DNA of 64,000 nt, taken from an uncultured bacterium (lineage in GTDB: Bacteria > CAYUVA01). The notes beneath the pieces were generated by a model that had not been told where the DNA came from, made no database searches, and saw only the letters and a list, made by a program, of their open reading frames with translations. The stretch spans positions 1 to 64,000 of the forward strand of contig CAYUVA010000001.1 of NCBI GenBank assembly GCA_964448115.1, written 5' to 3'. Shown in pieces: positions 1 through 64,000 of this stretch (positions within the stretch are counted from its first letter, which is position 1; each line of letters opens with the position of its first letter). Position numbers and translations under genes: made by a program.

Positions 1-2211
1 GATAGGTACGCGTTGCTGATCACCGCCTCGGTAAACGATATGAGAGGTACGCGGGTAAGCTCCACCGGATATGCCTCGGTCGGTATCATTGACCCGGTGG
101 GAAGCCAGAGCTATATCTCCTTGCATTACTATCCCAAGTCCCCGAAGGTGAGGGATGTGATCATATTGTTCGGGAGGATCTATCCTACCCCGATAGATCC
201 GCTATCAGAGAAGGTCACCATTAGCGCGGTCATGGATGGCGAGATTTACCAACAGCAGGCAGCGGTGGATCGCTTCGGCGCATATTACCTCGACATGAGA
301 CTTCCTGTTGCCGGTACCTTCGAGGTTGAGGCATCCTGGGATGGAGATGAGGTTTATGATCCTGATTCCTCTTTTCCGCTTACCATAACCGTGCAGAAGG
401 GGAAATCTTTCATAAGCCTCAATACCGACATAGAGCCGACGCAGACGCAAGGCAGCCTGTTCGGCAGGGTTTTTCCCCCACCGGCCAGTGGAAGCCCGGT
501 CAATATCTTCTACAGGTTCAGCAGCCTCGATGGCTCCATCGAGTACGACGGCTCAATAGAGGCATATACCGACATCAATACCACCACGCCAGCGCCGGGC
601 AGTTACCGGGTGTCATTCGATCTCGAGGATCTGCCAGTGCCCCAAGTGCCAGGTATCGTCAACGGCTTTGCATATTATCGGGGGAACCAGGATTATGAGG
701 ACTCGCGCAGCCGCATACTGTCCATACCCTGTAACCTGCCCGATGTCGGCAGGGCAATGGTGATAACCGGCTTCAGGGAGAACGCTGGGCAGAATCCATC
801 GGCGATAAATTATCTAGGCAACTATGTTTACCAGACCTTCAGGCTTCAAGGCTTCACCGACGGCGGCATATATTACTTAAGTAGTTTTTATCCTTCGGAT
901 CCAAGGCATGATGCGGTAACCACCTTGGCTGAGATAGACAAGGCGATAAGGGACTGGGCGGGAGGCTCGGTCTCGCCGCAAGTGCCATTGTACATCTACA
1001 TCAATGCGCCTACCGATCAGGATGGAGACTACCTGATCAACCAGGAGGAGACGCTAACTGCCGAGCATCTTGATGATTTGCTCGATGAACTGGTAAATGA
1101 TACTGGCTGTGAGGGGATCTATCTGTTCTTGGATGGTGATAATAGCGGGAATAACCTCCAGGCTCTTTGCGGAACCTATCGCTACCTGTTCAGCCTGGCA
1201 GGGATGGGTAACACAAACTACCTTGCGCAGGGGAAGGTGAGCCTTACCCGCTGGTTCTTCTCTTCTGTGCGCCAAAGAGAGAGCCTCGGCGAGATCGCAG
1301 CCCAGATCGCTTATCTTCTGAGCCAGATCGGAAGGTATATGAACATCAGCGAGCCTCTATTAGAGTCGTTCGAGGGCAATGATGACAACTGCATCCCCAA
1401 CCAGGCAAGCGATATCATAGTACTGCTCGACAAGTACATCGGCTATGCGGTCGGTTCTATGAACTTCGCGCCGTTGATAGAGGGCATTTCGCCCGCTGGT
1501 CATACAGAGACCTATCAGCACCGGAGCTTGATGCGCCGATCTAATGATCCCGACCGGGGCAAGGGAACACAAAACCCTCCGCCGGTGATAAAGACCTCAG
1601 GCACCGAGGGGATCTGGATTCGCTTCGCCGACTTCGAGCACCAGTATCAGCTCGGCAAAGAAGAGGTGCCGGCGCCGGAGCCATTTACCTTTATGGTAAA
1701 TCCGCACGGAGAGCTAAGCTCACTTGATGCTGCCTATCCGCCGATTCTGGTTGAGGATGATAGGTACCTCTACGAGTTACCCGGCAGTCTGTTCGACAGC
1801 GAGGGGATTTATCTATTCTTCAGCGCGTTGTCTGATAACGGGGATAATCTCTCCAACATCGGAATCACCGCTATTTATGCATCCAAGCCGAACAGCAAGC
1901 CGGCGGTGATGTTAGCTGGATATATGGACACCGCACTATCCTCCTCAAGTGGCGGCACTTTGAGTATGATAGCCATTTTCAGCGATGCCGATGGATACCA
2001 GGATCTGCACAGCGCTGAGATTTACTATCAGGGCGTTCCCACCGGCATCAGGATGGATATATGCTCAGCGGGAGCTTTGGGCATGGCTGTACTTGATCTT
2101 CAGATCCCTGCCGGACAGGCACCATTTGGCATTTATAATCTGGAGTGGACATGCCGCGACCTGCAAGGGGCGTTTAGCGACCGCTGGCCTTATCTATGGT
2201 CTGGGGATTGA
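1..2211 (+). CDS. Large surface/secreted protein, 5'-truncated: Ig-like segments, caspase/C13-like domain lacking catalytic residues, C-terminal 'WPYL' domain
   Basis: Frame is open from base 1. Beta-rich Ig-like segments (e.g. VEASWDGDEVY). The central region resembles clan CD (C13/gingipain-like) domains. The C-terminus aligns by eye with that of 22014..24737. Confidence 0.65.
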   Translation, partial: DRYALLITASVNDMRGTRVSSTGYASVGIIDPVGSQSYISLHYYPKSPKVRDVIILFGRIYPTPIDPLSEKVTISAVMDGEIYQQQAAVDRFGAYYLDMRLPVAGTFEVEASWDGDEVYDPDSSFPLTITVQKGKSFISLNTDIEPTQTQGSLFGRVFPPPASGSPVNIFYRFSSLDGSIEYDGSIEAYTDINTTTPAPGSYRVSFDLEDLPVPQVPGIVNGFAYYRGNQDYEDSRSRILSIPCNLPDVGRAMVITGFRENAGQNPSAINYLGNYVYQTFRLQGFTDGGIYYLSSFYPSDPRHDAVTTLAEIDKAIRDWAGGSVSPQVPLYIYINAPTDQDGDYLINQEETLTAEHLDDLLDELVNDTGCEGIYLFLDGDNSGNNLQALCGTYRYLFSLAGMGNTNYLAQGKVSLTRWFFSSVRQRESLGEIAAQIAYLLSQIGRYMNISEPLLESFEGNDDNCIPNQASDIIVLLDKYIGYAVGSMNFAPLIEGISPAGHTETYQHRSLMRRSNDPDRGKGTQNPPPVIKTSGTEGIWIRFADFEHQYQLGKEEVPAPEPFTFMVNPHGELSSLDAAYPPILVEDDRYLYELPGSLFDSEGIYLFFSALSDNGDNLSNIGITAIYASKPNSKPAVMLAGYMDTALSSSSGGTLSMIAIFSDADGYQDLHSAEIYYQGVPTGIRMDICSAGALGMAVLDLQIPAGQAPFGIYNLEWTCRDLQGAFSDRWPYLWSGD

Positions 2212-2339
2212 TCCTTACATGAAACACAATGAAATTTTCAAACCTGACCTCAAGATCGGTTAGGTCCGTAATTCTATGTAATTTCGTCTTTCCAATCATT
2301 GTTTATATGATTCTAATCTCTGATGTCGAGGTGTAATTT

Positions 2340-2602
2340 TTATGGCTGTTCCGCTCTACCTATGAGCTTCCATATCAATTCCGCTGTTTTAGAGTGATCT
2401 TCCTTCATCTCATCATATTCGTATTCCACTGGAGGACCTGGTGGATAACGATCTTCTATATAATACCGTGATGCTTTTTCGCATAGATTTATATAACTAA
2501 GGATGAAATGCGGTTAAGTATAATCTTACTTGGCTGATATTCGCGCATTATTTTCTCGACCATATCGTTGAGCATCTCACGAATTTCTTTCTCATCGATC
2601 AC
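2340..2602 (-). pseudogene. Deletion relic of an MNT (nucleotidyltransferase)-HEPN toxin-antitoxin pair
   Basis: Manual translation: 2602-2489 gives MIDEKEIREMLNDMVEKIMREYQPSKIIL (MNT N-terminus, normally followed by FGS). About 2489-2340 in another frame gives NLCEKASRYYIEDRYPPGPPVEYEYDEMKEDHSKTAELIWKLIGRAEQP* (HEPN C-terminal YxxxRYP motif). Confidence 0.6.
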
Positions 2603-2777
2603 ATCTTAGCCTCTACAAGCCTGGAAATATAGATAGTTTTGAATCTTCAATTATATTATAGAGATTCTATCCTTAAAAAATAAAACCTATGGCGCGCATA
2701 AATCGAGTTTGATTGAAACGCTCGTGGTTCTTACCAGGCTTGATTATCAAGCATAAAAGGGTAATACTTTACTCTTG

Positions 2778-3539
2778 ATGAAGGTAACATTCTTAGGTAC
2801 GGGGACCTCAGCCGGGATACCAGTAATCGGATGTAATTGCGATACTTGCACCTCAAGTAATCCTAAAAATAAACGTTTCCGAACCTCGATTGCGGTCGAA
2901 AACAATGGTAGAGTAATACTGGTCGATACCAGCACCGACCTTCGTATCCAGGCGCTAACCTTCGGTCTAAGGCGGATCGATTCCGTGTTTTTCACTCACC
3001 ATCATGCGGATCATACGCACGGCATCGATGACCTCCGTCCTTTCAACATCATCAAAGGTGAGCCTATCCAGTGTTATGGAGATAAGAAAACTCTTGGCGA
3101 GATTAGGTCTTCGTTTGGCTATATCTTCGATCGCAAACCCTGGGATAGCTGGAAGCCAACCCTTGAGTTGATCGAGATCGTACAACCGATATCGCTGTAT
3201 GACATGAAGATAACCCCGGTAGCGATCAAACACGGCTATGACACCATTTTAGGCTTCAGGTTCGACGATTTCGCTTACCTGACCGATTGCAGCTCCATCC
3301 CGGATGAATCCATGCCACTATTGGGAGATTTGAAGGTGCTTGTTCTTTCAGCGCTAAGGGATGAGCCCCCGCATCGAAATCACCTTACCTTGAAGCAGGC
3401 GGTATGCCTTGCCCAGAGGATCGCAGCCGGGCGAACCTATTTCATCCACATGACCCATAGCCTGGAGCACGAAAGCACCAACCGGATGCTCCCTCCAACC
3501 ATGGAACTTGCTTATGATGGATTGATATTAAACCTATGA
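2778..3539 (+). CDS. MBL-fold metallo-hydrolase, PhnP-like phosphodiesterase
   Basis: GTGTSAGIPVIGCNCDTC N-terminus, THHHADHTHG metal motif, HMTH and AYDG C-terminal motifs. Confidence 0.9.
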   Translation: MKVTFLGTGTSAGIPVIGCNCDTCTSSNPKNKRFRTSIAVENNGRVILVDTSTDLRIQALTFGLRRIDSVFFTHHHADHTHGIDDLRPFNIIKGEPIQCYGDKKTLGEIRSSFGYIFDRKPWDSWKPTLELIEIVQPISLYDMKITPVAIKHGYDTILGFRFDDFAYLTDCSSIPDESMPLLGDLKVLVLSALRDEPPHRNHLTLKQAVCLAQRIAAGRTYFIHMTHSLEHESTNRMLPPTMELAYDGLILNL

Positions 3540-3546
3540 GAAAGAG

Positions 3547-4266
3547 ATGATCCAGGTAAGCAAAGTAAAGAAATATCTTGGCGCCAAGGAGGTTATAAAA
3601 GGGATATCCTTCGGGGCTGAACAGGGGCAGATACTGGGATTGCTGGGACCTAATGGCGCCGGCAAGACCACGCTTTTGAGGCTGCTTGCCGGCTACTTTT
3701 ATCCAGATCAGGGCGAGATCATCATCGGGGAACGCTCATACAAGAAAAATCCACGACAATTCAGGGACCTGGTCGGGTATCTTGCGGAGAACCCGTCGCT
3801 TTATTCTGATATGACTGTCCAGGGCATCATATATTACTTTGCTAGGCTCGCTGGACTGAAAAGGAACCATGCCAGGAATCGCTGCCAGGAGCTAGTAGAA
3901 CGCCTTGATCTCGAGACCTGGCGCAAGCGACCTATCTTCAAGCTCTCCCGAGGCACCAGGCAGAGGGTCGCTTTAGCTATTGCCTTGGTAAACGATCCGC
4001 CTGTGCTTTTGCTCGATGAGCCGACCACGGGACTCGACCCCTTGCAGGTTCAGCAGTTCAGAAAACTACTTTTGAGCCTGCAAAAAAGTAAGACCATAGT
4101 ATTCTCCACACATATTCTCGACGAGGTGGCTAGGATTTGCGATCATGCCCTTATCATCGACCAGGGAGATCTGATTGGAGAGCTTAGCGCAGAGGAGATC
4201 GAATCCAACAAGCTCGAAGAGTTATTCCTGGAAAGACTGCGCGCCAAGGGGATGAGACGGGAATGA
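3547..4266 (+). CDS. ABC transporter ATP-binding protein (GldA-like)
   Basis: Walker A GPNGAGKTT, LSRG signature, Walker B LLLDEPT, H-loop STH. Confidence 0.92.
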   Translation: MIQVSKVKKYLGAKEVIKGISFGAEQGQILGLLGPNGAGKTTLLRLLAGYFYPDQGEIIIGERSYKKNPRQFRDLVGYLAENPSLYSDMTVQGIIYYFARLAGLKRNHARNRCQELVERLDLETWRKRPIFKLSRGTRQRVALAIALVNDPPVLLLDEPTTGLDPLQVQQFRKLLLSLQKSKTIVFSTHILDEVARICDHALIIDQGDLIGELSAEEIESNKLEELFLERLRAKGMRRE

Positions 4267-4979
4267 GCAGAGCGATGCTGATCGCCAGAAGGGAGCTTAC
4301 CTCCATGGCGACCTCTCCTTATTATCTGCTCGTTTCTGCTCTGTTCTTCTTCGTTTGCGGCATCTTCTTTTCACTGCTAGTATTCTATGGTTCCTCGACC
4401 GATCTGAGGGATCTATACCTGCATGTTAATCTGATCATCCTGCTTTTGACTCCCATCATCTCGACTCGGCTTATCACCCAGGAGGTCAGCTCCGGCACTT
4501 TCGAATTCCTATTCACCTCGAGCGCGAGCGAATGGGAGATCTTGCTCGGGAAATATACAGCCGGTTCAATATTCTTGAGCCTCCTTAGTATATTGACCGG
4601 ATTTTATCCATTTTTGCTTACCGTCTATGCCCAGTTTCCATTGGACATTAACCCGGTGCTAACTGCCCATGTCGGCTTGATCCTGTGGTCTTTTGCATAT
4701 ATGAGCGTCGGTGTATTCACCTCCTGCATCTCTAGAAGCCAGGTGCTTGCCGCGGTTTCTGGGTTCGCGATGCTGCTTTTGTTCATCATGTTCGACTACA
4801 TCGGGGATCTTCTTAAGGTGCCTTACAAATGGGTGGTTAGATACCTCTCCCTGTGGCTGCACTACGAGGGCTTTGCCAAGGGGCTGATCGATCTGAGAAA
4901 CCTGTTGTACCCGATCAGTGTGATCATGGTGTTTTTATTTTTGGGATATGCAAGCCTGTTGAGGAAGCGATGGGGCTGA
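4263..4979 (+). CDS. ABC-2 type permease (GldF-like)
   Basis: About six TM helices, IARREL N-terminus, E..SGTFEFLFT and ILLGKY motifs; overlaps the ATPase stop. Confidence 0.88.
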   Translation: MSRAMLIARRELTSMATSPYYLLVSALFFFVCGIFFSLLVFYGSSTDLRDLYLHVNLIILLLTPIISTRLITQEVSSGTFEFLFTSSASEWEILLGKYTAGSIFLSLLSILTGFYPFLLTVYAQFPLDINPVLTAHVGLILWSFAYMSVGVFTSCISRSQVLAAVSGFAMLLLFIMFDYIGDLLKVPYKWVVRYLSLWLHYEGFAKGLIDLRNLLYPISVIMVFLFLGYASLLRKRWG

Positions 4980-6304
4980 GAACAAGCATAAATCTATGCA
5001 TAAGCGTATTTTTGCTTGTCTTAATCCTGGCTGGGATAAATCTTATCGCCACCATGCACCAGGTGCGCTATGACTTCACTAGGAACGATATTTTCTCCCT
5101 GAGTGATTATACCAAGAATGTATTGTCTCGGCTGGATAATAGCGACATCCGCTTGACCTTTTATTGCTTCTTCGAGGAGGGCGATGCATTGAAACAGGAG
5201 GCAGAGGATCTGCTCAGCGAGTACGATCGCATCTGTTCAAATATCAAGCTTCGTTGCATCGACCCCACCATGGAGCCGGGCATAGCCGCCAGGTTCAATG
5301 TAACCGAGAAGCGGGCAGTCATCCTGAGCGATCGCAAGACATATCGCAGCGCACTTAACCTATCCGAGCTGGAATACACCCGACTCATCTTGAGATACCT
5401 GGAGCCGACCCCCAAAAAGATATATTTCACTAGTGGGCACGGCGAGTACGAGATAGATGAGAAAAGCGAATCCGGCTACAGTTATACGCTGGCTAATGCG
5501 GCTTGCCAGGCTTATGGATACCAGGTGTCCAAACTGCTATTATTCCGAGAACCCTTAATTCCCAAGAATGCCAGTTGCTTGATCATCCCCGGGGCTAAAA
5601 CCAGGTTCACCGAGGCGGAAATGCAAGCAGTGAAAGACTATATCAATCGTGGTGGCAGTATTCTAATCATGCTAGAGCCGCCCCCTTGTCCATCTTTTAA
5701 TGAGATCCTAAGCCTGTTCGGCATTCAGAGTGGGTTAAGCATGTTGATCGACGCAGAGAGTCACCTTGCCAAGGACGAGCTGACCCCGCTGCAAAGCAGC
5801 TATATAAGCCATCATATAACCCGCAACCTGGGCATGACCTTCTTTCCCACAGCTCGTCCACTGTTCACCATGAAGGACAATCCAGCGGGATCTCATCCAT
5901 TGATATTAGCGCAAAGCTCGAAAAGTAGCTGGGGCGAGAAGGATTTCAACATTATACGCTTCGACCTCGATGTTGATACGCTTGGCCCCATGGGCATGAT
6001 CGCAATATCAACCCTTGAGCTTCCAGGAAGCAAAAAATCGAGGTTGGTTGCCTTATGCGACAGCGATTTTTGCACCGACGGTTGTTTCACTAATTACTCG
6101 AACGGAATGCTGTTTTTGGGAGCGGTAGCTTGGCTGACCTCCAACGATGAACTCTTAGAGCATATACCTCAATCTCCGACACCGAAGCTGATAGTTCTGC
6201 CAAATAAGATCTTGAAATCTGTGATAATCTCATCTATATTTACATTACCAGGCTTGATGATAGGCTTGGCGATAATAGCCTGGTTAATTCGCAGAAGCAG
6301 GTAG
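4970..6304 (+). CDS. GldG-family ABC-type uncharacterized transport auxiliary component
   Basis: N-terminal TM, DFT....FSLS..T motif, YFTSGHGE, DSDF, C-terminal TM. Start moved to ATG 4970 (MGLRTSINL), which overlaps the permease end. Confidence 0.85.
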   Translation: MGLRTSINLCISVFLLVLILAGINLIATMHQVRYDFTRNDIFSLSDYTKNVLSRLDNSDIRLTFYCFFEEGDALKQEAEDLLSEYDRICSNIKLRCIDPTMEPGIAARFNVTEKRAVILSDRKTYRSALNLSELEYTRLILRYLEPTPKKIYFTSGHGEYEIDEKSESGYSYTLANAACQAYGYQVSKLLLFREPLIPKNASCLIIPGAKTRFTEAEMQAVKDYINRGGSILIMLEPPPCPSFNEILSLFGIQSGLSMLIDAESHLAKDELTPLQSSYISHHITRNLGMTFFPTARPLFTMKDNPAGSHPLILAQSSKSSWGEKDFNIIRFDLDVDTLGPMGMIAISTLELPGSKKSRLVALCDSDFCTDGCFTNYSNGMLFLGAVAWLTSNDELLEHIPQSPTPKLIVLPNKILKSVIISSIFTLPGLMIGLAIIAWLIRRSR

Positions 6305-6314
6305 GCAGGATATC

Positions 6315-7442
6315 ATGTCCAACGAGGTAAAAGAGGAGAGCACATCACCTGTCGATCTGTTCGATGATGTAGTAACCCCGATACTTCATAGTCTCCTGGT
6401 CAACGATCTACCAGCGATACGCAGGGAGGCGCTGGTCGCACTAGGCAAGGTGGCTACCGAACAGAGCCTCGATCTATTGCTTCATATCGCCGGGAGCTTC
6501 GATAGCGACCTGCGCTCTTATGGTTGTTATGCTCTCGGTTTCTTCGGTTCAGCTCGTGCCAAACCCATATTACACGAGGCGATCAAGGAGGAATATGATA
6601 TTTATCTAGTCTTTGCTGCTGCGGAAAGCCTTACCAGGCTGGACGATCCCTGCGGCTTGGATTATCTGTTGGAGGGACTTGACAGAAAAGGCATAAAAAG
6701 ACGAATAAAAACAATCAAGGTACTCGGTGAGCTTGGACAAGAGAAGCTGATCGAGGTGGATATACTGAAGCGACTGCGAGAGCTGTTGCACATAGAGTGC
6801 TACGAGCAGGTGCGAAAAGAGATCGTCCGTAGCCTCGGAAAGATCGGAACAAACCAGGCAGCAAATATATTGATTGAAGCCCTGGATGATGAGGACATGA
6901 ATGTCAAATCCGAGGCGGCGTTATGGCTGGGCAGGATCGGGGATTCGCGACAACGAGCGACCCTATTAAAGATCGCTTATAAGAAGAACCTCGCGGGAAT
7001 AACCGCAACCGGTGGGTTGCTCAATGATGATCAAAATAAAGCCTTTGAGTTTCTTAATAAACTCAAGAAAGGCAAAGATCCGCTGCTATCATTTTACTGC
7101 GATAAGATTTTACTCGAATTCGGGATGGGAAAAGACCTGAAAAGACTGAAAAGATATATTGACAATCAACGGTTCTACTACAACGCCCTTGAGGCTCTAA
7201 AGGAGTTATCCAGCCCTGATCTTAGCGATGAGCTGAAGGGAATGTGCACCAATGAAGATCCAGCTATCTCCCTAGCCGCCTATCAAGGACTGGTAAACAT
7301 CTACATCAATAATCCTTCGAGCAGCGCTCTTATGGAGATGCTTTCCTGGGTTAAAAACGACTCGCCAGAGGTAAGACTCCTTGCCACAAAGGCAATCGGC
7401 GATCTCTCATACACGATTCGTCGCCAGGTAACATCCCCTTGA
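6315..7442 (+). CDS. HEAT-repeat protein
   Basis: Repeated VR..A..ALG.I units (IRREALVALGKV, VRKEIVRSLGKI, VKSEAALWLGRI). Confidence 0.85.
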   Translation: MSNEVKEESTSPVDLFDDVVTPILHSLLVNDLPAIRREALVALGKVATEQSLDLLLHIAGSFDSDLRSYGCYALGFFGSARAKPILHEAIKEEYDIYLVFAAAESLTRLDDPCGLDYLLEGLDRKGIKRRIKTIKVLGELGQEKLIEVDILKRLRELLHIECYEQVRKEIVRSLGKIGTNQAANILIEALDDEDMNVKSEAALWLGRIGDSRQRATLLKIAYKKNLAGITATGGLLNDDQNKAFEFLNKLKKGKDPLLSFYCDKILLEFGMGKDLKRLKRYIDNQRFYYNALEALKELSSPDLSDELKGMCTNEDPAISLAAYQGLVNIYINNPSSSALMEMLSWVKNDSPEVRLLATKAIGDLSYTIRRQVTSP

Positions 7443-9037
7443 TGCCATCAAGACACCTCCAAAAGGATCGAGCATCCGTAGTCAATCATGCGATATTGCT
7501 TGCAATATTATCGCTTGCTGCATATCTGCGGATCTACGGCTTGGATCTTATAGAGTTCAAGGCTGATGAGGCAGATACCCTGCTCAGGGTGCAGGCTATT
7601 TATGAGGGCAAAGGTTTTGAATACTTGGGTGCGGAGCTTATAGTCGATGCTCGATTGCCTTCTTCATTGTATTATTACATATTGCTCATACCACGGGTAA
7701 TAAGTGGTGATCCAAGAGTGTTCACCCTGTTCATCGCCCTTTTCAATATAGCCTCGGTTTACCTTGTTTACATTTTAGCCTTATGCATCTACAACCATAG
7801 ATTCACCGGGCTGCTGGCAGCAGCCATTTATAGCTCACTACCCTGGGCGGTGCTTTTTTCGAGAAAGATCTGGAATCCGGAGCTGGTGCCCTTCTTCGTT
7901 ATACTAGCCATGATCTGGCTAATAAAGGGTGCAAGGCAGAGAACAGGGCACCTGGCGATGCCATCGGTCTTGTCGATGCTCATCGCCCTGAATCTGCATC
8001 CGTCCATGCTGAATGTGCTCCCGGTTTACCTGGTGATGTTGATCGCGTTCAGCAAAAGGGTGGGAAGAAGATGGGTAATCATGAGCTTGGTGATCGCACT
8101 ATTTTTACAAGCCGCAATATTTATTCCCGATCTGGTCAACGGTGCTGAAAATACAAAAGCCTTAATCAGTGGACTATTCGTCAAGGGTGGAGAATTCGTG
8201 CCCCGCTGGGAGGGGATCGACTCCATGATGAGATTTCTCAGTGCTGATGGAATCTCCAGCATCATAGCGGGTAACCAGATGAGTGGATTCTTTTTCTCAA
8301 AGGCTTATATCACCCTCTGGAAACTCATCTTTTTACTATCTATTCTGTGGGGGTCATTCGAGGGATATGCATATCTCAAGTATGGTAAGCAAAGATCCTC
8401 GACTGATGAAGACCAACTAGGTAACCAGCTCGGCTTTTTTGTTTTTTTATGGCTGATTGTACCGGTATTCATTAACTGCCTGATCAGGGATTTCGTAGCT
8501 CTGCACTATAACCTGCCAGCGATACCGGCAGCTATGCTGCTGATGGGAAGGGCATCTGCTGCGCCAATAAAGGCGCTATCAAATACAAGATACAAGATCA
8601 TCGGGACCGTAACCGGTGTGATAATCCTTGTCGCTGTAGCTTTGAACGCAATGTTAATAATCGAGTTGGCTCACTTTCTAGATGCCAGCGGTGGAGTTGC
8701 CGGCAGCTACTATCGAAATTACGGCACCATTTACAGGCACAAGGCTGATGCAACTAGCTTCATTGTCGAGCTGGCTTGCATGAAAAAAGCGAAAATGATA
8801 GTCAGCCATAGCTTCAGGTTTGACTCCCCGCCTAGAAAGGAATATCAATACCTTCTGGATTACTACCTTGCCAGAAAGGGGGATGATTGCCTGCCTCAAG
8901 GTAACCTAAGATTAGGCTTTGTTATCATAAACACCCATTATTCCCAGCTTTCAGAGGCTCAAGAAATGCAGTTGTCTGATATTACATGCGCCACCTTCGG
9001 ACCTGTTCGAGTCTATTATTTCCCCTTGCAGCAGTAG
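7442..9037 (+). CDS. ArnT/PMT-like (GT-C fold) membrane glycosyltransferase
   Basis: LRIYGL...FKADEA N-terminal loop motif, many TM helices, SRKIWNP motif. Confidence 0.78.
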   Translation: MPSRHLQKDRASVVNHAILLAILSLAAYLRIYGLDLIEFKADEADTLLRVQAIYEGKGFEYLGAELIVDARLPSSLYYYILLIPRVISGDPRVFTLFIALFNIASVYLVYILALCIYNHRFTGLLAAAIYSSLPWAVLFSRKIWNPELVPFFVILAMIWLIKGARQRTGHLAMPSVLSMLIALNLHPSMLNVLPVYLVMLIAFSKRVGRRWVIMSLVIALFLQAAIFIPDLVNGAENTKALISGLFVKGGEFVPRWEGIDSMMRFLSADGISSIIAGNQMSGFFFSKAYITLWKLIFLLSILWGSFEGYAYLKYGKQRSSTDEDQLGNQLGFFVFLWLIVPVFINCLIRDFVALHYNLPAIPAAMLLMGRASAAPIKALSNTRYKIIGTVTGVIILVAVALNAMLIIELAHFLDASGGVAGSYYRNYGTIYRHKADATSFIVELACMKKAKMIVSHSFRFDSPPRKEYQYLLDYYLARKGDDCLPQGNLRLGFVIINTHYSQLSEAQEMQLSDITCATFGPVRVYYFPLQQ

Positions 9038-9148
9038 GCAGCATTAAACATAGATTATTCCTCTTGCGACTAGTTTTCATCAATCACAGCAGAGATAAAG
9101 GCAGCCCTATAGCAAGGTTGTCATCGGATCTATATTTTATTATAATTT

Positions 9149-9913
9149 ATGGATCGGAAAATGGACTTGGATGAGCTAAGAAAGCTGCTGCTATCGGTAA
9201 AGGACAACACGATAGAAATCGAGGACGCCCTGATGCGTCTCAAGCACCTTCCCTTCGACTATCTCGGCTATGCACATGTAGATCGACATCGGCTGCTTCG
9301 CCATGGCTTCCCAGAGGTGATCTTCGGTGAGGGGAAATCCCCTGAACAGATACTCGGTATCGTAAAGAGTCTTGAGGTAGATGGAGCTGATATACTGATT
9401 ACCCGCACTGATACCGAGACATTCACTTTACTTGATGACGGCAAAAGGAAGGCAATTTTCCACGAGCATGCTCGCTGCGTAGTAGTGAAAAACAAGCCGG
9501 AGCAAGAACTGGTCGGCAATATACTGGTCATCACCGCTGGAACCCTGGATATACCAGTAGCCGAGGAGGCAGCGGTTACCTCGGAGACAATGGGAAACAA
9601 GGTGGTGCGTGTCTATGATGTCGGCGTTGCTGGTATCCATCGCATATTGGCGCAGCGAGAGAAACTAGAGGCTGCCAACGCTATTATAGTAGTTGCAGGG
9701 ATGGAGGGAGCATTACCTAGCGTGGTCGGCGGATTGATCGACAAGCCGGTCATTGCAGTGCCGACCAGCGTAGGATATGGCATGAGTTTAGGCGGATTGG
9801 CTGCTCTTTTAGGGATGCTCAACTCCTGTGCGCCGAATGTCTCGGTGGTCAACATAGACAATGGCTTCGGCGCAGGTTACATTTGCAGCTTGATAAATAA
9901 AAAGGTTTGCTGA
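9149..9913 (+). CDS. larB: Nickel pincer cofactor biosynthesis protein LarB (PurE-like)
   Basis: GFPEVIFGEGK, AGTLD.PVAEEA, DVGVAGIHR, AGMEGALPSVVGGL, PTSVGYG, VVNIDNGFGA. Confidence 0.93.
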   Translation: MDRKMDLDELRKLLLSVKDNTIEIEDALMRLKHLPFDYLGYAHVDRHRLLRHGFPEVIFGEGKSPEQILGIVKSLEVDGADILITRTDTETFTLLDDGKRKAIFHEHARCVVVKNKPEQELVGNILVITAGTLDIPVAEEAAVTSETMGNKVVRVYDVGVAGIHRILAQREKLEAANAIIVVAGMEGALPSVVGGLIDKPVIAVPTSVGYGMSLGGLAALLGMLNSCAPNVSVVNIDNGFGAGYICSLINKKVC

Positions 9914-9952
9914 TATACTCGAATGCAAATTCCTTATGGGGAGGAATGCTTA

Positions 9953-11104
9953 ATGAGAAAGCTTATATTGATAGTGATGATGATGGCTATCGCCTCGATG
10001 TTCTCCAACTGCGTCAGGATAGAGCCTGGAGAGCTGGGCGTAAGGACCAATTATATCTGGGGTGGAGTACAAGAGAAACCTCTGGCCGAGGGCTACGGAT
10101 TCTACCTGCCTTGGTTGATGGATATTACAAAGTACAATGTGCAAAAGCGCACCATTCAGATATTAGAACCAAATCCGGTAGAGGAGCCGCGCAAGGAGGC
10201 GACTGGACTAAAAAGGGAGCATATACTATTCCAATCCAAGGATGGACAGAATGTCTGGGCAACGATCTCAGTTACATATTATCTCGACCCGGACAAACTC
10301 CCCCACCTGCACCGAATATTGGGCAGAGAATACTTCTCGCGCCGGCTCGTTCCCGAGACAATAAACACATCCCGCATCGTCCTGGGTACATTCAATGCAG
10401 CCGAGCTTTACCAAGGGCTGATGCGCGAAGAGGCACAACAGACCATGGCAAAGAGGCTCAACCAATCGCTGAGCCTGGATGGGATCGTTATAGTTAATGT
10501 ACTCCTCGACGATATCACTTTCACCGATGAATATCAGAATGTCATCGAACAAAAGGAGATCGTGGCTCAGGAGATCGAGCTTAACAAGAACCGAACCGCC
10601 GCTGCCAAGGAGTATGCCAAGAAGCTGGAAGCCGAGGCACAAGGTCGCGCCGCAGCAGTCATAGCGGAAGCCGAAGGTCGTCGAAAGGCTATGGAGGAAG
10701 AAGCTAAGGGTAACCTGGCTTTGGCTAAGGCTGATGCTGATGGTAAAAGGTTCCTGGCAGAGGCGATGGGTGGCGGTGAGAATGTGGTCAAGTTCGAGCT
10801 GGCAAAGAACCTCTCCGATAAGATCCAGATATGGGGTGTGCCAACCGGCGGGGGAGGAGGCGATGTCGGATTGCTCGGACTCTATGGATTGCTCGGTCCT
10901 GCCAACCAAGCGAGGATTCAGCCTGTTGAGGCGCAGGGAAAAGTGAAGTCAAAAGCTGGAAAGAAAGAACAGGTTACAAAAAACGATTATCTCAAAGCCC
11001 AAGAAAAACAAAAGCCGGACCATAAACCAGATGCAAAGGAAGAAAAAGCACCACCAATCCAAGAGCTGCAAAAGGAACCTGAGCCTTCAGAAGGTGCATA
11101 TTGA
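9953..11104 (+). CDS. SPFH/band 7 (prohibitin-like) protein, probable lipoprotein
   Basis: GGAGGA RBS precedes ATG 9953. MRKLILIVMMMAIASMFSNC signal/lipobox, IEPGELGV, SKDGQ, Ala/Glu coiled coil, charged tail. Confidence 0.85.
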   Translation: MRKLILIVMMMAIASMFSNCVRIEPGELGVRTNYIWGGVQEKPLAEGYGFYLPWLMDITKYNVQKRTIQILEPNPVEEPRKEATGLKREHILFQSKDGQNVWATISVTYYLDPDKLPHLHRILGREYFSRRLVPETINTSRIVLGTFNAAELYQGLMREEAQQTMAKRLNQSLSLDGIVIVNVLLDDITFTDEYQNVIEQKEIVAQEIELNKNRTAAAKEYAKKLEAEAQGRAAAVIAEAEGRRKAMEEEAKGNLALAKADADGKRFLAEAMGGGENVVKFELAKNLSDKIQIWGVPTGGGGGDVGLLGLYGLLGPANQARIQPVEAQGKVKSKAGKKEQVTKNDYLKAQEKQKPDHKPDAKEEKAPPIQELQKEPEPSEGAY

Positions 11105-11107
11105 TAT

Positions 11108-11524
11108 ATGACTAGCTTCTTCGAGACCTTCAATATCAACAGTCGAGGCTTCTGTGATATCAAGGATATAACCCCTCGGATACAGGAGATCGTGCGTAGA
11201 TCGGGCATTGAAAATGGCACCGTCTGCGTATCCATAGCCGGCAGCACAGCCTCGATAACCACCATCGAGTATGAGTCTGGGGTGCTCAAGGATCTGCGTG
11301 ATGCCATCCAGCGCATGGCTCCGGAAAACATCCCTTATGCACACGATGCGAGGTGGCATGATGGCAATGGCTTCTCTCATGTGCGCGCTGCCTTGCTCGG
11401 TCCCTCGCAGACCTTCCCGGTGGTGCAGGGTAAGGTGCTTCTCGGCACCTGGCAGCAGATCGTCCTATGCGATTTCGACAACAATCCCCGCAATCGCAGA
11501 ATCAATGTGATGGTTGTCGGGTAA
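11108..11524 (+). CDS. yjbQ: YjbQ/UPF0047 family (secondary thiamine-phosphate synthase)
   Basis: [37 protein letters not shown] motifs. Confidence 0.9.
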
Positions 11525-11537
11525 GGCATTCCAACTA

Positions 11538-11565
11538 ATAGGGGTGAGGCGGCGGCTCGCCCTAT
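11538..11565. repeat. GC-rich hairpin, REP-like or terminator of the yjbQ operon
   Basis: ATAGGGGTGAG...CTCGCCCTAT imperfect inverted repeat just after the yjbQ stop; resembles GTAG-type REP units. Confidence 0.45.
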
Positions 11566-11757
11566 ATAGAAGTTCAGGTAGCTTGTTTTTGCTGTAGTGA
11601 TAATGTGCACATTTTAATAATAGTAAAATCATATTTTTCAATAAGTTACAGCCATCAACTGCCAAGCTCGGAAAAATCAACCTGAAGATCTGTTATGCTA
11701 CTTTACTATATCGGCGAGAAATAATATGTTGTATGTAAAAAATAAAGCGTAAGGTGA

Positions 11758-14700
11758 ATGATGGCTAAACTAGAAGATCTAACCATTGGAACCCAAGTCG
11801 ATGGCATAATACCTAATTTAAGCGTAAATATCATCGCCATAAAATGGCACGGATCAGACTGCATCGAACTGACCTATAAAGAACCAAACGGTAGTTTGGG
11901 TGATCGACTCATCTTCCGCGACCAGGAGTGTGAACTTGAAATAAGGTCGGTTTCAACGCCCTGGAGTTTCAATGCAGATAGTAAATTGTTCCGCTTGATA
12001 AGTGAAGCTTATCGCATTCGTCTGGCACACCTGTTCGATCCCCATCTAGCGATCCATACATCATTGATAACTCCCTTGCCGCACCAGATAACCGCGGTCT
12101 ATGATTCCATGCTGCCTCGCCAACCTTTAAGATTCCTTCTAGCTGATGACCCTGGAGCAGGCAAGACTATCATGGCTGGATTGCTAATACGGGAATTGAT
12201 CATCCGTGGCGATGTCGAGAGATGTCTTGTGGTCTGTCCAGGCAACCTCGTGGAGCAATGGCAGGACGAGATGGAAATGAAATTCCATCTGCCTTTTGAG
12301 ATCTTGACCAACGAAAAGCTCGAGGCTGCATCCGGCAACTGGTTTATGAATAACGATCTTGCCATTGCAAGGCTTGATAAACTGAGCCGAGATCAAAAGG
12401 TTCAGGAACTCCTCGAACAGACCGACTGGGACCTTATAATCTGCGATGAAGCGCATAAAATGTCCGCAACTTACTTTGGGGGAGAGGTAAAATACACCAA
12501 GAGATACCACCTTGGGCAGCTCTTATCTGGACTGACCAGGCATTTCCTCTTGATGACCGCCACTCCCCACAATGGTCGGGATGAAGATTTCCAGCTTTTT
12601 ATGGCTCTGCTCGATGGCGATAGATTTGAAGGACGCTTCAGGGACGGCGTCCACACGGTCGATGTTTCCGACCTGATGCGCAGAATGACCAAGGAAGAAC
12701 TGTTGAAATTTGACGGGCGTCCTTTATTCCCGGAAAGGATTGCCAATACGGTAAAATACGACCTGTCGGAGCTTGAAGCCATACTTTATAAAGAAGTAAC
12801 CGACTATGTCAGGGAAGAGTTTAACCGTGCGGATAATATCGAAACTAAGCATCGCGGAACCGTAGGCTTCGCCCTGACCATACTACAAAGACGATTAGCC
12901 TCTTCACCAGAAGCTATCTATCAATCACTGTCTCGACGAAGAAAACGCCTTGAAGCAAGACTCAGGGAAGAAAAATTGAACAAAAGAGGAGCTGAATATC
13001 AAATCGAATACAGATCCAGCCTTGTTCCTCTATCTGAAGAAGATCTCGAACAAATGGAAGATCTGCCCGAAACAGAGATGGAGCAAACAGAGGAGAAGAT
13101 CTTCGACCAGGCTACCGCTGCACGCACTATCGCAGAGCTGGAAGCCGAGATAGATACTCTGCGCCGTCTCGAACAGCTTGCTACACAAGTGGTGCAAAGC
13201 GGCACAGATACTAAATGGGAGCAATTAAGAGAACTGCTCCAAGATAAGACAATGTTCAATAAAAATGGGCATAGAAAAAAACTGGTTATCTTCTCGGAGC
13301 ATAAAGACACCGTCTTTTACCTGGCGGATAGAATTCGGGATTTCTTTGGAAGAGAAGATAACCTGGTCATCATACACGGCAGCATGGGACGAGAGGAAAG
13401 GAAAAAAGCCCAAGAGCTGTTTACTCAGGATGCTTCAGTCCAAATACTGGTGGCTACCGACGCAGCAGGCGAGGGAATAAACCTACAGCGCGCTAACCTG
13501 ATGATAAATTATGACCTGCCATGGAACCCGAACCGAATTGAACAAAGATTCGGTAGAATACACCGCATTGGACAAAGCGAGGTCTGCCACCTCTGGAACC
13601 TGGTCGCATCGGAGACCAGAGAGGGCGATGTCTATCTAAGACTGCTGGAAAAACTGGAGATTGAAAGAGATGCTTTAGGCGGAAAAGTCTTCGATGTGCT
13701 AGGGCGTGTCTTTGAGGGAACCGAGCTACGCAAATTGCTTATTGAGGCGATCAGATACGGGGATTCCCCTGAAACCAGAGCAAAATTGTTGCAGGTGATC
13801 GATGATGAATGGGACCATGTGAAACAGCTCATGGAAGAAAGCTCCCTATCACACGACAAACTAAGTTATGCAAATATTAAAGCCATAAAACAGGAGATGG
13901 AGCGCATCGAAGCACGAAAACTGCAACCACATTTCATTTCATCATTCTTCAAACAGGCTTTTAGCCTTCTCGGCGGAAGCATGATTGAAAAAGAAACCAA
14001 TCGCTACCAGATCAACCATGTCCCATCTATAATACGAAACAGAGACCGGCAGCTCGGCAATAGGGAGCCGATATTGACCAGGTATGAGAGGGTAACCTTT
14101 GAGAAAGACCTGATAAATGTTCCAGGTAAACCGCTGGCTAGCTACATCTGCCCCGGAAGACCACTACTGGATGTGGTTATAGATATAATACTTGAGAGAT
14201 ATCGAGGATTGCTTAAGCAAGGTGCCGTGCTGATCGACCCTGAAAACAACTCGGAAAAACCCCGACTCCTTTTCTTTATAGAACATTCCATAAAAGATGC
14301 CAGGAAAAATAGGGACGGAAGCAACCGAGTCATATCCAAGGAAATACAGTTCGTGGAAATAGACCGAGATGGAAATACTCAATTCGCTGGTTATGCGCCT
14401 CATCTCGATTATCAGCCGATAGCACAGGACGAGCTAAATTACATACAACCGCTGCTTGAACAGGATTGGTTGAGAAAAGACCTCGAAAAGATGGTTATGG
14501 AGTATGCAATAAAAAACCTTGTTCCAAGACATCTAGAGATGATAAGAAAACAGCGCGAATACCTAATCGAAAAAACATTAAATGCGGTTCATGAACGCCT
14601 AGTTTCTGAGATTACCTACTGGGACCATCGAGCACAAGACCTAAAAGCTCAGGAGGAAGCCGGCAGGCAACCAAGAATGAACTGGCAGAAAGCACAGCAG

Positions 14701-15252
14701 AGAGCTGACACACTCCGTGAAAGGCTCGAAAAAAGAATCGAAGAGCTAAAGCTCGAGAAAAACATCTTTCCCGCCCCGCCAATCTGCACCGCAGGCGCAC
14801 TGATCGTGCCCAAAGCAATGTTGATGAAATTAAAAGGAGAACCTAAAGGAGAGATACATTATGCGATCAAAGACACCAAGACATCGGAGCTTATCGCAAT
14901 GAAGGCGGTCATGGAAATCGAGAAACAACTCGGATACTCACCAAAAGATGTTAGCCATCTACGAAATATCGGGTACGATATCGAATCAAAGACCAGAGAT
15001 GGAAAGCTAAGGTTCATAGAGGTTAAAGCTAGAGTTGAAGGTGCAAATACAATCTCCGTATCCAGAAACGAGATAATGGCTGCACTCAATAAACCGGACG
15101 CTTTCATCCTCGCAATCGTGCTTATAAAACAAAATGGGGCGCAAGATGTGATCTATGTACGACAACCGTTTGAGCGTGAACCGGATTTCGCCGTTACAAG
15201 CATCAACTACAATCTCAATGAACTATTGGCAAAAGGAACGAAACCATGTTAA
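11758..15252 (+). CDS. SNF2-family helicase with C-terminal DUF3883 (PD-(D/E)xK-like) nuclease domain
   Basis: LLADDPGAGKT, DEAH, MTATPH, QRFGRIHRIGQ helicase motifs; C-terminal GYDIES...FIEVK. Confidence 0.9.
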   Translation: MMAKLEDLTIGTQVDGIIPNLSVNIIAIKWHGSDCIELTYKEPNGSLGDRLIFRDQECELEIRSVSTPWSFNADSKLFRLISEAYRIRLAHLFDPHLAIHTSLITPLPHQITAVYDSMLPRQPLRFLLADDPGAGKTIMAGLLIRELIIRGDVERCLVVCPGNLVEQWQDEMEMKFHLPFEILTNEKLEAASGNWFMNNDLAIARLDKLSRDQKVQELLEQTDWDLIICDEAHKMSATYFGGEVKYTKRYHLGQLLSGLTRHFLLMTATPHNGRDEDFQLFMALLDGDRFEGRFRDGVHTVDVSDLMRRMTKEELLKFDGRPLFPERIANTVKYDLSELEAILYKEVTDYVREEFNRADNIETKHRGTVGFALTILQRRLASSPEAIYQSLSRRRKRLEARLREEKLNKRGAEYQIEYRSSLVPLSEEDLEQMEDLPETEMEQTEEKIFDQATAARTIAELEAEIDTLRRLEQLATQVVQSGTDTKWEQLRELLQDKTMFNKNGHRKKLVIFSEHKDTVFYLADRIRDFFGREDNLVIIHGSMGREERKKAQELFTQDASVQILVATDAAGEGINLQRANLMINYDLPWNPNRIEQRFGRIHRIGQSEVCHLWNLVASETREGDVYLRLLEKLEIERDALGGKVFDVLGRVFEGTELRKLLIEAIRYGDSPETRAKLLQVIDDEWDHVKQLMEESSLSHDKLSYANIKAIKQEMERIEARKLQPHFISSFFKQAFSLLGGSMIEKETNRYQINHVPSIIRNRDRQLGNREPILTRYERVTFEKDLINVPGKPLASYICPGRPLLDVVIDIILERYRGLLKQGAVLIDPENNSEKPRLLFFIEHSIKDARKNRDGSNRVISKEIQFVEIDRDGNTQFAGYAPHLDYQPIAQDELNYIQPLLEQDWLRKDLEKMVMEYAIKNLVPRHLEMIRKQREYLIEKTLNAVHERLVSEITYWDHRAQDLKAQEEAGRQPRMNWQKAQQRADTLRERLEKRIEELKLEKNIFPAPPICTAGALIVPKAMLMKLKGEPKGEIHYAIKDTKTSELIAMKAVMEIEKQLGYSPKDVSHLRNIGYDIESKTRDGKLRFIEVKARVEGANTISVSRNEIMAALNKPDAFILAIVLIKQNGAQDVIYVRQPFEREPDFAVTSINYNLNELLAKGTKPC

Positions 15253-15299
15253 GATTAAAGCCGTTTCCTGGCTATTGAATGGAGAGCCGGAGTAATAAA

Positions 15300-18068
15300 A
15301 TGAAACAGTACAAGAAGAAACTCATAGAGGTCGCATTACCTCTCGAAGACATAAACCGAGAATCCGCACGAGAAAAATCTATCCGACACGGACATCCCTC
15401 AACCCTGCATCTCTGGTGGGCGAGACGACCATTGGCTGCCTGCCGGGCTGTCTTGTTCGCCCAGTTGGTCGATGACCCCTCGGCGCACCCGGACAAGTAT
15501 CCCACCGAGGAAGCGCAAAACGAGGAGCGCGAGAAGTTGTTCGATATTATCAGGCGATTAGTGGTATGGGAGAACATAAACGACGAGAATGTCCTTAATG
15601 AAGCCAGGCAGAAGATACTGGAATCGACCGACGGCGATCCCCCGCCGGTTTACGACCCCTTCTGTGGCGGAGGATCCATACCACTCGAAGCGCAAAGGCT
15701 CGGACTAAAGGCTTATGCCAGCGACCTTAATCCAGTAGCCGTGTTGATTACCAAGGCTCTAATCGAGATCCCTCCCAAGTTCGCCGACCGACCACCGGTA
15801 AATCCCGAGGCTACACGAAAATCTATGAACACTTACTCAGGAGCACAGGGGCTGGCTGAGGATGTTCGCTACTACGGCAAATGGATGCGAGACCAGGCGG
15901 AAAAGCGCATCGGACACCTCTATCCAAAGGTAAAATTATCAAACGGCAGGGAAGCTACCGTAATAGCATGGTTATGGGCTAGAACCGTAAAGTGTCCCAA
16001 CCCGGCTTGTGGCGCAATGATGCCTTTAGCAAGTAAATTCTGGCTTTCCAAGAAGAAAAACAGGAAAGCCTGGGTGGAGCCTATAATCGAGCCTGGAAAC
16101 CCGCCAAAGGTAAGATTCGAGGTCAGAACCGGCAACGGAGAACCGATGGAGCCACCGAAAGTAGGAAGAGGTGCAAAATTCAAGTGTCTATGTTGTGGAC
16201 ATGCAACCACAGACAAATATATTAAAAAGGAAGGAATAGAAAAAAGATTAAATTCACAGCTAATAGCGATAGTTGCAGAAGGTGATAAAGGAAGAGTTTA
16301 TTTACCCCCAAATAAATATCATAATGATATTGCAAAAAATGTAGAACCTTCATGGTTTCCTGAGGAAGAATTACCATATGAACCACGTGCAATCTGGTGC
16401 ACATTATATGGTTTAAGACAATATAAAGATCTTTTCACTCCTCGGCAGCTTGTAGCGTTGACTACCTTTAGCGACCTGGTCAAGGAAGCACGGGAGAAGG
16501 TCTTGGAGGATGCAATAAAAGCGGGGATGCCTGGAGACTGCAAGGGTATCGCCTCCGGTGGCACCGGCGCCCAGGCTTACGCCGACGCCATAGCAACCTA
16601 TTTAGCATTCGCAGTGGATAAGGGAGCGGACTTCTGGTCAGTAATTTGTAGTTGGAGTACTAACCGCTATACTATTAAAAATACATTTGCCCTTCAAGCT
16701 ATTCCTATGGTTTGGGATTATGCAGAAAGCAATCCATTTAGCAATTCAACAGGGAGTATTAATAGCTTTTTTCTTTATATTCCTTTAGTTGTTCAAAATA
16801 TAAATATCAATTCCCAAAGACTATCTTATTCAGATATTAATGATATCTCAACCAAAGCTATTGAAAAGAATGTTATTTTTTCAACAGATCCGCCTTATTA
16901 TGACAATATCGGCTATGCCGACTTATCGGATTATTTTTATATATGGTTACGAAAATCATTACTTGAGATATATCCTGAACTATTTAATACCATGATGACC
17001 CCAAAGGCATCGGAATTGGTCGCCACACCTTACAGGTTTGAGGGAAACAAAGATAAAGCCAAAATATTCTTTGAAAATGGACTAAGAAAGTTTTTCAAAA
17101 TTATTTATGATAATCATTGTCTAGATTATCCCGCGACGATTTATTATGCTTTTAAGCAGGCAGAAATAGAAAAAGACGGTCATATCGCTTCCACTGGCTG
17201 GGAAACCATGTTGGAAGGATTGATCAGCACTGGTTTTTCTATTACTGGGACTTGGCCTATGAGAACAGAAAGACCTACTGGTATGAAATTTAATGTTAAC
17301 GCCCTTGCATCCTCCATTGTCATTGTTTGTCGTCATCGGTCCAAGGATGCCCCTATGGCGACTCGTCGTGAGTTTTTATCCGCCTTGAAGGCTGAATTGC
17401 CCCCTGCGCTTAGAATGCTGCAATTGGGCAACATAGCCCCGGTCGATCTTGCTCAGGCAGCGATCGGACCGGGCATGTCGATATATAGCCGTTATAGCAA
17501 GATTCTGGAGAGCGACGGCACTGCAATGACGGTTCGCACCGCCTTGCAGCTCATCAACCAGGCTCTTGATGAATTCCTCGCCGAGCAGGAGGGGGAATAC
17601 GATTCCGACACGCGGTGGGCGCTCGCCTGGTTCGGGCAATTCGGGGTCAATGAAGCTGAATATGGGGTCGCAGAGACGCTGGCAAAAGCAAAAAACACAT
17701 CGGTGCAGGGACTTGTGGATGCTGGCATCCTTGAAGCCAAAGCGGGTAAGGTTCGCCTGCTAATGCGGGAGGAAATGGCTGCGGGTTGGGATCCGGAGAA
17801 AGATAAGCGCTTCACCATCTGGGAGGCAGTGCAGTACTTGATTATAGCCCTGGATAAACATGGCGAGGAAGGAGCGGCGAGGTTACTGAAGAAGCTGGGC
17901 GGTGAGGGGGATTCTGCAAGGGATCTTTCTTATCGCTTGTATATCATCTGCGAGCGTAAGAAATGGGCACAGGAAGCGTTGGCATATAACAGCTTAGTGG
18001 TTGCCTGGCCATCTATATCGAGCATAGCCAGCAGGAAGACCTACGGCGAACCGATAAGATTGGAATAA
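15300..18068 (+). CDS. DUF1156-family adenine-specific DNA methyltransferase with Zn ribbon
   Basis: KKLIEVALPL and HLWWARRPLAACRA (DUF1156), DPFCGGGSIP (SAM motif I), TDPPYYDN (motif IV), CPNPAC...CLCC. Confidence 0.9.
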   Translation: MKQYKKKLIEVALPLEDINRESAREKSIRHGHPSTLHLWWARRPLAACRAVLFAQLVDDPSAHPDKYPTEEAQNEEREKLFDIIRRLVVWENINDENVLNEARQKILESTDGDPPPVYDPFCGGGSIPLEAQRLGLKAYASDLNPVAVLITKALIEIPPKFADRPPVNPEATRKSMNTYSGAQGLAEDVRYYGKWMRDQAEKRIGHLYPKVKLSNGREATVIAWLWARTVKCPNPACGAMMPLASKFWLSKKKNRKAWVEPIIEPGNPPKVRFEVRTGNGEPMEPPKVGRGAKFKCLCCGHATTDKYIKKEGIEKRLNSQLIAIVAEGDKGRVYLPPNKYHNDIAKNVEPSWFPEEELPYEPRAIWCTLYGLRQYKDLFTPRQLVALTTFSDLVKEAREKVLEDAIKAGMPGDCKGIASGGTGAQAYADAIATYLAFAVDKGADFWSVICSWSTNRYTIKNTFALQAIPMVWDYAESNPFSNSTGSINSFFLYIPLVVQNININSQRLSYSDINDISTKAIEKNVIFSTDPPYYDNIGYADLSDYFYIWLRKSLLEIYPELFNTMMTPKASELVATPYRFEGNKDKAKIFFENGLRKFFKIIYDNHCLDYPATIYYAFKQAEIEKDGHIASTGWETMLEGLISTGFSITGTWPMRTERPTGMKFNVNALASSIVIVCRHRSKDAPMATRREFLSALKAELPPALRMLQLGNIAPVDLAQAAIGPGMSIYSRYSKILESDGTAMTVRTALQLINQALDEFLAEQEGEYDSDTRWALAWFGQFGVNEAEYGVAETLAKAKNTSVQGLVDAGILEAKAGKVRLLMREEMAAGWDPEKDKRFTIWEAVQYLIIALDKHGEEGAARLLKKLGGEGDSARDLSYRLYIICERKKWAQEALAYNSLVVAWPSISSIASRKTYGEPIRLE

Positions 18069-18080
18069 ACGGAGGGTGAT

Positions 18081-21000
18081 ATGGCGGAAAGCAACAGGCA
18101 AAGAATTGGTAAAGCACTGGATCTGTTGAAGGATGGCTTGTATCCCTTTGTCGAAAGGGAAATGAAAGCCAAATATCAAGACCAGTGGCGAAACCGGGCA
18201 GCGGAAAGCTTCAAGAACAGGGAGGCAAGCGACCTGAATTGGCAGGATGCTTATACCCTGTTGCATATAATGTGGCATAACTGGAATAATGTTTTTTCCA
18301 CGACCTTAGGCTCATTTCAAAGGAGTCTAGTCGCCGAACTTAGGGATGTTCGTAATAGGTGGGCGCACCAGGAATCCTTCAGCACCGACGATGCCGACCG
18401 CGCGTTGGATAGCATACACCGCCTTCTCCAGGATGTTTCTGCTCCGCAGGCTCAAGTAGTTGATGAAATGAAACATGAATTGCGTCGCATCACCTACGAA
18501 GAACGTGCACGCAGAGAGAGCCATAAATTGGCGAACTCGATGCTTGAGGGAGGGGCTGGGGGTGGATTTAAGCCCTGGCGCGATGTTGTAACTCCTCATA
18601 GAGATGTAGCATCGGGGAAGTATCAACAAGCTGAATTCGCCGCCGATCTCTGGCAGGTCTATATGGATCAGTTCTCTGAGAAATCGAGTCTCAATCCAGA
18701 ATATGCGAATCCTCGCGAGTTCTTCCGAAGGACATTTCTGACCGAAGGTTTGCGGAGGCTTCTGGTAGCAACGCTTCGCAGGCTTGATGGAAGCGGCGGG
18801 GATCCGGTCATCGAGCTTCAGACCAATTTCGGCGGTGGCAAAACGCATTCGTTGCTCGCTTTATTCCATCTTTTTTCCAATGATACCCCTGCCTCAGATC
18901 TTGCTGGCGTGGATCAACTGGTCGCCGAGGCATCCTGCACTCCAGCAGCAAATGTAAAAAGGGTGGTGCTTGTAGGCACCAAACTGCAACCTTCGGGTAT
19001 TATCAAGCCGGATGGCATGATCATAAATACTTTATGGGGCGAGCTGGCATATCAACTCGGCGGAATGGAGGCATATAATCTAATCCGCGATTCGGATAAG
19101 AACTCGACCAATCCAGGGGCTTCGTTGATTGAGTTACTACAAAGGTACAGACCGTGTTTGATCCTGGTCGATGAGTGGGTCGCTTATGCCAGGCAGTTAT
19201 ATAACAAGTATGATCTACCATCGGGGAGCTTCGATACACAGTTTACCTTCGCCCAGACCTTGACCGAGGCGGTAAAGTCGGTAAATGGGACTATGCTGGT
19301 AGTGAGTATTCCTCAATCCGATAATGAACTCGGTGGCGAAGCGGGCAAGATAGCGCTGGATCGGCTTCAAAATGCTATGGGGAGGATCGAGGCTCCCTGG
19401 AGACCAGCCACGGAAAAGGAGAGCTTTGAGATAGTTAGGCAGCGCCTTTTTCAGCCTATAACCGAGGAGCAAAAATTCCGTCAAAGGGATGCTGTCATAA
19501 AAAAATTCATGGAGATATACCGCACTAACCAAAGCGAATACCCTTCCGAGGTAAATGATCCGGGCTACGAGGTTCTAATGAAGCTGTCATATCCAGTACA
19601 CCCGGAGGTATTCAAGAGGTTATACATGGAATGGTCCAGCTTGGATAAGTTCCAGCGAACACGCGGTGTGCTTCGCCTCATGGCGGCGGTGATCAGCAAT
19701 CTATGGGAAAACAATGATAAAAATCTTCTGATATTGCCGGCAAGCATCCCGGTATATGCGGTATTAGCGGAATTCAGGAAGTACCTGGATGAGCCTTGGT
19801 CTGCGGTAGTGGAGAAGGATATTGACGGTCCAAGTTCACTACCCATGGAAATAGATCAAAAGATTCAAAACCTGGGCAGGTATTCAGCTTGCCGCAGAGT
19901 AGCTCGCACTATATTCATGGGATCTGCGCCGGTTGTAGCCGCAGCTGGCAGGGGGCTTGATATAAGCAGAATAAAGCTGGGATGCGTGCAACCGGGAGAA
20001 AGCTCGGCGACCTTCAGTGATGCCTTAAGATACTTGTTAGATGAGTCAACTCACCTTTATTCGGATCACTCCCGGTACTGGTATTCGACTCAACCGACTG
20101 TAAACAGGTTAGCCATGGATCGCGCCAAGCAATGTCGCCAGGAGGATGTCTTTGAGGAAATAAAAAGGCGTTTAAAGACAGAAAGAAATAAGCCTGGCGA
20201 TTTTGCTGGGATTCATCCCTGTCCCAATAGTTCCGGAGATGTAACCGATGAAAAAGAAACAAGGCTGGTTATTCTTGGACCGGAATACCCGCATATATCA
20301 GGTAATGATCAGATCAGCAAAGCAAAGCAATTTGCCGAGAATATACTTCAAAAAAGAGGGAATGCTCCTCGTATCTATCGCAATACATTAGTTTTCCTTG
20401 CAGCGGATTATAACAAAAGGTTAAGTGAGTTGGAGCAATCTGTGCGGAATTATCTAGCCTGGTGTTCCATTAAAAGCGAAAAAGAAGAACTGAACCTTGA
20501 TACTCGTCAGATCAATCTGACCGAAAAAAGGGTTGAAGAGGCTTGCGATACAGTTGATGAAAGAATATCGGAGACCTATACATTGCTTCTAGCGCCGGAG
20601 ATGAAAAACCATAAAGATAGAGATTACTCATGGAAGACAATCCGCTGTAAGGGTGGAGATTCGATTACCGTGAGAGCCTCAAAGAAGCTCGAGCAGGAGG
20701 GATTATTATACACGCAAATGGGAGGTGATGTATTAAGATATTGGTTAGATAATATACCGTTGTGGAGGGGGGATCATGTCAAGGTTACGGAGCTCGTGGA
20801 AGACTTTGCAACATATCTATACCTACCGAAGATAAAAGATAACTCGGTGATTCTAAAGGCAATTAAGGATGGTGTAAACCGTCCGACATGGGCATCAAAA
20901 GGCTTCGGATATGCTGAGCTTTATAGCCAGGAGACCGCTGAATATAAGGGTATCAAGGTTGGCGAGCCGATCACACCGAGACTGGATAATAATTGCGTGC

Positions 21001-21395
21001 TGATAAAACCTCAAGTAGCATTGAAACTGATAAATCATCAATCCAATTTATCTTCCATGCCCGGCATCAGCACAGCTACGACCGCAAAAGAAACCGAAGG
21101 AACTAGACAAGTTCCTGGTGCAGAAGAAACTACTACAGGTGTTTCGGTTGCTACCCCTAAAAAGCGCAGATTTCATGGGTCTGTTGTTCTTGACAAACTT
21201 CAATTAGGCAGGGATGCATCGCGGATAAATGAAGAAATAATTAGACATCTAAGCAGATATTATGACAGTAAAATTGAGATCACTCTCCACATCAATGCAG
21301 AAATCCCAAATGGAATATCGGAGGATGATGTCCGAACTATCACTGAAAACTGCCGGACATTGAGGTTTAAGGATTTTGATTTCGAGCATAATTAA
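18081..21395 (+). CDS. Swt1-like HEPN domain fused to DUF499 AAA+ ATPase
   Basis: N-terminal RNRWAH (RxxxxH), PWRDVVTPH, EFAADL, Walker A TNFGGGKTHS, Walker B LVDE, FQRTRGVLRLMA. Confidence 0.88.
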   Translation: MAESNRQRIGKALDLLKDGLYPFVEREMKAKYQDQWRNRAAESFKNREASDLNWQDAYTLLHIMWHNWNNVFSTTLGSFQRSLVAELRDVRNRWAHQESFSTDDADRALDSIHRLLQDVSAPQAQVVDEMKHELRRITYEERARRESHKLANSMLEGGAGGGFKPWRDVVTPHRDVASGKYQQAEFAADLWQVYMDQFSEKSSLNPEYANPREFFRRTFLTEGLRRLLVATLRRLDGSGGDPVIELQTNFGGGKTHSLLALFHLFSNDTPASDLAGVDQLVAEASCTPAANVKRVVLVGTKLQPSGIIKPDGMIINTLWGELAYQLGGMEAYNLIRDSDKNSTNPGASLIELLQRYRPCLILVDEWVAYARQLYNKYDLPSGSFDTQFTFAQTLTEAVKSVNGTMLVVSIPQSDNELGGEAGKIALDRLQNAMGRIEAPWRPATEKESFEIVRQRLFQPITEEQKFRQRDAVIKKFMEIYRTNQSEYPSEVNDPGYEVLMKLSYPVHPEVFKRLYMEWSSLDKFQRTRGVLRLMAAVISNLWENNDKNLLILPASIPVYAVLAEFRKYLDEPWSAVVEKDIDGPSSLPMEIDQKIQNLGRYSACRRVARTIFMGSAPVVAAAGRGLDISRIKLGCVQPGESSATFSDALRYLLDESTHLYSDHSRYWYSTQPTVNRLAMDRAKQCRQEDVFEEIKRRLKTERNKPGDFAGIHPCPNSSGDVTDEKETRLVILGPEYPHISGNDQISKAKQFAENILQKRGNAPRIYRNTLVFLAADYNKRLSELEQSVRNYLAWCSIKSEKEELNLDTRQINLTEKRVEEACDTVDERISETYTLLLAPEMKNHKDRDYSWKTIRCKGGDSITVRASKKLEQEGLLYTQMGGDVLRYWLDNIPLWRGDHVKVTELVEDFATYLYLPKIKDNSVILKAIKDGVNRPTWASKGFGYAELYSQETAEYKGIKVGEPITPRLDNNCVLIKPQVALKLINHQSNLSSMPGISTATTAKETEGTRQVPGAEETTTGVSVATPKKRRFHGSVVLDKLQLGRDASRINEEIIRHLSRYYDSKIEITLHINAEIPNGISEDDVRTITENCRTLRFKDFDFEHN

Positions 21396-21478
21396 CTTTT
21401 TTTTTTTCAACTCTAAAAAAGAAAATCGATAGTGTCCGTAATCATCTGTAAAAATGACTCAAGCAATATCATTACTAT

Positions 21479-21607
21479 GCATCTTGCATAAGGTTATGTA
21501 CATCGGTTGTCATGGAGATAAGCGAAGAACGGGTAAGTGGCAGGCATTACCTGGATATGGAGTTATTAGGTGATGATATCTTGGAGGGGGTTTCTCAAGG
21601 CATTTAA
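21479..21607 (+). mobile_element. IS256-family transposase C-terminal remnant
   Basis: Manual translation ASCIRLCTSVVMEISEERVSGRHYLDMELL resembles the IS256 C-terminal consensus S.LRL..A.L.E..EEW..GR.YL.M. No upstream ORF remains. Confidence 0.6.
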
Positions 21608-21650
21608 GTAGATTAAGGTTTTTTAGAGAATAAAGAGTAGGTGGTTCGCC

Positions 21651-21774
21651 AAGCCCCTGCCCTAAAGCTCGCAGGGGCTTTGTCAACGATTAAGGGTATT
21701 CATCCATCACTAAATCACAATCGAGACCTTTTCAAAGGTCGGTGATTCTCCTCAACACCTGAATGAATTCAGGT
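21651..21774. repeat. Cluster of three hairpins (REP-like / IS200-IS605-end-like)
   Basis: AAGCCCCTGC-N10-GCAGGGGCTT (21651-21680), GACCTTT-TC-AAAGGTC (21725-21740), ACCTGAAT-GA-ATTCAGGT (21757-21774). Confidence 0.5.
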
Positions 21775-22013
21775 TTGTGCCTTTCTGGGATATCTGCTCC
21801 ATGAAGCAGGGATAGCCACGCAAAGTAGGCAAGCAACAGCGTCAGATCATAACCAAGAAGAAATTACCATTTGATATTAGGGATTTATTGATGTATATGT
21901 TTATCAGGATGATGAAATTACAGAAAACTTCGGACAGAGCTGGCAGATCAAGCTTTGGAAGAACTTTTTCTGGTGGGATTACCCTGAAATTCTAATCCTT
22001 AAAGGAGTAAATA

Positions 22014-24737
22014 GTGTCAGGTAGAAGCAGCAAGGTAATTATTGTTTTTCTCATTATTTTTTTGATCTCAATTCAAACAATCAGGGGGGATACCGTCAGC
22101 GATCTGAACCAGGTTATCGTCTGGACTTTCAATAATTGGCTTATCGACGAATTGCATGTCGAGGCAGCCGCTTATATAACCCCCCAGTACTGCAAGAGAG
22201 GATGGATCAAATGTTGGAATGTGCCCTGGAATGTATTCGCCGATGAAAACCTGGACTTCCAGAGACTTCCGCCGCTTTTAAACGATTACGGCGTATTATT
22301 CGAGGGAGGAGTTCAGGTGGCTCAAATATGCCCGGATGCAGGCTGGCCCTGCGATAATGAGTATGATGATGATCATGTTTATCCTTTTCGCATACCGGAC
22401 CCTGTCTTCGATGATTTTGTTACCAGGAACCCTGAGGGCACCATATACCACCAGCCAAGCAAGGGAGATATTATAAACAATGCTTCCATAGCCAATGAGA
22501 ATTACCGCGATAATGTCTTGTACTGGGCTTATGAGCAAATCGATGCGAATGTGAATGCGCTTGAGTTCGATGAAATTAATGGTGGTTATAAACTTGGCAT
22601 TCAGGGCGCAGATATTAACAACTCGAATACTGGTTATGATGATTATGCCATCGGCACGGCAAACTTCGCCACACGACTATCAGTTTTATGTGGTCATGGG
22701 ATGTTTGACCCGATATCCTGGTTCATGCCTGATGCAAGCGCAAGTTCACGGGTCAATCCCCCCAAAAATGCCTTCGATGATGATCCTGAAACATACTGGA
22801 GATCCGCAATTTCGAGCAGCCATTGGATCGAGATAGACTTTGGCAGACTGCGCACTGTCCAGCAGATATACCTGCATCTTTACCCGGAAAACTTGCTTAA
22901 GAAGTTTTACATAAAATACTGGGATGATACTACTGGCTGGACTGATTTTATACCCCCAATAAATATTTCAGGTAACATCCAAACTAAACGATCCTTCCTG
23001 GTAGAGCCGATTTCCACGACTAAAATCAGATTATTCTCCTCAGATGATGAGGTATATCTTCCCGAAATGCAGATTTTCGGGGAGGGTTTCAGGCAGTTTC
23101 TTTTAAGGAAGTATTGCGTGGACGAGGGATGGACTCCTGATGATCCCCGATGGGAAAGTGAAAAGCTTGTTGTCCTCGCTGATTTGAATCAATGCTCTGA
23201 CGGCACTATGAATACATTCAATTACAGGAAGTATTTGCAATATCACGCCTGGACGGAGAATCCATTCGGCGGTGAAATAACCCCGGATAACTATCTCGAA
23301 CCGCCAAATCCACTCTTTATGGAGTGGTTCCCCTATTATTATGCCATTTGGCTGGTTTGGCATTTTCTAGCCGATGGTGAGCATGTTAATTACATTCAGA
23401 ACATATATTTGGAATCCTATTCCTATCAAAGATTGTATCAATCCTTCTGGAAATCCGTTCATGATAGCGTGTTGGAGTATGCAAAAAGTCAGGGCAAAGA
23501 TATCTATATAACCTACAATGGTTCTTGGCTCTTTCCCCATTATGTCGATTATATGCTGTTTCCCATGGGTAACGGCGGTATATTCCCTGATTACAAAGCG
23601 CCATCGCCGACCGACCCGGATAAAACACACCTTGATGGAAAACAGGCACAGATCAATCAATGGAGATTGATAAAGAAGCGCGCTACAGAATATCTAGGCA
23701 GGGATGTGCCGGTGGTTCCGTTTTGCGACTTCTGGCAACTCGGAATGCCTTATGCACATCTTGGAGGAATAGATGAACCCGCTGATGAAAGGGCTGTGTA
23801 CCTTAGAACTTTCGCAATGGAGATGTATGCCGCTGGGGTATATTTCTGCTTCCCGGTTTTAGTGTGTGAGGAGAATGCCTGGCAGGATTTGATGTCCAAT
23901 GGCACACCGCTTATCGAGGTTATCAAACAACTGGCTGATTTTTTAAATTCACATAAAGATATATACAAAAATGTGGTCGTAAATGGCGCCGAGGATAGGG
24001 TTACAGTAAACGGTGTCGTTCCCTTTAACGGTGAGTGGAATCTGGTCGGCGGTCGTCTAATCTCACCGGTGAATGAATCTAAAGTTACTATATCCTATAT
24101 GAATTCGGAAGTAGAACCAAAGTCATTTCTGCATGTTATCAACCATGACTGGGACGAGCTGAACCATGTCATGATCCCACAAGAAGATGTGCCGGTTCAG
24201 ATACCTGTCGAGGGTACCTGCACAGGAGTGAGTATTGTTTCACCTGATTTTCCGTTTTTTGTAATTTACCCTGAGTTCTATTGTGGCGATAATAATGTAA
24301 GTTTGACTATTCCTGTTTTAGAATATTATGCTGTAATCATGCTGGATATTCCATGGACCCCAACCCCTACCTACACTTTCACCGCAACAATGACCCCGAC
24401 CAAGACCCCGACTCCATCCCCTACTGAGACGCCTTCACCCCCGTTCATTCTTACGGCTGGATACATGGGCACATACATAAGCAGTCAACTCGGAGGAACA
24501 TTGGAGATACTCGCCTGGTGCTCATCGCCTAATGAAATAAGAATTGATGAGGTGGAAATATATTATGAGGGGATACCGACTGGTTTTCTGATACCAGCCT
24601 ATGTTGATGAGACTTTCTGGCTGCCACCAACACCGATGCCACCCGGAGGTATTCCAGGAAGCTATCTTTATGAGATGGTCGCCAGGGACGAAAATGTGTT
24701 AAAGAGCACTCACTGGCCATATCTGAAAGTAAATTAA
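22014..24737 (+). CDS. Secreted protein with inserted discoidin (F5/8 type C, CBM32-like) domain, Pro/Thr linker and C-terminal 'WPYL' domain
   Basis: AAGGAG RBS and GTG start, signal peptide, NAFDDDPETYW...WIEIDFG discoidin motif, TPTPTYTFTATMTPTKTPTPSPTETP linker. Confidence 0.75.
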   Translation: MSGRSSKVIIVFLIIFLISIQTIRGDTVSDLNQVIVWTFNNWLIDELHVEAAAYITPQYCKRGWIKCWNVPWNVFADENLDFQRLPPLLNDYGVLFEGGVQVAQICPDAGWPCDNEYDDDHVYPFRIPDPVFDDFVTRNPEGTIYHQPSKGDIINNASIANENYRDNVLYWAYEQIDANVNALEFDEINGGYKLGIQGADINNSNTGYDDYAIGTANFATRLSVLCGHGMFDPISWFMPDASASSRVNPPKNAFDDDPETYWRSAISSSHWIEIDFGRLRTVQQIYLHLYPENLLKKFYIKYWDDTTGWTDFIPPINISGNIQTKRSFLVEPISTTKIRLFSSDDEVYLPEMQIFGEGFRQFLLRKYCVDEGWTPDDPRWESEKLVVLADLNQCSDGTMNTFNYRKYLQYHAWTENPFGGEITPDNYLEPPNPLFMEWFPYYYAIWLVWHFLADGEHVNYIQNIYLESYSYQRLYQSFWKSVHDSVLEYAKSQGKDIYITYNGSWLFPHYVDYMLFPMGNGGIFPDYKAPSPTDPDKTHLDGKQAQINQWRLIKKRATEYLGRDVPVVPFCDFWQLGMPYAHLGGIDEPADERAVYLRTFAMEMYAAGVYFCFPVLVCEENAWQDLMSNGTPLIEVIKQLADFLNSHKDIYKNVVVNGAEDRVTVNGVVPFNGEWNLVGGRLISPVNESKVTISYMNSEVEPKSFLHVINHDWDELNHVMIPQEDVPVQIPVEGTCTGVSIVSPDFPFFVIYPEFYCGDNNVSLTIPVLEYYAVIMLDIPWTPTPTYTFTATMTPTKTPTPSPTETPSPPFILTAGYMGTYISSQLGGTLEILAWCSSPNEIRIDEVEIYYEGIPTGFLIPAYVDETFWLPPTPMPPGGIPGSYLYEMVARDENVLKSTHWPYLKVN

Positions 24738-25028
24738 AAATATTATTCTACCGATAGATTTATCCGATGTTTAACCAGGAAATTTTCCAAAGCTATCCGA
24801 CATTTGTTTGTATCTATTCGTTCCTACCGTTAGTAATGTCCCCTTTACTTCCTTTTGAAACATGTTAACAAAGCTGCTTCTTCGGGTAATTCTATGTATT
24901 TACCTGTTGATGAGGAAATTAAATCCCGTGTTTCGGAAATAGTTCATTCTCTGGATATGGAAATCATCGATATTGCCAGTGAGATGAGACAATTAATAAA
25001 TATTCGTGAAAGTGGCTCCAGAAAGACA

Positions 25029-26933
25029 TCATTGCAGATAACCCAAACCTTTTAGATTGTCGAGGCGCTCTTCATCTAGAGTATCCGGTTGGTTGGAGTC
25101 CATATCCATGGGGACAAGTTCGAGGAACTTTATCTTGACCATGCTATCTGTGCCCCTTAGAGGTTTTATGTTTATATTTCCCCATTCATTGGTTATCTCC
25201 ATTGTACCAAGGCTCCAATAATTACTTCCGAATTTAGGTGGCACGGTTATGGTATTGTATTGATTGGAATCATCGCCCGCTCTAACCAGGAAGAGGTCCC
25301 TAGGTTTAGTCTTTTCGGCGTTTTGTTCGGTAACGATCATCGCCTTGAGAACGAATCTTCCGTTTACGCTCGAGCCACTGATGGATATCTCTGGCGGGTG
25401 TTCGTATCGTGGATAGTAGATAAGCTCTCCGCCGGGGATAAAAGACCAATAGTTATCAGTTTGCTCCTGAGCCAATTCCTGCTGCGATACACTATCACCG
25501 GTCATCCCTCGCGATGGATGGAGCATCGATGGTAAGGGTTTATCCGAGACAATGAAGGCATCGCTTGGTTTGAGGGTTTCCTGGTTTATCGGGAATCTGA
25601 ATGGTCGATCTGCCTCACAATAACCGGTTTCTTCGAGTATTTTTTCCAGCACCAGGTACCTTTTTAATAGTTTATTGAATTGATGTACTTTTTCTGGGTA
25701 TTTCTCTTTCAAGTCGTATTGGGGTATTTCCCCCACAGCGAGGTCATAAAAGTATTCCTCATCAGTATTATCTTTCCTTCCCTTGACATACTTGAAGCGA
25801 TCATCCCGTAGTCCATAATATTTGCCCCAGGAGAGTATATGTTGGCGCATTTCTGCATCGCTTTGTTTCTCCATCAGATCTACCAGGCTTATCCCCTCGA
25901 TCCTTGCATCTGGTGGGGGATTAATATTACACAAGTCAAGGATGGTAGGCATTATATCGACTGTTCCCACCAGCGAGTTGATCACTTTACCGCCCTGTAC
26001 TAGTTTGGGATAGCTGATGATCAGCGGGACATGAATGGCTTCATCTACCACGCTAAAACCGTGCCCCCAGGCACCGTACTCGCCGAGTTCATCGCCATGA
26101 TCTGCGGTTATTATGATCAAGGTATCATCGAACTGCTCTAACATGCGAAGTGTCAAAAAGATCCTGGCAAGATAAGAATCGGTGTAGTGGATGTCCATAT
26201 CGAGAACATCCTTGAGGTATTGGATCTCCTCAACAGTATAATAACCGATCTCGTGCCGCTCTTGATCAAACTTGAGATATAACTTTGCCTCATCCAGCCG
26301 ATTGGTGAGCCAATGTTCGTATCCCTCGCGATAGTAATGCGGGAAATGCGTATCCATGAAGTGCAGGTAAAGGAAGTATTTCTTATCCTTGTTTTTTTCG
26401 ATCCATTTGATGGTTTCTCTCACCAGTACATCAGCTTCGGAATAATATTTTTCATTTTTCTCCCTGATGAAGTGATACTCGTCGAATAACTTTGCAAGCT
26501 CGCTTTCCGGTGTATAAAAAGGATGCACGGTAAGGGAGGCAGTGTAATATCCAGCCTGCTTCAATAGATTTGGCAGGTAAGTCTCTCCCGGGGCTGGATT
26601 CTTGAATAATGACCACCAGTGCGGGCTATCTTCGAGGAATGATGGGAAATACAGGGAGGTGAAGATCTGGGGGATAGATTCGATGGTTACCGTTGCCTGG
26701 GAGAAGCAGTTCTTGAACAGCACACCTCCTGCGGCAAGGCGATCCATATTAGGCGATGTTTCCCGGTGGTAACCATAGCACGAAAGATGGTCGGCGCGAA
26801 GGGCATCGAGAAGGATCAATATTATTCGTCGTGGACCCCCATAGCTGGGGTTCAATACATTAGCGCCAATGAAATAGGCGGCGAATGTTATAATTGCTAG
26901 CGATATTAGAATTAAGACTATTTTCTTGTACAT
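25029..26933 (-). CDS. Membrane-anchored sulfatase/alkaline-phosphatase superfamily protein
   Basis: N-terminal TM, LDALRADHL, HFMDTHFPH, TADHGDE, LKGLGYL C-terminus. Start moved to MYKKIV (26933) to avoid overlap with the upstream gene. Confidence 0.85.
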   Translation of the reverse strand: MYKKIVLILISLAIITFAAYFIGANVLNPSYGGPRRIILILLDALRADHLSCYGYHRETSPNMDRLAAGGVLFKNCFSQATVTIESIPQIFTSLYFPSFLEDSPHWWSLFKNPAPGETYLPNLLKQAGYYTASLTVHPFYTPESELAKLFDEYHFIREKNEKYYSEADVLVRETIKWIEKNKDKKYFLYLHFMDTHFPHYYREGYEHWLTNRLDEAKLYLKFDQERHEIGYYTVEEIQYLKDVLDMDIHYTDSYLARIFLTLRMLEQFDDTLIIITADHGDELGEYGAWGHGFSVVDEAIHVPLIISYPKLVQGGKVINSLVGTVDIMPTILDLCNINPPPDARIEGISLVDLMEKQSDAEMRQHILSWGKYYGLRDDRFKYVKGRKDNTDEEYFYDLAVGEIPQYDLKEKYPEKVHQFNKLLKRYLVLEKILEETGYCEADRPFRFPINQETLKPSDAFIVSDKPLPSMLHPSRGMTGDSVSQQELAQEQTDNYWSFIPGGELIYYPRYEHPPEISISGSSVNGRFVLKAMIVTEQNAEKTKPRDLFLVRAGDDSNQYNTITVPPKFGSNYWSLGTMEITNEWGNINIKPLRGTDSMVKIKFLELVPMDMDSNQPDTLDEERLDNLKGLGYLQ

Positions 26934-26938
26934 TGTAG

Positions 26939-29900
26939 CTACTCGAATAGTGGATTGGTTAGCAGGTAAATGAATACTTCCTCGATCCTCTTTTCTCGGT
27001 TTATCTCGCTTAACATGCTCTCGAACTCCTCGACATATCTTCTTTGCATCTGTGAGATCCTGAAGTTGTCGAGCACTCTTTGTCTGCACTTGGAGCGCAG
27101 GTCTGGATTTTCCTTGAACTGTTCAAGCAAGTCGATAACCGCCATAGCGTATTCATCAGCGGGTGCTTTTACTGGAAGCAACCTGCCTAACTCTGGAGTC
27201 AAACATTCCCTGGTGCCACCGACATTCGATGATACGACCGCCACGCCGAGGCTCATCGCCTCGAATACGACCAGGGGCAATCCCTCGTAGTCAGAGGTCA
27301 TCAGGATGCAATCGCAATCGACCATCATCTGTGGCATATCACTTCGCCTCCCTAGAAAATGTATGACCTCTTTCAGTCCAAGTTCATTTGCCCGATCTTT
27401 GCATTTTTTCAACAAAGAGCCATCCCCTATCATGGGAAAGATAATATCAGGATTTTTCTTATGTATTTCCTTTGCGACATCGATCCACTTCAGGGGATCT
27501 TTTTGGTGGTCGAATCTTCCCACAAAGGCTACTATTGGTATATTTTCCCGCGCTCCAATCAGTTTCCTTAGTATGCCTTTTTCAATCCTGTGTGGATTCC
27601 AAGCCTGCTCATCTATACCACAGTAGATAATGGTTAACTCATCAGGCTTGAAACCGAAGCGATTGACCATGTAATCCCTGAGATCTTCAGTAATTACATA
27701 TCGTCGATGCATGTACTTATGATAGGGTGCCGAGGCATCACACCAATCATGCCCTTCTCGATGTATATGTTGCAAATCGGCGAGGCGAAGGTCCTGGAAC
27801 TGTCCGTGCCACCTCTCGAAGGCTCGATAGCCCATCGCGGTGTTGCGATTGAAGGCAATATCAATATTGCGAGAGATGAGCAGGTAATCCAAATACCGAT
27901 CAAATTGGCTGTCATTGTCCAGAAAATCGGGCAGCTTATGTATCTCATCGCATTTCTCCCCGAAGCGTTCCTCCCAGACATGATCCTCAAATCGTTCGAT
28001 GGCAAGGATAATGCGATAGCCTTCTGCTTTCAGGGCATCGATAATCTCAAGGTCGATGACCTCCGCCCCCCCCATGACCATCCAGGGAATCAAGTAAAGG
28101 ATATTCGCCTTGGCCGAATCGCCGGATCCATGCCGAAATAGGTTGGGCGTATTGACCCGCCTGTAACCGAGATAATTAACCGGCTTGGTAACCTTTGGAT
28201 ATGCATATAGAAGCTCGTATCCGCGAATCAACCCATCATCGGTCGCAGGCTCAGACAGGGGAGCGAGAATTGGGGGGCGCTGCCTGGTTTTTACCTTGTA
28301 GAGCAGCGGATGCCGGGCTTTCATCAGATCCAGCTCATTATCAGCAAGTGCTGTTTGTCCATTATCACCCGCATCCTCACCGGGGAGCCTTAGCCCTGTA
28401 TAGCCCCTTTCGACCAGTCTAAGCCAGAGATCGTGCATGGCCAGCCTGGCATCAAGCTTAACATCCAATCCACCTTCGGATAGGAACACATCGCGCCTAA
28501 TCAGGCTATGTTGAGCGATGATGTTGTTCTTGAGCAGCTTATTTACTTCTAATGGCTTGGTCTTCTGCTCATGGATCGGCTGATCTGACTTGGGGCATGG
28601 ATACAAAAAGGCATGGCTGCGATTGAACAGCATGCGCACCGCAGAGCGCTCAAGGTAACCAGAAGCTATAACAGCGCTGCCATCCAATATGATCATGAAC
28701 TCGCCATTGCTGGCTAACGCAGCCTGGTTGATAGCCTGGCAATGATTGCTCGATCTCTGGTCGAGGACCTTCGTCCTGATGCCATTATCTGCCAGCCTTT
28801 TGTCCGCATCACCAATAACATCCTTAGCATCGAACTCACCCGCTCCACAGGGAGCAAAGACAACCTCGAAGTCGTCGGTCGATTGGGCTAACAGGCTATT
28901 GATGGTCTCTGCTACCTGGGCATCATGTCCGCTAAGCGGCACTATGACCGATACCAGCAAGCGCCACCTTAGCTTCAGCTCACGCACCGTACTCGGGTTG
29001 TAGATGTCCGGGTCGAGGTTGACCATGATCTTGAATGTATCCCTTTTCTTTTGATCAGCGGTGTGGGTCATGGTTATTCCGTGCCGCCGATGCCTGAACA
29101 CGGGCACCGGCACCAGCCTCCCCTTGTATCCATGGGTTGACAGCCAGAGCGCATATTCCCAGTCCTCGTAGCCGTACTTCATCTCCGGTGCATACTTGCG
29201 GGAAGTATCGAAGACATCCTTATCAATAAGTATGCAGACACTTATATGGTTGTTCCACAACTGATCGTAGGGATTGAACCGGTTGCAGCACCAGACATGA
29301 GCCTCATCGCCGAAGCAGCGGTAATGCGAATAAACGAAGTGGACATCCGGGTTGCGCTTCAGTTGATGGAGCATCAGCGGAATTGCCTTCTCGTCGAGCA
29401 TATCATCGGCATCGAGAAAGAGGAGGTACTTGCCTTTTGCCACCATTGCGCCGTTGTTCCTGGTCTGCGCCAAGCCCTGGTTTCGTTGATGCACCACGCG
29501 TACTCTCGGATGGTCGAGCTTATTGAGCACCTTCCTTGTATAGTCATCGGTGGAGCCATCATCGACTACTATGATCTCGATGTTTTTATAAAGCTGGTTT
29601 AGCACTGATTGCACCGCTTCGGTTACATACTTTCCGTAGTTGTAGCAGGGTATTATGACCGAGACCAGGTCATCATAAGCTGATATCTTGGCAAGCAGCT
29701 CTTGCCTGAGAGCATTCTCATCGGGAAGGGGCATGTCATCTGGGAGGTCCGGTTTCCATTCGATCCATCCGCTGAGTGGATTAGGCGGAATGCCGAAGTT
29801 TCTCGTTGGAAGTAGATTCCTTTTTACCCTTCTGAGGTTTCGTTTTGTCCAGCGCTTGAATCCGTCAAGGAGTGCTGGATAATCTCCTTGGGCGATATAT

Positions 29901-29998
29901 GCCTTGAGCCTAGCTCGGCGCTTCTTGTTCAAGCCCTCGCGGTGAAGCAGGTTGGCGAGCTTGCGGACTAGTTTCCTTGATCTTTGATCTGCTCTCAT
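26939..29998 (-). CDS. Multidomain glycosyltransferase (GT2 + GT2-like + GT4)
   Basis: VSVIIPCYN...VVDDGSTD...FLDADD; second VSVIVP domain; C-terminal FVGRFDHQKD and EGLPLVVFEAM (GT4). Confidence 0.9.
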   Translation of the reverse strand: MRADQRSRKLVRKLANLLHREGLNKKRRARLKAYIAQGDYPALLDGFKRWTKRNLRRVKRNLLPTRNFGIPPNPLSGWIEWKPDLPDDMPLPDENALRQELLAKISAYDDLVSVIIPCYNYGKYVTEAVQSVLNQLYKNIEIIVVDDGSTDDYTRKVLNKLDHPRVRVVHQRNQGLAQTRNNGAMVAKGKYLLFLDADDMLDEKAIPLMLHQLKRNPDVHFVYSHYRCFGDEAHVWCCNRFNPYDQLWNNHISVCILIDKDVFDTSRKYAPEMKYGYEDWEYALWLSTHGYKGRLVPVPVFRHRRHGITMTHTADQKKRDTFKIMVNLDPDIYNPSTVRELKLRWRLLVSVIVPLSGHDAQVAETINSLLAQSTDDFEVVFAPCGAGEFDAKDVIGDADKRLADNGIRTKVLDQRSSNHCQAINQAALASNGEFMIILDGSAVIASGYLERSAVRMLFNRSHAFLYPCPKSDQPIHEQKTKPLEVNKLLKNNIIAQHSLIRRDVFLSEGGLDVKLDARLAMHDLWLRLVERGYTGLRLPGEDAGDNGQTALADNELDLMKARHPLLYKVKTRQRPPILAPLSEPATDDGLIRGYELLYAYPKVTKPVNYLGYRRVNTPNLFRHGSGDSAKANILYLIPWMVMGGAEVIDLEIIDALKAEGYRIILAIERFEDHVWEERFGEKCDEIHKLPDFLDNDSQFDRYLDYLLISRNIDIAFNRNTAMGYRAFERWHGQFQDLRLADLQHIHREGHDWCDASAPYHKYMHRRYVITEDLRDYMVNRFGFKPDELTIIYCGIDEQAWNPHRIEKGILRKLIGARENIPIVAFVGRFDHQKDPLKWIDVAKEIHKKNPDIIFPMIGDGSLLKKCKDRANELGLKEVIHFLGRRSDMPQMMVDCDCILMTSDYEGLPLVVFEAMSLGVAVVSSNVGGTRECLTPELGRLLPVKAPADEYAMAVIDLLEQFKENPDLRSKCRQRVLDNFRISQMQRRYVEEFESMLSEINREKRIEEVFIYLLTNPLFE

Positions 29999-30098
29999 AA
30001 GGTTCAGATTGCTGCTTAGTAAATTCTAAAGCCCCAGAACTACTTGAATGTAAAAGATAAATCTTATTCAGTCAAGGAAATATAAAGGCAGAGACAAT

Positions 30099-32465
30099 TT
30101 ACTTCCACAATCTTAATTTGATTAAGACTCTTTTGATCGGCTTTCGCCATTTTGAGGGGATGAGGTGCTTAATATTATCTTTAAGGCTAACATTATCATC
30201 CAGTTTTGCAATTAACTCTTCCACCTGTTTCTTTTTCCTGGAGAGCCTTTCCTGGAGCGTTTTCTTTTCATCCAGCAAGTTATTAATCTGCTCATCCTTC
30301 TTCTTTAGCCAGTACTGATTCTCCTGCCAGGCTTTTTCCAGGTTTCTTATCGCCTCGTCCTTGTTCTTGACCTGCTGCTGAAGCCAGGTGCTGTACCTTC
30401 TGAAATAGGCAAGCTCCGCTGCTTTGTTGAACATGGTATGTATCCAGGTAACACCTGGTCTGATGAACCACTGGTCTATGCGAAGCAGCCCGCGCGAGCT
30501 TTTCATGCCCAGGGCTGCCAGTTGAGCGACCTCCTGCAATGCAAAGTGAGCCGGTCGCCGGGAGTCTCCCCAGATACCGCTCCAATCGCCTTGTAACACT
30601 CGTTGGATCTCAAGGTGCGCGCCATGCCAGCATTCCCCGGCTAGCGCAATGTCATTATCGTTGAGCGCCAGCAATCCGGCATGGAATAGAGCATCAACCG
30701 TCTTGGTGGCTAGCAGGGGACTGAAACCGGTTGCATCCAGCGAGGCACATCGAAGGAAAAGCTCCCGCGCCTGCCGGCGATGACCGCCAGCCATTGCCAA
30801 CCTGGCAGCGACATATAGACTCGAAATCCGCCAGCGGATGCCATGCGGATTGTCATCTGCCTTGTCCTGATATTGGACGATCCGCTTGATCATCTCCTGG
30901 CGCTGGTCATCTGTAATGCTATCGCCTTCGAGCAGCCTATAAGCCAGCACGGTGAGAGCTGCGCCGGTATCGGCGGAGCCAGGACGGGCTATCTCGAGGG
31001 TTCGTTTGGCTATGTCTTCGAGGATATGCGGATTTCGGGATCGCATCCCAATGGAGACGATCGCTCTCACCAGCCATGGATTGTCATAATCGCGCTCGAA
31101 GGCGGTGATGTTCACCCCTGGCTTGTCTGAATAGGTCGGATGGGCGCTTTCCCTGTACCGGCGCTTATCAGCACCCACCGGATCCTTCATAAGCACCAGT
31201 ATCCACCACTCGGCATCATCCTTGGGTTCATCCTCCGTGATGGGGATTTCCTTTATTAGCCTTGCCTTATCCTTCCAGCGCAGATGACCGCCGGCGACCT
31301 GGCAATAGGCATGTTCGACCAAGAAGCGCTTCCTTACCTGCCTAAGCAGTTCTTTCCAATCGTAAATATGCAGGTGATCCCTGCTCGGATTATCGCCCTG
31401 TTCATCCAGCCACCTATTGGGAACGCTAAGCGCCATGCGACCCGCTGGAGTAAGCACCCGGTGCGCCTCGGCAAGGAAATCCATTGGCTTTTCAAGATGC
31501 TCCAGGGTCTCGAACGATGCGAAAAAATCAATGGAACAATCCTCCAGAAAGCCAAGATGGTGCGCATCACCGACCCTGAATTCGAGCCTCCTGTTGCTGG
31601 TCGCATAGTTTGCCCTGGCGTACTCGATGGCAAATTCGCTGTTATCGATACCGATGACCTTATCGGCCAAGGTACCGTCATACATGACTGCGCTGCCGTA
31701 GCCTAATCCGCAGGCGACATCGAGCACCGTGTCGCCGGGGCGGATGAACTCGCTAGCCAGGCGATAGCGCTCAACATGAGCATCAGCGCGCCTCCCCGGC
31801 TCCCTGAGCATGTCTGTATGAAGGTCGCGCTCGGTTTTAAGCGCTTCCAGCAGATACTTGTCAGCAGCCGCTTTGGGTATCTTTTCGAGGAGGATTACCG
31901 CCTCGCCCCCCTCATTCTCCAAGGACTGGTAAGATGTTATATTCAGGTACAATGGGTGCTTTCTGAAGCCTGCTTCCATGCATCTTTGCTCCCACCAGGC
32001 GCGGTCCTTCACGGTCAAGTGCCACTTGTGATCGCGATCCTGCCTGGTTGCGATAACCAGGAAAACGAACCGGCTGCTGATTCGGCAAAGCTCCTGCAGG
32101 GCTACGAGCGCATCATTCTCAGCCAGGTGTTCCAGCATATCGGTGCTGATTACCGTCTCAAAAGCGTTATCGAGATAAGGCAAGTTCAAGACCGATCCTT
32201 GGGCAAAAATGCCCGGAGCATATCGATTTATCCCCTCGAGCGCCCTGGCTGAGATATCGATACCGTAAGCATCAACCCCCTTGCCAATCAGTGTTTTGAC
32301 CAGCACTCCCATCCCACAGCCGACATCAATGAAACGCCCTGCCCCACCACAGCTATTAAGGATTTTTTCGCAGATCGGTTCCGCATCCTGAAATGAGCTT
32401 TCTCCCCATCTGTCGGGTAGAGACCAGTATTCATCGTACATTGATTGGTAGTCCCTGTGTTTCAT
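30099..32465 (-). CDS. Double class I SAM methyltransferase with helical region and C-terminal coiled coil
   Basis: DVGCGMG and DVACGLGYG SAM motifs, FETLEHL, heptad-rich K/E/Q tail ending in the basic amphipathic SKWRKPIKRVLIKLRLWK. Confidence 0.82.
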   Translation of the reverse strand: MKHRDYQSMYDEYWSLPDRWGESSFQDAEPICEKILNSCGGAGRFIDVGCGMGVLVKTLIGKGVDAYGIDISARALEGINRYAPGIFAQGSVLNLPYLDNAFETVISTDMLEHLAENDALVALQELCRISSRFVFLVIATRQDRDHKWHLTVKDRAWWEQRCMEAGFRKHPLYLNITSYQSLENEGGEAVILLEKIPKAAADKYLLEALKTERDLHTDMLREPGRRADAHVERYRLASEFIRPGDTVLDVACGLGYGSAVMYDGTLADKVIGIDNSEFAIEYARANYATSNRRLEFRVGDAHHLGFLEDCSIDFFASFETLEHLEKPMDFLAEAHRVLTPAGRMALSVPNRWLDEQGDNPSRDHLHIYDWKELLRQVRKRFLVEHAYCQVAGGHLRWKDKARLIKEIPITEDEPKDDAEWWILVLMKDPVGADKRRYRESAHPTYSDKPGVNITAFERDYDNPWLVRAIVSIGMRSRNPHILEDIAKRTLEIARPGSADTGAALTVLAYRLLEGDSITDDQRQEMIKRIVQYQDKADDNPHGIRWRISSLYVAARLAMAGGHRRQARELFLRCASLDATGFSPLLATKTVDALFHAGLLALNDNDIALAGECWHGAHLEIQRVLQGDWSGIWGDSRRPAHFALQEVAQLAALGMKSSRGLLRIDQWFIRPGVTWIHTMFNKAAELAYFRRYSTWLQQQVKNKDEAIRNLEKAWQENQYWLKKKDEQINNLLDEKKTLQERLSRKKKQVEELIAKLDDNVSLKDNIKHLIPSKWRKPIKRVLIKLRLWK

Positions 32466-32657
32466 GAAATAATTTTCCCCAATATCAATGGTATGGAAAG
32501 AAACGATATCATGAGCTTCAATTATAACAAAGTGTTCGCATCATCTACAATATCCCTGCCCCTTTGTGGCTTATATTGCCCTTAAATTGCATTATCAACT
32601 CAAGGTTAGTATAATTGAGTGCCTAAATCGAGGATCTGTAAAGGTGCAAGCAATGAA

Positions 32658-33548
32658 ATGATCAGGCTGGCGATTAAACTCGTGGTAGTAACCCTCTATG
32701 TCTATTTCTTGACCGACATAGGTATAAAGCTGCTCGAGCCTGAATATATGCCGGTCTTTTCCCCCTCGGTTACTGCTGCCCAATCACAAACCGCCCAAAA
32801 GGATAATGTTACCAAAGAGACCCTACAAATCATACTAGATCGAAACATATTTGGAGTATCAAGTCAATCATCGATCCCCGAAAAGACTCCGCCTGCAATA
32901 CCGGAAGAGAAAGATCCCTCGCTGGATGATTATGTACAGACCACCGCGCCGCTACTTTTAAGGGCGACTATAATCCTGGAACATGGCGCCAGCTACGCCA
33001 TAATCCAACAAAAGGGTGGACGCAGGGGCGAGGAGCTGATCTATAAAGAGGGCGATTCCATCCAAGATACGGGAATCATCGTGGAACGGATAATGCGTAA
33101 CCGAGTGCTGCTTAACAATAAGGGCAACAAGGAATACCTGGAGATCGCGGAGCTAGTCGCTTATTCTCCGCATATCTCTACCACAAGCAAAGACTCGGAG
33201 GGCAGATACAGTGTCCGCCAGTTGGATGAGACACACTACATCATCGATCGACAGACCATCAACTACGCCATCTCCAATGTAAATCACTTCATCAACGAGT
33301 TTCGCATGGCTCCGCACTTCACCGATGGAGAGCCTGATGGATTCGTTGTGGCCCGCATGAGACGAGGCTCGCTAGTGGAGAAGATGGGGCTGCAACGAGG
33401 TGATATAATAAAGGGGATAAATGGCAGGAGCATCACCAGGCCAGAGGATGCCTTCACCATCTACCAGCAGCTTAGGGGTGAAAGCAATATCTACATCGAC
33501 CTGGTGCGAGACAATCAAAACCTCACCATGTATTATGAGATCAAATAG
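32658..33548 (+). CDS. gspC: Type II secretion system protein C (with PDZ domain)
   Basis: N-terminal TM, RNIFG, C-terminal PDZ (GLQRGDIIKGING); directly upstream of the secretin. Confidence 0.82.
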   Translation: MIRLAIKLVVVTLYVYFLTDIGIKLLEPEYMPVFSPSVTAAQSQTAQKDNVTKETLQIILDRNIFGVSSQSSIPEKTPPAIPEEKDPSLDDYVQTTAPLLLRATIILEHGASYAIIQQKGGRRGEELIYKEGDSIQDTGIIVERIMRNRVLLNNKGNKEYLEIAELVAYSPHISTTSKDSEGRYSVRQLDETHYIIDRQTINYAISNVNHFINEFRMAPHFTDGEPDGFVVARMRRGSLVEKMGLQRGDIIKGINGRSITRPEDAFTIYQQLRGESNIYIDLVRDNQNLTMYYEIK

Positions 33549-35601
33549 AACAGACAATAATGGCAAGGCTATAAAGCGGTTATCAGCGGTAATCTTAGGT
33601 ATTCTTCTTTGCGCGCTGGCATTCAACGATGCTATTTCCGAGCGAACGACTACTGGTACAAATCCATCTGCCGGCGCCCAGAAGCTGATATCCTTCGATT
33701 TTTCCAACACCGATATTCTCGCCTTCATCAAGATAGTTAGCGAGCTGACCGGCAAGAACTTCGTGGTCGATGAGCGCGTCAAGGGCAAGGTCAATGTCAT
33801 CTCGCCGGAGAAGATACCACTATCAGCCGTTTACTCCATATTCCAGTCGGTGCTCTCGGTTCACGGCTATACCGCAGTGCCCATGGGGGATATAGTCAAG
33901 ATCATCCCCCAGAAGCAGGTCAAGGATACCGGGGTGGAGACCTACACGGGTAGGCTGCCGGACAAGCTGGCACTGGAGGAATATGTTACCCTCATTCGCC
34001 GGCTACGATACATAGATGCACAGGAGCTTATCGCCATATTTCGCACCATAATGCCCCCGGAGGCATCCATCATCGCCCATGCGCCGAGCAATACGCTGAT
34101 CATCACCGATACTCGGGCAAATGTTAGCCGTATGATGATGATCATCGACAACATAGATATCATGGATGCCTTCAACGAGCCGAGGATCTTCGAGCTGAAA
34201 TACGCGGATGCACAGACGATTGCTGATATCCTTTATTCGCTCTTTAGCGGCGATGATTCTGTTACTGGTAACATAAAAACGAATATACCGGGCAGGCGGG
34301 GAAGGCGGGCAACGGTTGCCGGTGGCGCTCAACAATTAGTCATCGTGCCGGAAACCAGGACCAACTCCCTTATCATAAGCGCGGATGCAAACCAGCTTCG
34401 GATCATCGAATCGCTCATCCAAAGCCTTGATTCAGAGGTTTCAAAGGATAGAAGCAGCTTCCATGTCTATTATCTTGAGCATGCTGATGCCCAGAACCTC
34501 AAGGAGGTGCTCACCCAGCAGGTTACGCAGGTCTCCCATCGTCCTGGAATGCCACCACAGCAATCAAGCGGTCAAAGCCTGTTCAAGGAGGAGGTTGTCA
34601 TCTCGGCTGACCAGGAGACCAACTCGCTTATCATCACCGCCTCCCCCTATGACTACCAGATCCTCAAGGATGTGATCGCCAAGCTCGATGTCCCCCGCGC
34701 CCAGGTGCTCGTGGAGGCGCTTATAGTCGAGCTTACATTAGAGAAATCCCAGGAGATCGGCGTTGAGTGGCGTTCGCTGGAGCAGCCAGAGGCGGGGAAA
34801 TACACGCCATTCGGAGGCACAACCCTGCCCAGCGGAGCATCAGGGAGCAGCGCGCTCACCGAAGCCATGACAAATCCTTATGCACCACCATCGGGAATGA
34901 TACTCGGCATTGCAAAGGGAACCTTCACCTTCGGGGGAAAGGAATATGTTAATATAGGAGCTTTAGCTCGCGCTTTCCAGGCTGACTCAGATGTCAATGT
35001 CCTCTCCACGCCGCACATCTTGACCTTGGATAACCAGGAAGCGGAGATAATCATCGGCGAGGAGCGACCTTTCCTGCGCTCAACGCAGACCACATCGCTC
35101 GATTCTGTGATCCGCACCTATGAGTACAAGGATGTGGGGCTTACCCTCAGAATTACCCCCCACATCAGCCAGTCCCAGTTCGTTAAGCTCGATATATTCC
35201 AGGAGATCAAGGACTTCGTGGAGCAGATGGAGGTGGGTGCAATAACTACTACCAAACGGCAGGCAAAGACCACGGTGGTTGTCGAGGACAAGCAGACCGT
35301 GGTCATCGGCGGTCTGATCAAGGATAATATCAGCAAGGGGAATGCACTGGTGCCGTGCCTGGGCAAGATCCCGATCATTGGCTGGCTGTTCAAGTCCATG
35401 AAGACGCAAAATAAAAAGACCAACCTCATGATATTCATAACCCCGTATATCATCTCCAATCCAGCGCAGCTTGTCCCCATAACCGACAGCAAGCACCAAA
35501 AGATGGAGGACCTGCTCAAGGAGCATAGCTCTGATATCCACCTCGAGGATCTCCCCGGCAAGCCGACTCCTACCCCTGATGTGGAGAGTGATGCTCAATG
35601 A
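33535..35601 (+). CDS. gspD: Type II secretion system secretin
   Basis: SELTGKNFVVDERVKGKV N0 domain, N-repeats (TNSLII), QVLVEALIVE, STPHILTLDNQEA, VPCLGKIPIIGWLFK. Start approximate. Confidence 0.92.
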   Translation: MRSNRTDNNGKAIKRLSAVILGILLCALAFNDAISERTTTGTNPSAGAQKLISFDFSNTDILAFIKIVSELTGKNFVVDERVKGKVNVISPEKIPLSAVYSIFQSVLSVHGYTAVPMGDIVKIIPQKQVKDTGVETYTGRLPDKLALEEYVTLIRRLRYIDAQELIAIFRTIMPPEASIIAHAPSNTLIITDTRANVSRMMMIIDNIDIMDAFNEPRIFELKYADAQTIADILYSLFSGDDSVTGNIKTNIPGRRGRRATVAGGAQQLVIVPETRTNSLIISADANQLRIIESLIQSLDSEVSKDRSSFHVYYLEHADAQNLKEVLTQQVTQVSHRPGMPPQQSSGQSLFKEEVVISADQETNSLIITASPYDYQILKDVIAKLDVPRAQVLVEALIVELTLEKSQEIGVEWRSLEQPEAGKYTPFGGTTLPSGASGSSALTEAMTNPYAPPSGMILGIAKGTFTFGGKEYVNIGALARAFQADSDVNVLSTPHILTLDNQEAEIIIGEERPFLRSTQTTSLDSVIRTYEYKDVGLTLRITPHISQSQFVKLDIFQEIKDFVEQMEVGAITTTKRQAKTTVVVEDKQTVVIGGLIKDNISKGNALVPCLGKIPIIGWLFKSMKTQNKKTNLMIFITPYIISNPAQLVPITDSKHQKMEDLLKEHSSDIHLEDLPGKPTPTPDVESDAQ

Positions 35602-37298
35602 GCCAAACCGGGCGCCTTGGCGAGATACTGGTCCAACTCGGCTACGCGAAGGAAGCTGATATCAAGCGTGGACTGCACCTGCAAAGGGAGAACGGGCAAT
35701 ATATCGGAAGGTGCCTGATACAGCTAGGTATCATAAACGAGGATCGCTTGCTGGAAGCCCTATCCAGGCAGTTTTCCATGCCCATCTATGATCATCGCAG
35801 AGGCAGGAGTGTTTCAGCAGATCCTTCCCTTATAAAAAAGGCTCCCCGCGGCTACCTGAAGCGAAACCGGGTATGTCCAATTAGACAGCAAGACGGCTGC
35901 CTGGAGGTGCTCGTAAACGATCCGCTGAACTACCAGGCTCTCGATGACCTTGGGGTCTTGTTTAACAGCCCAATAAGGCCGATACTCGCCGGTGAGCTTA
36001 TCATCCTGGAGATGATCAATGCTGGCGAGGAGTCATCGACGGGCAGCTCAGAGCAGATCATGGACGAGATCGATGGGCAGGCCTTACAGGACTTCATCTC
36101 GGTGCTTGAGGAGCCGGAGGATCTTCTCGATGCCTCGGAGCAAGCGCCTATAATCAAGCTGGTCAACACGGTGCTGAGCCAGGCGGTGCGCCAGAGAGCC
36201 AGCGACATCCACATCGAGCCGTTCGAGCGCGAGCTGCTGGTAAGATACCGCATAGATGGCATCCTTTATGACACGTTGCGCATCCCGAGAAGCCTGCACC
36301 CAGCGATCTCAAGCCGCGTAAAGGTGATGGCTAACCTCGACATAGCGGAGAAACGCCTGCCACAGGATGGAAGGATCAAGATAAAGATAGCTGAAAAACA
36401 GGTCGATATCAGGGTCTCGGTGGTGCCTACCGCCTTTGGCGAGCGGCTGGTGCTCAGGCTGCTCGATACCAGCTCAATCCGTCTTCGATTACGCGAGATC
36501 GGGCTTGCTGAGGGTGATTATACAAGGTTCGTAAAGCTGATCCACAAACCCAATGGCATCATCCTGTCAACCGGACCAACCGGCTCCGGTAAGACTACAA
36601 CGCTCTATGCAGCCTTGCAGGAGATAAACTCGCACGAGCTTAATATCATCACCATCGAAGATCCGATAGAGTATCGCCTGGAGAATGTGGGGCAGATCCA
36701 GGTCAACCCTAAGATAAACCTGACCTTCGCGGCTGGCTTAAGGCATATCCTGCGCCAGGATCCTGATGTTATAATGGTCGGCGAGATCAGGGACCGAGAG
36801 ACCGCGGACATGGCGGTGCAGGCATCATTGACCGGGCACCTGGTTTTCTCCACCCTGCATACCAACGATGCCGCCGGGGCGGTTACCAGGCTTATGGAGA
36901 TGGACATCGAGCCGTTCCTCATCTCATCATCGCTGCTTGCCGTGATCAGCCAAAGGCTGGTGCGGATCCTATGCGATCACTGCAAGCGTGAGCGCCGGCT
37001 TAATGATGAGCAAAAGGCGATCTTCCAAGGCTATAAAATCGAGCCACCGGTTACGGTCTGTGCGCCGGTCGGCTGCGATAAGTGCGCCGGCAAGGGATAC
37101 TTGGGCAGAACCGGCATCTTCGAGATACTCTATTCCAACGATGATATAAGAGAGCTTATATTGCAGGGAGCCGACGCTGATACAATAAAAAACAAGGCGG
37201 TCAGCCTGGGAATGCAGATACTGCGTGCCGACGGGCTGCGCAAGGTCATCGACAAGATAACCTCCTTAGAGGAGGTCATCAGGGTTACCAGGGAGTGA
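35598..37298 (+). CDS. gspE: Type II secretion system ATPase
   Basis: ASDIHIEP, GPTGSGKTTTLY, LRQDPD, TGHLVFSTLHTN, Zn-binding CxxC pairs; N-terminal RLGEIL (MshEN-like). Confidence 0.92.
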   Translation: MSQTGRLGEILVQLGYAKEADIKRGLHLQRENGQYIGRCLIQLGIINEDRLLEALSRQFSMPIYDHRRGRSVSADPSLIKKAPRGYLKRNRVCPIRQQDGCLEVLVNDPLNYQALDDLGVLFNSPIRPILAGELIILEMINAGEESSTGSSEQIMDEIDGQALQDFISVLEEPEDLLDASEQAPIIKLVNTVLSQAVRQRASDIHIEPFERELLVRYRIDGILYDTLRIPRSLHPAISSRVKVMANLDIAEKRLPQDGRIKIKIAEKQVDIRVSVVPTAFGERLVLRLLDTSSIRLRLREIGLAEGDYTRFVKLIHKPNGIILSTGPTGSGKTTTLYAALQEINSHELNIITIEDPIEYRLENVGQIQVNPKINLTFAAGLRHILRQDPDVIMVGEIRDRETADMAVQASLTGHLVFSTLHTNDAAGAVTRLMEMDIEPFLISSSLLAVISQRLVRILCDHCKRERRLNDEQKAIFQGYKIEPPVTVCAPVGCDKCAGKGYLGRTGIFEILYSNDDIRELILQGADADTIKNKAVSLGMQILRADGLRKVIDKITSLEEVIRVTRE

Positions 37299-37419
37299 GC
37301 ATGGAAGGATAACCCGCACCTTGGGTATCCCTTTACCATTGGATCATTTAAATCACTTTTTTATATGCTCGAACATGATGGTTAACTACTCGCCGGGGAC
37401 ATAGGTGTAGGCTCCTTGA

Positions 37420-37743
37420 CTTATTACCACGCTTCCTGGGCGAATAAAAGAAGGGTACGCCTGGCAACCTGGGGTCTATCAGCCACCATTTGCTTACGCT
37501 AGCCATGGCGGCGAGAGGGGGATAATCTTCGATAAGCTGGAGCATGGTATCGAGATCTACTTGGATGGTCATCCTTGGGGAATCAGGTTCACCTGCATTG
37601 ATGCGGAAAACCTGGTGTATATCTTTCCGCATGCGGCTATTCCTGGCACCTTGCAGCCTGGCAATATTCTTCTCGAACCGGTAGCGATCACCTCCTTGGG
37701 CGATGAAGGTCCGTGCTGGCTCTACTTGGTTTCGCGGCAATAG
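37420..37743 (+). pseudogene. Degenerate stand-alone copy of the 'WPYL' C-terminal domain
   Basis: Stop-free frame reads ...SHGGERGII...IEIYLDGHPWGI...PGNILLEPVAITSLGDEGPCWLYLVSRQ*, matching the GG..EIYY.G.PTG..PG.Y.LE..WPYL pattern; no credible start. Confidence 0.55.
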
Positions 37744-37765
37744 ATTGTGCCTGTTTAACATCGGA

Positions 37766-37794
37766 TTGACAAAGGATTTCCAGTCGATTATCTC
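37766..37794 (+). promoter_or_regulatory. Candidate sigma70 promoter
   Basis: TTGACA-17 nt-TATCTC immediately upstream of ATG 37803. Confidence 0.4.
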
Positions 37795-37802
37795 AATGTG
37801 AT

Positions 37803-38603
37803 ATGAATACTGAGGGTAAAAAGGTAGAGATACTCAATATCGGCAATGAGCTGCTTCGTGGCAATACGGCAAATACCAACGGTTGCTGGCTAGCAAAGCA
37901 GCTTTTCATGCGCGGGATACTACCGCGAAGGATTCTGGTGCTCCCCGATGATCAAAGGGTTCTGGCTACCGAGATTCGCAGCGCCGTCTCTCGCGATGTG
38001 GAATTGCTAGTAATAAGCGGCGGTCTTGGTCCAACCGATGATGATATAACACTTCGTAGCCTGTCTGTCGCCATCCGTCAGCCGTTGATCCTGAACATGG
38101 AGGCTCATGATCAAGTAGCGGCAGCCTACAAGCGCTTCTATGAACAAAAGGCGGTCGATTCGCCGGATATGACCACAAACCGTGCCAAGATGGCATATCT
38201 GCCCCAGGGGGCTATTGTGATACCGAACAGCGTCGGCAGCGCACCGGGCGTTCTGCTCAAGCATGAACAGATGTGGATACTGGTTTGCCCTGGCGTGCCA
38301 CAGGAGATGAAGTCGGTGTTCAGCGAGGGCTTAAAGCAGGTTCCAGATGATTTCTTTCCAGGGACTTGCTTCATTGAGACCACGATAAAATCGGGCTGCA
38401 AGGATGAATCGATCCTCGCCGATGCCATAAAGAGAACATTAAGAAAATACCCTGATATAACCATCAAGTCTCTTCCTGCCGGGTTCGCCCCCCAGGCTGA
38501 CCTTGAGGTCTATGTCAGCCTGTTCGCAGCCAGTGAAGGTGCTGCCCAAAGTAGGCTGCACGAGGTTATTGAAACGCTACGAGTTTATATAAAAGAGCTA
38601 TGA
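37803..38603 (+). CDS. CinA-like molybdopterin-binding domain protein (lacks the C-terminal NMN deamidase)
   Basis: IGNELLRG...NTN, SGGLGPTDDDIT, NSVGSAPG, PGVPQEM. Confidence 0.85.
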   Translation: MNTEGKKVEILNIGNELLRGNTANTNGCWLAKQLFMRGILPRRILVLPDDQRVLATEIRSAVSRDVELLVISGGLGPTDDDITLRSLSVAIRQPLILNMEAHDQVAAAYKRFYEQKAVDSPDMTTNRAKMAYLPQGAIVIPNSVGSAPGVLLKHEQMWILVCPGVPQEMKSVFSEGLKQVPDDFFPGTCFIETTIKSGCKDESILADAIKRTLRKYPDITIKSLPAGFAPQADLEVYVSLFAASEGAAQSRLHEVIETLRVYIKEL

Positions 38604-39580
38604 TGATGGCTGAGTCGTCATCAAATCCAGGTGGAGCTTCAGACTATACTCCATTGAGCCTGACCAAGATACTCTTGGCATTATTTCTAGTTATAAATCT
38701 GGGACTATGGCTCGCTTACTTCTGGCGCAGCGAGCAGACCAGTAAAGTCATTGCCCTGGTGAACGGCGAGCCGATAATTATGGATCAGCTCATACAAAGA
38801 ATGAGCCAGGCACCTGAGCCTTCCGTTATAGACGATGCGGAGATAATAAATAAGAATCCTGTCTTGGCAAAATTATACCTCGATAGGCTGATCGATGAAA
38901 CCCTGATATTACAGGCTGCTGGGGATCTTAACATCACGGTAAGCGATGATGAGCTGGCACGATTTTTAGTATCTTTGGAGTCTCAAGGCGTTGAGCAACT
39001 CCATGATAAGCTGGCTGATGATCCTGAAATCATCGATAAAACCAGGCGAAATCTACTACTCTTAAAGACAAGGATGGCTTTGAGCAGAAACCTAGGCAAG
39101 ATCGGCGACGATGAGCTTAGGAATTACTATCGGCAGCACACCGAAGAGTTCACCGAGCCTGCGATGGTCGATATCAGCATGATCTTCAGCAGGGACTACC
39201 AACAGATACGCGAGGCACTCGATAAGCTTTGTGGCGGAGCAGATTTCGAGTACACTGCTCAGGCCTGCGAGGAACTAAGCGAATTGACACACTGGAACCA
39301 CCTCGGATGGCTGGCAAAGGACGAGGTTACTGCCGGACCGGGTATCGACCTATTCGAGCTTCAGCCAGGAGATGTAAGCAAGATAGTCTTCTCTGAGTTC
39401 GGATATCACCTGTTTTACATAAACGACCTCAAGCCGCAGACTGTAAAGCCTTTCGAGCAGGTGCGAAACCAGGTCTATTACCTTGTATCGCAGCAAAAAA
39501 GCGATATAATGCTCAAACAGTGGCTCAAGAAAAAAAGAGCCAAATCGAAAATAAGCCTATACCTGGATGATGCACTATGA
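38600..39580 (+). CDS. Parvulin-type peptidyl-prolyl isomerase / SurA-PrsA-like chaperone
   Basis: N-terminal TM, ALVNGEPI, rotamase-like VSKIVFSEFGYHL. Confidence 0.8.
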   Translation: MMMAESSSNPGGASDYTPLSLTKILLALFLVINLGLWLAYFWRSEQTSKVIALVNGEPIIMDQLIQRMSQAPEPSVIDDAEIINKNPVLAKLYLDRLIDETLILQAAGDLNITVSDDELARFLVSLESQGVEQLHDKLADDPEIIDKTRRNLLLLKTRMALSRNLGKIGDDELRNYYRQHTEEFTEPAMVDISMIFSRDYQQIREALDKLCGGADFEYTAQACEELSELTHWNHLGWLAKDEVTAGPGIDLFELQPGDVSKIVFSEFGYHLFYINDLKPQTVKPFEQVRNQVYYLVSQQKSDIMLKQWLKKKRAKSKISLYLDDAL

Positions 39581-40557
39581 AAAGAGATAGTAAGCTAGAT
39601 GCGGCACCGATACTGATTATGCTTGTATTTCTAGCCTCTAGTGCCTATGGCATATTGATCGAAGCCATAGTCGCAATAGTCGGAGATGAGATAATAACCC
39701 TGAGCGAGTTCAATGAAAGACTTATGATGAAAACCGCGCAGCTACCGAAGGATATCGAGAGCGGCAAGTACCTTGATGAGATAAAGAAGATAAAAAAGGA
39801 GCTGCTCCAAGAGCTAATCGCTGAAAAACTGATCCTTCAAGAGGCAAAGAAAAGCTATATCGAGGTGGATGAAAACTATGTCAAAAACACCATCGAACGG
39901 CTCATGAAGGAAAACGATATCACATCCATGGAGCAGTTCGAGCAGGCGCTCTTAACCGAGGGATTCACCCTGGATGAATACAAGAAATTTCTTAATAACC
40001 AATATAAGATGTACCGGCTCAGGCAACAATATGTCGAGTCAAAGATCACCATCCTGGATAGTCAGATAGAAAAATACTACCAGGAGCATATCGATGATTA
40101 TTACCAGCCTAAACAAGCTCACCTTAGACAGATACTGCTGATAATCGATCCTGATGAGCCGCAAAAGGCCAAAAAGCTAGCAGACCAATTATATAGTAAG
40201 CTAATCGAGGGAGAGGACTTCGTGCAGTTGGCTAAGGAATACTCCCAGGGACCAAATCCAAAAGATGGCGGAGATATCGGCTTCGTAAAGCTGGATGATA
40301 TACACGCGGACTATAAAGATGCGATCCTGAAAGCACAATCAAGGGGTTTTACCCCCCCAATCGAGGTTGGCAAGGCGATCAGCATATTCCAGGTGCTTGA
40401 GAGCAAGGGTGGGGATGCAAAACCGCTCGCACAGGTCAAGGACAAAATAGAAAATAAGCTCTATAACATGCGTGCTAGAGAGCTTTTCGACCAGTGGATT
40501 GAAGAGCTAAAGGGGAAATATTACCTGGAGATCAAATATGATGTTCTTAACATTTAA
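39577..40557 (+). CDS. SurA-like periplasmic chaperone/PPIase
   Basis: Signal peptide, IVAIVGDEIITLSE (SurA N-domain), FVQLAKEYSQGP..KDGGDIGF. Confidence 0.85.
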   Translation: MKRDSKLDAAPILIMLVFLASSAYGILIEAIVAIVGDEIITLSEFNERLMMKTAQLPKDIESGKYLDEIKKIKKELLQELIAEKLILQEAKKSYIEVDENYVKNTIERLMKENDITSMEQFEQALLTEGFTLDEYKKFLNNQYKMYRLRQQYVESKITILDSQIEKYYQEHIDDYYQPKQAHLRQILLIIDPDEPQKAKKLADQLYSKLIEGEDFVQLAKEYSQGPNPKDGGDIGFVKLDDIHADYKDAILKAQSRGFTPPIEVGKAISIFQVLESKGGDAKPLAQVKDKIENKLYNMRARELFDQWIEELKGKYYLEIKYDVLNI

Positions 40558-40781
40558 TCTCGATCTCATTCAGCGAGTAGAACCTTTATAAAATCCTGTC
40601 ATTTCATTGCTCTTAAAAGTTTCAATAGCGTTTAAGATAGCAGTGTCTAAATTAAAGCACTATCGGGAAACTGAAAAGAAATCTATTTTGAAATAATCAA
40701 GCAAGGTCATAGTATCATTTTTTTGGGGTAATAAAAAATAAGGCTATTATAGCGATGTATGTTATCAATGTTTTTCAGTGG

Positions 40782-40844
40782 TCCCGAGTTGGTCGGGATT
40801 GCGGTTGCCCTAAATAAAGGGTGGGGGAAAGCCCTATCCCTACA
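40782..40844. repeat. Degenerate REP-like element with small internal palindrome
   Basis: TCCCGA-GTTGG-TCGGGA palindrome next to GGTTGCCC...CCCTAC; minus strand reads GTAGGG...GGGCAACC as in GTAG-family REPs. Confidence 0.4.
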
Positions 40845-40869
40845 TTATGATGACTTTTAACACCATTTG

Positions 40870-41001
40870 CTATAAGAAAATAATTCTTTTTAGGTTGATA
40901 TTTTTTAAAGGAATATTTGTAGGTTCAAATAGCATCCTTAAACCATAAATATTATCTTCTGGATAGAAATCTCCATGATTGCCGTCATCCTTCAGGTAAT
41001 A
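40870..41001 (-). pseudogene. Fragment of a surface-protein gene (LxDDGxHGD motif)
   Basis: Manual translation YYLKDDGNHGDFYPEDNIYGLRMLFEP..., a motif seen in choice-of-anchor-X-like domains; starts just beyond the IS630 remnant. Confidence 0.4.
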
Positions 41002-41020
41002 AGATATTCTAATTGATATG

Positions 41021-41125
41021 TCATAAATAGCGACATCCACAAAGTGTCATAAACCGCTCCACAGAAATCTCCCTTAGCGCACTTTGAACTGCCTCCATTA
41101 GATCTTCTAATCGAAACTGAGGCAA
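41021..41125 (-). mobile_element. IS630-family transposase C-terminal remnant
   Basis: Manual translation LPQFRLEDLMEAVQSALREISVERFMTLCGCRYL* resembles IS630 C-termini (LE.L...V...L.......SLC.C.YL). Confidence 0.5.
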
Positions 41126-41126
41126 T

Positions 41127-42392
41127 TTATTCACTGCTAAAACCAAATAAGCGCTCTGCATTATCATGTAAAACAAGACTTAACTGTTCTGATAAAAGGC
41201 CACATGCTCTCACAAACGCAAGTTCACGTGCAATAACTCTGTCTCTGTATCCTTTCACCAAGCCAAAAGGGTGGTCAGATCCAAATAATACACGCTCCGG
41301 TCCAACAATCCCCACGAGCTTCCTAATGACGGTAGCATCCCATACTGTACTTGTATTAAAGTACACCTCGCCAAAGTTATAGAGCCCATGCGCAACTTCT
41401 ATTACCCCTTTTCCAGAGAAGGGAATGTTCCTTCCGCTGTGACAAAGAAGGATTTTTAGATTTGGAATCTTCCCTAGGGTGTATTTAATACGGTCCACCT
41501 TGTCCTGCATATGGGGATGTAACATTAGCGGTACACCCTTCTCAGCAATCTTCTTATACTGCTTCAGGTAAGTGTCTCTATAGCAACGCATTAGATAGGA
41601 GTTCTCTTTGAATCCGCATGCACCTTTTTTTAACCAATAATCAATGTCAGCAGAAATAAGTGGAAGGAAGCGAAAGCGGTCTGGATATTTTTGATAGGCT
41701 TCATAAATGTAATTAGTCACCTTATTAGGATCAACTTGGTTTGAGGGAAAGGGTAGGATCACAGACTTGCTAATTCCCGCTGAGTCCATAACATTTAATA
41801 ACCTACTCGTGGTGTTAGAGAATTCAAATTGGGTAGATATTCCTGAATTTGTATTTTGAAAATTTGGTGGAAAGAGTTCTTTGGGACATAAATTAACATG
41901 ACAGTCGATAATTTTATGTTTATTAATAGGTGTCACCTCGGCTCTCCAATACTTTATTTTTCCTTTTGGTGTTGAATTAACCATCTTCATTCCCATCTTG
42001 AGATTGAGCTGAGCCACACTCTCATTTTCACTGAGACTTTTTGCTTCGAGACCGCGGCACTTGGTTTCAGTGAGTAGATGAAGAAACAGAAGAACACCTA
42101 CGCCCTTACCTCTGTATGTTGAATTGACAATTACTTCTTCTATGAAATAGCTACCGTTCTTCTGATCCTTCTTGTGTAAAGTACCAACAATTTTTCCCTC
42201 CAACTCCGCAACTACAACGTGTCCTTGAGGCGATCCGCAATCAGCTTTAAGTCGTCGCAACTTATCTCCTCTCCCAAGGGCAAGTAATTTATATCCATCT
42301 TGGTCTAATTGAGCCAATTCAACAATCAAATTGGCTTCATCAGCTCTAGAGAAGCGAGTCTCTACAGCTAGGTTTTTTTTCAGGGAATTCAT
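41127..42392 (-). CDS. GNAT acetyltransferase fused to amidohydrolase_2 domain
   Basis: VNSTYRGKGVG (acetyl-CoA motif A), then IIDCHVN, LHPH, HSG, VLFGSDHPF. GAGGAAG RBS precedes ATG 42392. Confidence 0.82.
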   Translation of the reverse strand: MNSLKKNLAVETRFSRADEANLIVELAQLDQDGYKLLALGRGDKLRRLKADCGSPQGHVVVAELEGKIVGTLHKKDQKNGSYFIEEVIVNSTYRGKGVGVLLFLHLLTETKCRGLEAKSLSENESVAQLNLKMGMKMVNSTPKGKIKYWRAEVTPINKHKIIDCHVNLCPKELFPPNFQNTNSGISTQFEFSNTTSRLLNVMDSAGISKSVILPFPSNQVDPNKVTNYIYEAYQKYPDRFRFLPLISADIDYWLKKGACGFKENSYLMRCYRDTYLKQYKKIAEKGVPLMLHPHMQDKVDRIKYTLGKIPNLKILLCHSGRNIPFSGKGVIEVAHGLYNFGEVYFNTSTVWDATVIRKLVGIVGPERVLFGSDHPFGLVKGYRDRVIARELAFVRACGLLSEQLSLVLHDNAERLFGFSSE

Positions 42393-42531
42393 TTTCGCTT
42401 CCTCTAATCTCAAAATGTTTTTTCGTCATATTACCTATTAATTTAATTATTAGTGTCTTCTTGTCAAGTTTTTTTCCAGAGATCATTTTGAGTTAGACAA
42501 ACAAGACCTTTAATGCTTTAGTTAGCTATAG

Positions 42532-43875
42532 TTATAAAAAACTCAAAGAGTATGGAGCTCCAAAACGCCGTATCTTTTTTTCAAGTCTCATCTTATGTTC
42601 ATGACGGTCATGGAAACGCAGCGTCGCCTCGTGGCAAAACTTTATGATGTCATCCCCACGCACAGGAGAAAGCCCCCGTTCGTAGGAAGCAAGCACATTG
42701 AACTCATTTGCACCGATCAGTCCCCTATTGTGTGCCATTTGCCAAAGCTGTGAACCATGTGTGTAACCAAGTACCTTGAGTTTCACGGTATCAAGAGGGA
42801 GAGAAAGGATAAAATCTAGAGTTCGATTCATGTCTTCAAGTGTCTCCTCTGGAGCACCAAAGATGAAGTTACCCACGGTGAAAATACCCACACTGTTACA
42901 TGTTTCTATTGCACGAACTATTGTATCTACATTCAAGGGCTTGCAATAGAAACGAAGCACTGATGCGTTGCTAGATTCTAGACCGAAGCTAATAGCTCTC
43001 ACGCCCGCTTTCCTCATTAGTAAGTACAACTCCTTATCGTGCTCGTTTGCCCAACCACTGAGTGTGATTTCAAGGCGTAGTTTCATTCTAAGAATACGTT
43101 CCATAATCTCCTGAACCCGACGCCGATCAAACAGGAAATTATCATCAATGATCGCTACTGTCCGGTAGTTCTGCTGCTGCAAGTAGGACAGTTCATCAAC
43201 AACTGACTCAACATCTCGGGTACGGTAAAGGTGTCCTGATATGCTAGGCCTAGCACAAAAGGTGCAGCGACCTGCACATCCCCTAGCGGTAAGTAATGTG
43301 GTGCAAAACTTGAGGAGTAGTTTGCGAGAAGGGCTAGAACTCTTAAGTAACCTCCGTGCCGGGTATGGAAAATCATCCAAATTTTTGGGCAACAGGTCTT
43401 CTGTAGTTGCAGTAATGGTTCCACTGGAAGGAACTACAATGCCGGGTACTGTAGGAAACTCCCCATTTAAAAGTTGCTCCAGCAGTTCAGAAATACGATT
43501 TTCGCCTTCGCCTACCATACCATAATCCGCGAATTGTGGAATTGCTTGTCTCAGAGTTATGTCTGGTCCTCCTACTAGTATAATCGCGTCGGATTTCTGC
43601 TGTCTAATCCGTGAAACCACAGTCTGACCTGCTTGCCTCGAGTATCCGGCTATGCTAACGCAAAAAATCCAGTTTCTATCTATAAATGAATTCCATACAC
43701 TTTTCTGATTGAGATCTTCCTCAGTATCAAGAAAACATATTTGTGGAATCCATCCATGCTGGTGGAGACAAGAGCAGAGGTACAGAACACCAATAGGGAT
43801 ACCGAAACGCTTCGACTTATCGATGTCGGGCCAAGGAATGATAAAACCTACTTGTCGCTCACGGACTTTATTCAC
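42532..43875 (-). CDS. Cobalamin-binding radical SAM enzyme (class B methyltransferase-like)
   Basis: PIGVLYL, VGGPDIT, GEGE B12-domain motifs; RGCAGRCTFC (CxxxCxxC); DDNF; GLES; FIFGAPEET. Confidence 0.88.
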   Translation of the reverse strand: MNKVRERQVGFIIPWPDIDKSKRFGIPIGVLYLCSCLHQHGWIPQICFLDTEEDLNQKSVWNSFIDRNWIFCVSIAGYSRQAGQTVVSRIRQQKSDAIILVGGPDITLRQAIPQFADYGMVGEGENRISELLEQLLNGEFPTVPGIVVPSSGTITATTEDLLPKNLDDFPYPARRLLKSSSPSRKLLLKFCTTLLTARGCAGRCTFCARPSISGHLYRTRDVESVVDELSYLQQQNYRTVAIIDDNFLFDRRRVQEIMERILRMKLRLEITLSGWANEHDKELYLLMRKAGVRAISFGLESSNASVLRFYCKPLNVDTIVRAIETCNSVGIFTVGNFIFGAPEETLEDMNRTLDFILSLPLDTVKLKVLGYTHGSQLWQMAHNRGLIGANEFNVLASYERGLSPVRGDDIIKFCHEATLRFHDRHEHKMRLEKKIRRFGAPYSLSFL

Positions 43876-43891
43876 TTCTAGTAGCTCTGAA

Positions 43892-45589
43892 TCAATCTGT
43901 TGGGTTCACTGAATTGTCTAAGTTGCAAAATTTACTTTTAGTCGTTGAATCCTGTAGCATCTTTATCTGTTCTTCAATGTTCATTGCTTTTGTAAAACTA
44001 CCTACTGTATACATCCGTTCCAGATAAATTTGATTGTCTCTGTCTCGAAAGGAGATATGCTGAGTGAATGTCTTTGCTGAGCATTCCAAGTGTTCAGCCC
44101 GAATATGACAGCCTCGCGTCTCCTCTCTCGCTAACGCTGCCGCAATCGCCATCGACAAAACGACTGCTTGGTTGCGAAGTGCAGGATTTGATATACCAAG
44201 AAGTGTCTGGGTTGCTAACTCTGCTCTTCGTAAAGACTGAGCTGTGCGTATCAACCCAAGTGAGTCATTTATTGAAGCATGTATAATCTCGTGGAAAGCC
44301 GTGACCTGCTTCAAAGAAAGCGAAGTCACTGTTTCAACAGAGTACAGCTGCCTTGAGACTAAGGAGTCTGGAATGCGTACCCCAGCATGGCTAAACTCTA
44401 AGCCCATCACATCCGAATGGCATTGAGAACATGCAGAGTAAACACGGCCAGCTCCCCATAGTCCAGACCGGCATTCTCCAATAGCATACAAACCAGGAAC
44501 TGTTGTTGCCATGTTTCTGTTCACAACCACTCCTCCCATGGTAAAATGGGCAGCGAATTCAACAGGAATGCCGGGCGATCTACGGAGAAGCTCAAACAAA
44601 GGAAGAAGAAGATCACGACGATTCCATTTCTTGTTAGGTAATCGTCCCAGCATGTTACTTATACCTTTTCTGATTGTATCAGCCTCCAAGATGGCACGAC
44701 GATTGGGAACGATTTTATAGTACCCATCAGGCTTGTTTAATCTATCAAAAGCTAGTGCCAGCGAGATAACCTCCTTTGGTGCTCGCTCTTTATGGTGTAT
44801 TCCGAGCTCAGTCAGTGGCGACGAATCATCTTGTCGACGGAGTTCACCCACTCCGAACACCGTAACGAGAAAGTGAAGATTCAATCTCCACTTCGTTGTC
44901 TTTTGTGAAACAGGTAAGAAAGGAACATACTGAATAAATTCCATGTCTGCGATTTGTGCACCTAAACGAGCTGCCGCTCCTATACCTTCCCCACGCGCGA
45001 AAGGACTCGCTGTGCTTTTCGAGAAAATACCAGCCCATCCTCCAGTCGCCAGGACAGTATAGGTTGCTACTATAGTAATAAGCGACCGACCAAGTCCCTT
45101 AAAAATTGCACCGCCACATAATTCTAGACCGCCTAGTAATTCAAGCAAACAAATATTAGATAAAACAGTAATATAGCGATGCTTTACAACCTCTACAGCG
45201 AGTCGCTGACACCACTCCCATCCAAAAAGGAAACCAGCACGACGAAATTCACTTCCATGCTCGTAACTCACTCTTCGAAACTGCAGGCCATACTTTGAGA
45301 GTTCGGATTCGACTTCACCACACCGACAGCAGTAGTCCCAAATGTGTTCGTCTCTATTAACCAGGAATCCCTCACAAGCAATGTCTGCTCTAAGGTGAGT
45401 GATAGTATCACCAGCATCCACATCGATCACGGTGAAATCAGCTCCCGCGATCCATGATGCTGAGCTTTCCGCAAGGCGACCCTTATGTGTTAAAATCGTT
45501 CTAAGTCCAATATTAGCTGCCTTCAGAGCAGCAAGCATTCCTGCAGCACCAGCTCCTACTATCAGAACATCCGTGTCAAAACGATTCAC
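43892..45589 (-). CDS. FAD-dependent oxidoreductase, SdhA/FrdA/NadB flavoprotein family
   Basis: DVLIVGAGAAG, LATGG, DMEFIQ, HFTMGG, PGLYAIGE, REETRGCH. Confidence 0.85.
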   Translation of the reverse strand: MNRFDTDVLIVGAGAAGMLAALKAANIGLRTILTHKGRLAESSASWIAGADFTVIDVDAGDTITHLRADIACEGFLVNRDEHIWDYCCRCGEVESELSKYGLQFRRVSYEHGSEFRRAGFLFGWEWCQRLAVEVVKHRYITVLSNICLLELLGGLELCGGAIFKGLGRSLITIVATYTVLATGGWAGIFSKSTASPFARGEGIGAAARLGAQIADMEFIQYVPFLPVSQKTTKWRLNLHFLVTVFGVGELRRQDDSSPLTELGIHHKERAPKEVISLALAFDRLNKPDGYYKIVPNRRAILEADTIRKGISNMLGRLPNKKWNRRDLLLPLFELLRRSPGIPVEFAAHFTMGGVVVNRNMATTVPGLYAIGECRSGLWGAGRVYSACSQCHSDVMGLEFSHAGVRIPDSLVSRQLYSVETVTSLSLKQVTAFHEIIHASINDSLGLIRTAQSLRRAELATQTLLGISNPALRNQAVVLSMAIAAALAREETRGCHIRAEHLECSAKTFTQHISFRDRDNQIYLERMYTVGSFTKAMNIEEQIKMLQDSTTKSKFCNLDNSVNPTD

Positions 45590-46134
45590 TGAAGTGCTTT
45601 CCTCCTCGCAGCAACTACAATTCCAAAGTGACGATGAGGTTGCCTATGCGATGAATCGATACCTGACCAAGAATGCGATAATATGATGGAGCACCTGTCC
45701 GGGGGGAAAATATCCTTTGGCTTGATGAGTGGTTGTCTGTCCAAAAATCCACCCCAAATAAAAAAACCGCCGACCATAAGGTTATGCCAACACATTCCAG
45801 CAACTTTTAGTTGCTCGGTGATTGACAAATGCTGGAATACATATAGGCAGACAATCATATCGTAAGGTCCTCCTCTGTAACAGCTACTATCTACCACATT
45901 TGCTAAATTTGCTTCGAGTCCAAGTTGACAACACAGTTTTACTGATGTCTCGTTGAGATCCACGCAATAAACCTTCCAGCCTAGTCCTTGAAGGTAGGTG
46001 GCATTGCTTCCATTACCCGCACCTAGATCTAGACAGCGACCGGGTTTGATAACCTTTGCTAATCTTTTTAAAAAGGGATTTACCTTATGGTTTAAGTAAT
46101 ATCCATCTAATGTGTATGAATTCAGCTCTCTCAT
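45586..46134 (-). CDS. Class I SAM-dependent methyltransferase (TehB-like)
   Basis: LDLGAGNGSNA, VDLN, YDMIVC. Start moved to MRELNS (46134), just after the creatininase stop. Confidence 0.8.
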   Translation of the reverse strand: MRELNSYTLDGYYLNHKVNPFLKRLAKVIKPGRCLDLGAGNGSNATYLQGLGWKVYCVDLNETSVKLCCQLGLEANLANVVDSSCYRGGPYDMIVCLYVFQHLSITEQLKVAGMCWHNLMVGGFFIWGGFLDRQPLIKPKDIFPPDRCSIILSHSWSGIDSSHRQPHRHFGIVVAARRKALQ

Positions 46135-46138
46135 TGCT

Positions 46139-46921
46139 TTAAGCTGGGGGAATTTTGTCCCACTCTTCGAGTAAACTCTGCAAGTGAATAATCCACTTTT
46201 CAATAAACTCTGCTGACTGACCAACCGCCTTCCGCGGATCTAAGGTCGATATTACACCCGTTTGAGTTATCCGCTTAGTTCGGGCCGGGAGACACGCGTC
46301 TAAAAGGGATCGCTTTATGGAATCACTGGGAGTGCCAAGTAGCGATTTAATGTGAGGTTGCAGATCCTTGGATGGCTCAAGGTGTTTTAGAGCACTGCGA
46401 TCAACTAACTCAGGCAATAGTGTGAGAACAAAGTCAGTTTCAGAATGACCAGCATGAATGTCTAAATCCTCATATCTTCGCTTAAGGATTGAGTAGGGGG
46501 GTTCAGGTATGACTATCTGGACTCCTTCATGACTTAGAGCAATCTGCTGGCGAGCAAGCTGCAGCGTAGGGATATTGCCACCGTGGTGGTTTATCCATAG
46601 GAAGCGCTTTAAGCCGTGTAATATAAGAGATTCTGTCAACTCCATAAGCAGTTTGAGTAGAGTCTCTGAGGAAATTGAAATAGTCCCCGGCCAATCGGCA
46701 TGGTGAAAACTGACCCCAAATGGGATGGCCGGCAGGAGAATTGCTCGGCACTGTTCGCATAATAAACGACATATTACCTCCGCACCCAGATAGTCTGTAC
46801 CTAGAGGTAGATGAGGACCATGCTGCTCTATTGAGCCTAATGGAAGAACTCCAACTACTTGTTTCTCTTTCTCAAGGATCTCTCGGAGTTGCATGGTTGT
46901 TAACTTCGTGAGCTCAATCAT
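46139..46921 (-). CDS. Creatininase family protein (MftE-like amidohydrolase/peptidase)
   Basis: PLGSIEQHGPHLPLGTD, GVSFHH...PGT, NHHGGN, HAGHSET. Confidence 0.92.
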   Translation of the reverse strand: MIELTKLTTMQLREILEKEKQVVGVLPLGSIEQHGPHLPLGTDYLGAEVICRLLCEQCRAILLPAIPFGVSFHHADWPGTISISSETLLKLLMELTESLILHGLKRFLWINHHGGNIPTLQLARQQIALSHEGVQIVIPEPPYSILKRRYEDLDIHAGHSETDFVLTLLPELVDRSALKHLEPSKDLQPHIKSLLGTPSDSIKRSLLDACLPARTKRITQTGVISTLDPRKAVGQSAEFIEKWIIHLQSLLEEWDKIPPA

Positions 46922-47987
46922 CAGTTAAATGACTATCGCTATGTTTCAGGTAAAAACACTGGGGATCTTCGTCCATAACATCTTGCGTTCTTGAGAAAGC
47001 AACCGCTCGACACCCGCCACAGAGAGCTACAAGGTCGCATCCATGGCATCGACCTTTAAGGTTATACTTGTTTCGAATCTTCCATAGAAGTTCGGATCCG
47101 TACCAGATCTTGAATATCGTGTCTGTCCTCAAATTCCCAATGGGAATCGGTAGCCGTCGACAAGGTAAAACGCTCAAGTCTGGCATGATAGTCATAGCAT
47201 CCAGACCAATAGAGCAACTCGCCCCCAACTGCAAAGTCGCTGGTAGATGGGACTGAGCCTTTGTGTGATTAGGATCCAGAGCAGCCCAAAGGGGGCGAAA
47301 CTTGAGGACCTTGAGGTTGCTACCAGAAGCATGGAGAATCTTTGAAGCCTGCCAAATGTCTAAATATGTATTCATAAGCTCGGATGCATTTAATATCTCT
47401 GTGCTTAAATGCTCACCTCTGCCGATGGGTACAAGCCGCTCTATGCTGATGCTGTCACAACCATAATCTCTGGCAAGCTCCAAGATGTCTCTTACCTGAT
47501 GTCTGTTGGATCGGAATAGCGTGAACATGATGCTGGTTGTAACTCCAGCATTTCGTAACGAGTTTAGGGCGGACAGGGCTTTTCTAAAAGTACCATTCCC
47601 TCGAATGGCATCGTGTACCTCCTCCGTCGCTCCGTCTAGTGATATTTGGATTCTTCGCAGGTGTGTAAAAGCCCTGCAACTCTTAGCTGTCCAATCGTCT
47701 ATAAGGATACCGTTCGAGAGAATATCGAAGAAGTCAAGCCATGGCTCATCATCAAGTCTCCTCAAAAGGTCATAAAGGTTTCTGATCAGGAACGGTTCTC
47801 CACCAGTCACTGCCACGCGCCCAGGTAAACGCCATTTCATCAAGGCTGTGCTGATGCGAGAAAGTACTAAGTTGAAATCGTCCAAGCTGATCGTGTCTTG
47901 ATAACCGTCACTATTCTGGTAGCAATGTTTGCAACGAAGATTACAGCTCTCCGTGAGGTGCCATTGAAAGTAAAACCGCCTTTCCAT
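46914..47987 (-). CDS. Radical SAM/SPASM peptide maturase
   Basis: CNLRCKHC, TGGEP, QISLDG...HDAIRG.GTF; SPASM CSIG...PC...IGNL...CHGC....CGGCRA...DPQC. Confidence 0.92.
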   Translation of the reverse strand: MERRFYFQWHLTESCNLRCKHCYQNSDGYQDTISLDDFNLVLSRISTALMKWRLPGRVAVTGGEPFLIRNLYDLLRRLDDEPWLDFFDILSNGILIDDWTAKSCRAFTHLRRIQISLDGATEEVHDAIRGNGTFRKALSALNSLRNAGVTTSIMFTLFRSNRHQVRDILELARDYGCDSISIERLVPIGRGEHLSTEILNASELMNTYLDIWQASKILHASGSNLKVLKFRPLWAALDPNHTKAQSHLPATLQLGASCSIGLDAMTIMPDLSVLPCRRLPIPIGNLRTDTIFKIWYGSELLWKIRNKYNLKGRCHGCDLVALCGGCRAVAFSRTQDVMDEDPQCFYLKHSDSHLTDD

Positions 47988-48800
47988 CTATTCCTCTTTT
48001 CGCGACATAAGGAGTGCTCTCCATGCCCAAGCAGAACCCTCATCTATGTGATGGCATTGCCAAAGTCCAAATGGTTTTTGAGTTTCACAGAGGAATCGAA
48101 TTCCAGCTTTACACACTGCTTCCATCTTCAAGCTCGAGTTGTAGTTCAAAGCGAGGATTGCCAATCCAGTGTAAAGTGTCTGGGAACCAATGGGATGACC
48201 ATTCCAAGGCGCCCAACCGCCATCTGCCTCTCTTTGATCAGCTAGCCAACCTTGGAGTCCTGGAACATCTGGATGGTCTTTATTGAGTGCGAGGATCACA
48301 TAAGCCGCCTTGTAGTTGGCACATAGTCCTCCCGTGCTTGATTGCAGTTCCTTTTGCCATTCGTCAAGCAACCATATTTGTGTGGTTCGTAGGATCATAT
48401 TGGGAAAAAGCATTCCTATCAGGCAAGTCACTGGAATCCTTGACATGTCTCGTCTTGACCTACCCCAGGCTCCGTTGCTATGACGGTCACTCTCTAAATT
48501 CTCCAAAGCTCGTTGAAGCAAGTCTTGCTCGCCAATCTCCTTGAAAAACGCAGCGCACCATAAAGTATCTACGGTATCTGCCCACCCTCCGTCAGCATGT
48601 TGACGCTGGGTAAGAAGATTTGTGATTCTTTGTTGCAAGCATAATGGGATATTGATTCCGCCGAGAGATAGAAGACACGCTAGACGTGCAACCCGGAGTG
48701 TTTCTATCTGCTTCCATGTCATCTCCTGTAGTAAATGAAATAAGGCTATCGAAGAACGGTGGATAGCCAAGTCAACGGGATTGGTTAATTCCCTTGGCAT
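47988..48800 (-). CDS. Prenyltransferase/squalene-cyclase repeat (alpha-alpha barrel) protein
   Basis: Four QW-type repeats: QHADGGW, RHSNGAW, QREADGGW, QKPFGLW. Start moved to MPRELTNP (48800) because the upstream extension overlaps the precursor gene. Confidence 0.8.
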   Translation of the reverse strand: MPRELTNPVDLAIHRSSIALFHLLQEMTWKQIETLRVARLACLLSLGGINIPLCLQQRITNLLTQRQHADGGWADTVDTLWCAAFFKEIGEQDLLQRALENLESDRHSNGAWGRSRRDMSRIPVTCLIGMLFPNMILRTTQIWLLDEWQKELQSSTGGLCANYKAAYVILALNKDHPDVPGLQGWLADQREADGGWAPWNGHPIGSQTLYTGLAILALNYNSSLKMEAVCKAGIRFLCETQKPFGLWQCHHIDEGSAWAWRALLMSRKEE

Positions 48801-48876
48801 CTCAGTTGTATAGACTAATATAAAACTAGACTTGTTAATGGAGCTTTTATGTACACCAATATTATATGTATGTTTG

Positions 48877-49053
48877 TTAATTGCATCCGTGGCAGTTGGT
48901 GCACCCAAAGCACCAGTTACCATTGTTGAAGCTCTCCCAGATTTCCTGAGGGAATAGAAGCCCTTCTTGCTTTTCGAGAACTGGAGTCTCGAACTTGAAT
49001 TTAGGTTCTTCCTTGACTGCCTCGCTAGTGGCTTGGAGTTCATATTCTTTCAT
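48877..49053 (-). CDS. Putative RiPP precursor peptide, 58 aa (not in ORF track)
   Basis: MKEYELQATSEAVKEEPKFKFETPVLEKQEGLLFPQEIWESFNNGNWCFGCTNCHGCN*. CAGGAGG RBS; ATGA overlap with the PqqD gene stop; acidic leader and Cys-rich core. Confidence 0.88.
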   Translation of the reverse strand: MKEYELQATSEAVKEEPKFKFETPVLEKQEGLLFPQEIWESFNNGNWCFGCTNCHGCN

Positions 49054-49382
49054 GGTTTTCCTCCTGTCTTGTTTATTAGTATAGCTAATTCTACACTCTT
49101 CTTCAATAGTTCCATAAGGTCTCCGACAGCTGAGTTAGGCAAGTTCTTGCACCGTAAACCGAATCTCTCTAGGGCAGACTTAAAGGAGCAAGCTTGCTGG
49201 AAACACATAAGGAACTGAAAGGATGTCTCATTTAGCTTGAAGTAGTCCCCAGATGCTGTATTGAAGCACCAGTATTGTTTTTCTCGTAGCGAGAGCTCCT
49301 GTAGAATAATATCGTTGCTCAGTTCATAGGTATCATTTGAATTGATGCTTTTCTCTCGCTGGTAGTCTATCTCTTTTTCCAT
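49050..49382 (-). CDS. PqqD-family RiPP recognition element (RRE) protein
   Basis: About 110 aa; beta3-alpha3 pattern with FNTASGDYFKLNETSFQFL and C-terminal DLMELL..SVELAILI, typical of PqqD. Start uncertain (49382 or 49436). Confidence 0.82.
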   Translation of the reverse strand: MEKEIDYQREKSINSNDTYELSNDIILQELSLREKQYWCFNTASGDYFKLNETSFQFLMCFQQACSFKSALERFGLRCKNLPNSAVGDLMELLKKSVELAILINKTGGKP

Positions 49383-49424
49383 AGTTCTGTCCGAAATTCT
49401 CTGTAACTTCGTTATCCTAATATC

Positions 49425-49453
49425 TAAATACATCATTCAATCTCTCATGTCAA
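49425..49453 (-). promoter_or_regulatory. Candidate sigma70 promoter of the RiPP operon
   Basis: Minus strand TTGACA-17 nt-TATTTA upstream of the PqqD gene. Confidence 0.45.
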
Positions 49454-49754
49454 GGGGTAATCTCGTCTTCTGTGATTCAGACAGTAAACGGGGCATAACT
49501 TCTTGATATTCATAATGCGCCTGTGTCTGCTTAAAAAATGAACAGGGCAACTTTAATATATAAAAACCAAAACTTGGATCCAGAGCCTCCGATAGCGAAA
49601 ATGATGGTAAATCGAGATAACAATCCCCAGAAAATCACACACAAATTGAAAAAGTGCCCAGCTCTATGACTTAATGCCTAGAAGACCTGAAAATACCTTG
49701 CGACACTAAGATAAAGTAGTGGATACCCTCCCTAGGAAATGTCTTTTGTATCCC

Positions 49755-49874
49755 TCAACCATTGTCGTCTCTGGAAACCTTCCCTGTTCCTTGAATATCT
49801 GCGACTTGTTCCACGGGATATTCCGCGGCTGCTATGATGGCTCTTAGTCTAAGGACAAGTTTTGATTCCTTAGT
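49755..49874 (-). mobile_element. IS630-family transposase N-terminal (HTH) remnant
   Basis: Manual translation TKESKLVLRLRAIIAAAEYPVEQVADI...VSR, followed by a decayed WIKRF..EGI-like segment; typical of the IS630 winged HTH. Confidence 0.5.
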
Positions 49875-49876
49875 TG

Positions 49877-51433
49877 CTAGTATAATGCATTCAATCTTGA
49901 TGGTTCCAAATTCCGTATCCGCCTGGGGAGATCTTGTAGATGCCTGTTGAATTCCTCCCCTGAGATCATGTATCGCTTCATATTAGGCGTTACTGCTCCC
50001 TCCTCGACTCGCTTGGCAACGCCTGCCCTGGTCGCGGCATACTCAGCAAGGTCGCTATCCTGGTAAGGGAAGAAGGTAACCGTCAGCGTGGCTGCATCGA
50101 AGTAGTTGAAGTAAAATGTGTCCGCTGCGTACTGATATAACTGCGTCTTCCATCCCCTCCTGTCCACGAAGTGAATCCAGAGCCTGTTTTGCATGTCCAT
50201 GTAAACCTCGACCCTGCCGAACTCGTAGGGATCGAAATAGTCCCCCGTGTAAATGCCCCAGGTAGAAGGTGGTGTGGAGTAGTCCGGCGGCTCTGTATCC
50301 GGCAAATCGAGAAAGATATCGAGCGCCTTTGCTGCCACCTCGCCGGGATCGTGATTATAAGTGTTTAGCATGACTACGACCCCGAAGTCCTTTTCCGGCA
50401 CCATCCACATGCTGGTCAGGAAACCGTATATCCCGCCATCATGCATGACAACGTGCTCTCCCTTGTAATCGTAGGACATCAAGCCGTAGCCATAATAGTA
50501 TCCTGGTATCATGCGGGTGAATACATGACCCATGGTCATCTCCCGTACCGATTCTGGGCTGAGCACATCAGCGCCATCAGCCAGGAGCATCTCGAAGAAT
50601 CGCGCCATATCCTTTGCGGACGAGAAAAGCAAGCCGGGCGGCCATGCCAGTGCGCAATCGTAGCTATCCGGCTCCCAGTATTCGACCTGGTTCCCATGAA
50701 ATATATGTCCTGTGGCTGAGTCCCTCATGGCAGCCTCGCTTGCATCATAGGTAACATCGATCATCCCACAGGGGGTGAAGATCAGCTCATCCATGGTCTG
50801 TTTATATGGCGCGCTGTACATCTCCTCTGCGATAAGCCCCAGCAGGCTATAGCCGAGATTGCTGTAGTTCCAGAGCCTGCCTGGCGGGGACCATAGCGGG
50901 AAATTGGGATGCTCGTGGAACCAGCGCGATAAGGCTCCATCGTCGGTATCGCACCAGATCTCTATATAATCAGGGATGCCGGATGTATGCGTCATGCAGT
51001 TCCAGACCGATACGCTCGAAGGGTCATCAGGGTCGAGATCGAAGTATGGTACATAGTCGGTTACCGGTCGCTTCACATCTATCAATCCCTGCTCGACCAG
51101 GCGCATAATAGCTGCACAAACCAGCATCTTATTGGTGGAGCCGCCTCTGAACAGGGTATCCTCGGTGACCGGATCACTGTCTCCATAGCGCTTGATGCCG
51201 ACCCCAGCCGAGAATGACAGCTTGCCTTCGATGATCACCGCAATGGAAGCTCCCGGGAAGGAGCTTGCCTGTGCCCTTTGCTTCACATAAGCCAGGAATT
51301 CTTCCCACTTGACCTGCCAGGGATCTTCTTGTCCATCATCCCCATCATCCTTTGAGCAAGCGACTAGCAGGGCTATGGCTGCGATCAAAAATACGAGCAA
51401 CAGCTTAGATAAAGCCTTGGCTGGGTTATTCAT
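49877..51433 (-). CDS. Serine hydrolase (beta-lactamase/AmpC-like) lipoprotein
   Basis: Lipobox LLVAC, SxxK (GSTNK), HTSG, YSN, HDGG motifs. Confidence 0.88.
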   Translation of the reverse strand: MNNPAKALSKLLLVFLIAAIALLVACSKDDGDDGQEDPWQVKWEEFLAYVKQRAQASSFPGASIAVIIEGKLSFSAGVGIKRYGDSDPVTEDTLFRGGSTNKMLVCAAIMRLVEQGLIDVKRPVTDYVPYFDLDPDDPSSVSVWNCMTHTSGIPDYIEIWCDTDDGALSRWFHEHPNFPLWSPPGRLWNYSNLGYSLLGLIAEEMYSAPYKQTMDELIFTPCGMIDVTYDASEAAMRDSATGHIFHGNQVEYWEPDSYDCALAWPPGLLFSSAKDMARFFEMLLADGADVLSPESVREMTMGHVFTRMIPGYYYGYGLMSYDYKGEHVVMHDGGIYGFLTSMWMVPEKDFGVVVMLNTYNHDPGEVAAKALDIFLDLPDTEPPDYSTPPSTWGIYTGDYFDPYEFGRVEVYMDMQNRLWIHFVDRRGWKTQLYQYAADTFYFNYFDAATLTVTFFPYQDSDLAEYAATRAGVAKRVEEGAVTPNMKRYMISGEEFNRHLQDLPRRIRNLEPSRLNALY

Positions 51434-51672
51434 TTTGGCTTCGCCGGTTAGAGTTACCATTTGATTTTCCGGTTATATTCTATTCATTGGTGGCAAACAA
51501 AATCAAGCTGGTTTCCTGGTCTGGGTTGACATCACCTGGTCAAGGATGGGATAAATTACTGATTTTGAAGTCGAAATAGGCTCGATTGCCCCAGATGTTC
51601 CAGGGAAATCAAAAATTCTTGGCAAACTTCAAGAATGAAAAAACTGCTTTAATTACAAGCACTTAGTGGCAA

Positions 51673-51688
51673 TGTTCCACATGGAACA
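51673..51688. promoter_or_regulatory. parS-like ParB-binding palindrome
   Basis: Intergenic TGTTCCACATGGAACA, one mismatch to the TGTTCCACGTGGAACA variant of the bacterial parS consensus; the palindrome extends to AA...TT. Confidence 0.7.
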
Positions 51689-51706
51689 TTTTTGTAGGAT
51701 AGCTGC

Positions 51707-51889
51707 CTAGCGCTTGGGATTTTTGCCGAGCGCCTTAGCGGTGCGCTGAACGATCGCATTGGTCTCCTTATGCCGCTGGATGATCTCAAGCCCGACGCTT
51801 GATCTTGCCAGTGAAAGACAAAGACGGCGCAGTTGTTCTACCTGCCTTAATCTACTAGTTACCGCAGCCGAGCTCATATCAATCTTCAT
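51707..51889 (-). CDS. Small basic hypothetical protein coupled to the nucleotidyltransferase
   Basis: MKIDMSSAAVTSRLRQVEQLRRLCLSL...; the start overlaps the stop of the upstream NTase gene. Confidence 0.6.
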   Translation of the reverse strand: MKIDMSSAAVTSRLRQVEQLRRLCLSLARSSVGLEIIQRHKETNAIVQRTAKALGKNPKR

Positions 51890-52343
51890 CGAGAATACTC
51901 CCCAGATACTCGATGTCATCCTTGTCCTGCCCGCTACCGCGTAGTGATTTCATCAAAATCAATCCCTTTGGAGATAGGATGCTAATAACACCATTCTCCC
52001 ATTCCACGATTCTTCGCCCATCCCAGGCTGATTTAATCGCTTTGGTTACTGGTAGTACATCTAAAATCAATGTTTCCCCTGAGCCAGGGGCAGCCTTCCA
52101 GAAACGGTAGATTATGACCTTACCATTATGGAAGCTCAACCGTGGTGTGCTTTTAGTGTATCCCAGGTCCTGGACAGTTTTACTCAATTCATCAATCGAT
52201 TTAGGCTCAACCATGATGTCGATGTCCAGCGTTGCTCTCGGCATCGCATATATAGCCATAGCCAATCCCCCGCAAAGAGCATACTCAATCCCTTTTTCAT
52301 CAAGCCTAGAAATTATGCCTTGCAGCTCATCGATAATATCCAT
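51879..52343 (-). CDS. Nucleotidyltransferase-fold protein (AbiEii/DUF6036-like)
   Basis: YALCGGLAM..Y..PRATLDIDI and C-terminal LILMK..RG..QD..DIE.L. Confidence 0.8.
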   Translation of the reverse strand: MDIIDELQGIISRLDEKGIEYALCGGLAMAIYAMPRATLDIDIMVEPKSIDELSKTVQDLGYTKSTPRLSFHNGKVIIYRFWKAAPGSGETLILDVLPVTKAIKSAWDGRRIVEWENGVISILSPKGLILMKSLRGSGQDKDDIEYLGSILDED

Positions 52344-52450
52344 AGTTACCTTGCTTGATTAGAGAATATGAGCCTCTTCTATTAGCCATGATTATACTAA
52401 AAATACTACAGAATATATACTCTCCTTAAAGATTTTATGCAGTATGAATA

Positions 52451-52966
52451 TTAGTAGCTCACCAGCGAATGAACCTTGTAGTCCTTGAGCTTGTCTCTCC
52501 CCTTTAGAAAGTCCAGCTCAATGACGAACAGTATCTCCACCACCTTGCCACCGAGCTTTTTCACTAGATTAGCAGTAGCAGCCATAGTGCCACCAGTAGC
52601 CAACAGGTCATCGATTAGCAATACCTTATCGCCAGGGACAATCGCATCCTCATGTATCTCCAAAGAGGCGGTGCCATATTCGAGGCTATACGATTCCTTT
52701 ACCGTCTTCCAGGGCAGCTTCCCCGCCTTGCGGGCGACAATTAAGCCAGCACCCAGGTTAAGCGCAACCGGAGCAGCAAAGATAAAGCCCCTGGACTCGA
52801 TCCCAAGAACCTTAGTGATTCCCGAATCCCGGTGTCGATCGGTAAATAGATCGATCACGGACTTGAATGCATCGTGATCCAATAAAACCGGAGTGATATC
52901 CTTGAAGATGATCCCCTCGATGGGGAAATCGGGTACATCCCGGATCAATTTGGCTATCTTTTCCAT
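52451..52966 (-). CDS. apt: Adenine phosphoribosyltransferase
   Basis: PDFPIEGIIFKDIT, ESRGF, RKAGKLP, YSLEYG, LIDDLLATGGT. Confidence 0.96.
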   Translation of the reverse strand: MEKIAKLIRDVPDFPIEGIIFKDITPVLLDHDAFKSVIDLFTDRHRDSGITKVLGIESRGFIFAAPVALNLGAGLIVARKAGKLPWKTVKESYSLEYGTASLEIHEDAIVPGDKVLLIDDLLATGGTMAATANLVKKLGGKVVEILFVIELDFLKGRDKLKDYKVHSLVSY

Positions 52967-53029
52967 TCATATCTCCTTGAAAACAAAGGGTTATCTGGCG
53001 AATTATCGAATTGTGCGTTCTCCTGGCAT

Positions 53030-54307
53030 CTATGGCTTAGCGATAATCTCCCTTCCACCCACGAATGGACGCAACGCCTTCGGTATCACCACTGATCCAT
53101 CCTCCTGCTGGTAGTTCTCTAGTATTGCCACAAATGTTCTCCCAACTGCCAGACCAGAGCCATTGAGCGTATGTACCAGCTCGGTTTTCCTTCCATTCGA
53201 TGGCCTGAAGCGCATCATGCAGCGCCGCGCCTGAAAATCGGTGAAGTTGCTGCACGAGGAGATCTCTCGGTACCTGTTCTGAGAGGGGATCCAGACCTCC
53301 AGGTCATAGGTCTTTGCCGCGGAGAAGCCCATGTCCCCGGAGGCGAGCACTACCACCCGGTAGGGTAGATCCAGCCTCTGCAATATATCCTCCGCATCAG
53401 CGGTCAAAGACTCCAGCTCATCAAAGCTATAATCCGGATGCGCCAGCTTGACCAGCTCCACCTTGTTGAACTGGTGTTGGCGGATAAGCCCCTTCACATC
53501 CTTGCCGTAACTACCTGCCTCGCGACGAAAACAGGGCGTATAGGCGCAATACTTGATGGGCAGATCATCCTCAAGGAGAATCTCGTCTCGATGGATGTTG
53601 GTAAGCGGCACCTCGGCGGTAGGGATCAGGTAATATTCGGGATCGATAGTCTTGAACATGTCCCCTTCCAGCTTCGGTATCTGACCGGTTCCGAACATGG
53701 ATTCATAGTTAGCCAAGAAAGGGGGCAGAACCTCCGTGTAACCATGTTCGGTGGTATGTACATGGAGGAAAAAGTTGATCAACCCCCTCTCCAGCATAGC
53801 CCCCATGCCCTTGTACAGGGCGAACCTGGCTCCAGCCAGCTTGGCGGCGCGCTCCATGTCGAGGATGTCCAGAGCCTTGCCAAGCTCGACATGGTCCTTT
53901 ACATCGAAGTCGAACCTTCTCGGCTCGCCCCAGCGCCTGAGCTCCAGGTTCGATCCCTCGTCTGCGCCAAGCGGTACATCGCCGGAGGGGACATTGGGAA
54001 TCTTGTACAATAGCTCACTGAAATGCTGCTCGATCTCGCGCAGCTCCCCTTCCAGCTCCTTTAGCTGTTTATTCACCTGGCGCATCATGGCAATCTTGTC
54101 TGAGGCATCCTGCTTCGCTTTCTTGAGCGATGCTATCTCCTCGGAGACGAAGTTCCTTTGATGGCGCAGATCCTCGACCTTGCGGAGGGTCTTTTTCCGG
54201 TCAGCATTTTGCTGGATGAACTCATCGAGCAATGTCAGGTCGCAACGATGCTGTAGCCTATGTCTCAAGGCTTCGAGGTTCTCCTCTATGTATCTGGGAT
54301 CGAGCAT
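53030..54307 (-). CDS. serS: Seryl-tRNA synthetase
   Basis: MLD N-terminus with coiled coil, [42 protein letters not shown]. Confidence 0.97.
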
Positions 54308-54431
54308 GGAAAACGCCCCTGTCTATTATTATGTTCTATAATCGTTTCGCAAATTATAGTTACCAGATCAGGGCATTGCAATGCAAGACACAAGATGAGG
54401 CGCCCTTGCCATTAAATATGAGGAACTTAAT

Positions 54432-54473
54432 AACGAGAAACAAGAAACGAGGAACGAGGAATGAGAAACAAAA
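54432..54473 (+). repeat. Degenerate heptamer tandem repeat (6 units)
   Basis: AACGAGA AACAAGA AACGAGG AACGAGG AATGAGA AACAAAA in the serS divergent intergenic region. Confidence 0.65.
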
Positions 54474-54597
54474 CAATTGGAAATTGAAGTGAACCTAAAC
54501 TATAATGATGTTATATATATATTATAGGAACTTATCATTAGGAGTAAGGAAAAGATATTTGGATCAACCGACAAGAAACCAAGGGAGGAAAGATTCA

Positions 54598-56688
54598 ATG
54601 CAAAAGAAATTCAGTCCAGTGAGCCTAGTTTTTTTATCGCTCATGGCTATGATCGTGTTAAACCACCCTGGCTTTGCTCAAGCCCCTGGCACCAGCGCCT
54701 CAGCCTCTACGGTCGGGGTTGCGCCGAATGGCTTAAGCGCATCTTCGGCGCAAGACCAGGTGCTTCGACTGGGGAGGGTGAGTACCTTTTCTGGAGATGC
54801 TGCCTTTCTCCCCTTCGGCAGCGATACCTGGGAGGATGTTCAGCCTAACCTGCCTGTGCGGGTAGGGGACGAGTTCGCCCTGGGGGACAGAAGCAACCTT
54901 GAGATACAGTTCGATGATGGCAGCGCATTAAGGCTCTGGGACGGCACATCAGTGATGATAACCGAGCTTTACACCAATCAAGATGGGACTCGGAATTACA
55001 CGGTATTGACTGTTGCCTATGGAAGCGTTTATGCAAGCGTGCCTAGGTTGAAGCGAGGCGATTATTATATCATCGAGACACCTGCCTCGCAGATCAGCAT
55101 GCTAGAAAGATCGCTTGTGCGCATCGAGGTTTACGAGAACGGAGATACCTACATAGAGGTGCATCATGGTAGTGCACAGGTTAGCGGCACAAGAGACACG
55201 GTACGACTCAGAACTCGACAGGCGCTGGATGTACCGATGAATGGCAATCCTGGTAGAACTCACTGGTTCAATCCGACACAAAGAGATGATTTTGACCGTT
55301 GGAACCAACGAATGGAGAGATACTCTGACAGGGCAAGAAGCTACTCCCATGTCTCTAACGAGATTCCGATGGGGGTCTCGGATCTGGATCGCTATGGCAG
55401 ATGGGTACTTATCTCCGACTACGGCTGGTGTTGGATACCGGATGTCTCCACCGGGTGGGCGCCATATCGAGACGGCGCCTGGAGGTACATCGAGCCTTTC
55501 GGATGGACTTGGGTCTCTTACGAGCCGTGGGGCTGGGTGCCTTATCACTACGGAAGCTGGGTCTATGTCTCCCCCTATGGCTGGTGTTGGGTGCCGGGTA
55601 ATATCTGGGCGCCGGCATGGGTAGCCTGGTACTGGGGAGCAACTTATGTATATTGGACTCCGTTGCATCCCTGGGATCACTACTGGTATTACCACTATTA
55701 CACCCGGTATTATTATTACGGCAGGTACCCTTATTGCTATCACTGCTGGCGTGAGCATCGGCGAGGATCCAGCCATCACTATTATCCATTCAAGGGAAGA
55801 AGCTACGCGGAGCAGTACAAGATAAAGCATACGCTTGTACAAAAAGAGCCGCTTAACTCCAAGGGCTTCGAGAAGTTCGATGCCAGGACAGTCTTCAAGA
55901 GGGAATACTTCAATTCCCCGGTGGTGCCGGTTACGATGGAACGCGTAGTAACTAGACCGATCAAGGCGCCAGGGAAGATCAAGTGGACGGTTGCAGAAGC
56001 GCCACAGATAAAGGCTATATCCATGCCCTCAAAGCCGATCTACCAGAGAACAACTGACCTTAGAACCATCCACAAGAAGAAGATTCACGATCCCAGGATA
56101 CGCAGTAAGCTTTATTACAGCAAGGTAAAGTCATCCACTCACTATGTCTCGCATAGAAAGTACTTATCGACCTATAAAAGCAAGGTTAAAAACCCTTATG
56201 TTAGGACTCAGTTCTCGACCAATCGCGTTCGCAGTTCCAAGCATAAGCCTTCCATATCCCGACCATCATCCGCTACCCGAGATGACTCCAAGAAGGTTCG
56301 TCCCTCAAAGGGGAGCAGCGAATCCAACAAAAGCCCCATAAGGCAGCGTCCTGCCTTCAGCGGCGAGGGATATGCCTCCCCGTCCAAACCTTCTTCATCG
56401 CAAGGGAACCAGAAGCGCCCCCGCTCTTACCTGAAGCCTTCAACATCCAAGAAGCCGAGCACAAAAAGTTACAATAAGCCAGGTTCACATCTTCGCCCAA
56501 GAACACGCCCCGCAGACGGACACAGCGGAAAAGCGAAAGAAAAACCAGCACCATCTTCGCCTAGCAATCGGATGAAAGCACCTCCCAAGTCTTCTAAGGA
56601 TGGCTCCAAGGGGTCGAGTAAATCCAAAGGCTCCAGCAAGAAGAAATCCAAGAGCAAGAGTTCATCCGCTAATAAGCTAAAGAGGTAA
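54598..56688 (+). CDS. FecR-domain / DUF6600-like secreted protein with Lys/Ser/Pro-rich tail
   Basis: Signal peptide, FecR-like LEIQFDDGSALRL, Trp-rich YGRW...GWAPYRDG.W...GWTWVSYEPWGWVPYHYG.W, basic low-complexity C-terminus. GGAGG RBS precedes ATG 54598. Confidence 0.8.
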   Translation: MQKKFSPVSLVFLSLMAMIVLNHPGFAQAPGTSASASTVGVAPNGLSASSAQDQVLRLGRVSTFSGDAAFLPFGSDTWEDVQPNLPVRVGDEFALGDRSNLEIQFDDGSALRLWDGTSVMITELYTNQDGTRNYTVLTVAYGSVYASVPRLKRGDYYIIETPASQISMLERSLVRIEVYENGDTYIEVHHGSAQVSGTRDTVRLRTRQALDVPMNGNPGRTHWFNPTQRDDFDRWNQRMERYSDRARSYSHVSNEIPMGVSDLDRYGRWVLISDYGWCWIPDVSTGWAPYRDGAWRYIEPFGWTWVSYEPWGWVPYHYGSWVYVSPYGWCWVPGNIWAPAWVAWYWGATYVYWTPLHPWDHYWYYHYYTRYYYYGRYPYCYHCWREHRRGSSHHYYPFKGRSYAEQYKIKHTLVQKEPLNSKGFEKFDARTVFKREYFNSPVVPVTMERVVTRPIKAPGKIKWTVAEAPQIKAISMPSKPIYQRTTDLRTIHKKKIHDPRIRSKLYYSKVKSSTHYVSHRKYLSTYKSKVKNPYVRTQFSTNRVRSSKHKPSISRPSSATRDDSKKVRPSKGSSESNKSPIRQRPAFSGEGYASPSKPSSSQGNQKRPRSYLKPSTSKKPSTKSYNKPGSHLRPRTRPADGHSGKAKEKPAPSSPSNRMKAPPKSSKDGSKGSSKSKGSSKKKSKSKSSSANKLKR

Positions 56689-56841
56689 GTAAAGTAGCCA
56701 CCTGGTGGCATGTAATCCCTTAATCCCCATAAATGGTGCGGTATTCCATTCGGTTTGCGCTGGATTGTATTCTTTGTTATACTTACTAGATGGTATATGA
56801 ACCTTATTAGCAATGAAGATCAATCGATGGAGAATGGGTGA

Positions 56842-57450
56842 ATGAATAAACGCAAAAGAGACGGTTTTACGCTGATTGAGATCATCGTAGTCATTGCCTG
56901 TATTGCCCTTCTGGCGGGGATCATCGCTCCATTAGCGTTCAAGAACATCGAGGATGCAAAAAAATCAGCCGCCGAGGCTGATGTCAAGGCAATAGCTTCT
57001 GCTATGATGCAGTTCAACAAGGATCTCGGCTTCTGGCCGACCATGGATGCTGCTGGCAACATCAACAGCATTCCGATTCTTTTTTCTACTGCTGATGGTC
57101 AGACCCCGCAGTGGCCGGATCCAGGTGAGCCATTGACCGGCGGGGAGCCGCTCGACTGGCACTTGATGCGCAACGGCGGACCTACTGAGGGCGGAGGCAG
57201 GTACAAGAACTGGGATGGCTATTCGGGATGGAATGGGGCTTACCTGCACGATGTGCATCTCGATCCCTGGGGACGAAGTTATGTGGTTTACACGGTCGGC
57301 TTCTGGGGCGGGGATGACCCTACGGTTTGGAATCGGGTGTGGATCCTCTCTGCGGGACCGGACAATGTGCTGAACATGGACGCAACCTCCAACTCGCCCT
57401 ACGACTCGGTTCCACCCATATACGATGACATTGGAGTAAGGCTCAAGTAA
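56842..57450 (+). CDS. GspG-like major pseudopilin / prepilin
   Basis: Prepilin cleavage motif G|FTLIE, hydrophobic helix, WNGAYL and DPWGRSY, SAGPD. Confidence 0.85.
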   Translation: MNKRKRDGFTLIEIIVVIACIALLAGIIAPLAFKNIEDAKKSAAEADVKAIASAMMQFNKDLGFWPTMDAAGNINSIPILFSTADGQTPQWPDPGEPLTGGEPLDWHLMRNGGPTEGGGRYKNWDGYSGWNGAYLHDVHLDPWGRSYVVYTVGFWGGDDPTVWNRVWILSAGPDNVLNMDATSNSPYDSVPPIYDDIGVRLK

Positions 57451-57577
57451 GCCTGTCCGCCGTTTATTAAGCAGGAAGCACAGATCCATAAGCCGAGCGC
57501 TTCGCTTCATATTTGGATAAAAAGTGATCATGTTGCCGATTTCGCGAACCAGTAATCATTGAAACTATCCATTAACC

Positions 57578-59281
57578 ATGGATTCGAGCCAAGAGAGTGC
57601 AGAGTATAAAACCCGAGGCAGCTTGGGTGATCTGCTGCTTCAACGGGGAGTAATAAATCAACAACAGCTCAAGATGGCTCTAAGGGAGCAAAAGCGAAGC
57701 GGCGAGCTGTTGGGTGATATCCTGGTCAGGCTCGGATTTGCCTCGCGATCCGCCGTCTCCGAGGTATTAGCCGGACAGATCGGAGCCAAGCGGATAGACC
57801 TCCGCACCATAAGCATTCCCCGCAAGATGGCTGAGGTGCTTCCGGAGAAGTTCTGCCGCGATCACAAGGTGCTTCCTCTTTCTGTTGCAGGTAATACGAT
57901 CGCTGTCGCCATGGTAGATCCCTTTGATGTGGTTACCGTGGATGCTATCTCGGATATAACCGGCAAGCTGATCGAGGTCAAGGCTGCCGATGAGGATGAA
58001 CTGCTCATTTCTATTGATATATTATTCGGCGAATCCCGCGAAGCCGAGCTGTCCATCGAGTCATCGATCCGCGACGCTTTAGGCTCTATCGAAGGAATAA
58101 AGGAGGATGCGGATGCGGAGCTGGAGGCGCCGATAATCAGACTGGTAAATCAACTGATATTAAGGGCTGTCAAGAGCGGCGCTACCGATATCCACCTGGA
58201 GCCAGAGGAAAAAACCTTTCGAGTGAGATACCGCCAGGATGGCATCCTGATGCAGGGTCCATCGATCCCCAAGCAGCTCCAGCCGGCGGTTACCAGCCGC
58301 ATCAAGATAATGGCATCGATGAACATCGCCGAGACAAGGCTCCCCCAGGACGGCAGGATCGACTTCAAGTTCGGCAACCGGGAGATCGATTTGCGCGTAG
58401 CCACCTACCCGACCGTGTTCGGAGAGGATATCGTGATCCGGGTCCTAGACAAGGAAAAGCTGGCGCTCGGCTTGGAGAACCTCGGCTTCGATCAAGAGAA
58501 CCTGGCGACCTTCAGGGAGCTGATAAAAAAGCCGAACGGCATTATATTAGTTACCGGACCCACCGGCTCAGGCAAGACTACAACGCTTTACTCCACGCTG
58601 CTGGAGATAAACTCCATCGAGCTTAACGTGGTAACCCTGGAGGATCCGGTCGAATACAACCTCCCCTTGATCCGGCAAGCCCAGGTCAATCCCAAGGCGG
58701 GCTTGACCTTTCCGGTTGGGCTAAGAGCAATCTTTCGCCAGGACCCAGATGTGATCCTGGTCGGGGAGATCAGGGACAGCGAGACCGCTGAGATGGCGAT
58801 CAGGGCTGCGTTGACTGGACACCTGGTCTTTTCTACCCTGCACACCAACGATGCCGCGGGGTCGATCAGCCGGCTGTTGGATATGGGAGTTGCCCCTTAT
58901 TTGCTCACCTCATCGTTGATCGCCTCCATGGCACAGCGCCTGGTTCGCCGAATATGCCCCAAGTGCAAGGATGTCGCACATCCGCCTGCCGAGCTTCTCG
59001 CCGAGCTACAGATCCCCGGCGAGCTTCACGGTGCTACCTTCTACAAGGGAAACGGCTGCGATGACTGCAATAAAACAGGCTACCGAGGGCGCATCGGCAT
59101 CTTTGAGCTTCTTGTCTTGAATAAGAAACTGAACGAGATGATAATGTCCGCTTGCTCAACCCAGGATATTAGAATAGAGGCAAGAAGGGAAGGTATGAAG
59201 ACCATGCGCGAGGATGGCGTAAAAAAAGCCCTTGCAGGAATTACCACCCTAGAGGAAGTGCTTCGAGTAACCGCCGAGTAG
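57578..59281 (+). CDS. GspE/PilB-family assembly ATPase (MshEN-like N-terminus)
   Basis: LGDLLL...LGDILV tandem motif, ATDIHLEP, GPTGSGKTTTLY, RQDPD, TLHTND. Confidence 0.92.
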   Translation: MDSSQESAEYKTRGSLGDLLLQRGVINQQQLKMALREQKRSGELLGDILVRLGFASRSAVSEVLAGQIGAKRIDLRTISIPRKMAEVLPEKFCRDHKVLPLSVAGNTIAVAMVDPFDVVTVDAISDITGKLIEVKAADEDELLISIDILFGESREAELSIESSIRDALGSIEGIKEDADAELEAPIIRLVNQLILRAVKSGATDIHLEPEEKTFRVRYRQDGILMQGPSIPKQLQPAVTSRIKIMASMNIAETRLPQDGRIDFKFGNREIDLRVATYPTVFGEDIVIRVLDKEKLALGLENLGFDQENLATFRELIKKPNGIILVTGPTGSGKTTTLYSTLLEINSIELNVVTLEDPVEYNLPLIRQAQVNPKAGLTFPVGLRAIFRQDPDVILVGEIRDSETAEMAIRAALTGHLVFSTLHTNDAAGSISRLLDMGVAPYLLTSSLIASMAQRLVRRICPKCKDVAHPPAELLAELQIPGELHGATFYKGNGCDDCNKTGYRGRIGIFELLVLNKKLNEMIMSACSTQDIRIEARREGMKTMREDGVKKALAGITTLEEVLRVTAE

Positions 59282-59288
59282 CCAGATC

Positions 59289-60494
59289 ATGCCAACCTAT
59301 TATTACAATGCGAAGAATGAAGCTGGAGCCACGGTTAGCGGACACCTTAGTGCGATAAATGAGCTTGACCTGGAGGAGCGGCTGCAAAACAGGGGTCTAT
59401 TCCTTATCTCAGCCAAGCCAGGGAGCGCCAAGCCGCTAGATGTCTCCTTTGAGCGCATAAACCGCAAGGATCTGATCACCTTCACCATACACCTTGCCAC
59501 CGTCCTTTCCGCTGGCGTACCCATGCTGACCGGCTTGGAAGATCTTTGTAATCAGACCGAGAAGGAAAAGTTTCGCCTGGTCATAGAGGACCTGCTCTAC
59601 CTGGTACAATCCGGCTTATCGCTATCCGAGGCGTTAGAACGCCATCCAGAGGTATTCTCTGAGCTTTATGTGAACATGGTGCGAGCTGGCGAGGCAACCG
59701 GCAATGTTGAGGGAGTGCTCAAGGACCTGGTCAGCTTCTTGGAATGGCAGGAGGAGCTTTCATCCAATATCCTGCAAGCGTTGATATATCCATCGGTGCT
59801 GCTTGGCGCCATTAGCATGCTAGTTATATTCTTGTTTACCTTTGTCCTGCCGCGCTTTGTCGAGATCTTCCAAAAGTCGGACATGCCACTGCCGATGATG
59901 ACAAGAATAGTGCTGGGGATAAGCTCCATCTTCACCTCCTACTGGTATATACTTTTAGTATTGATAATCTCCTCGTTGGCAGGATACCGCTTGTTAAAAG
60001 GTAGCGACTGGGGAAGATACTTCATCGATCGCGTGAAGCTAAACCTCCCCATCTTCGGGCAGCTCATCCGCAAGATAGCTCTTTCCCGCTTTAGCCATCA
60101 CCTCGGCGCCTTGACCAGGGCGGGGGTGGATATAACCCAATCGCTATGGATAGCGGAGAAGGTGATCGGCAACGAGGTGCTCTCACGGGTGATACGAAAC
60201 GCCCTGGTGCGCTTAAAGGAAGGAGAGAGGCTATCTGTATCGCTATCAGCCAGCGGAGAATTCCCCCCGCTCATATTGAGAATGCTCGCCATCGGGGAGC
60301 AAACCGGCTCGTTGGAGATGACCCTGGAGAAGGTCAGTCAATACTATGATCGCGAGGTGCCAGCAACCATCAGAAGGATATTTGCCATTATAGAGCCAGT
60401 GATTATAATTGTGCTCGGCTTGGTCATAATCGGCATCGCCATCTCGGTATATGTGCCCTTATACCAGATGGTCAGGCTAATGCCCCAGATGTAA
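59289..60494 (+). CDS. GspF/PilC inner-membrane platform protein
   Basis: LATVLSAGVP, GEATG, ALIYP, GEQTGSL, IEP and PLY motifs. Confidence 0.92.
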   Translation: MPTYYYNAKNEAGATVSGHLSAINELDLEERLQNRGLFLISAKPGSAKPLDVSFERINRKDLITFTIHLATVLSAGVPMLTGLEDLCNQTEKEKFRLVIEDLLYLVQSGLSLSEALERHPEVFSELYVNMVRAGEATGNVEGVLKDLVSFLEWQEELSSNILQALIYPSVLLGAISMLVIFLFTFVLPRFVEIFQKSDMPLPMMTRIVLGISSIFTSYWYILLVLIISSLAGYRLLKGSDWGRYFIDRVKLNLPIFGQLIRKIALSRFSHHLGALTRAGVDITQSLWIAEKVIGNEVLSRVIRNALVRLKEGERLSVSLSASGEFPPLILRMLAIGEQTGSLEMTLEKVSQYYDREVPATIRRIFAIIEPVIIIVLGLVIIGIAISVYVPLYQMVRLMPQM

Positions 60495-60518
60495 GGCTAA
60501 GGAAGGGAGCTATCAAAG

Positions 60519-62063
60519 GTGGCTAAAAGGGTTCTCGGAATAAGCATTCAGCAGGATAGGCTACATCTGACAGAGGTTCTTACCAGGACACGCAGCCTGA
60601 AGATCCTGACCATGATAGAAGAATCCCTCCCAAGAGAGTTCATGCCCAACCAGCTAGTAGATGTGATCGCCGAGCTAGCCAAAAAGCATGGGATCAAAGC
60701 AAAATACATCAACATAACCATTCCGCGAAGATTAGTAGAAACCAACCTGATCACGGTCCCGATTATGAGCGCCCGTGAGCTGCGCAATGTCGTGCAGCGT
60801 GAGATCGTCAAGATGACCCGAAGCGGGCACAAGGAGTTATCCTACGACTATCAGAAGGTTGACGAGGTCTATGAAAAGGGCATAAGAAAGGCTCGCATCA
60901 TGATAACGACCACCGAGCAGGAGAACCTGGATGCGAACATGGAATTGATAAGGGAGCTATCAAAAAGACCGGGTTTCATCTCCACCAATTCTTATGCTCT
61001 GATGGCTATGTATTACCTCTCCCAGGGTAAGACTTTCCCGCCGGGCAAGATAGCCTTTGCGTATCTTGGCAGCACAAGCTCCCTCGTATGCATATTTCAG
61101 GGGCATAATCTACTATTCTCAAGAGAGATCAGGGCCGGCGTGAAGGAAGGGGAAAATGAAGCCCTTGACCATATAGTTTCCGAGATCAAGAGAACATTAC
61201 TGTACTTCAACCAGATAGACCGCAGCGAGGGGGTGGAAACCTGCCTGATCGCCGGGCGAATACAGGGTCGCGAGAACAAGATTCGAGATGCGGCTGCTGC
61301 CATCGATCTGCCGCTGGAGCCTTTTTCCCTCTCCACCCCCAGCATCATCCAACCTCCAAGTGGCACCGGAGAATATCTGTCGATCTCGGATTACACATTG
61401 GCAATAGGTTGCGCCTTCTTGGAGGAGCTGCCCTATGCGGTCAATTTTATCCCTTACGAGTATTACGCTAAAAGATACCGTCTGGTCGGTCGCCTGGTCA
61501 CAGCAGCGCTCATCGCATTCATGGTCATCGTGCTTGCCGGCGGGTATCTCGGCTTGTCCCGGGCGCTTAGCATCCATCAAAGGAACCTTCAATCCCACAA
61601 TAATATGCTAGGAGTTCTAACCGAGCAGATGAAGGATAATCTTACGCTCCTGGAGGAGATAGAAAAGCTCGAAAAAAAGCGCACTGAACTGGAAAACCTT
61701 ACCTCCGGCTATCCCGACTATGTAGCCTTCCTCACCGAGATAAGCAGCATAACTCCCCCCAGCATAATCCTTCAAGATCTGACCATATCGAGAAACTCGG
61801 ATAGCTGGCGAGCAACCATGAGCGGATTCGTCATCGCCCAGGATCAGCCCACTGCACAGAGGATCATACATGAGTATATAGGTCTATTGAAGGCTTCTCC
61901 GAGTGTGGTTGGCTTCAAGCTGAGGCAGGCTTCCACTGGCATCAAGGAGAAAAAGAGCCACGGCGGCTTGTCCGTGCTGGATACGGCTTCTGAAAGCGAT
62001 GATGCAGCTATTGGCGGAACCATCACCTTCGAGATAGAGCTTGCGCTGAAAGGAGCCAAATGA
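60519..62063 (+). CDS. PilM-like (actin fold) plus PilN-like fusion protein
   Basis: LGISI N-terminus, FSREI, EIKRTLLYF, then VNFIP + TM + coiled coil and PilN-like C-terminus. Confidence 0.72.
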   Translation: MAKRVLGISIQQDRLHLTEVLTRTRSLKILTMIEESLPREFMPNQLVDVIAELAKKHGIKAKYINITIPRRLVETNLITVPIMSARELRNVVQREIVKMTRSGHKELSYDYQKVDEVYEKGIRKARIMITTTEQENLDANMELIRELSKRPGFISTNSYALMAMYYLSQGKTFPPGKIAFAYLGSTSSLVCIFQGHNLLFSREIRAGVKEGENEALDHIVSEIKRTLLYFNQIDRSEGVETCLIAGRIQGRENKIRDAAAAIDLPLEPFSLSTPSIIQPPSGTGEYLSISDYTLAIGCAFLEELPYAVNFIPYEYYAKRYRLVGRLVTAALIAFMVIVLAGGYLGLSRALSIHQRNLQSHNNMLGVLTEQMKDNLTLLEEIEKLEKKRTELENLTSGYPDYVAFLTEISSITPPSIILQDLTISRNSDSWRATMSGFVIAQDQPTAQRIIHEYIGLLKASPSVVGFKLRQASTGIKEKKSHGGLSVLDTASESDDAAIGGTITFEIELALKGAK

Positions 62064-62668
62064 AGCGATCGGATAAAATAGTTACCTCGAGGATACTCAT
62101 CATACTCGCTTTTATGATCATGGTTTCCTTAGCCATGTATCTGATCGCCTACAAGCCAATACTGCAAAGGATAGCCAAGGTCAAGGACGAGATAGCCTCG
62201 GTGCAGCAAAAGATCGAATCGATGCAACGGAAAAACCAGGAAATGGCAGAGCTTACCCATAAACAAAGGGAGGGGTTCAGACAATATCGCATTACGCTTA
62301 ATAAAAAGGCTCCAAGTAGCATCGAGGTATCGAAATTGCTGGCAGACTTCAGCGAACTGGCGGCGACCTGCGGAGTATATAGCCTGGTTTACGACTACAG
62401 CAGCCATAGCAGCACGATTAGCAGCAACCTGGCAGCGCGTGGTTATAAACCAAACCCGCTTCGTGCAGGGCAATCCCAGCAAACAGGAAACTTCAGGGCT
62501 GTCTCAATACCAGTCAATACTAGCAGCGACTACCGAGCGCTGATCCGCTTCATAGACAGCCTTAATTCACTGGAAAGGCTGGTTACAATCGATGAGCTAT
62601 CCATAAGAAGAAATGCGCCGCTGGTTGATGCGTCCCTTGTAATAAAGGCTTACAGCAGCGTTGAGTAA
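62060..62668 (+). CDS. PilO/GspM-like protein
   Basis: TM plus coiled coil, Y..LIRFIDSL.SLERLVTIDELSI motif. Confidence 0.78.
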   Translation: MKRSDKIVTSRILIILAFMIMVSLAMYLIAYKPILQRIAKVKDEIASVQQKIESMQRKNQEMAELTHKQREGFRQYRITLNKKAPSSIEVSKLLADFSELAATCGVYSLVYDYSSHSSTISSNLAARGYKPNPLRAGQSQQTGNFRAVSIPVNTSSDYRALIRFIDSLNSLERLVTIDELSIRRNAPLVDASLVIKAYSSVE

Positions 62669-63224
62669 TAAAATGCTTAAAAACAAGATATTCCAGTTTG
62701 TCATATTCATACTGCTGATCGGAGTAGCATTCTATAACCTGTGGTTCTTTGTGCTCAAGCCCAAAAAGACACCCACCAACCAACCAGCGCCAGTATATAA
62801 GGATATCATTAAGCCTCCCCCCAAGAATGCCCGCTCAAGGAACCAGGCAGAGCAGCAAAACCTTACCGATGTTACCGGCGAGTCTAAAAGGGATCTCACC
62901 AGCCTTCAATACCTGCGCAACCCTTTCCTAACCCCCAAAGAAGAGGAGCTTTTCCTCGCCGGCGAGTTGCTGCCAGCGAGCAGCGGATCCTCGAACATCC
63001 AGCGATCGGCTGCCCTGAGGACAAAAAAGAAACCAAAGCCAACCTACAAGATCACGACCATAATAATATCAGAACAGGACAAATCAGCAGTAATCGATGG
63101 CGAGTTTTACAGGCAAGGGGATACAATCGGGGATGAACAGATTACTTTTATCGATAGATATAGTATTATGCTTAGCGACCAAAAGGGAGAAACGAGAACC
63201 GTTGAACTATCATACCATAAATAA
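62661..63224 (+). CDS. PilP/MshK-like assembly protein
   Basis: N-terminal TM, RNPFL motif, C-terminal SAVIDG...QGDTI beta domain; located between PilO and the secretin. Confidence 0.6.
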   Translation: MSNKMLKNKIFQFVIFILLIGVAFYNLWFFVLKPKKTPTNQPAPVYKDIIKPPPKNARSRNQAEQQNLTDVTGESKRDLTSLQYLRNPFLTPKEEELFLAGELLPASSGSSNIQRSAALRTKKKPKPTYKITTIIISEQDKSAVIDGEFYRQGDTIGDEQITFIDRYSIMLSDQKGETRTVELSYHK

Positions 63225-64000
63225 GGCTCATCGATATTTTCAGATCGGGCTAGTAATGGCTTTTGCCTTTACCATCTCATTCATTGCAGGCTGCAACCGC
63301 CATGTAGTCAACATACCTATGGCTGGGGTCCAGCCATCGCCATCTCCGACAAAAGAGGCTACATCGATCCCTCCCCCCCCAGCCGACCTCCAGGAACTCC
63401 CCTCCCGGATAACGGTTACCCCCACCACTCCCCCATCCAAGCAGGAAACGCAGCGATACAGCATCTCGGTCAGCGATGCTGATATCAAGGAAGTGCTCAT
63501 GGTGCTTGCAAAACAGAGCGGGGTGAACATCATAGCCGGCGAGGATGTCTTAGGAAAGGTTACCGTCAACTTCAATAATGTGTCCCTTGCCGAAGCGCTT
63601 GAGGCTATCCTTGCTACCAGCGGCTATACATACCTGGTTGATAAAAATATAATCCGCATCGTGCAGGCCAGAACCGCAGTGTTCAAGGTCGATTATATAA
63701 GCATGATCAACGCGCAGGGCTTGCAGGGCGCCGGGGGAGTGATAAGCACAGCCGGCGCAGGTGGCGGCATCGGTGGAGGACAAGGACAGGGTAACTTCTG
63801 GGCGCAGATAAAATCGGAGCTGCAACAGATACTCACCGAGAAGGGAGCCACTACTGGAAAGATAGTGGTCAACGAGCTTTCCGGGATCATCATGGTCAGC
63901 GCCACACAGGAGAAGATAGACAAGGTGGAGCGTTACTTAAAAGCACTAGAAGAATCGCTGCACCGACAGGTGCAGATACAAGCCCGCATCGTGGAGGTAA
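63202..64000 (+). CDS. Lipoprotein secretin (MshL/PilQ-like), 3'-truncated; absent from ORF track
   Basis: Manual translation: lipobox FIAGC, Pro-rich linker, STN-like DIKEVLMVLAKQSGVNII...GKVTV, FKVDY, FWAQI..EL, QVQIQARIVEV. Start is TTG 63202 or ATG 63256. Confidence 0.85.
   Translation, partial: MNYHTINKAHRYFQIGLVMAFAFTISFIAGCNRHVVNIPMAGVQPSPSPTKEATSIPPPPADLQELPSRITVTPTTPPSKQETQRYSISVSDADIKEVLMVLAKQSGVNIIAGEDVLGKVTVNFNNVSLAEALEAILATSGYTYLVDKNIIRIVQARTAVFKVDYISMINAQGLQGAGGVISTAGAGGGIGGGQGQGNFWAQIKSELQQILTEKGATTGKIVVNELSGIIMVSATQEKIDKVERYLKALEESLHRQVQIQARIVEV

Follow-up and report, generated by a model that had tools for sequence, protein, structure and literature searches.

A probable radical-SAM peptide-modification cluster of an undescribed family, with precursor genes also carried by phages

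A nine-gene operon, inferred to modify a small four-cysteine peptide, was identified on the minus strand of the window, a stretch of 64,000 nucleotides from an uncultured bacterium (contig CAYUVA010000001.1, positions 1 to 64,000). Four of its genes recur together in other uncultivated bacteria, encoding a PqqD-type recognition protein, a 58-aa precursor ending in four cysteines, a protein with a predicted single-domain squalene-hopene-cyclase (SHC) fold, and a radical SAM (rSAM)/SPASM enzyme. The peptide family has no name in the libraries searched, is common in sediment metagenomes, and also occurs as a lone gene in many phage genomes. [quoted passage not shown]

Gene content of the operon

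Open reading frames were read from the minus strand, and their products were searched against Pfam and NCBIfam (Table 1). The first-pass annotation had reported nine co-oriented, tightly packed genes, more AT-rich than their flanks, and this observation is confirmed: all nine ORFs lie where it placed them. The PqqD-like and precursor genes overlap by 4 nt, the SHC-like and rSAM genes abut, the rSAM stop and creatininase start overlap by 8 nt, and the methyltransferase and flavoprotein genes overlap by 4 nt, with the flavoprotein starting at GTG; gaps of 16 nt and about 118 nt separate the B12-rSAM gene from the flavoprotein gene and from the last gene, respectively. The GC content is 0.38-0.47 across 40500-49999, against 0.50-0.56 at 34000-38500 and 0.53-0.54 at 50000-51500.

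Table 1. Genes of the cluster, all on the minus strand, with Pfam results
Position	Probable start	Predicted product	Pfam
49050..49436	49382 (110 aa)	PqqD-family RiPP recognition element (RRE) protein	no direct hit
48877..49053		58-aa precursor peptide: leader with FETPVL (YxxPxL-type), middle FPQEIW, core WCFGCTNCHGCN	no hit
47988..48800 (ORF to 49043)	48800 (270 aa)	Single-domain alpha/alpha-toroid protein (predicted squalene-hopene-cyclase fold)	SQHop_cyclase_C 1e-6
46914..47987		Radical SAM/SPASM peptide maturase candidate	Radical_SAM 3e-22, SPASM 6e-7
46139..46921		Creatininase-family amidohydrolase	Creatininase 5e-52
45586..46224	46134	Class I SAM-dependent methyltransferase	TehB, Methyltransf_23/11/12/25
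43892..45589		FAD flavoprotein of the L-aspartate oxidase / succinate dehydrogenase flavoprotein superfamily	FAD_binding_2 2e-26, with a succinate-dehydrogenase-type C-terminal domain
42532..43875		B12-binding radical SAM enzyme (probable methylase)	Radical_SAM 3e-24, B12-binding 5e-6
41127..42413		GNAT acetyltransferase fused to a metal-dependent hydrolase/decarboxylase domain	GNAT, Amidohydro_2

Several details of the first-pass annotation required correction. The protein it called PqqD, 128 aa as an ORF, gives no Pfam or NCBIfam hit on its own, and is shown to be PqqD-type only through its relatives, a family profile and its predicted fold. It is 35% and 42% identical to the homologues at two other loci, L016 and L020; the homologue at L020 and that at L160, the one other cluster seen for the window's peptide subtype, pass Pfam PqqD with 26.4 bits (cutoff 23.4) and 41.7 bits. 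A family profile searched against PDB sequences hit the lasso B1 protein TbiB1 (8.4e-5), PqqD (1.1e-4) and the lasso B1 protein TfuB1 (4.2e-4). The structural model has a pLDDT of 76.6, and its best Foldseek hits, though weak (E 4e-3), are RREs, namely TbiB1 with bound leader (TM 0.73-0.76 by target). The cluster has, as in RRE-dependent RiPP pathways in general, a PqqD-fold recognition element encoded beside a short precursor.

The supposed prenyltransferase-like protein, a 351-aa ORF, overlaps the precursor gene, and its probable start was placed by alignment with relatives. It is one alpha/alpha-toroid domain and not a proven prenyltransferase. It is 30-36% identical to 24 homologues, with 26 invariant columns and QW-like DGGW repeats. 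Its model (pLDDT 92.1) was matched by Foldseek to drimenyl diphosphate synthase, SHC and MstE at TMq 0.66-0.73, with 14-18% sequence identity to the structures; thioester domains of complement/alpha-2-macroglobulin were matched as well. In contrast to class II terpene cyclases, it has one toroid domain instead of two, and no DxDD general-acid motif is among the invariant columns. The peptide, described as Cys-rich, has four cysteines in 58 residues, all within the last 11.

The peptide family and its conserved neighbours

In family searches for the peptide, 221 of 230 candidates reached E<=0.01, and 291 clusters at 50% identity reached E<=1e-3, all of 40-114 aa among the 150 listed. The family has a lasso-like YxxP leader motif, present in 29 of 29 distinct cluster-linked peptides, and an invariant Cx2Cx2Cx1-2C tail. 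No Pfam or NCBIfam model matches it, 24 family members gave no NCBIfam hit, and no paper in the searchable library contains its motif.

A search centred on the SHC-fold protein found 6 close loci among 12 confirmed. Of these 6, 5 carry the peptide in the stretch examined; the sixth is cut by a contig end, and its genome has the peptide on another contig end. Of 80 metagenome loci found through the peptide, a set biased towards the conserved core motif, 31 carry rSAM, PqqD or SHC homologues, with rSAM in 27, SHC in 24, an Asn-synthase-type gene in 23 and PqqD in 21 of the 31. The gene order rSAM-PqqD-precursor repeats across Planctomycetota-, Desulfobacterota- and KSB1-labelled contigs. The window's rSAM, with a full CX3CX2C motif (CNLRCKHC) and a seven-Cys SPASM motif within the C-terminal 100 residues, is 40-47% identical to rSAMs next to the same peptide, and in the tree the rSAMs beside this peptide separate from the AhbD-like paralogues with support 88/93. 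The enzyme clade is, however, not strictly tied to the peptide, as one complete genome (G021) has an rSAM at 39% identity that nests inside the clade but has no peptide and no SHC gene.

An alternative, that the peptide is an unmodified small metal-binding (Zn, Fe or Cu) protein whose position next to the rSAM is regulatory or coincidental, we consider very unlikely. Its four cysteines form two CxxC knuckles, and lone copies in phages have no neighbouring maturase; on the other hand, a PqqD-type RRE sits next to the peptide in most complete cluster loci, the leader motif matches the RRE type, and the gene order is conserved across the contigs named above.

The remaining genes of the window are less widely shared. 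The cluster at L160 repeats the arrangement rSAM-PqqD-precursor(...WCFGCTNCNCN)-amidohydrolase/GNAT-...-SHC-B12 rSAM, with the amidohydrolase and GNAT domains fused in the opposite order directly after the precursor gene, and with a B12-rSAM homologue (24-34% identical, split into two ORFs) at its end. The creatininase, methyltransferase and flavoprotein are missing from every other readable cluster locus: 0 of 31 metagenome loci, 0 of 6 genome loci, and L160. The creatininase has only 3 relatives above 36% identity; as one of them (48%) and a 62% rSAM relative both list a longest contig of 27,238 nt, it probably recurs once. The methyltransferase and flavoprotein are linked to the cluster by operon structure only.

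Comparison with curated systems and the proposed pathway

The reading offered in the first-pass annotation, a new RiPP class built on mycofactocin logic, is supported in part. The small ORF is a real, conserved precursor-like peptide beside homologues of the same rSAM/SPASM, PqqD-type and SHC-fold genes, no curated family or searched paper covers it, and none of the nine products has an exporter or C39 peptidase domain; the mycofactocin analogy, however, is a resemblance and not a membership. Both systems combine a small peptide, a PqqD-type chaperone, an rSAM/SPASM enzyme, a creatininase-family hydrolase, a flavin oxidase and a methyltransferase in one operon without an exporter. Yet the MftC model (TIGR03962) scores 115.5 bits against a cutoff of 265, and the MftE model (TIGR03964), the best curated hit of the creatininase, 110.9 against 172. 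The precursor has no relation to MftA, which ends in GVY, whereas the peptide ends in NCHGCN. The flavoprotein is from the NadB/SdhA family (NadB model 143.9 against 452.75) and not the MftD family, the SHC-fold protein, B12-rSAM (best NCBIfam model HpnJ, 121 against 577.6) and GNAT-amidohydrolase have no counterpart, and most relatives of this family lack the creatininase. For PQQ biosynthesis, the PqqE model (TIGR02109) scores 76.5 against 381, and the peptide has no family hit.

The best NCBIfam models for the rSAM are all below cutoff. AhbD heme b synthase (TIGR04545), the public name on some relatives, scores 171.3 against 500. The closest curated peptide-linked models are the ACGX-system rSAM (TIGR04340; 162.1 against 400, and 204.5 for L020) and the SbtM thio(seleno)oxazole maturase (TIGR04082; 147.7 against 350, and 163.6 for L020). 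The peptide has no ACGX repeats and no selenocysteine; SbtM, which turns Cys into a thiooxazole with loss of 4 H (PMC11002830), carries its own N-terminal extension, since the window protein aligns only to model positions 199-516. With sactipeptides and ranthipeptides (thioether peptides made by rSAM/SPASM enzymes; e.g. thurincin H, SCIFF/CteB, PapB, CrpC), the cluster shares an rSAM with a full SPASM domain next to a Cys-bearing peptide; its Pfam SPASM match and seven C-terminal cysteines fit the criterion of a SPASM domain holding two auxiliary clusters. The Cx2Cx2Cx2C spacing equals that of thurincin H. CrpC shows that Cys-rich neighbours of SPASM enzymes can receive ranthionine links (PMC13692751). 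Here, however, the RRE is a separate protein, the cysteines lie at the extreme C-terminus, the maturase models score low (StsB 87 against 625, AlbA 66 against 850, PapB 77 against 340 on the L020 homologue), and an SHC-fold partner is not known in those classes. With the lasso machinery, it shares a B1-like RRE and the YxxP(x)L leader, and most relatives have an Asn-synthase-domain gene. There is, however, no B2 protease and no Gly/Ala-1 with Asp/Glu-7..9 core, and the L020 AsnB scores 139.3 on the lasso cyclase model (NF033535, cutoff 525) but passes the true AsnB model (329.8 against 267.1). The window has no Asn-synthase-type gene in the cluster, and only generic AsnB genes elsewhere in the genome.

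In the pathway we propose, the precursor would be bound through its FETPVL leader motif by the PqqD-type protein, as YxxPxL/YxxP is a known RRE-binding leader motif (PMC10368454; PMC13381572), and presented to the rSAM/SPASM enzyme, which would act on the four-cysteine tail. Thioether cross-links to upstream residues are the most likely outcome, with a cysteine-derived heterocycle as the second choice. The SHC-fold protein would be the third obligatory partner, acting on or holding the modified peptide. The window's version would then be tailored by a B12-rSAM methylase, a SAM methyltransferase, an amine-oxidase-type flavoprotein, a creatininase-type amidohydrolase, probably the peptidase that removes the leader or trims the product, and the GNAT-amidohydrolase fusion. 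Only the gene anatomy has been demonstrated; leader binding, core modification, any thioether link and every other chemical step are inferred, with every curated maturase model far below its cutoff.

A variant close to the first-pass suggestion of an intracellular cofactor or metal-binding product, which is likewise hypothetical, would have the rSAM modify the C-terminal residues, the creatininase-type hydrolase cut off the modified tail and the flavoprotein oxidize the freed amine, with methylation and acetylation finishing a compound that stays inside the cell, as in mycofactocin or PQQ. The MftE similarity, the L-aspartate oxidase relationship of the flavoprotein and the lack of an exporter domain in the nine genes speak for it, as do the last ten or so residues, which are nearly invariant across the 291 clusters and several phyla; such conservation is more typical of cofactor precursors than of bacteriocins. 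Relatives also carry a glycosyltransferase and a metallo-beta-lactamase-fold protein, paralleling MftF and PqqB. We nevertheless consider this variant unlikely, given the absence of the creatininase and flavoprotein from the other readable loci and the MftC, MftE and PqqE scores; further, a cofactor does not explain lone precursor genes in phages.

Lone precursor genes in phage genomes

The family's most unusual trait was missed in the first-pass annotation: the precursor gene alone sits in many tailed-phage genomes. The peptide is encoded at 39 IMG/VR loci, of which 38 have the ORF and none has rSAM, PqqD or SHC within 10 kb; 27 of the 39 have enough flank to be called lone, 21 of these with at least 2.5 kb on both sides. 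Phage hallmark genes lie beside the lone copies. Of 9 viral records searched whole, 0 have the rSAM, and 5 of them are rated 100% complete; the peptide may therefore have a role that needs no maturase. Scans of the whole viral collection found no SHC homologue and only 23-35% identical rSAMs. The leader motif is kept in 34 of 35 distinct lone peptides.

These observations would also fit a phage-host conflict module, in which the modified peptide is part of a defence or toxin-antitoxin-like system and phages carry the precursor as decoys or as replacement antitoxins processed by the host maturase. Many cellular clusters also hold an N6/N4 DNA-methylase-type gene and a 1050-aa TPR + metallo-beta-lactamase-fold protein, and the system is patchy, with the SHC gene found in 1 of 151 genomes of one order, the one genome the search was centred on. 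However, PADLOC 2.0 models matched only generic viperin-like (pVip) similarity of the rSAM and type II methylase similarity of the methylase, with 0 families for SHC, PqqD and the peptide, and the window's own cluster lacks the methylase and the TPR protein. This reading, for which we have genomic evidence only, is regarded as unlikely.

Radical-SAM peptide pathways are a main source of new enzyme chemistry and of antibiotics and cofactors. The family is large, with over a thousand related rSAM clusters (1395 rSAM relatives) beside the 291 peptide clusters, spans several phyla of uncultivated anaerobes, and is labelled by automatic annotation only 'hypothetical' or 'heme synthase'. It brings in a predicted fold, the squalene-cyclase toroid, not known from peptide maturation, and the window offers a compact nine-gene version that could be expressed heterologously. 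The lone precursors in complete phage genomes raise the testable question of whether phages use or sabotage host peptide-maturation enzymes. A more far-reaching possibility, doubtful on present evidence but not excluded, is that this would be the first RiPP-type pathway whose precursor is routinely carried as a lone gene by tailed phages, which would depend on, or interfere with, a host-encoded rSAM/PqqD/SHC-fold machine by feeding their own copy of the peptide into the host enzymes, either to make the product for their own benefit or to block a host function; the SHC-fold protein would then be a new kind of peptide-modifying or peptide-holding partner.

The operon and its surroundings

The first-pass annotation had described nine co-oriented minus-strand genes, more AT-rich than their flanks, as a candidate RiPP cluster, and this observation holds. 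The reading frames are tightly packed: the PqqD-like gene and the 58-aa ORF overlap by 4 nt, the gene of the toroid (SHC-fold) protein abuts the rSAM gene, rSAM and creatininase overlap by 8 nt, the methyltransferase stop overlaps the GTG start of the flavoprotein, 16 nt separate the flavoprotein from the B12-rSAM, and about 118 nt precede the last gene. GC is 0.38-0.47 inside the region and 0.50-0.56 outside it. Pfam confirmed seven of the nine labels, whereas the precursor and the 128-aa protein gave no direct match to Pfam or NCBIfam. Neighbouring genes differ in strand or composition and are not part of the cluster. Coordinates of these and of the other features considered here are compiled in the following table.

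Coordinates of the operon, its neighbours and features in related loci
Record	Position	Strand	Feature
Window	30099-32465	-	788-aa protein with two class I methyltransferase domains and a coiled-coil-like tail, just upstream of type II secretion genes
Window	32619-37298	+	Type II secretion genes
Window	up to 40557	+	Type II secretion genes, a molybdopterin-binding-domain (MoCF_biosynth) gene and two SurA-like genes
Window	41127-49436	-	Nine ORFs of the operon
Window	49877-51460		Beta-lactamase-family gene
Own genome, contig C8, outside the window	65231-66259		One of 30 rSAM/SPASM-like matches in this genome, with a single in-frame TGA
L017 (locus in genome G021)	9846-10862		rSAM 39% identical to that of the window
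L052 (phage contig)	9317-9493		Lone precursor gene
L106	5516-7029		Lone peptide gene next to a transposase
L112 (316-kb viral record)	8971-10123		Asn-synthase-domain gene directly upstream of the peptide gene; two tandem peptide genes, one with extra cysteines
L126 (viral record)	686-1484		Asn-synthase-domain gene directly upstream of the peptide gene
L160 (sister cluster)	11454-12590		Truncated class II (Asp/Asn/Lys-type) aminoacyl-tRNA-synthetase paralogue

The genome is a 3.98-Mb assembly of 86 contigs rated 94% complete, and all 40 genomes available as relatives are labelled only as 'same domain'. It has one precursor copy, no TPR/MBL protein and only generic AsnB genes. The in-frame TGA in the rSAM/SPASM-like match on contig C8 could mark a selenoprotein or a broken gene. 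A search of positions 40000-52500 against Rfam returned no match at E<=0.1, and no notable repeats were found. Promoter-like and terminator-like sites around the operon are no more frequent than in shuffled sequence (15 against 17.7 and 8 against 7.2, respectively). A search for sequencing runs listed three DNA data sets from one sample, which may be the source, and no RNA.

Recurrence of the core genes and the peptide family

Four of the genes recur together elsewhere. The best hit of the rSAM among the 40 other genomes (genome G002, 42% identity) lies in a locus with the order rSAM, PqqD-like protein, a 46-aa peptide ending CRQCSGCHGCR, a DNA-methylase-type gene, a 1071-aa metallo-beta-lactamase-fold protein, SHC-fold protein, AsnB and glycosyltransferase. 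A collection-wide scan with the SHC-fold protein gave 12 confirmed loci, 6 of them close (E<=1e-32), with the record labels Sedimentisphaerales, Desulfobacteraceae/-ales, Desulfosalsimonadaceae, Deltaproteobacteria and KSB1. Five of the six carry the peptide; the sixth is cut by the contig end, and its genome has the peptide at another contig end. All related loci come from uncultivated organisms.

A scan of metagenome contigs with the peptide profile gave 284 confirmed stretches, of which the best 80 were kept for a census. Homologues of rSAM, PqqD or SHC are present in 31 of these; 14 carry a lone peptide (6 with at least 2.5 kb on both sides, 8 probable), 33 are too short to judge, and in 2 our pattern found no ORF. 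Among the 31 cluster loci, we counted rSAM in 27, SHC in 24, an Asn-synthase type gene in 23, PqqD in 21, a TPR/MBL giant protein in 14, a glycosyltransferase in 14, a 578-aa unknown protein in 8 and a P-loop protein in 4. As many of these contigs are short and hide neighbours, the counts are lower bounds. The scans relied on short degenerate patterns and kept at most 80 loci.

For the peptide family, a word-indexed search found 221 proteins at E<=0.01 among 230 candidates, all of them 'hypothetical' and none with a Pfam domain. An exhaustive profile search found 291 clusters at 50% identity with E<=1e-3, and 135 with E<=1e-10. The typical form is YEKPx[LFI]xK...[ML]xFPxEII..., ending in FNGGRFCVQCSxCHGCR or SGKRIVCRQCSxCHGCR. 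The peptide of the window is an outlier ending WCFGCTNCHGCN, and its nearest relatives end WCFGCSNCNCS (a cluster of 42 members, P0229), WCFGCTNCNCN (P0261) and WCPQCSSCHGCN. Only the four Cys, the Pro of the leader motif and the Phe of the FP motif are invariant across these. We considered a heme-binding CxxCH motif but rejected it, as His is not invariant and the closest relatives end ...CNCN or ...CNCS without it. NCBIfam gave no credible hit for any of 24 members. Literature searches, restricted largely to open journals and to main texts, found no paper on this peptide motif, no paper holding the motif strings and none on phage-borne precursors of this kind, although the supplements of the RRE surveys PMC7470986 and PMC12710340 could list this family.

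Recognition protein, rSAM, predicted toroid protein and window-specific genes

The 128-aa protein is identified as a PqqD-type RRE through its relatives and its predicted fold. Its homologues in two other cluster loci, L020 and L160, pass Pfam PqqD, and a profile of 20 family members hits TbiB1 (8.4e-5), PqqD (1.1e-4) and TfuB1 (4.2e-4) among PDB sequences. The predicted model (pLDDT 76.6) finds TbiB1 with bound leader first, with a TM of 0.73-0.76 by target, albeit at a weak E of 4e-3. Lasso-type RREs bind a YxxPxL/YxxP leader motif (PMC10368454; PMC13381572); the leaders of the family carry exactly this motif, and the window has FETPVL. A lasso peptide reading of the cluster was nevertheless rejected, as the test for membership in that class was negative.

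The rSAM has the motif CNLRCKHC and a seven-Cys SPASM tail. Its best curated models are AhbD (171 against a cutoff of 500), ACGX (162 against 400) and SbtM (148 against 350), while MftC scores 115.5 against 265 and PqqE 76.5 against 381. In a tree of 30 sequences, the peptide-linked enzymes separate from AhbD-like paralogues with support 88/93, with the window on a long branch. The enzyme of genome G021 (37-39% identity) nests inside, next to that of L160; both branches are long, so this placement is unsure. It stands alone in a genome rated 100% complete that has neither peptide nor SHC gene, which is a real exception. Among relatives of the rSAM, 1395 clusters reach E<=1e-60. Some are named 'AdoMet-dependent heme synthase' by their source and two carry archaeal labels (Methanoperedens, Methanoregula); relatives with such a name or label (P0512, P0515, P0525, P0527) are 44-46% identical to the rSAM, and SHC-fold look-alike clusters are listed for Methanobacteriota in two rows of an Atlas search. 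The system may reach archaea, and the heme-synthase name is probably wrong for this clade.

With 24 homologues, the toroid protein gave a confident model (pLDDT 92.1), which resembles single domains of class II terpene cyclases (TMq 0.66-0.73) and, more weakly, thioester domains of complement and alpha-2-macroglobulin. The invariant residues are DGGW, WG, RD..RI..T, YK, S, Q, G.W..H and G. As they hold no DxDD and no conserved Cys/His metal site, catalysis as a terpene cyclase or prenyltransferase, the latter suggested by the 'prenyltransferase-like' label of the first-pass annotation, was rejected. A complex prediction of the toroid protein with the precursor scored 0.01, which we do not take as evidence either way.

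BLAST with the five tail proteins found nothing in the 6 genome loci or the 80 metagenome loci. A scan of viral contigs with the peptide subtype of the window found two loci. One of these, L160, lies in a 133-kb IMG/VR record whose flanks look cellular, with an RtcR-type activator and an amidoligase. Its gene order is rSAM (43% identity), PqqD (PF05402, 1.5e-10), precursor (...WCFGCTNCNCN), an Amidohydro_2+GNAT fusion in the reverse domain order, a class II aminoacyl-tRNA-synthetase-like protein, SHC (32% identity) and a B12-rSAM split into two ORFs. The B12-rSAM and the GNAT/amidohydrolase fusion therefore belong to this subtype. The synthetase paralogue occupies the place where the main family has an Asn-synthase-type gene, and both enzyme types activate carboxylates with ATP. 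The creatininase has only three relatives above 36% identity, at 75%, 53% and 48%. The 48% relative and a 62% rSAM relative come from the same source, both have two contigs and both list a longest contig of 27,238 nt, from which we infer, without having seen the DNA, that they share a contig; the same comparison between peptide clusters and creatininase relatives gave no match. The methyltransferase and flavoprotein are tied to the cluster only by overlapping reading frames.

Lone precursor genes in phages and interpretation of the pathway

The precursor family also occurs as a lone gene in tailed-phage DNA, often near lysis or packaging genes (loci L052, L110-L148 and L159). In L052, the peptide gene lies between an endolysin and a ParB-methylase, and the contig also encodes terminase (2e-34), portal (4e-75) and head protease (2e-51). 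Other lone copies sit beside terminase or portal genes (L063, L114, L136, L139), a primase/helicase (L044) or a transposase (L106; phrog_506, 1e-95), the last, noted for L106 and L107, with a distant (27%) rSAM 4 kb away. A scan of IMG/VR gave 39 loci, of which 38 show the ORF and none has rSAM, PqqD or SHC within 10 kb; 27 have enough flank to be called lone. Nine viral records searched whole have no rSAM homologue, five of them being rated 100% complete and three having terminal repeats. Collection-wide scans of viral contigs found no SHC homologue and only rSAMs of 23-35% identity. The leader motif is kept in 34 of 35 distinct lone peptides, against 29 of 29 cluster-linked ones; however, the core motif was part of the search patterns, so that its conservation in these sets is by construction, and one of the two viral patterns was the leader itself. 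Clustering of the neighbours revealed no conserved phage partner gene.

The anatomy is that of an RRE-dependent radical-SAM peptide pathway, a general statement that we consider likely. The first-pass interpretation of the cluster is supported in part. What the sequences show is gene content and order, whereas leader recognition, the modification of the peptide and the nature of the product are inferred. For the cysteines, we tentatively take thioether cross-linking as the most likely reaction. This rests on the Cx2Cx2Cx2C spacing, which is that of thurincin H, and on the precedent that SPASM enzymes beside Cys-rich substrates install thioethers (PMC13692751). Thiooxazole formation as by SbtM (PMC11002830) is the alternative. 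An intracellular cofactor or metal-binding molecule had been suggested in the first-pass annotation, and a cofactor-like product stays possible in view of the near-invariant core across phyla, the lack of an exporter and the creatininase/flavin pair. A role in phage-host conflict also stays possible, given the phage copies and a distribution patchy enough that the SHC gene turned up in 1 of 151 genomes of one order, the genome on which the search was centred.
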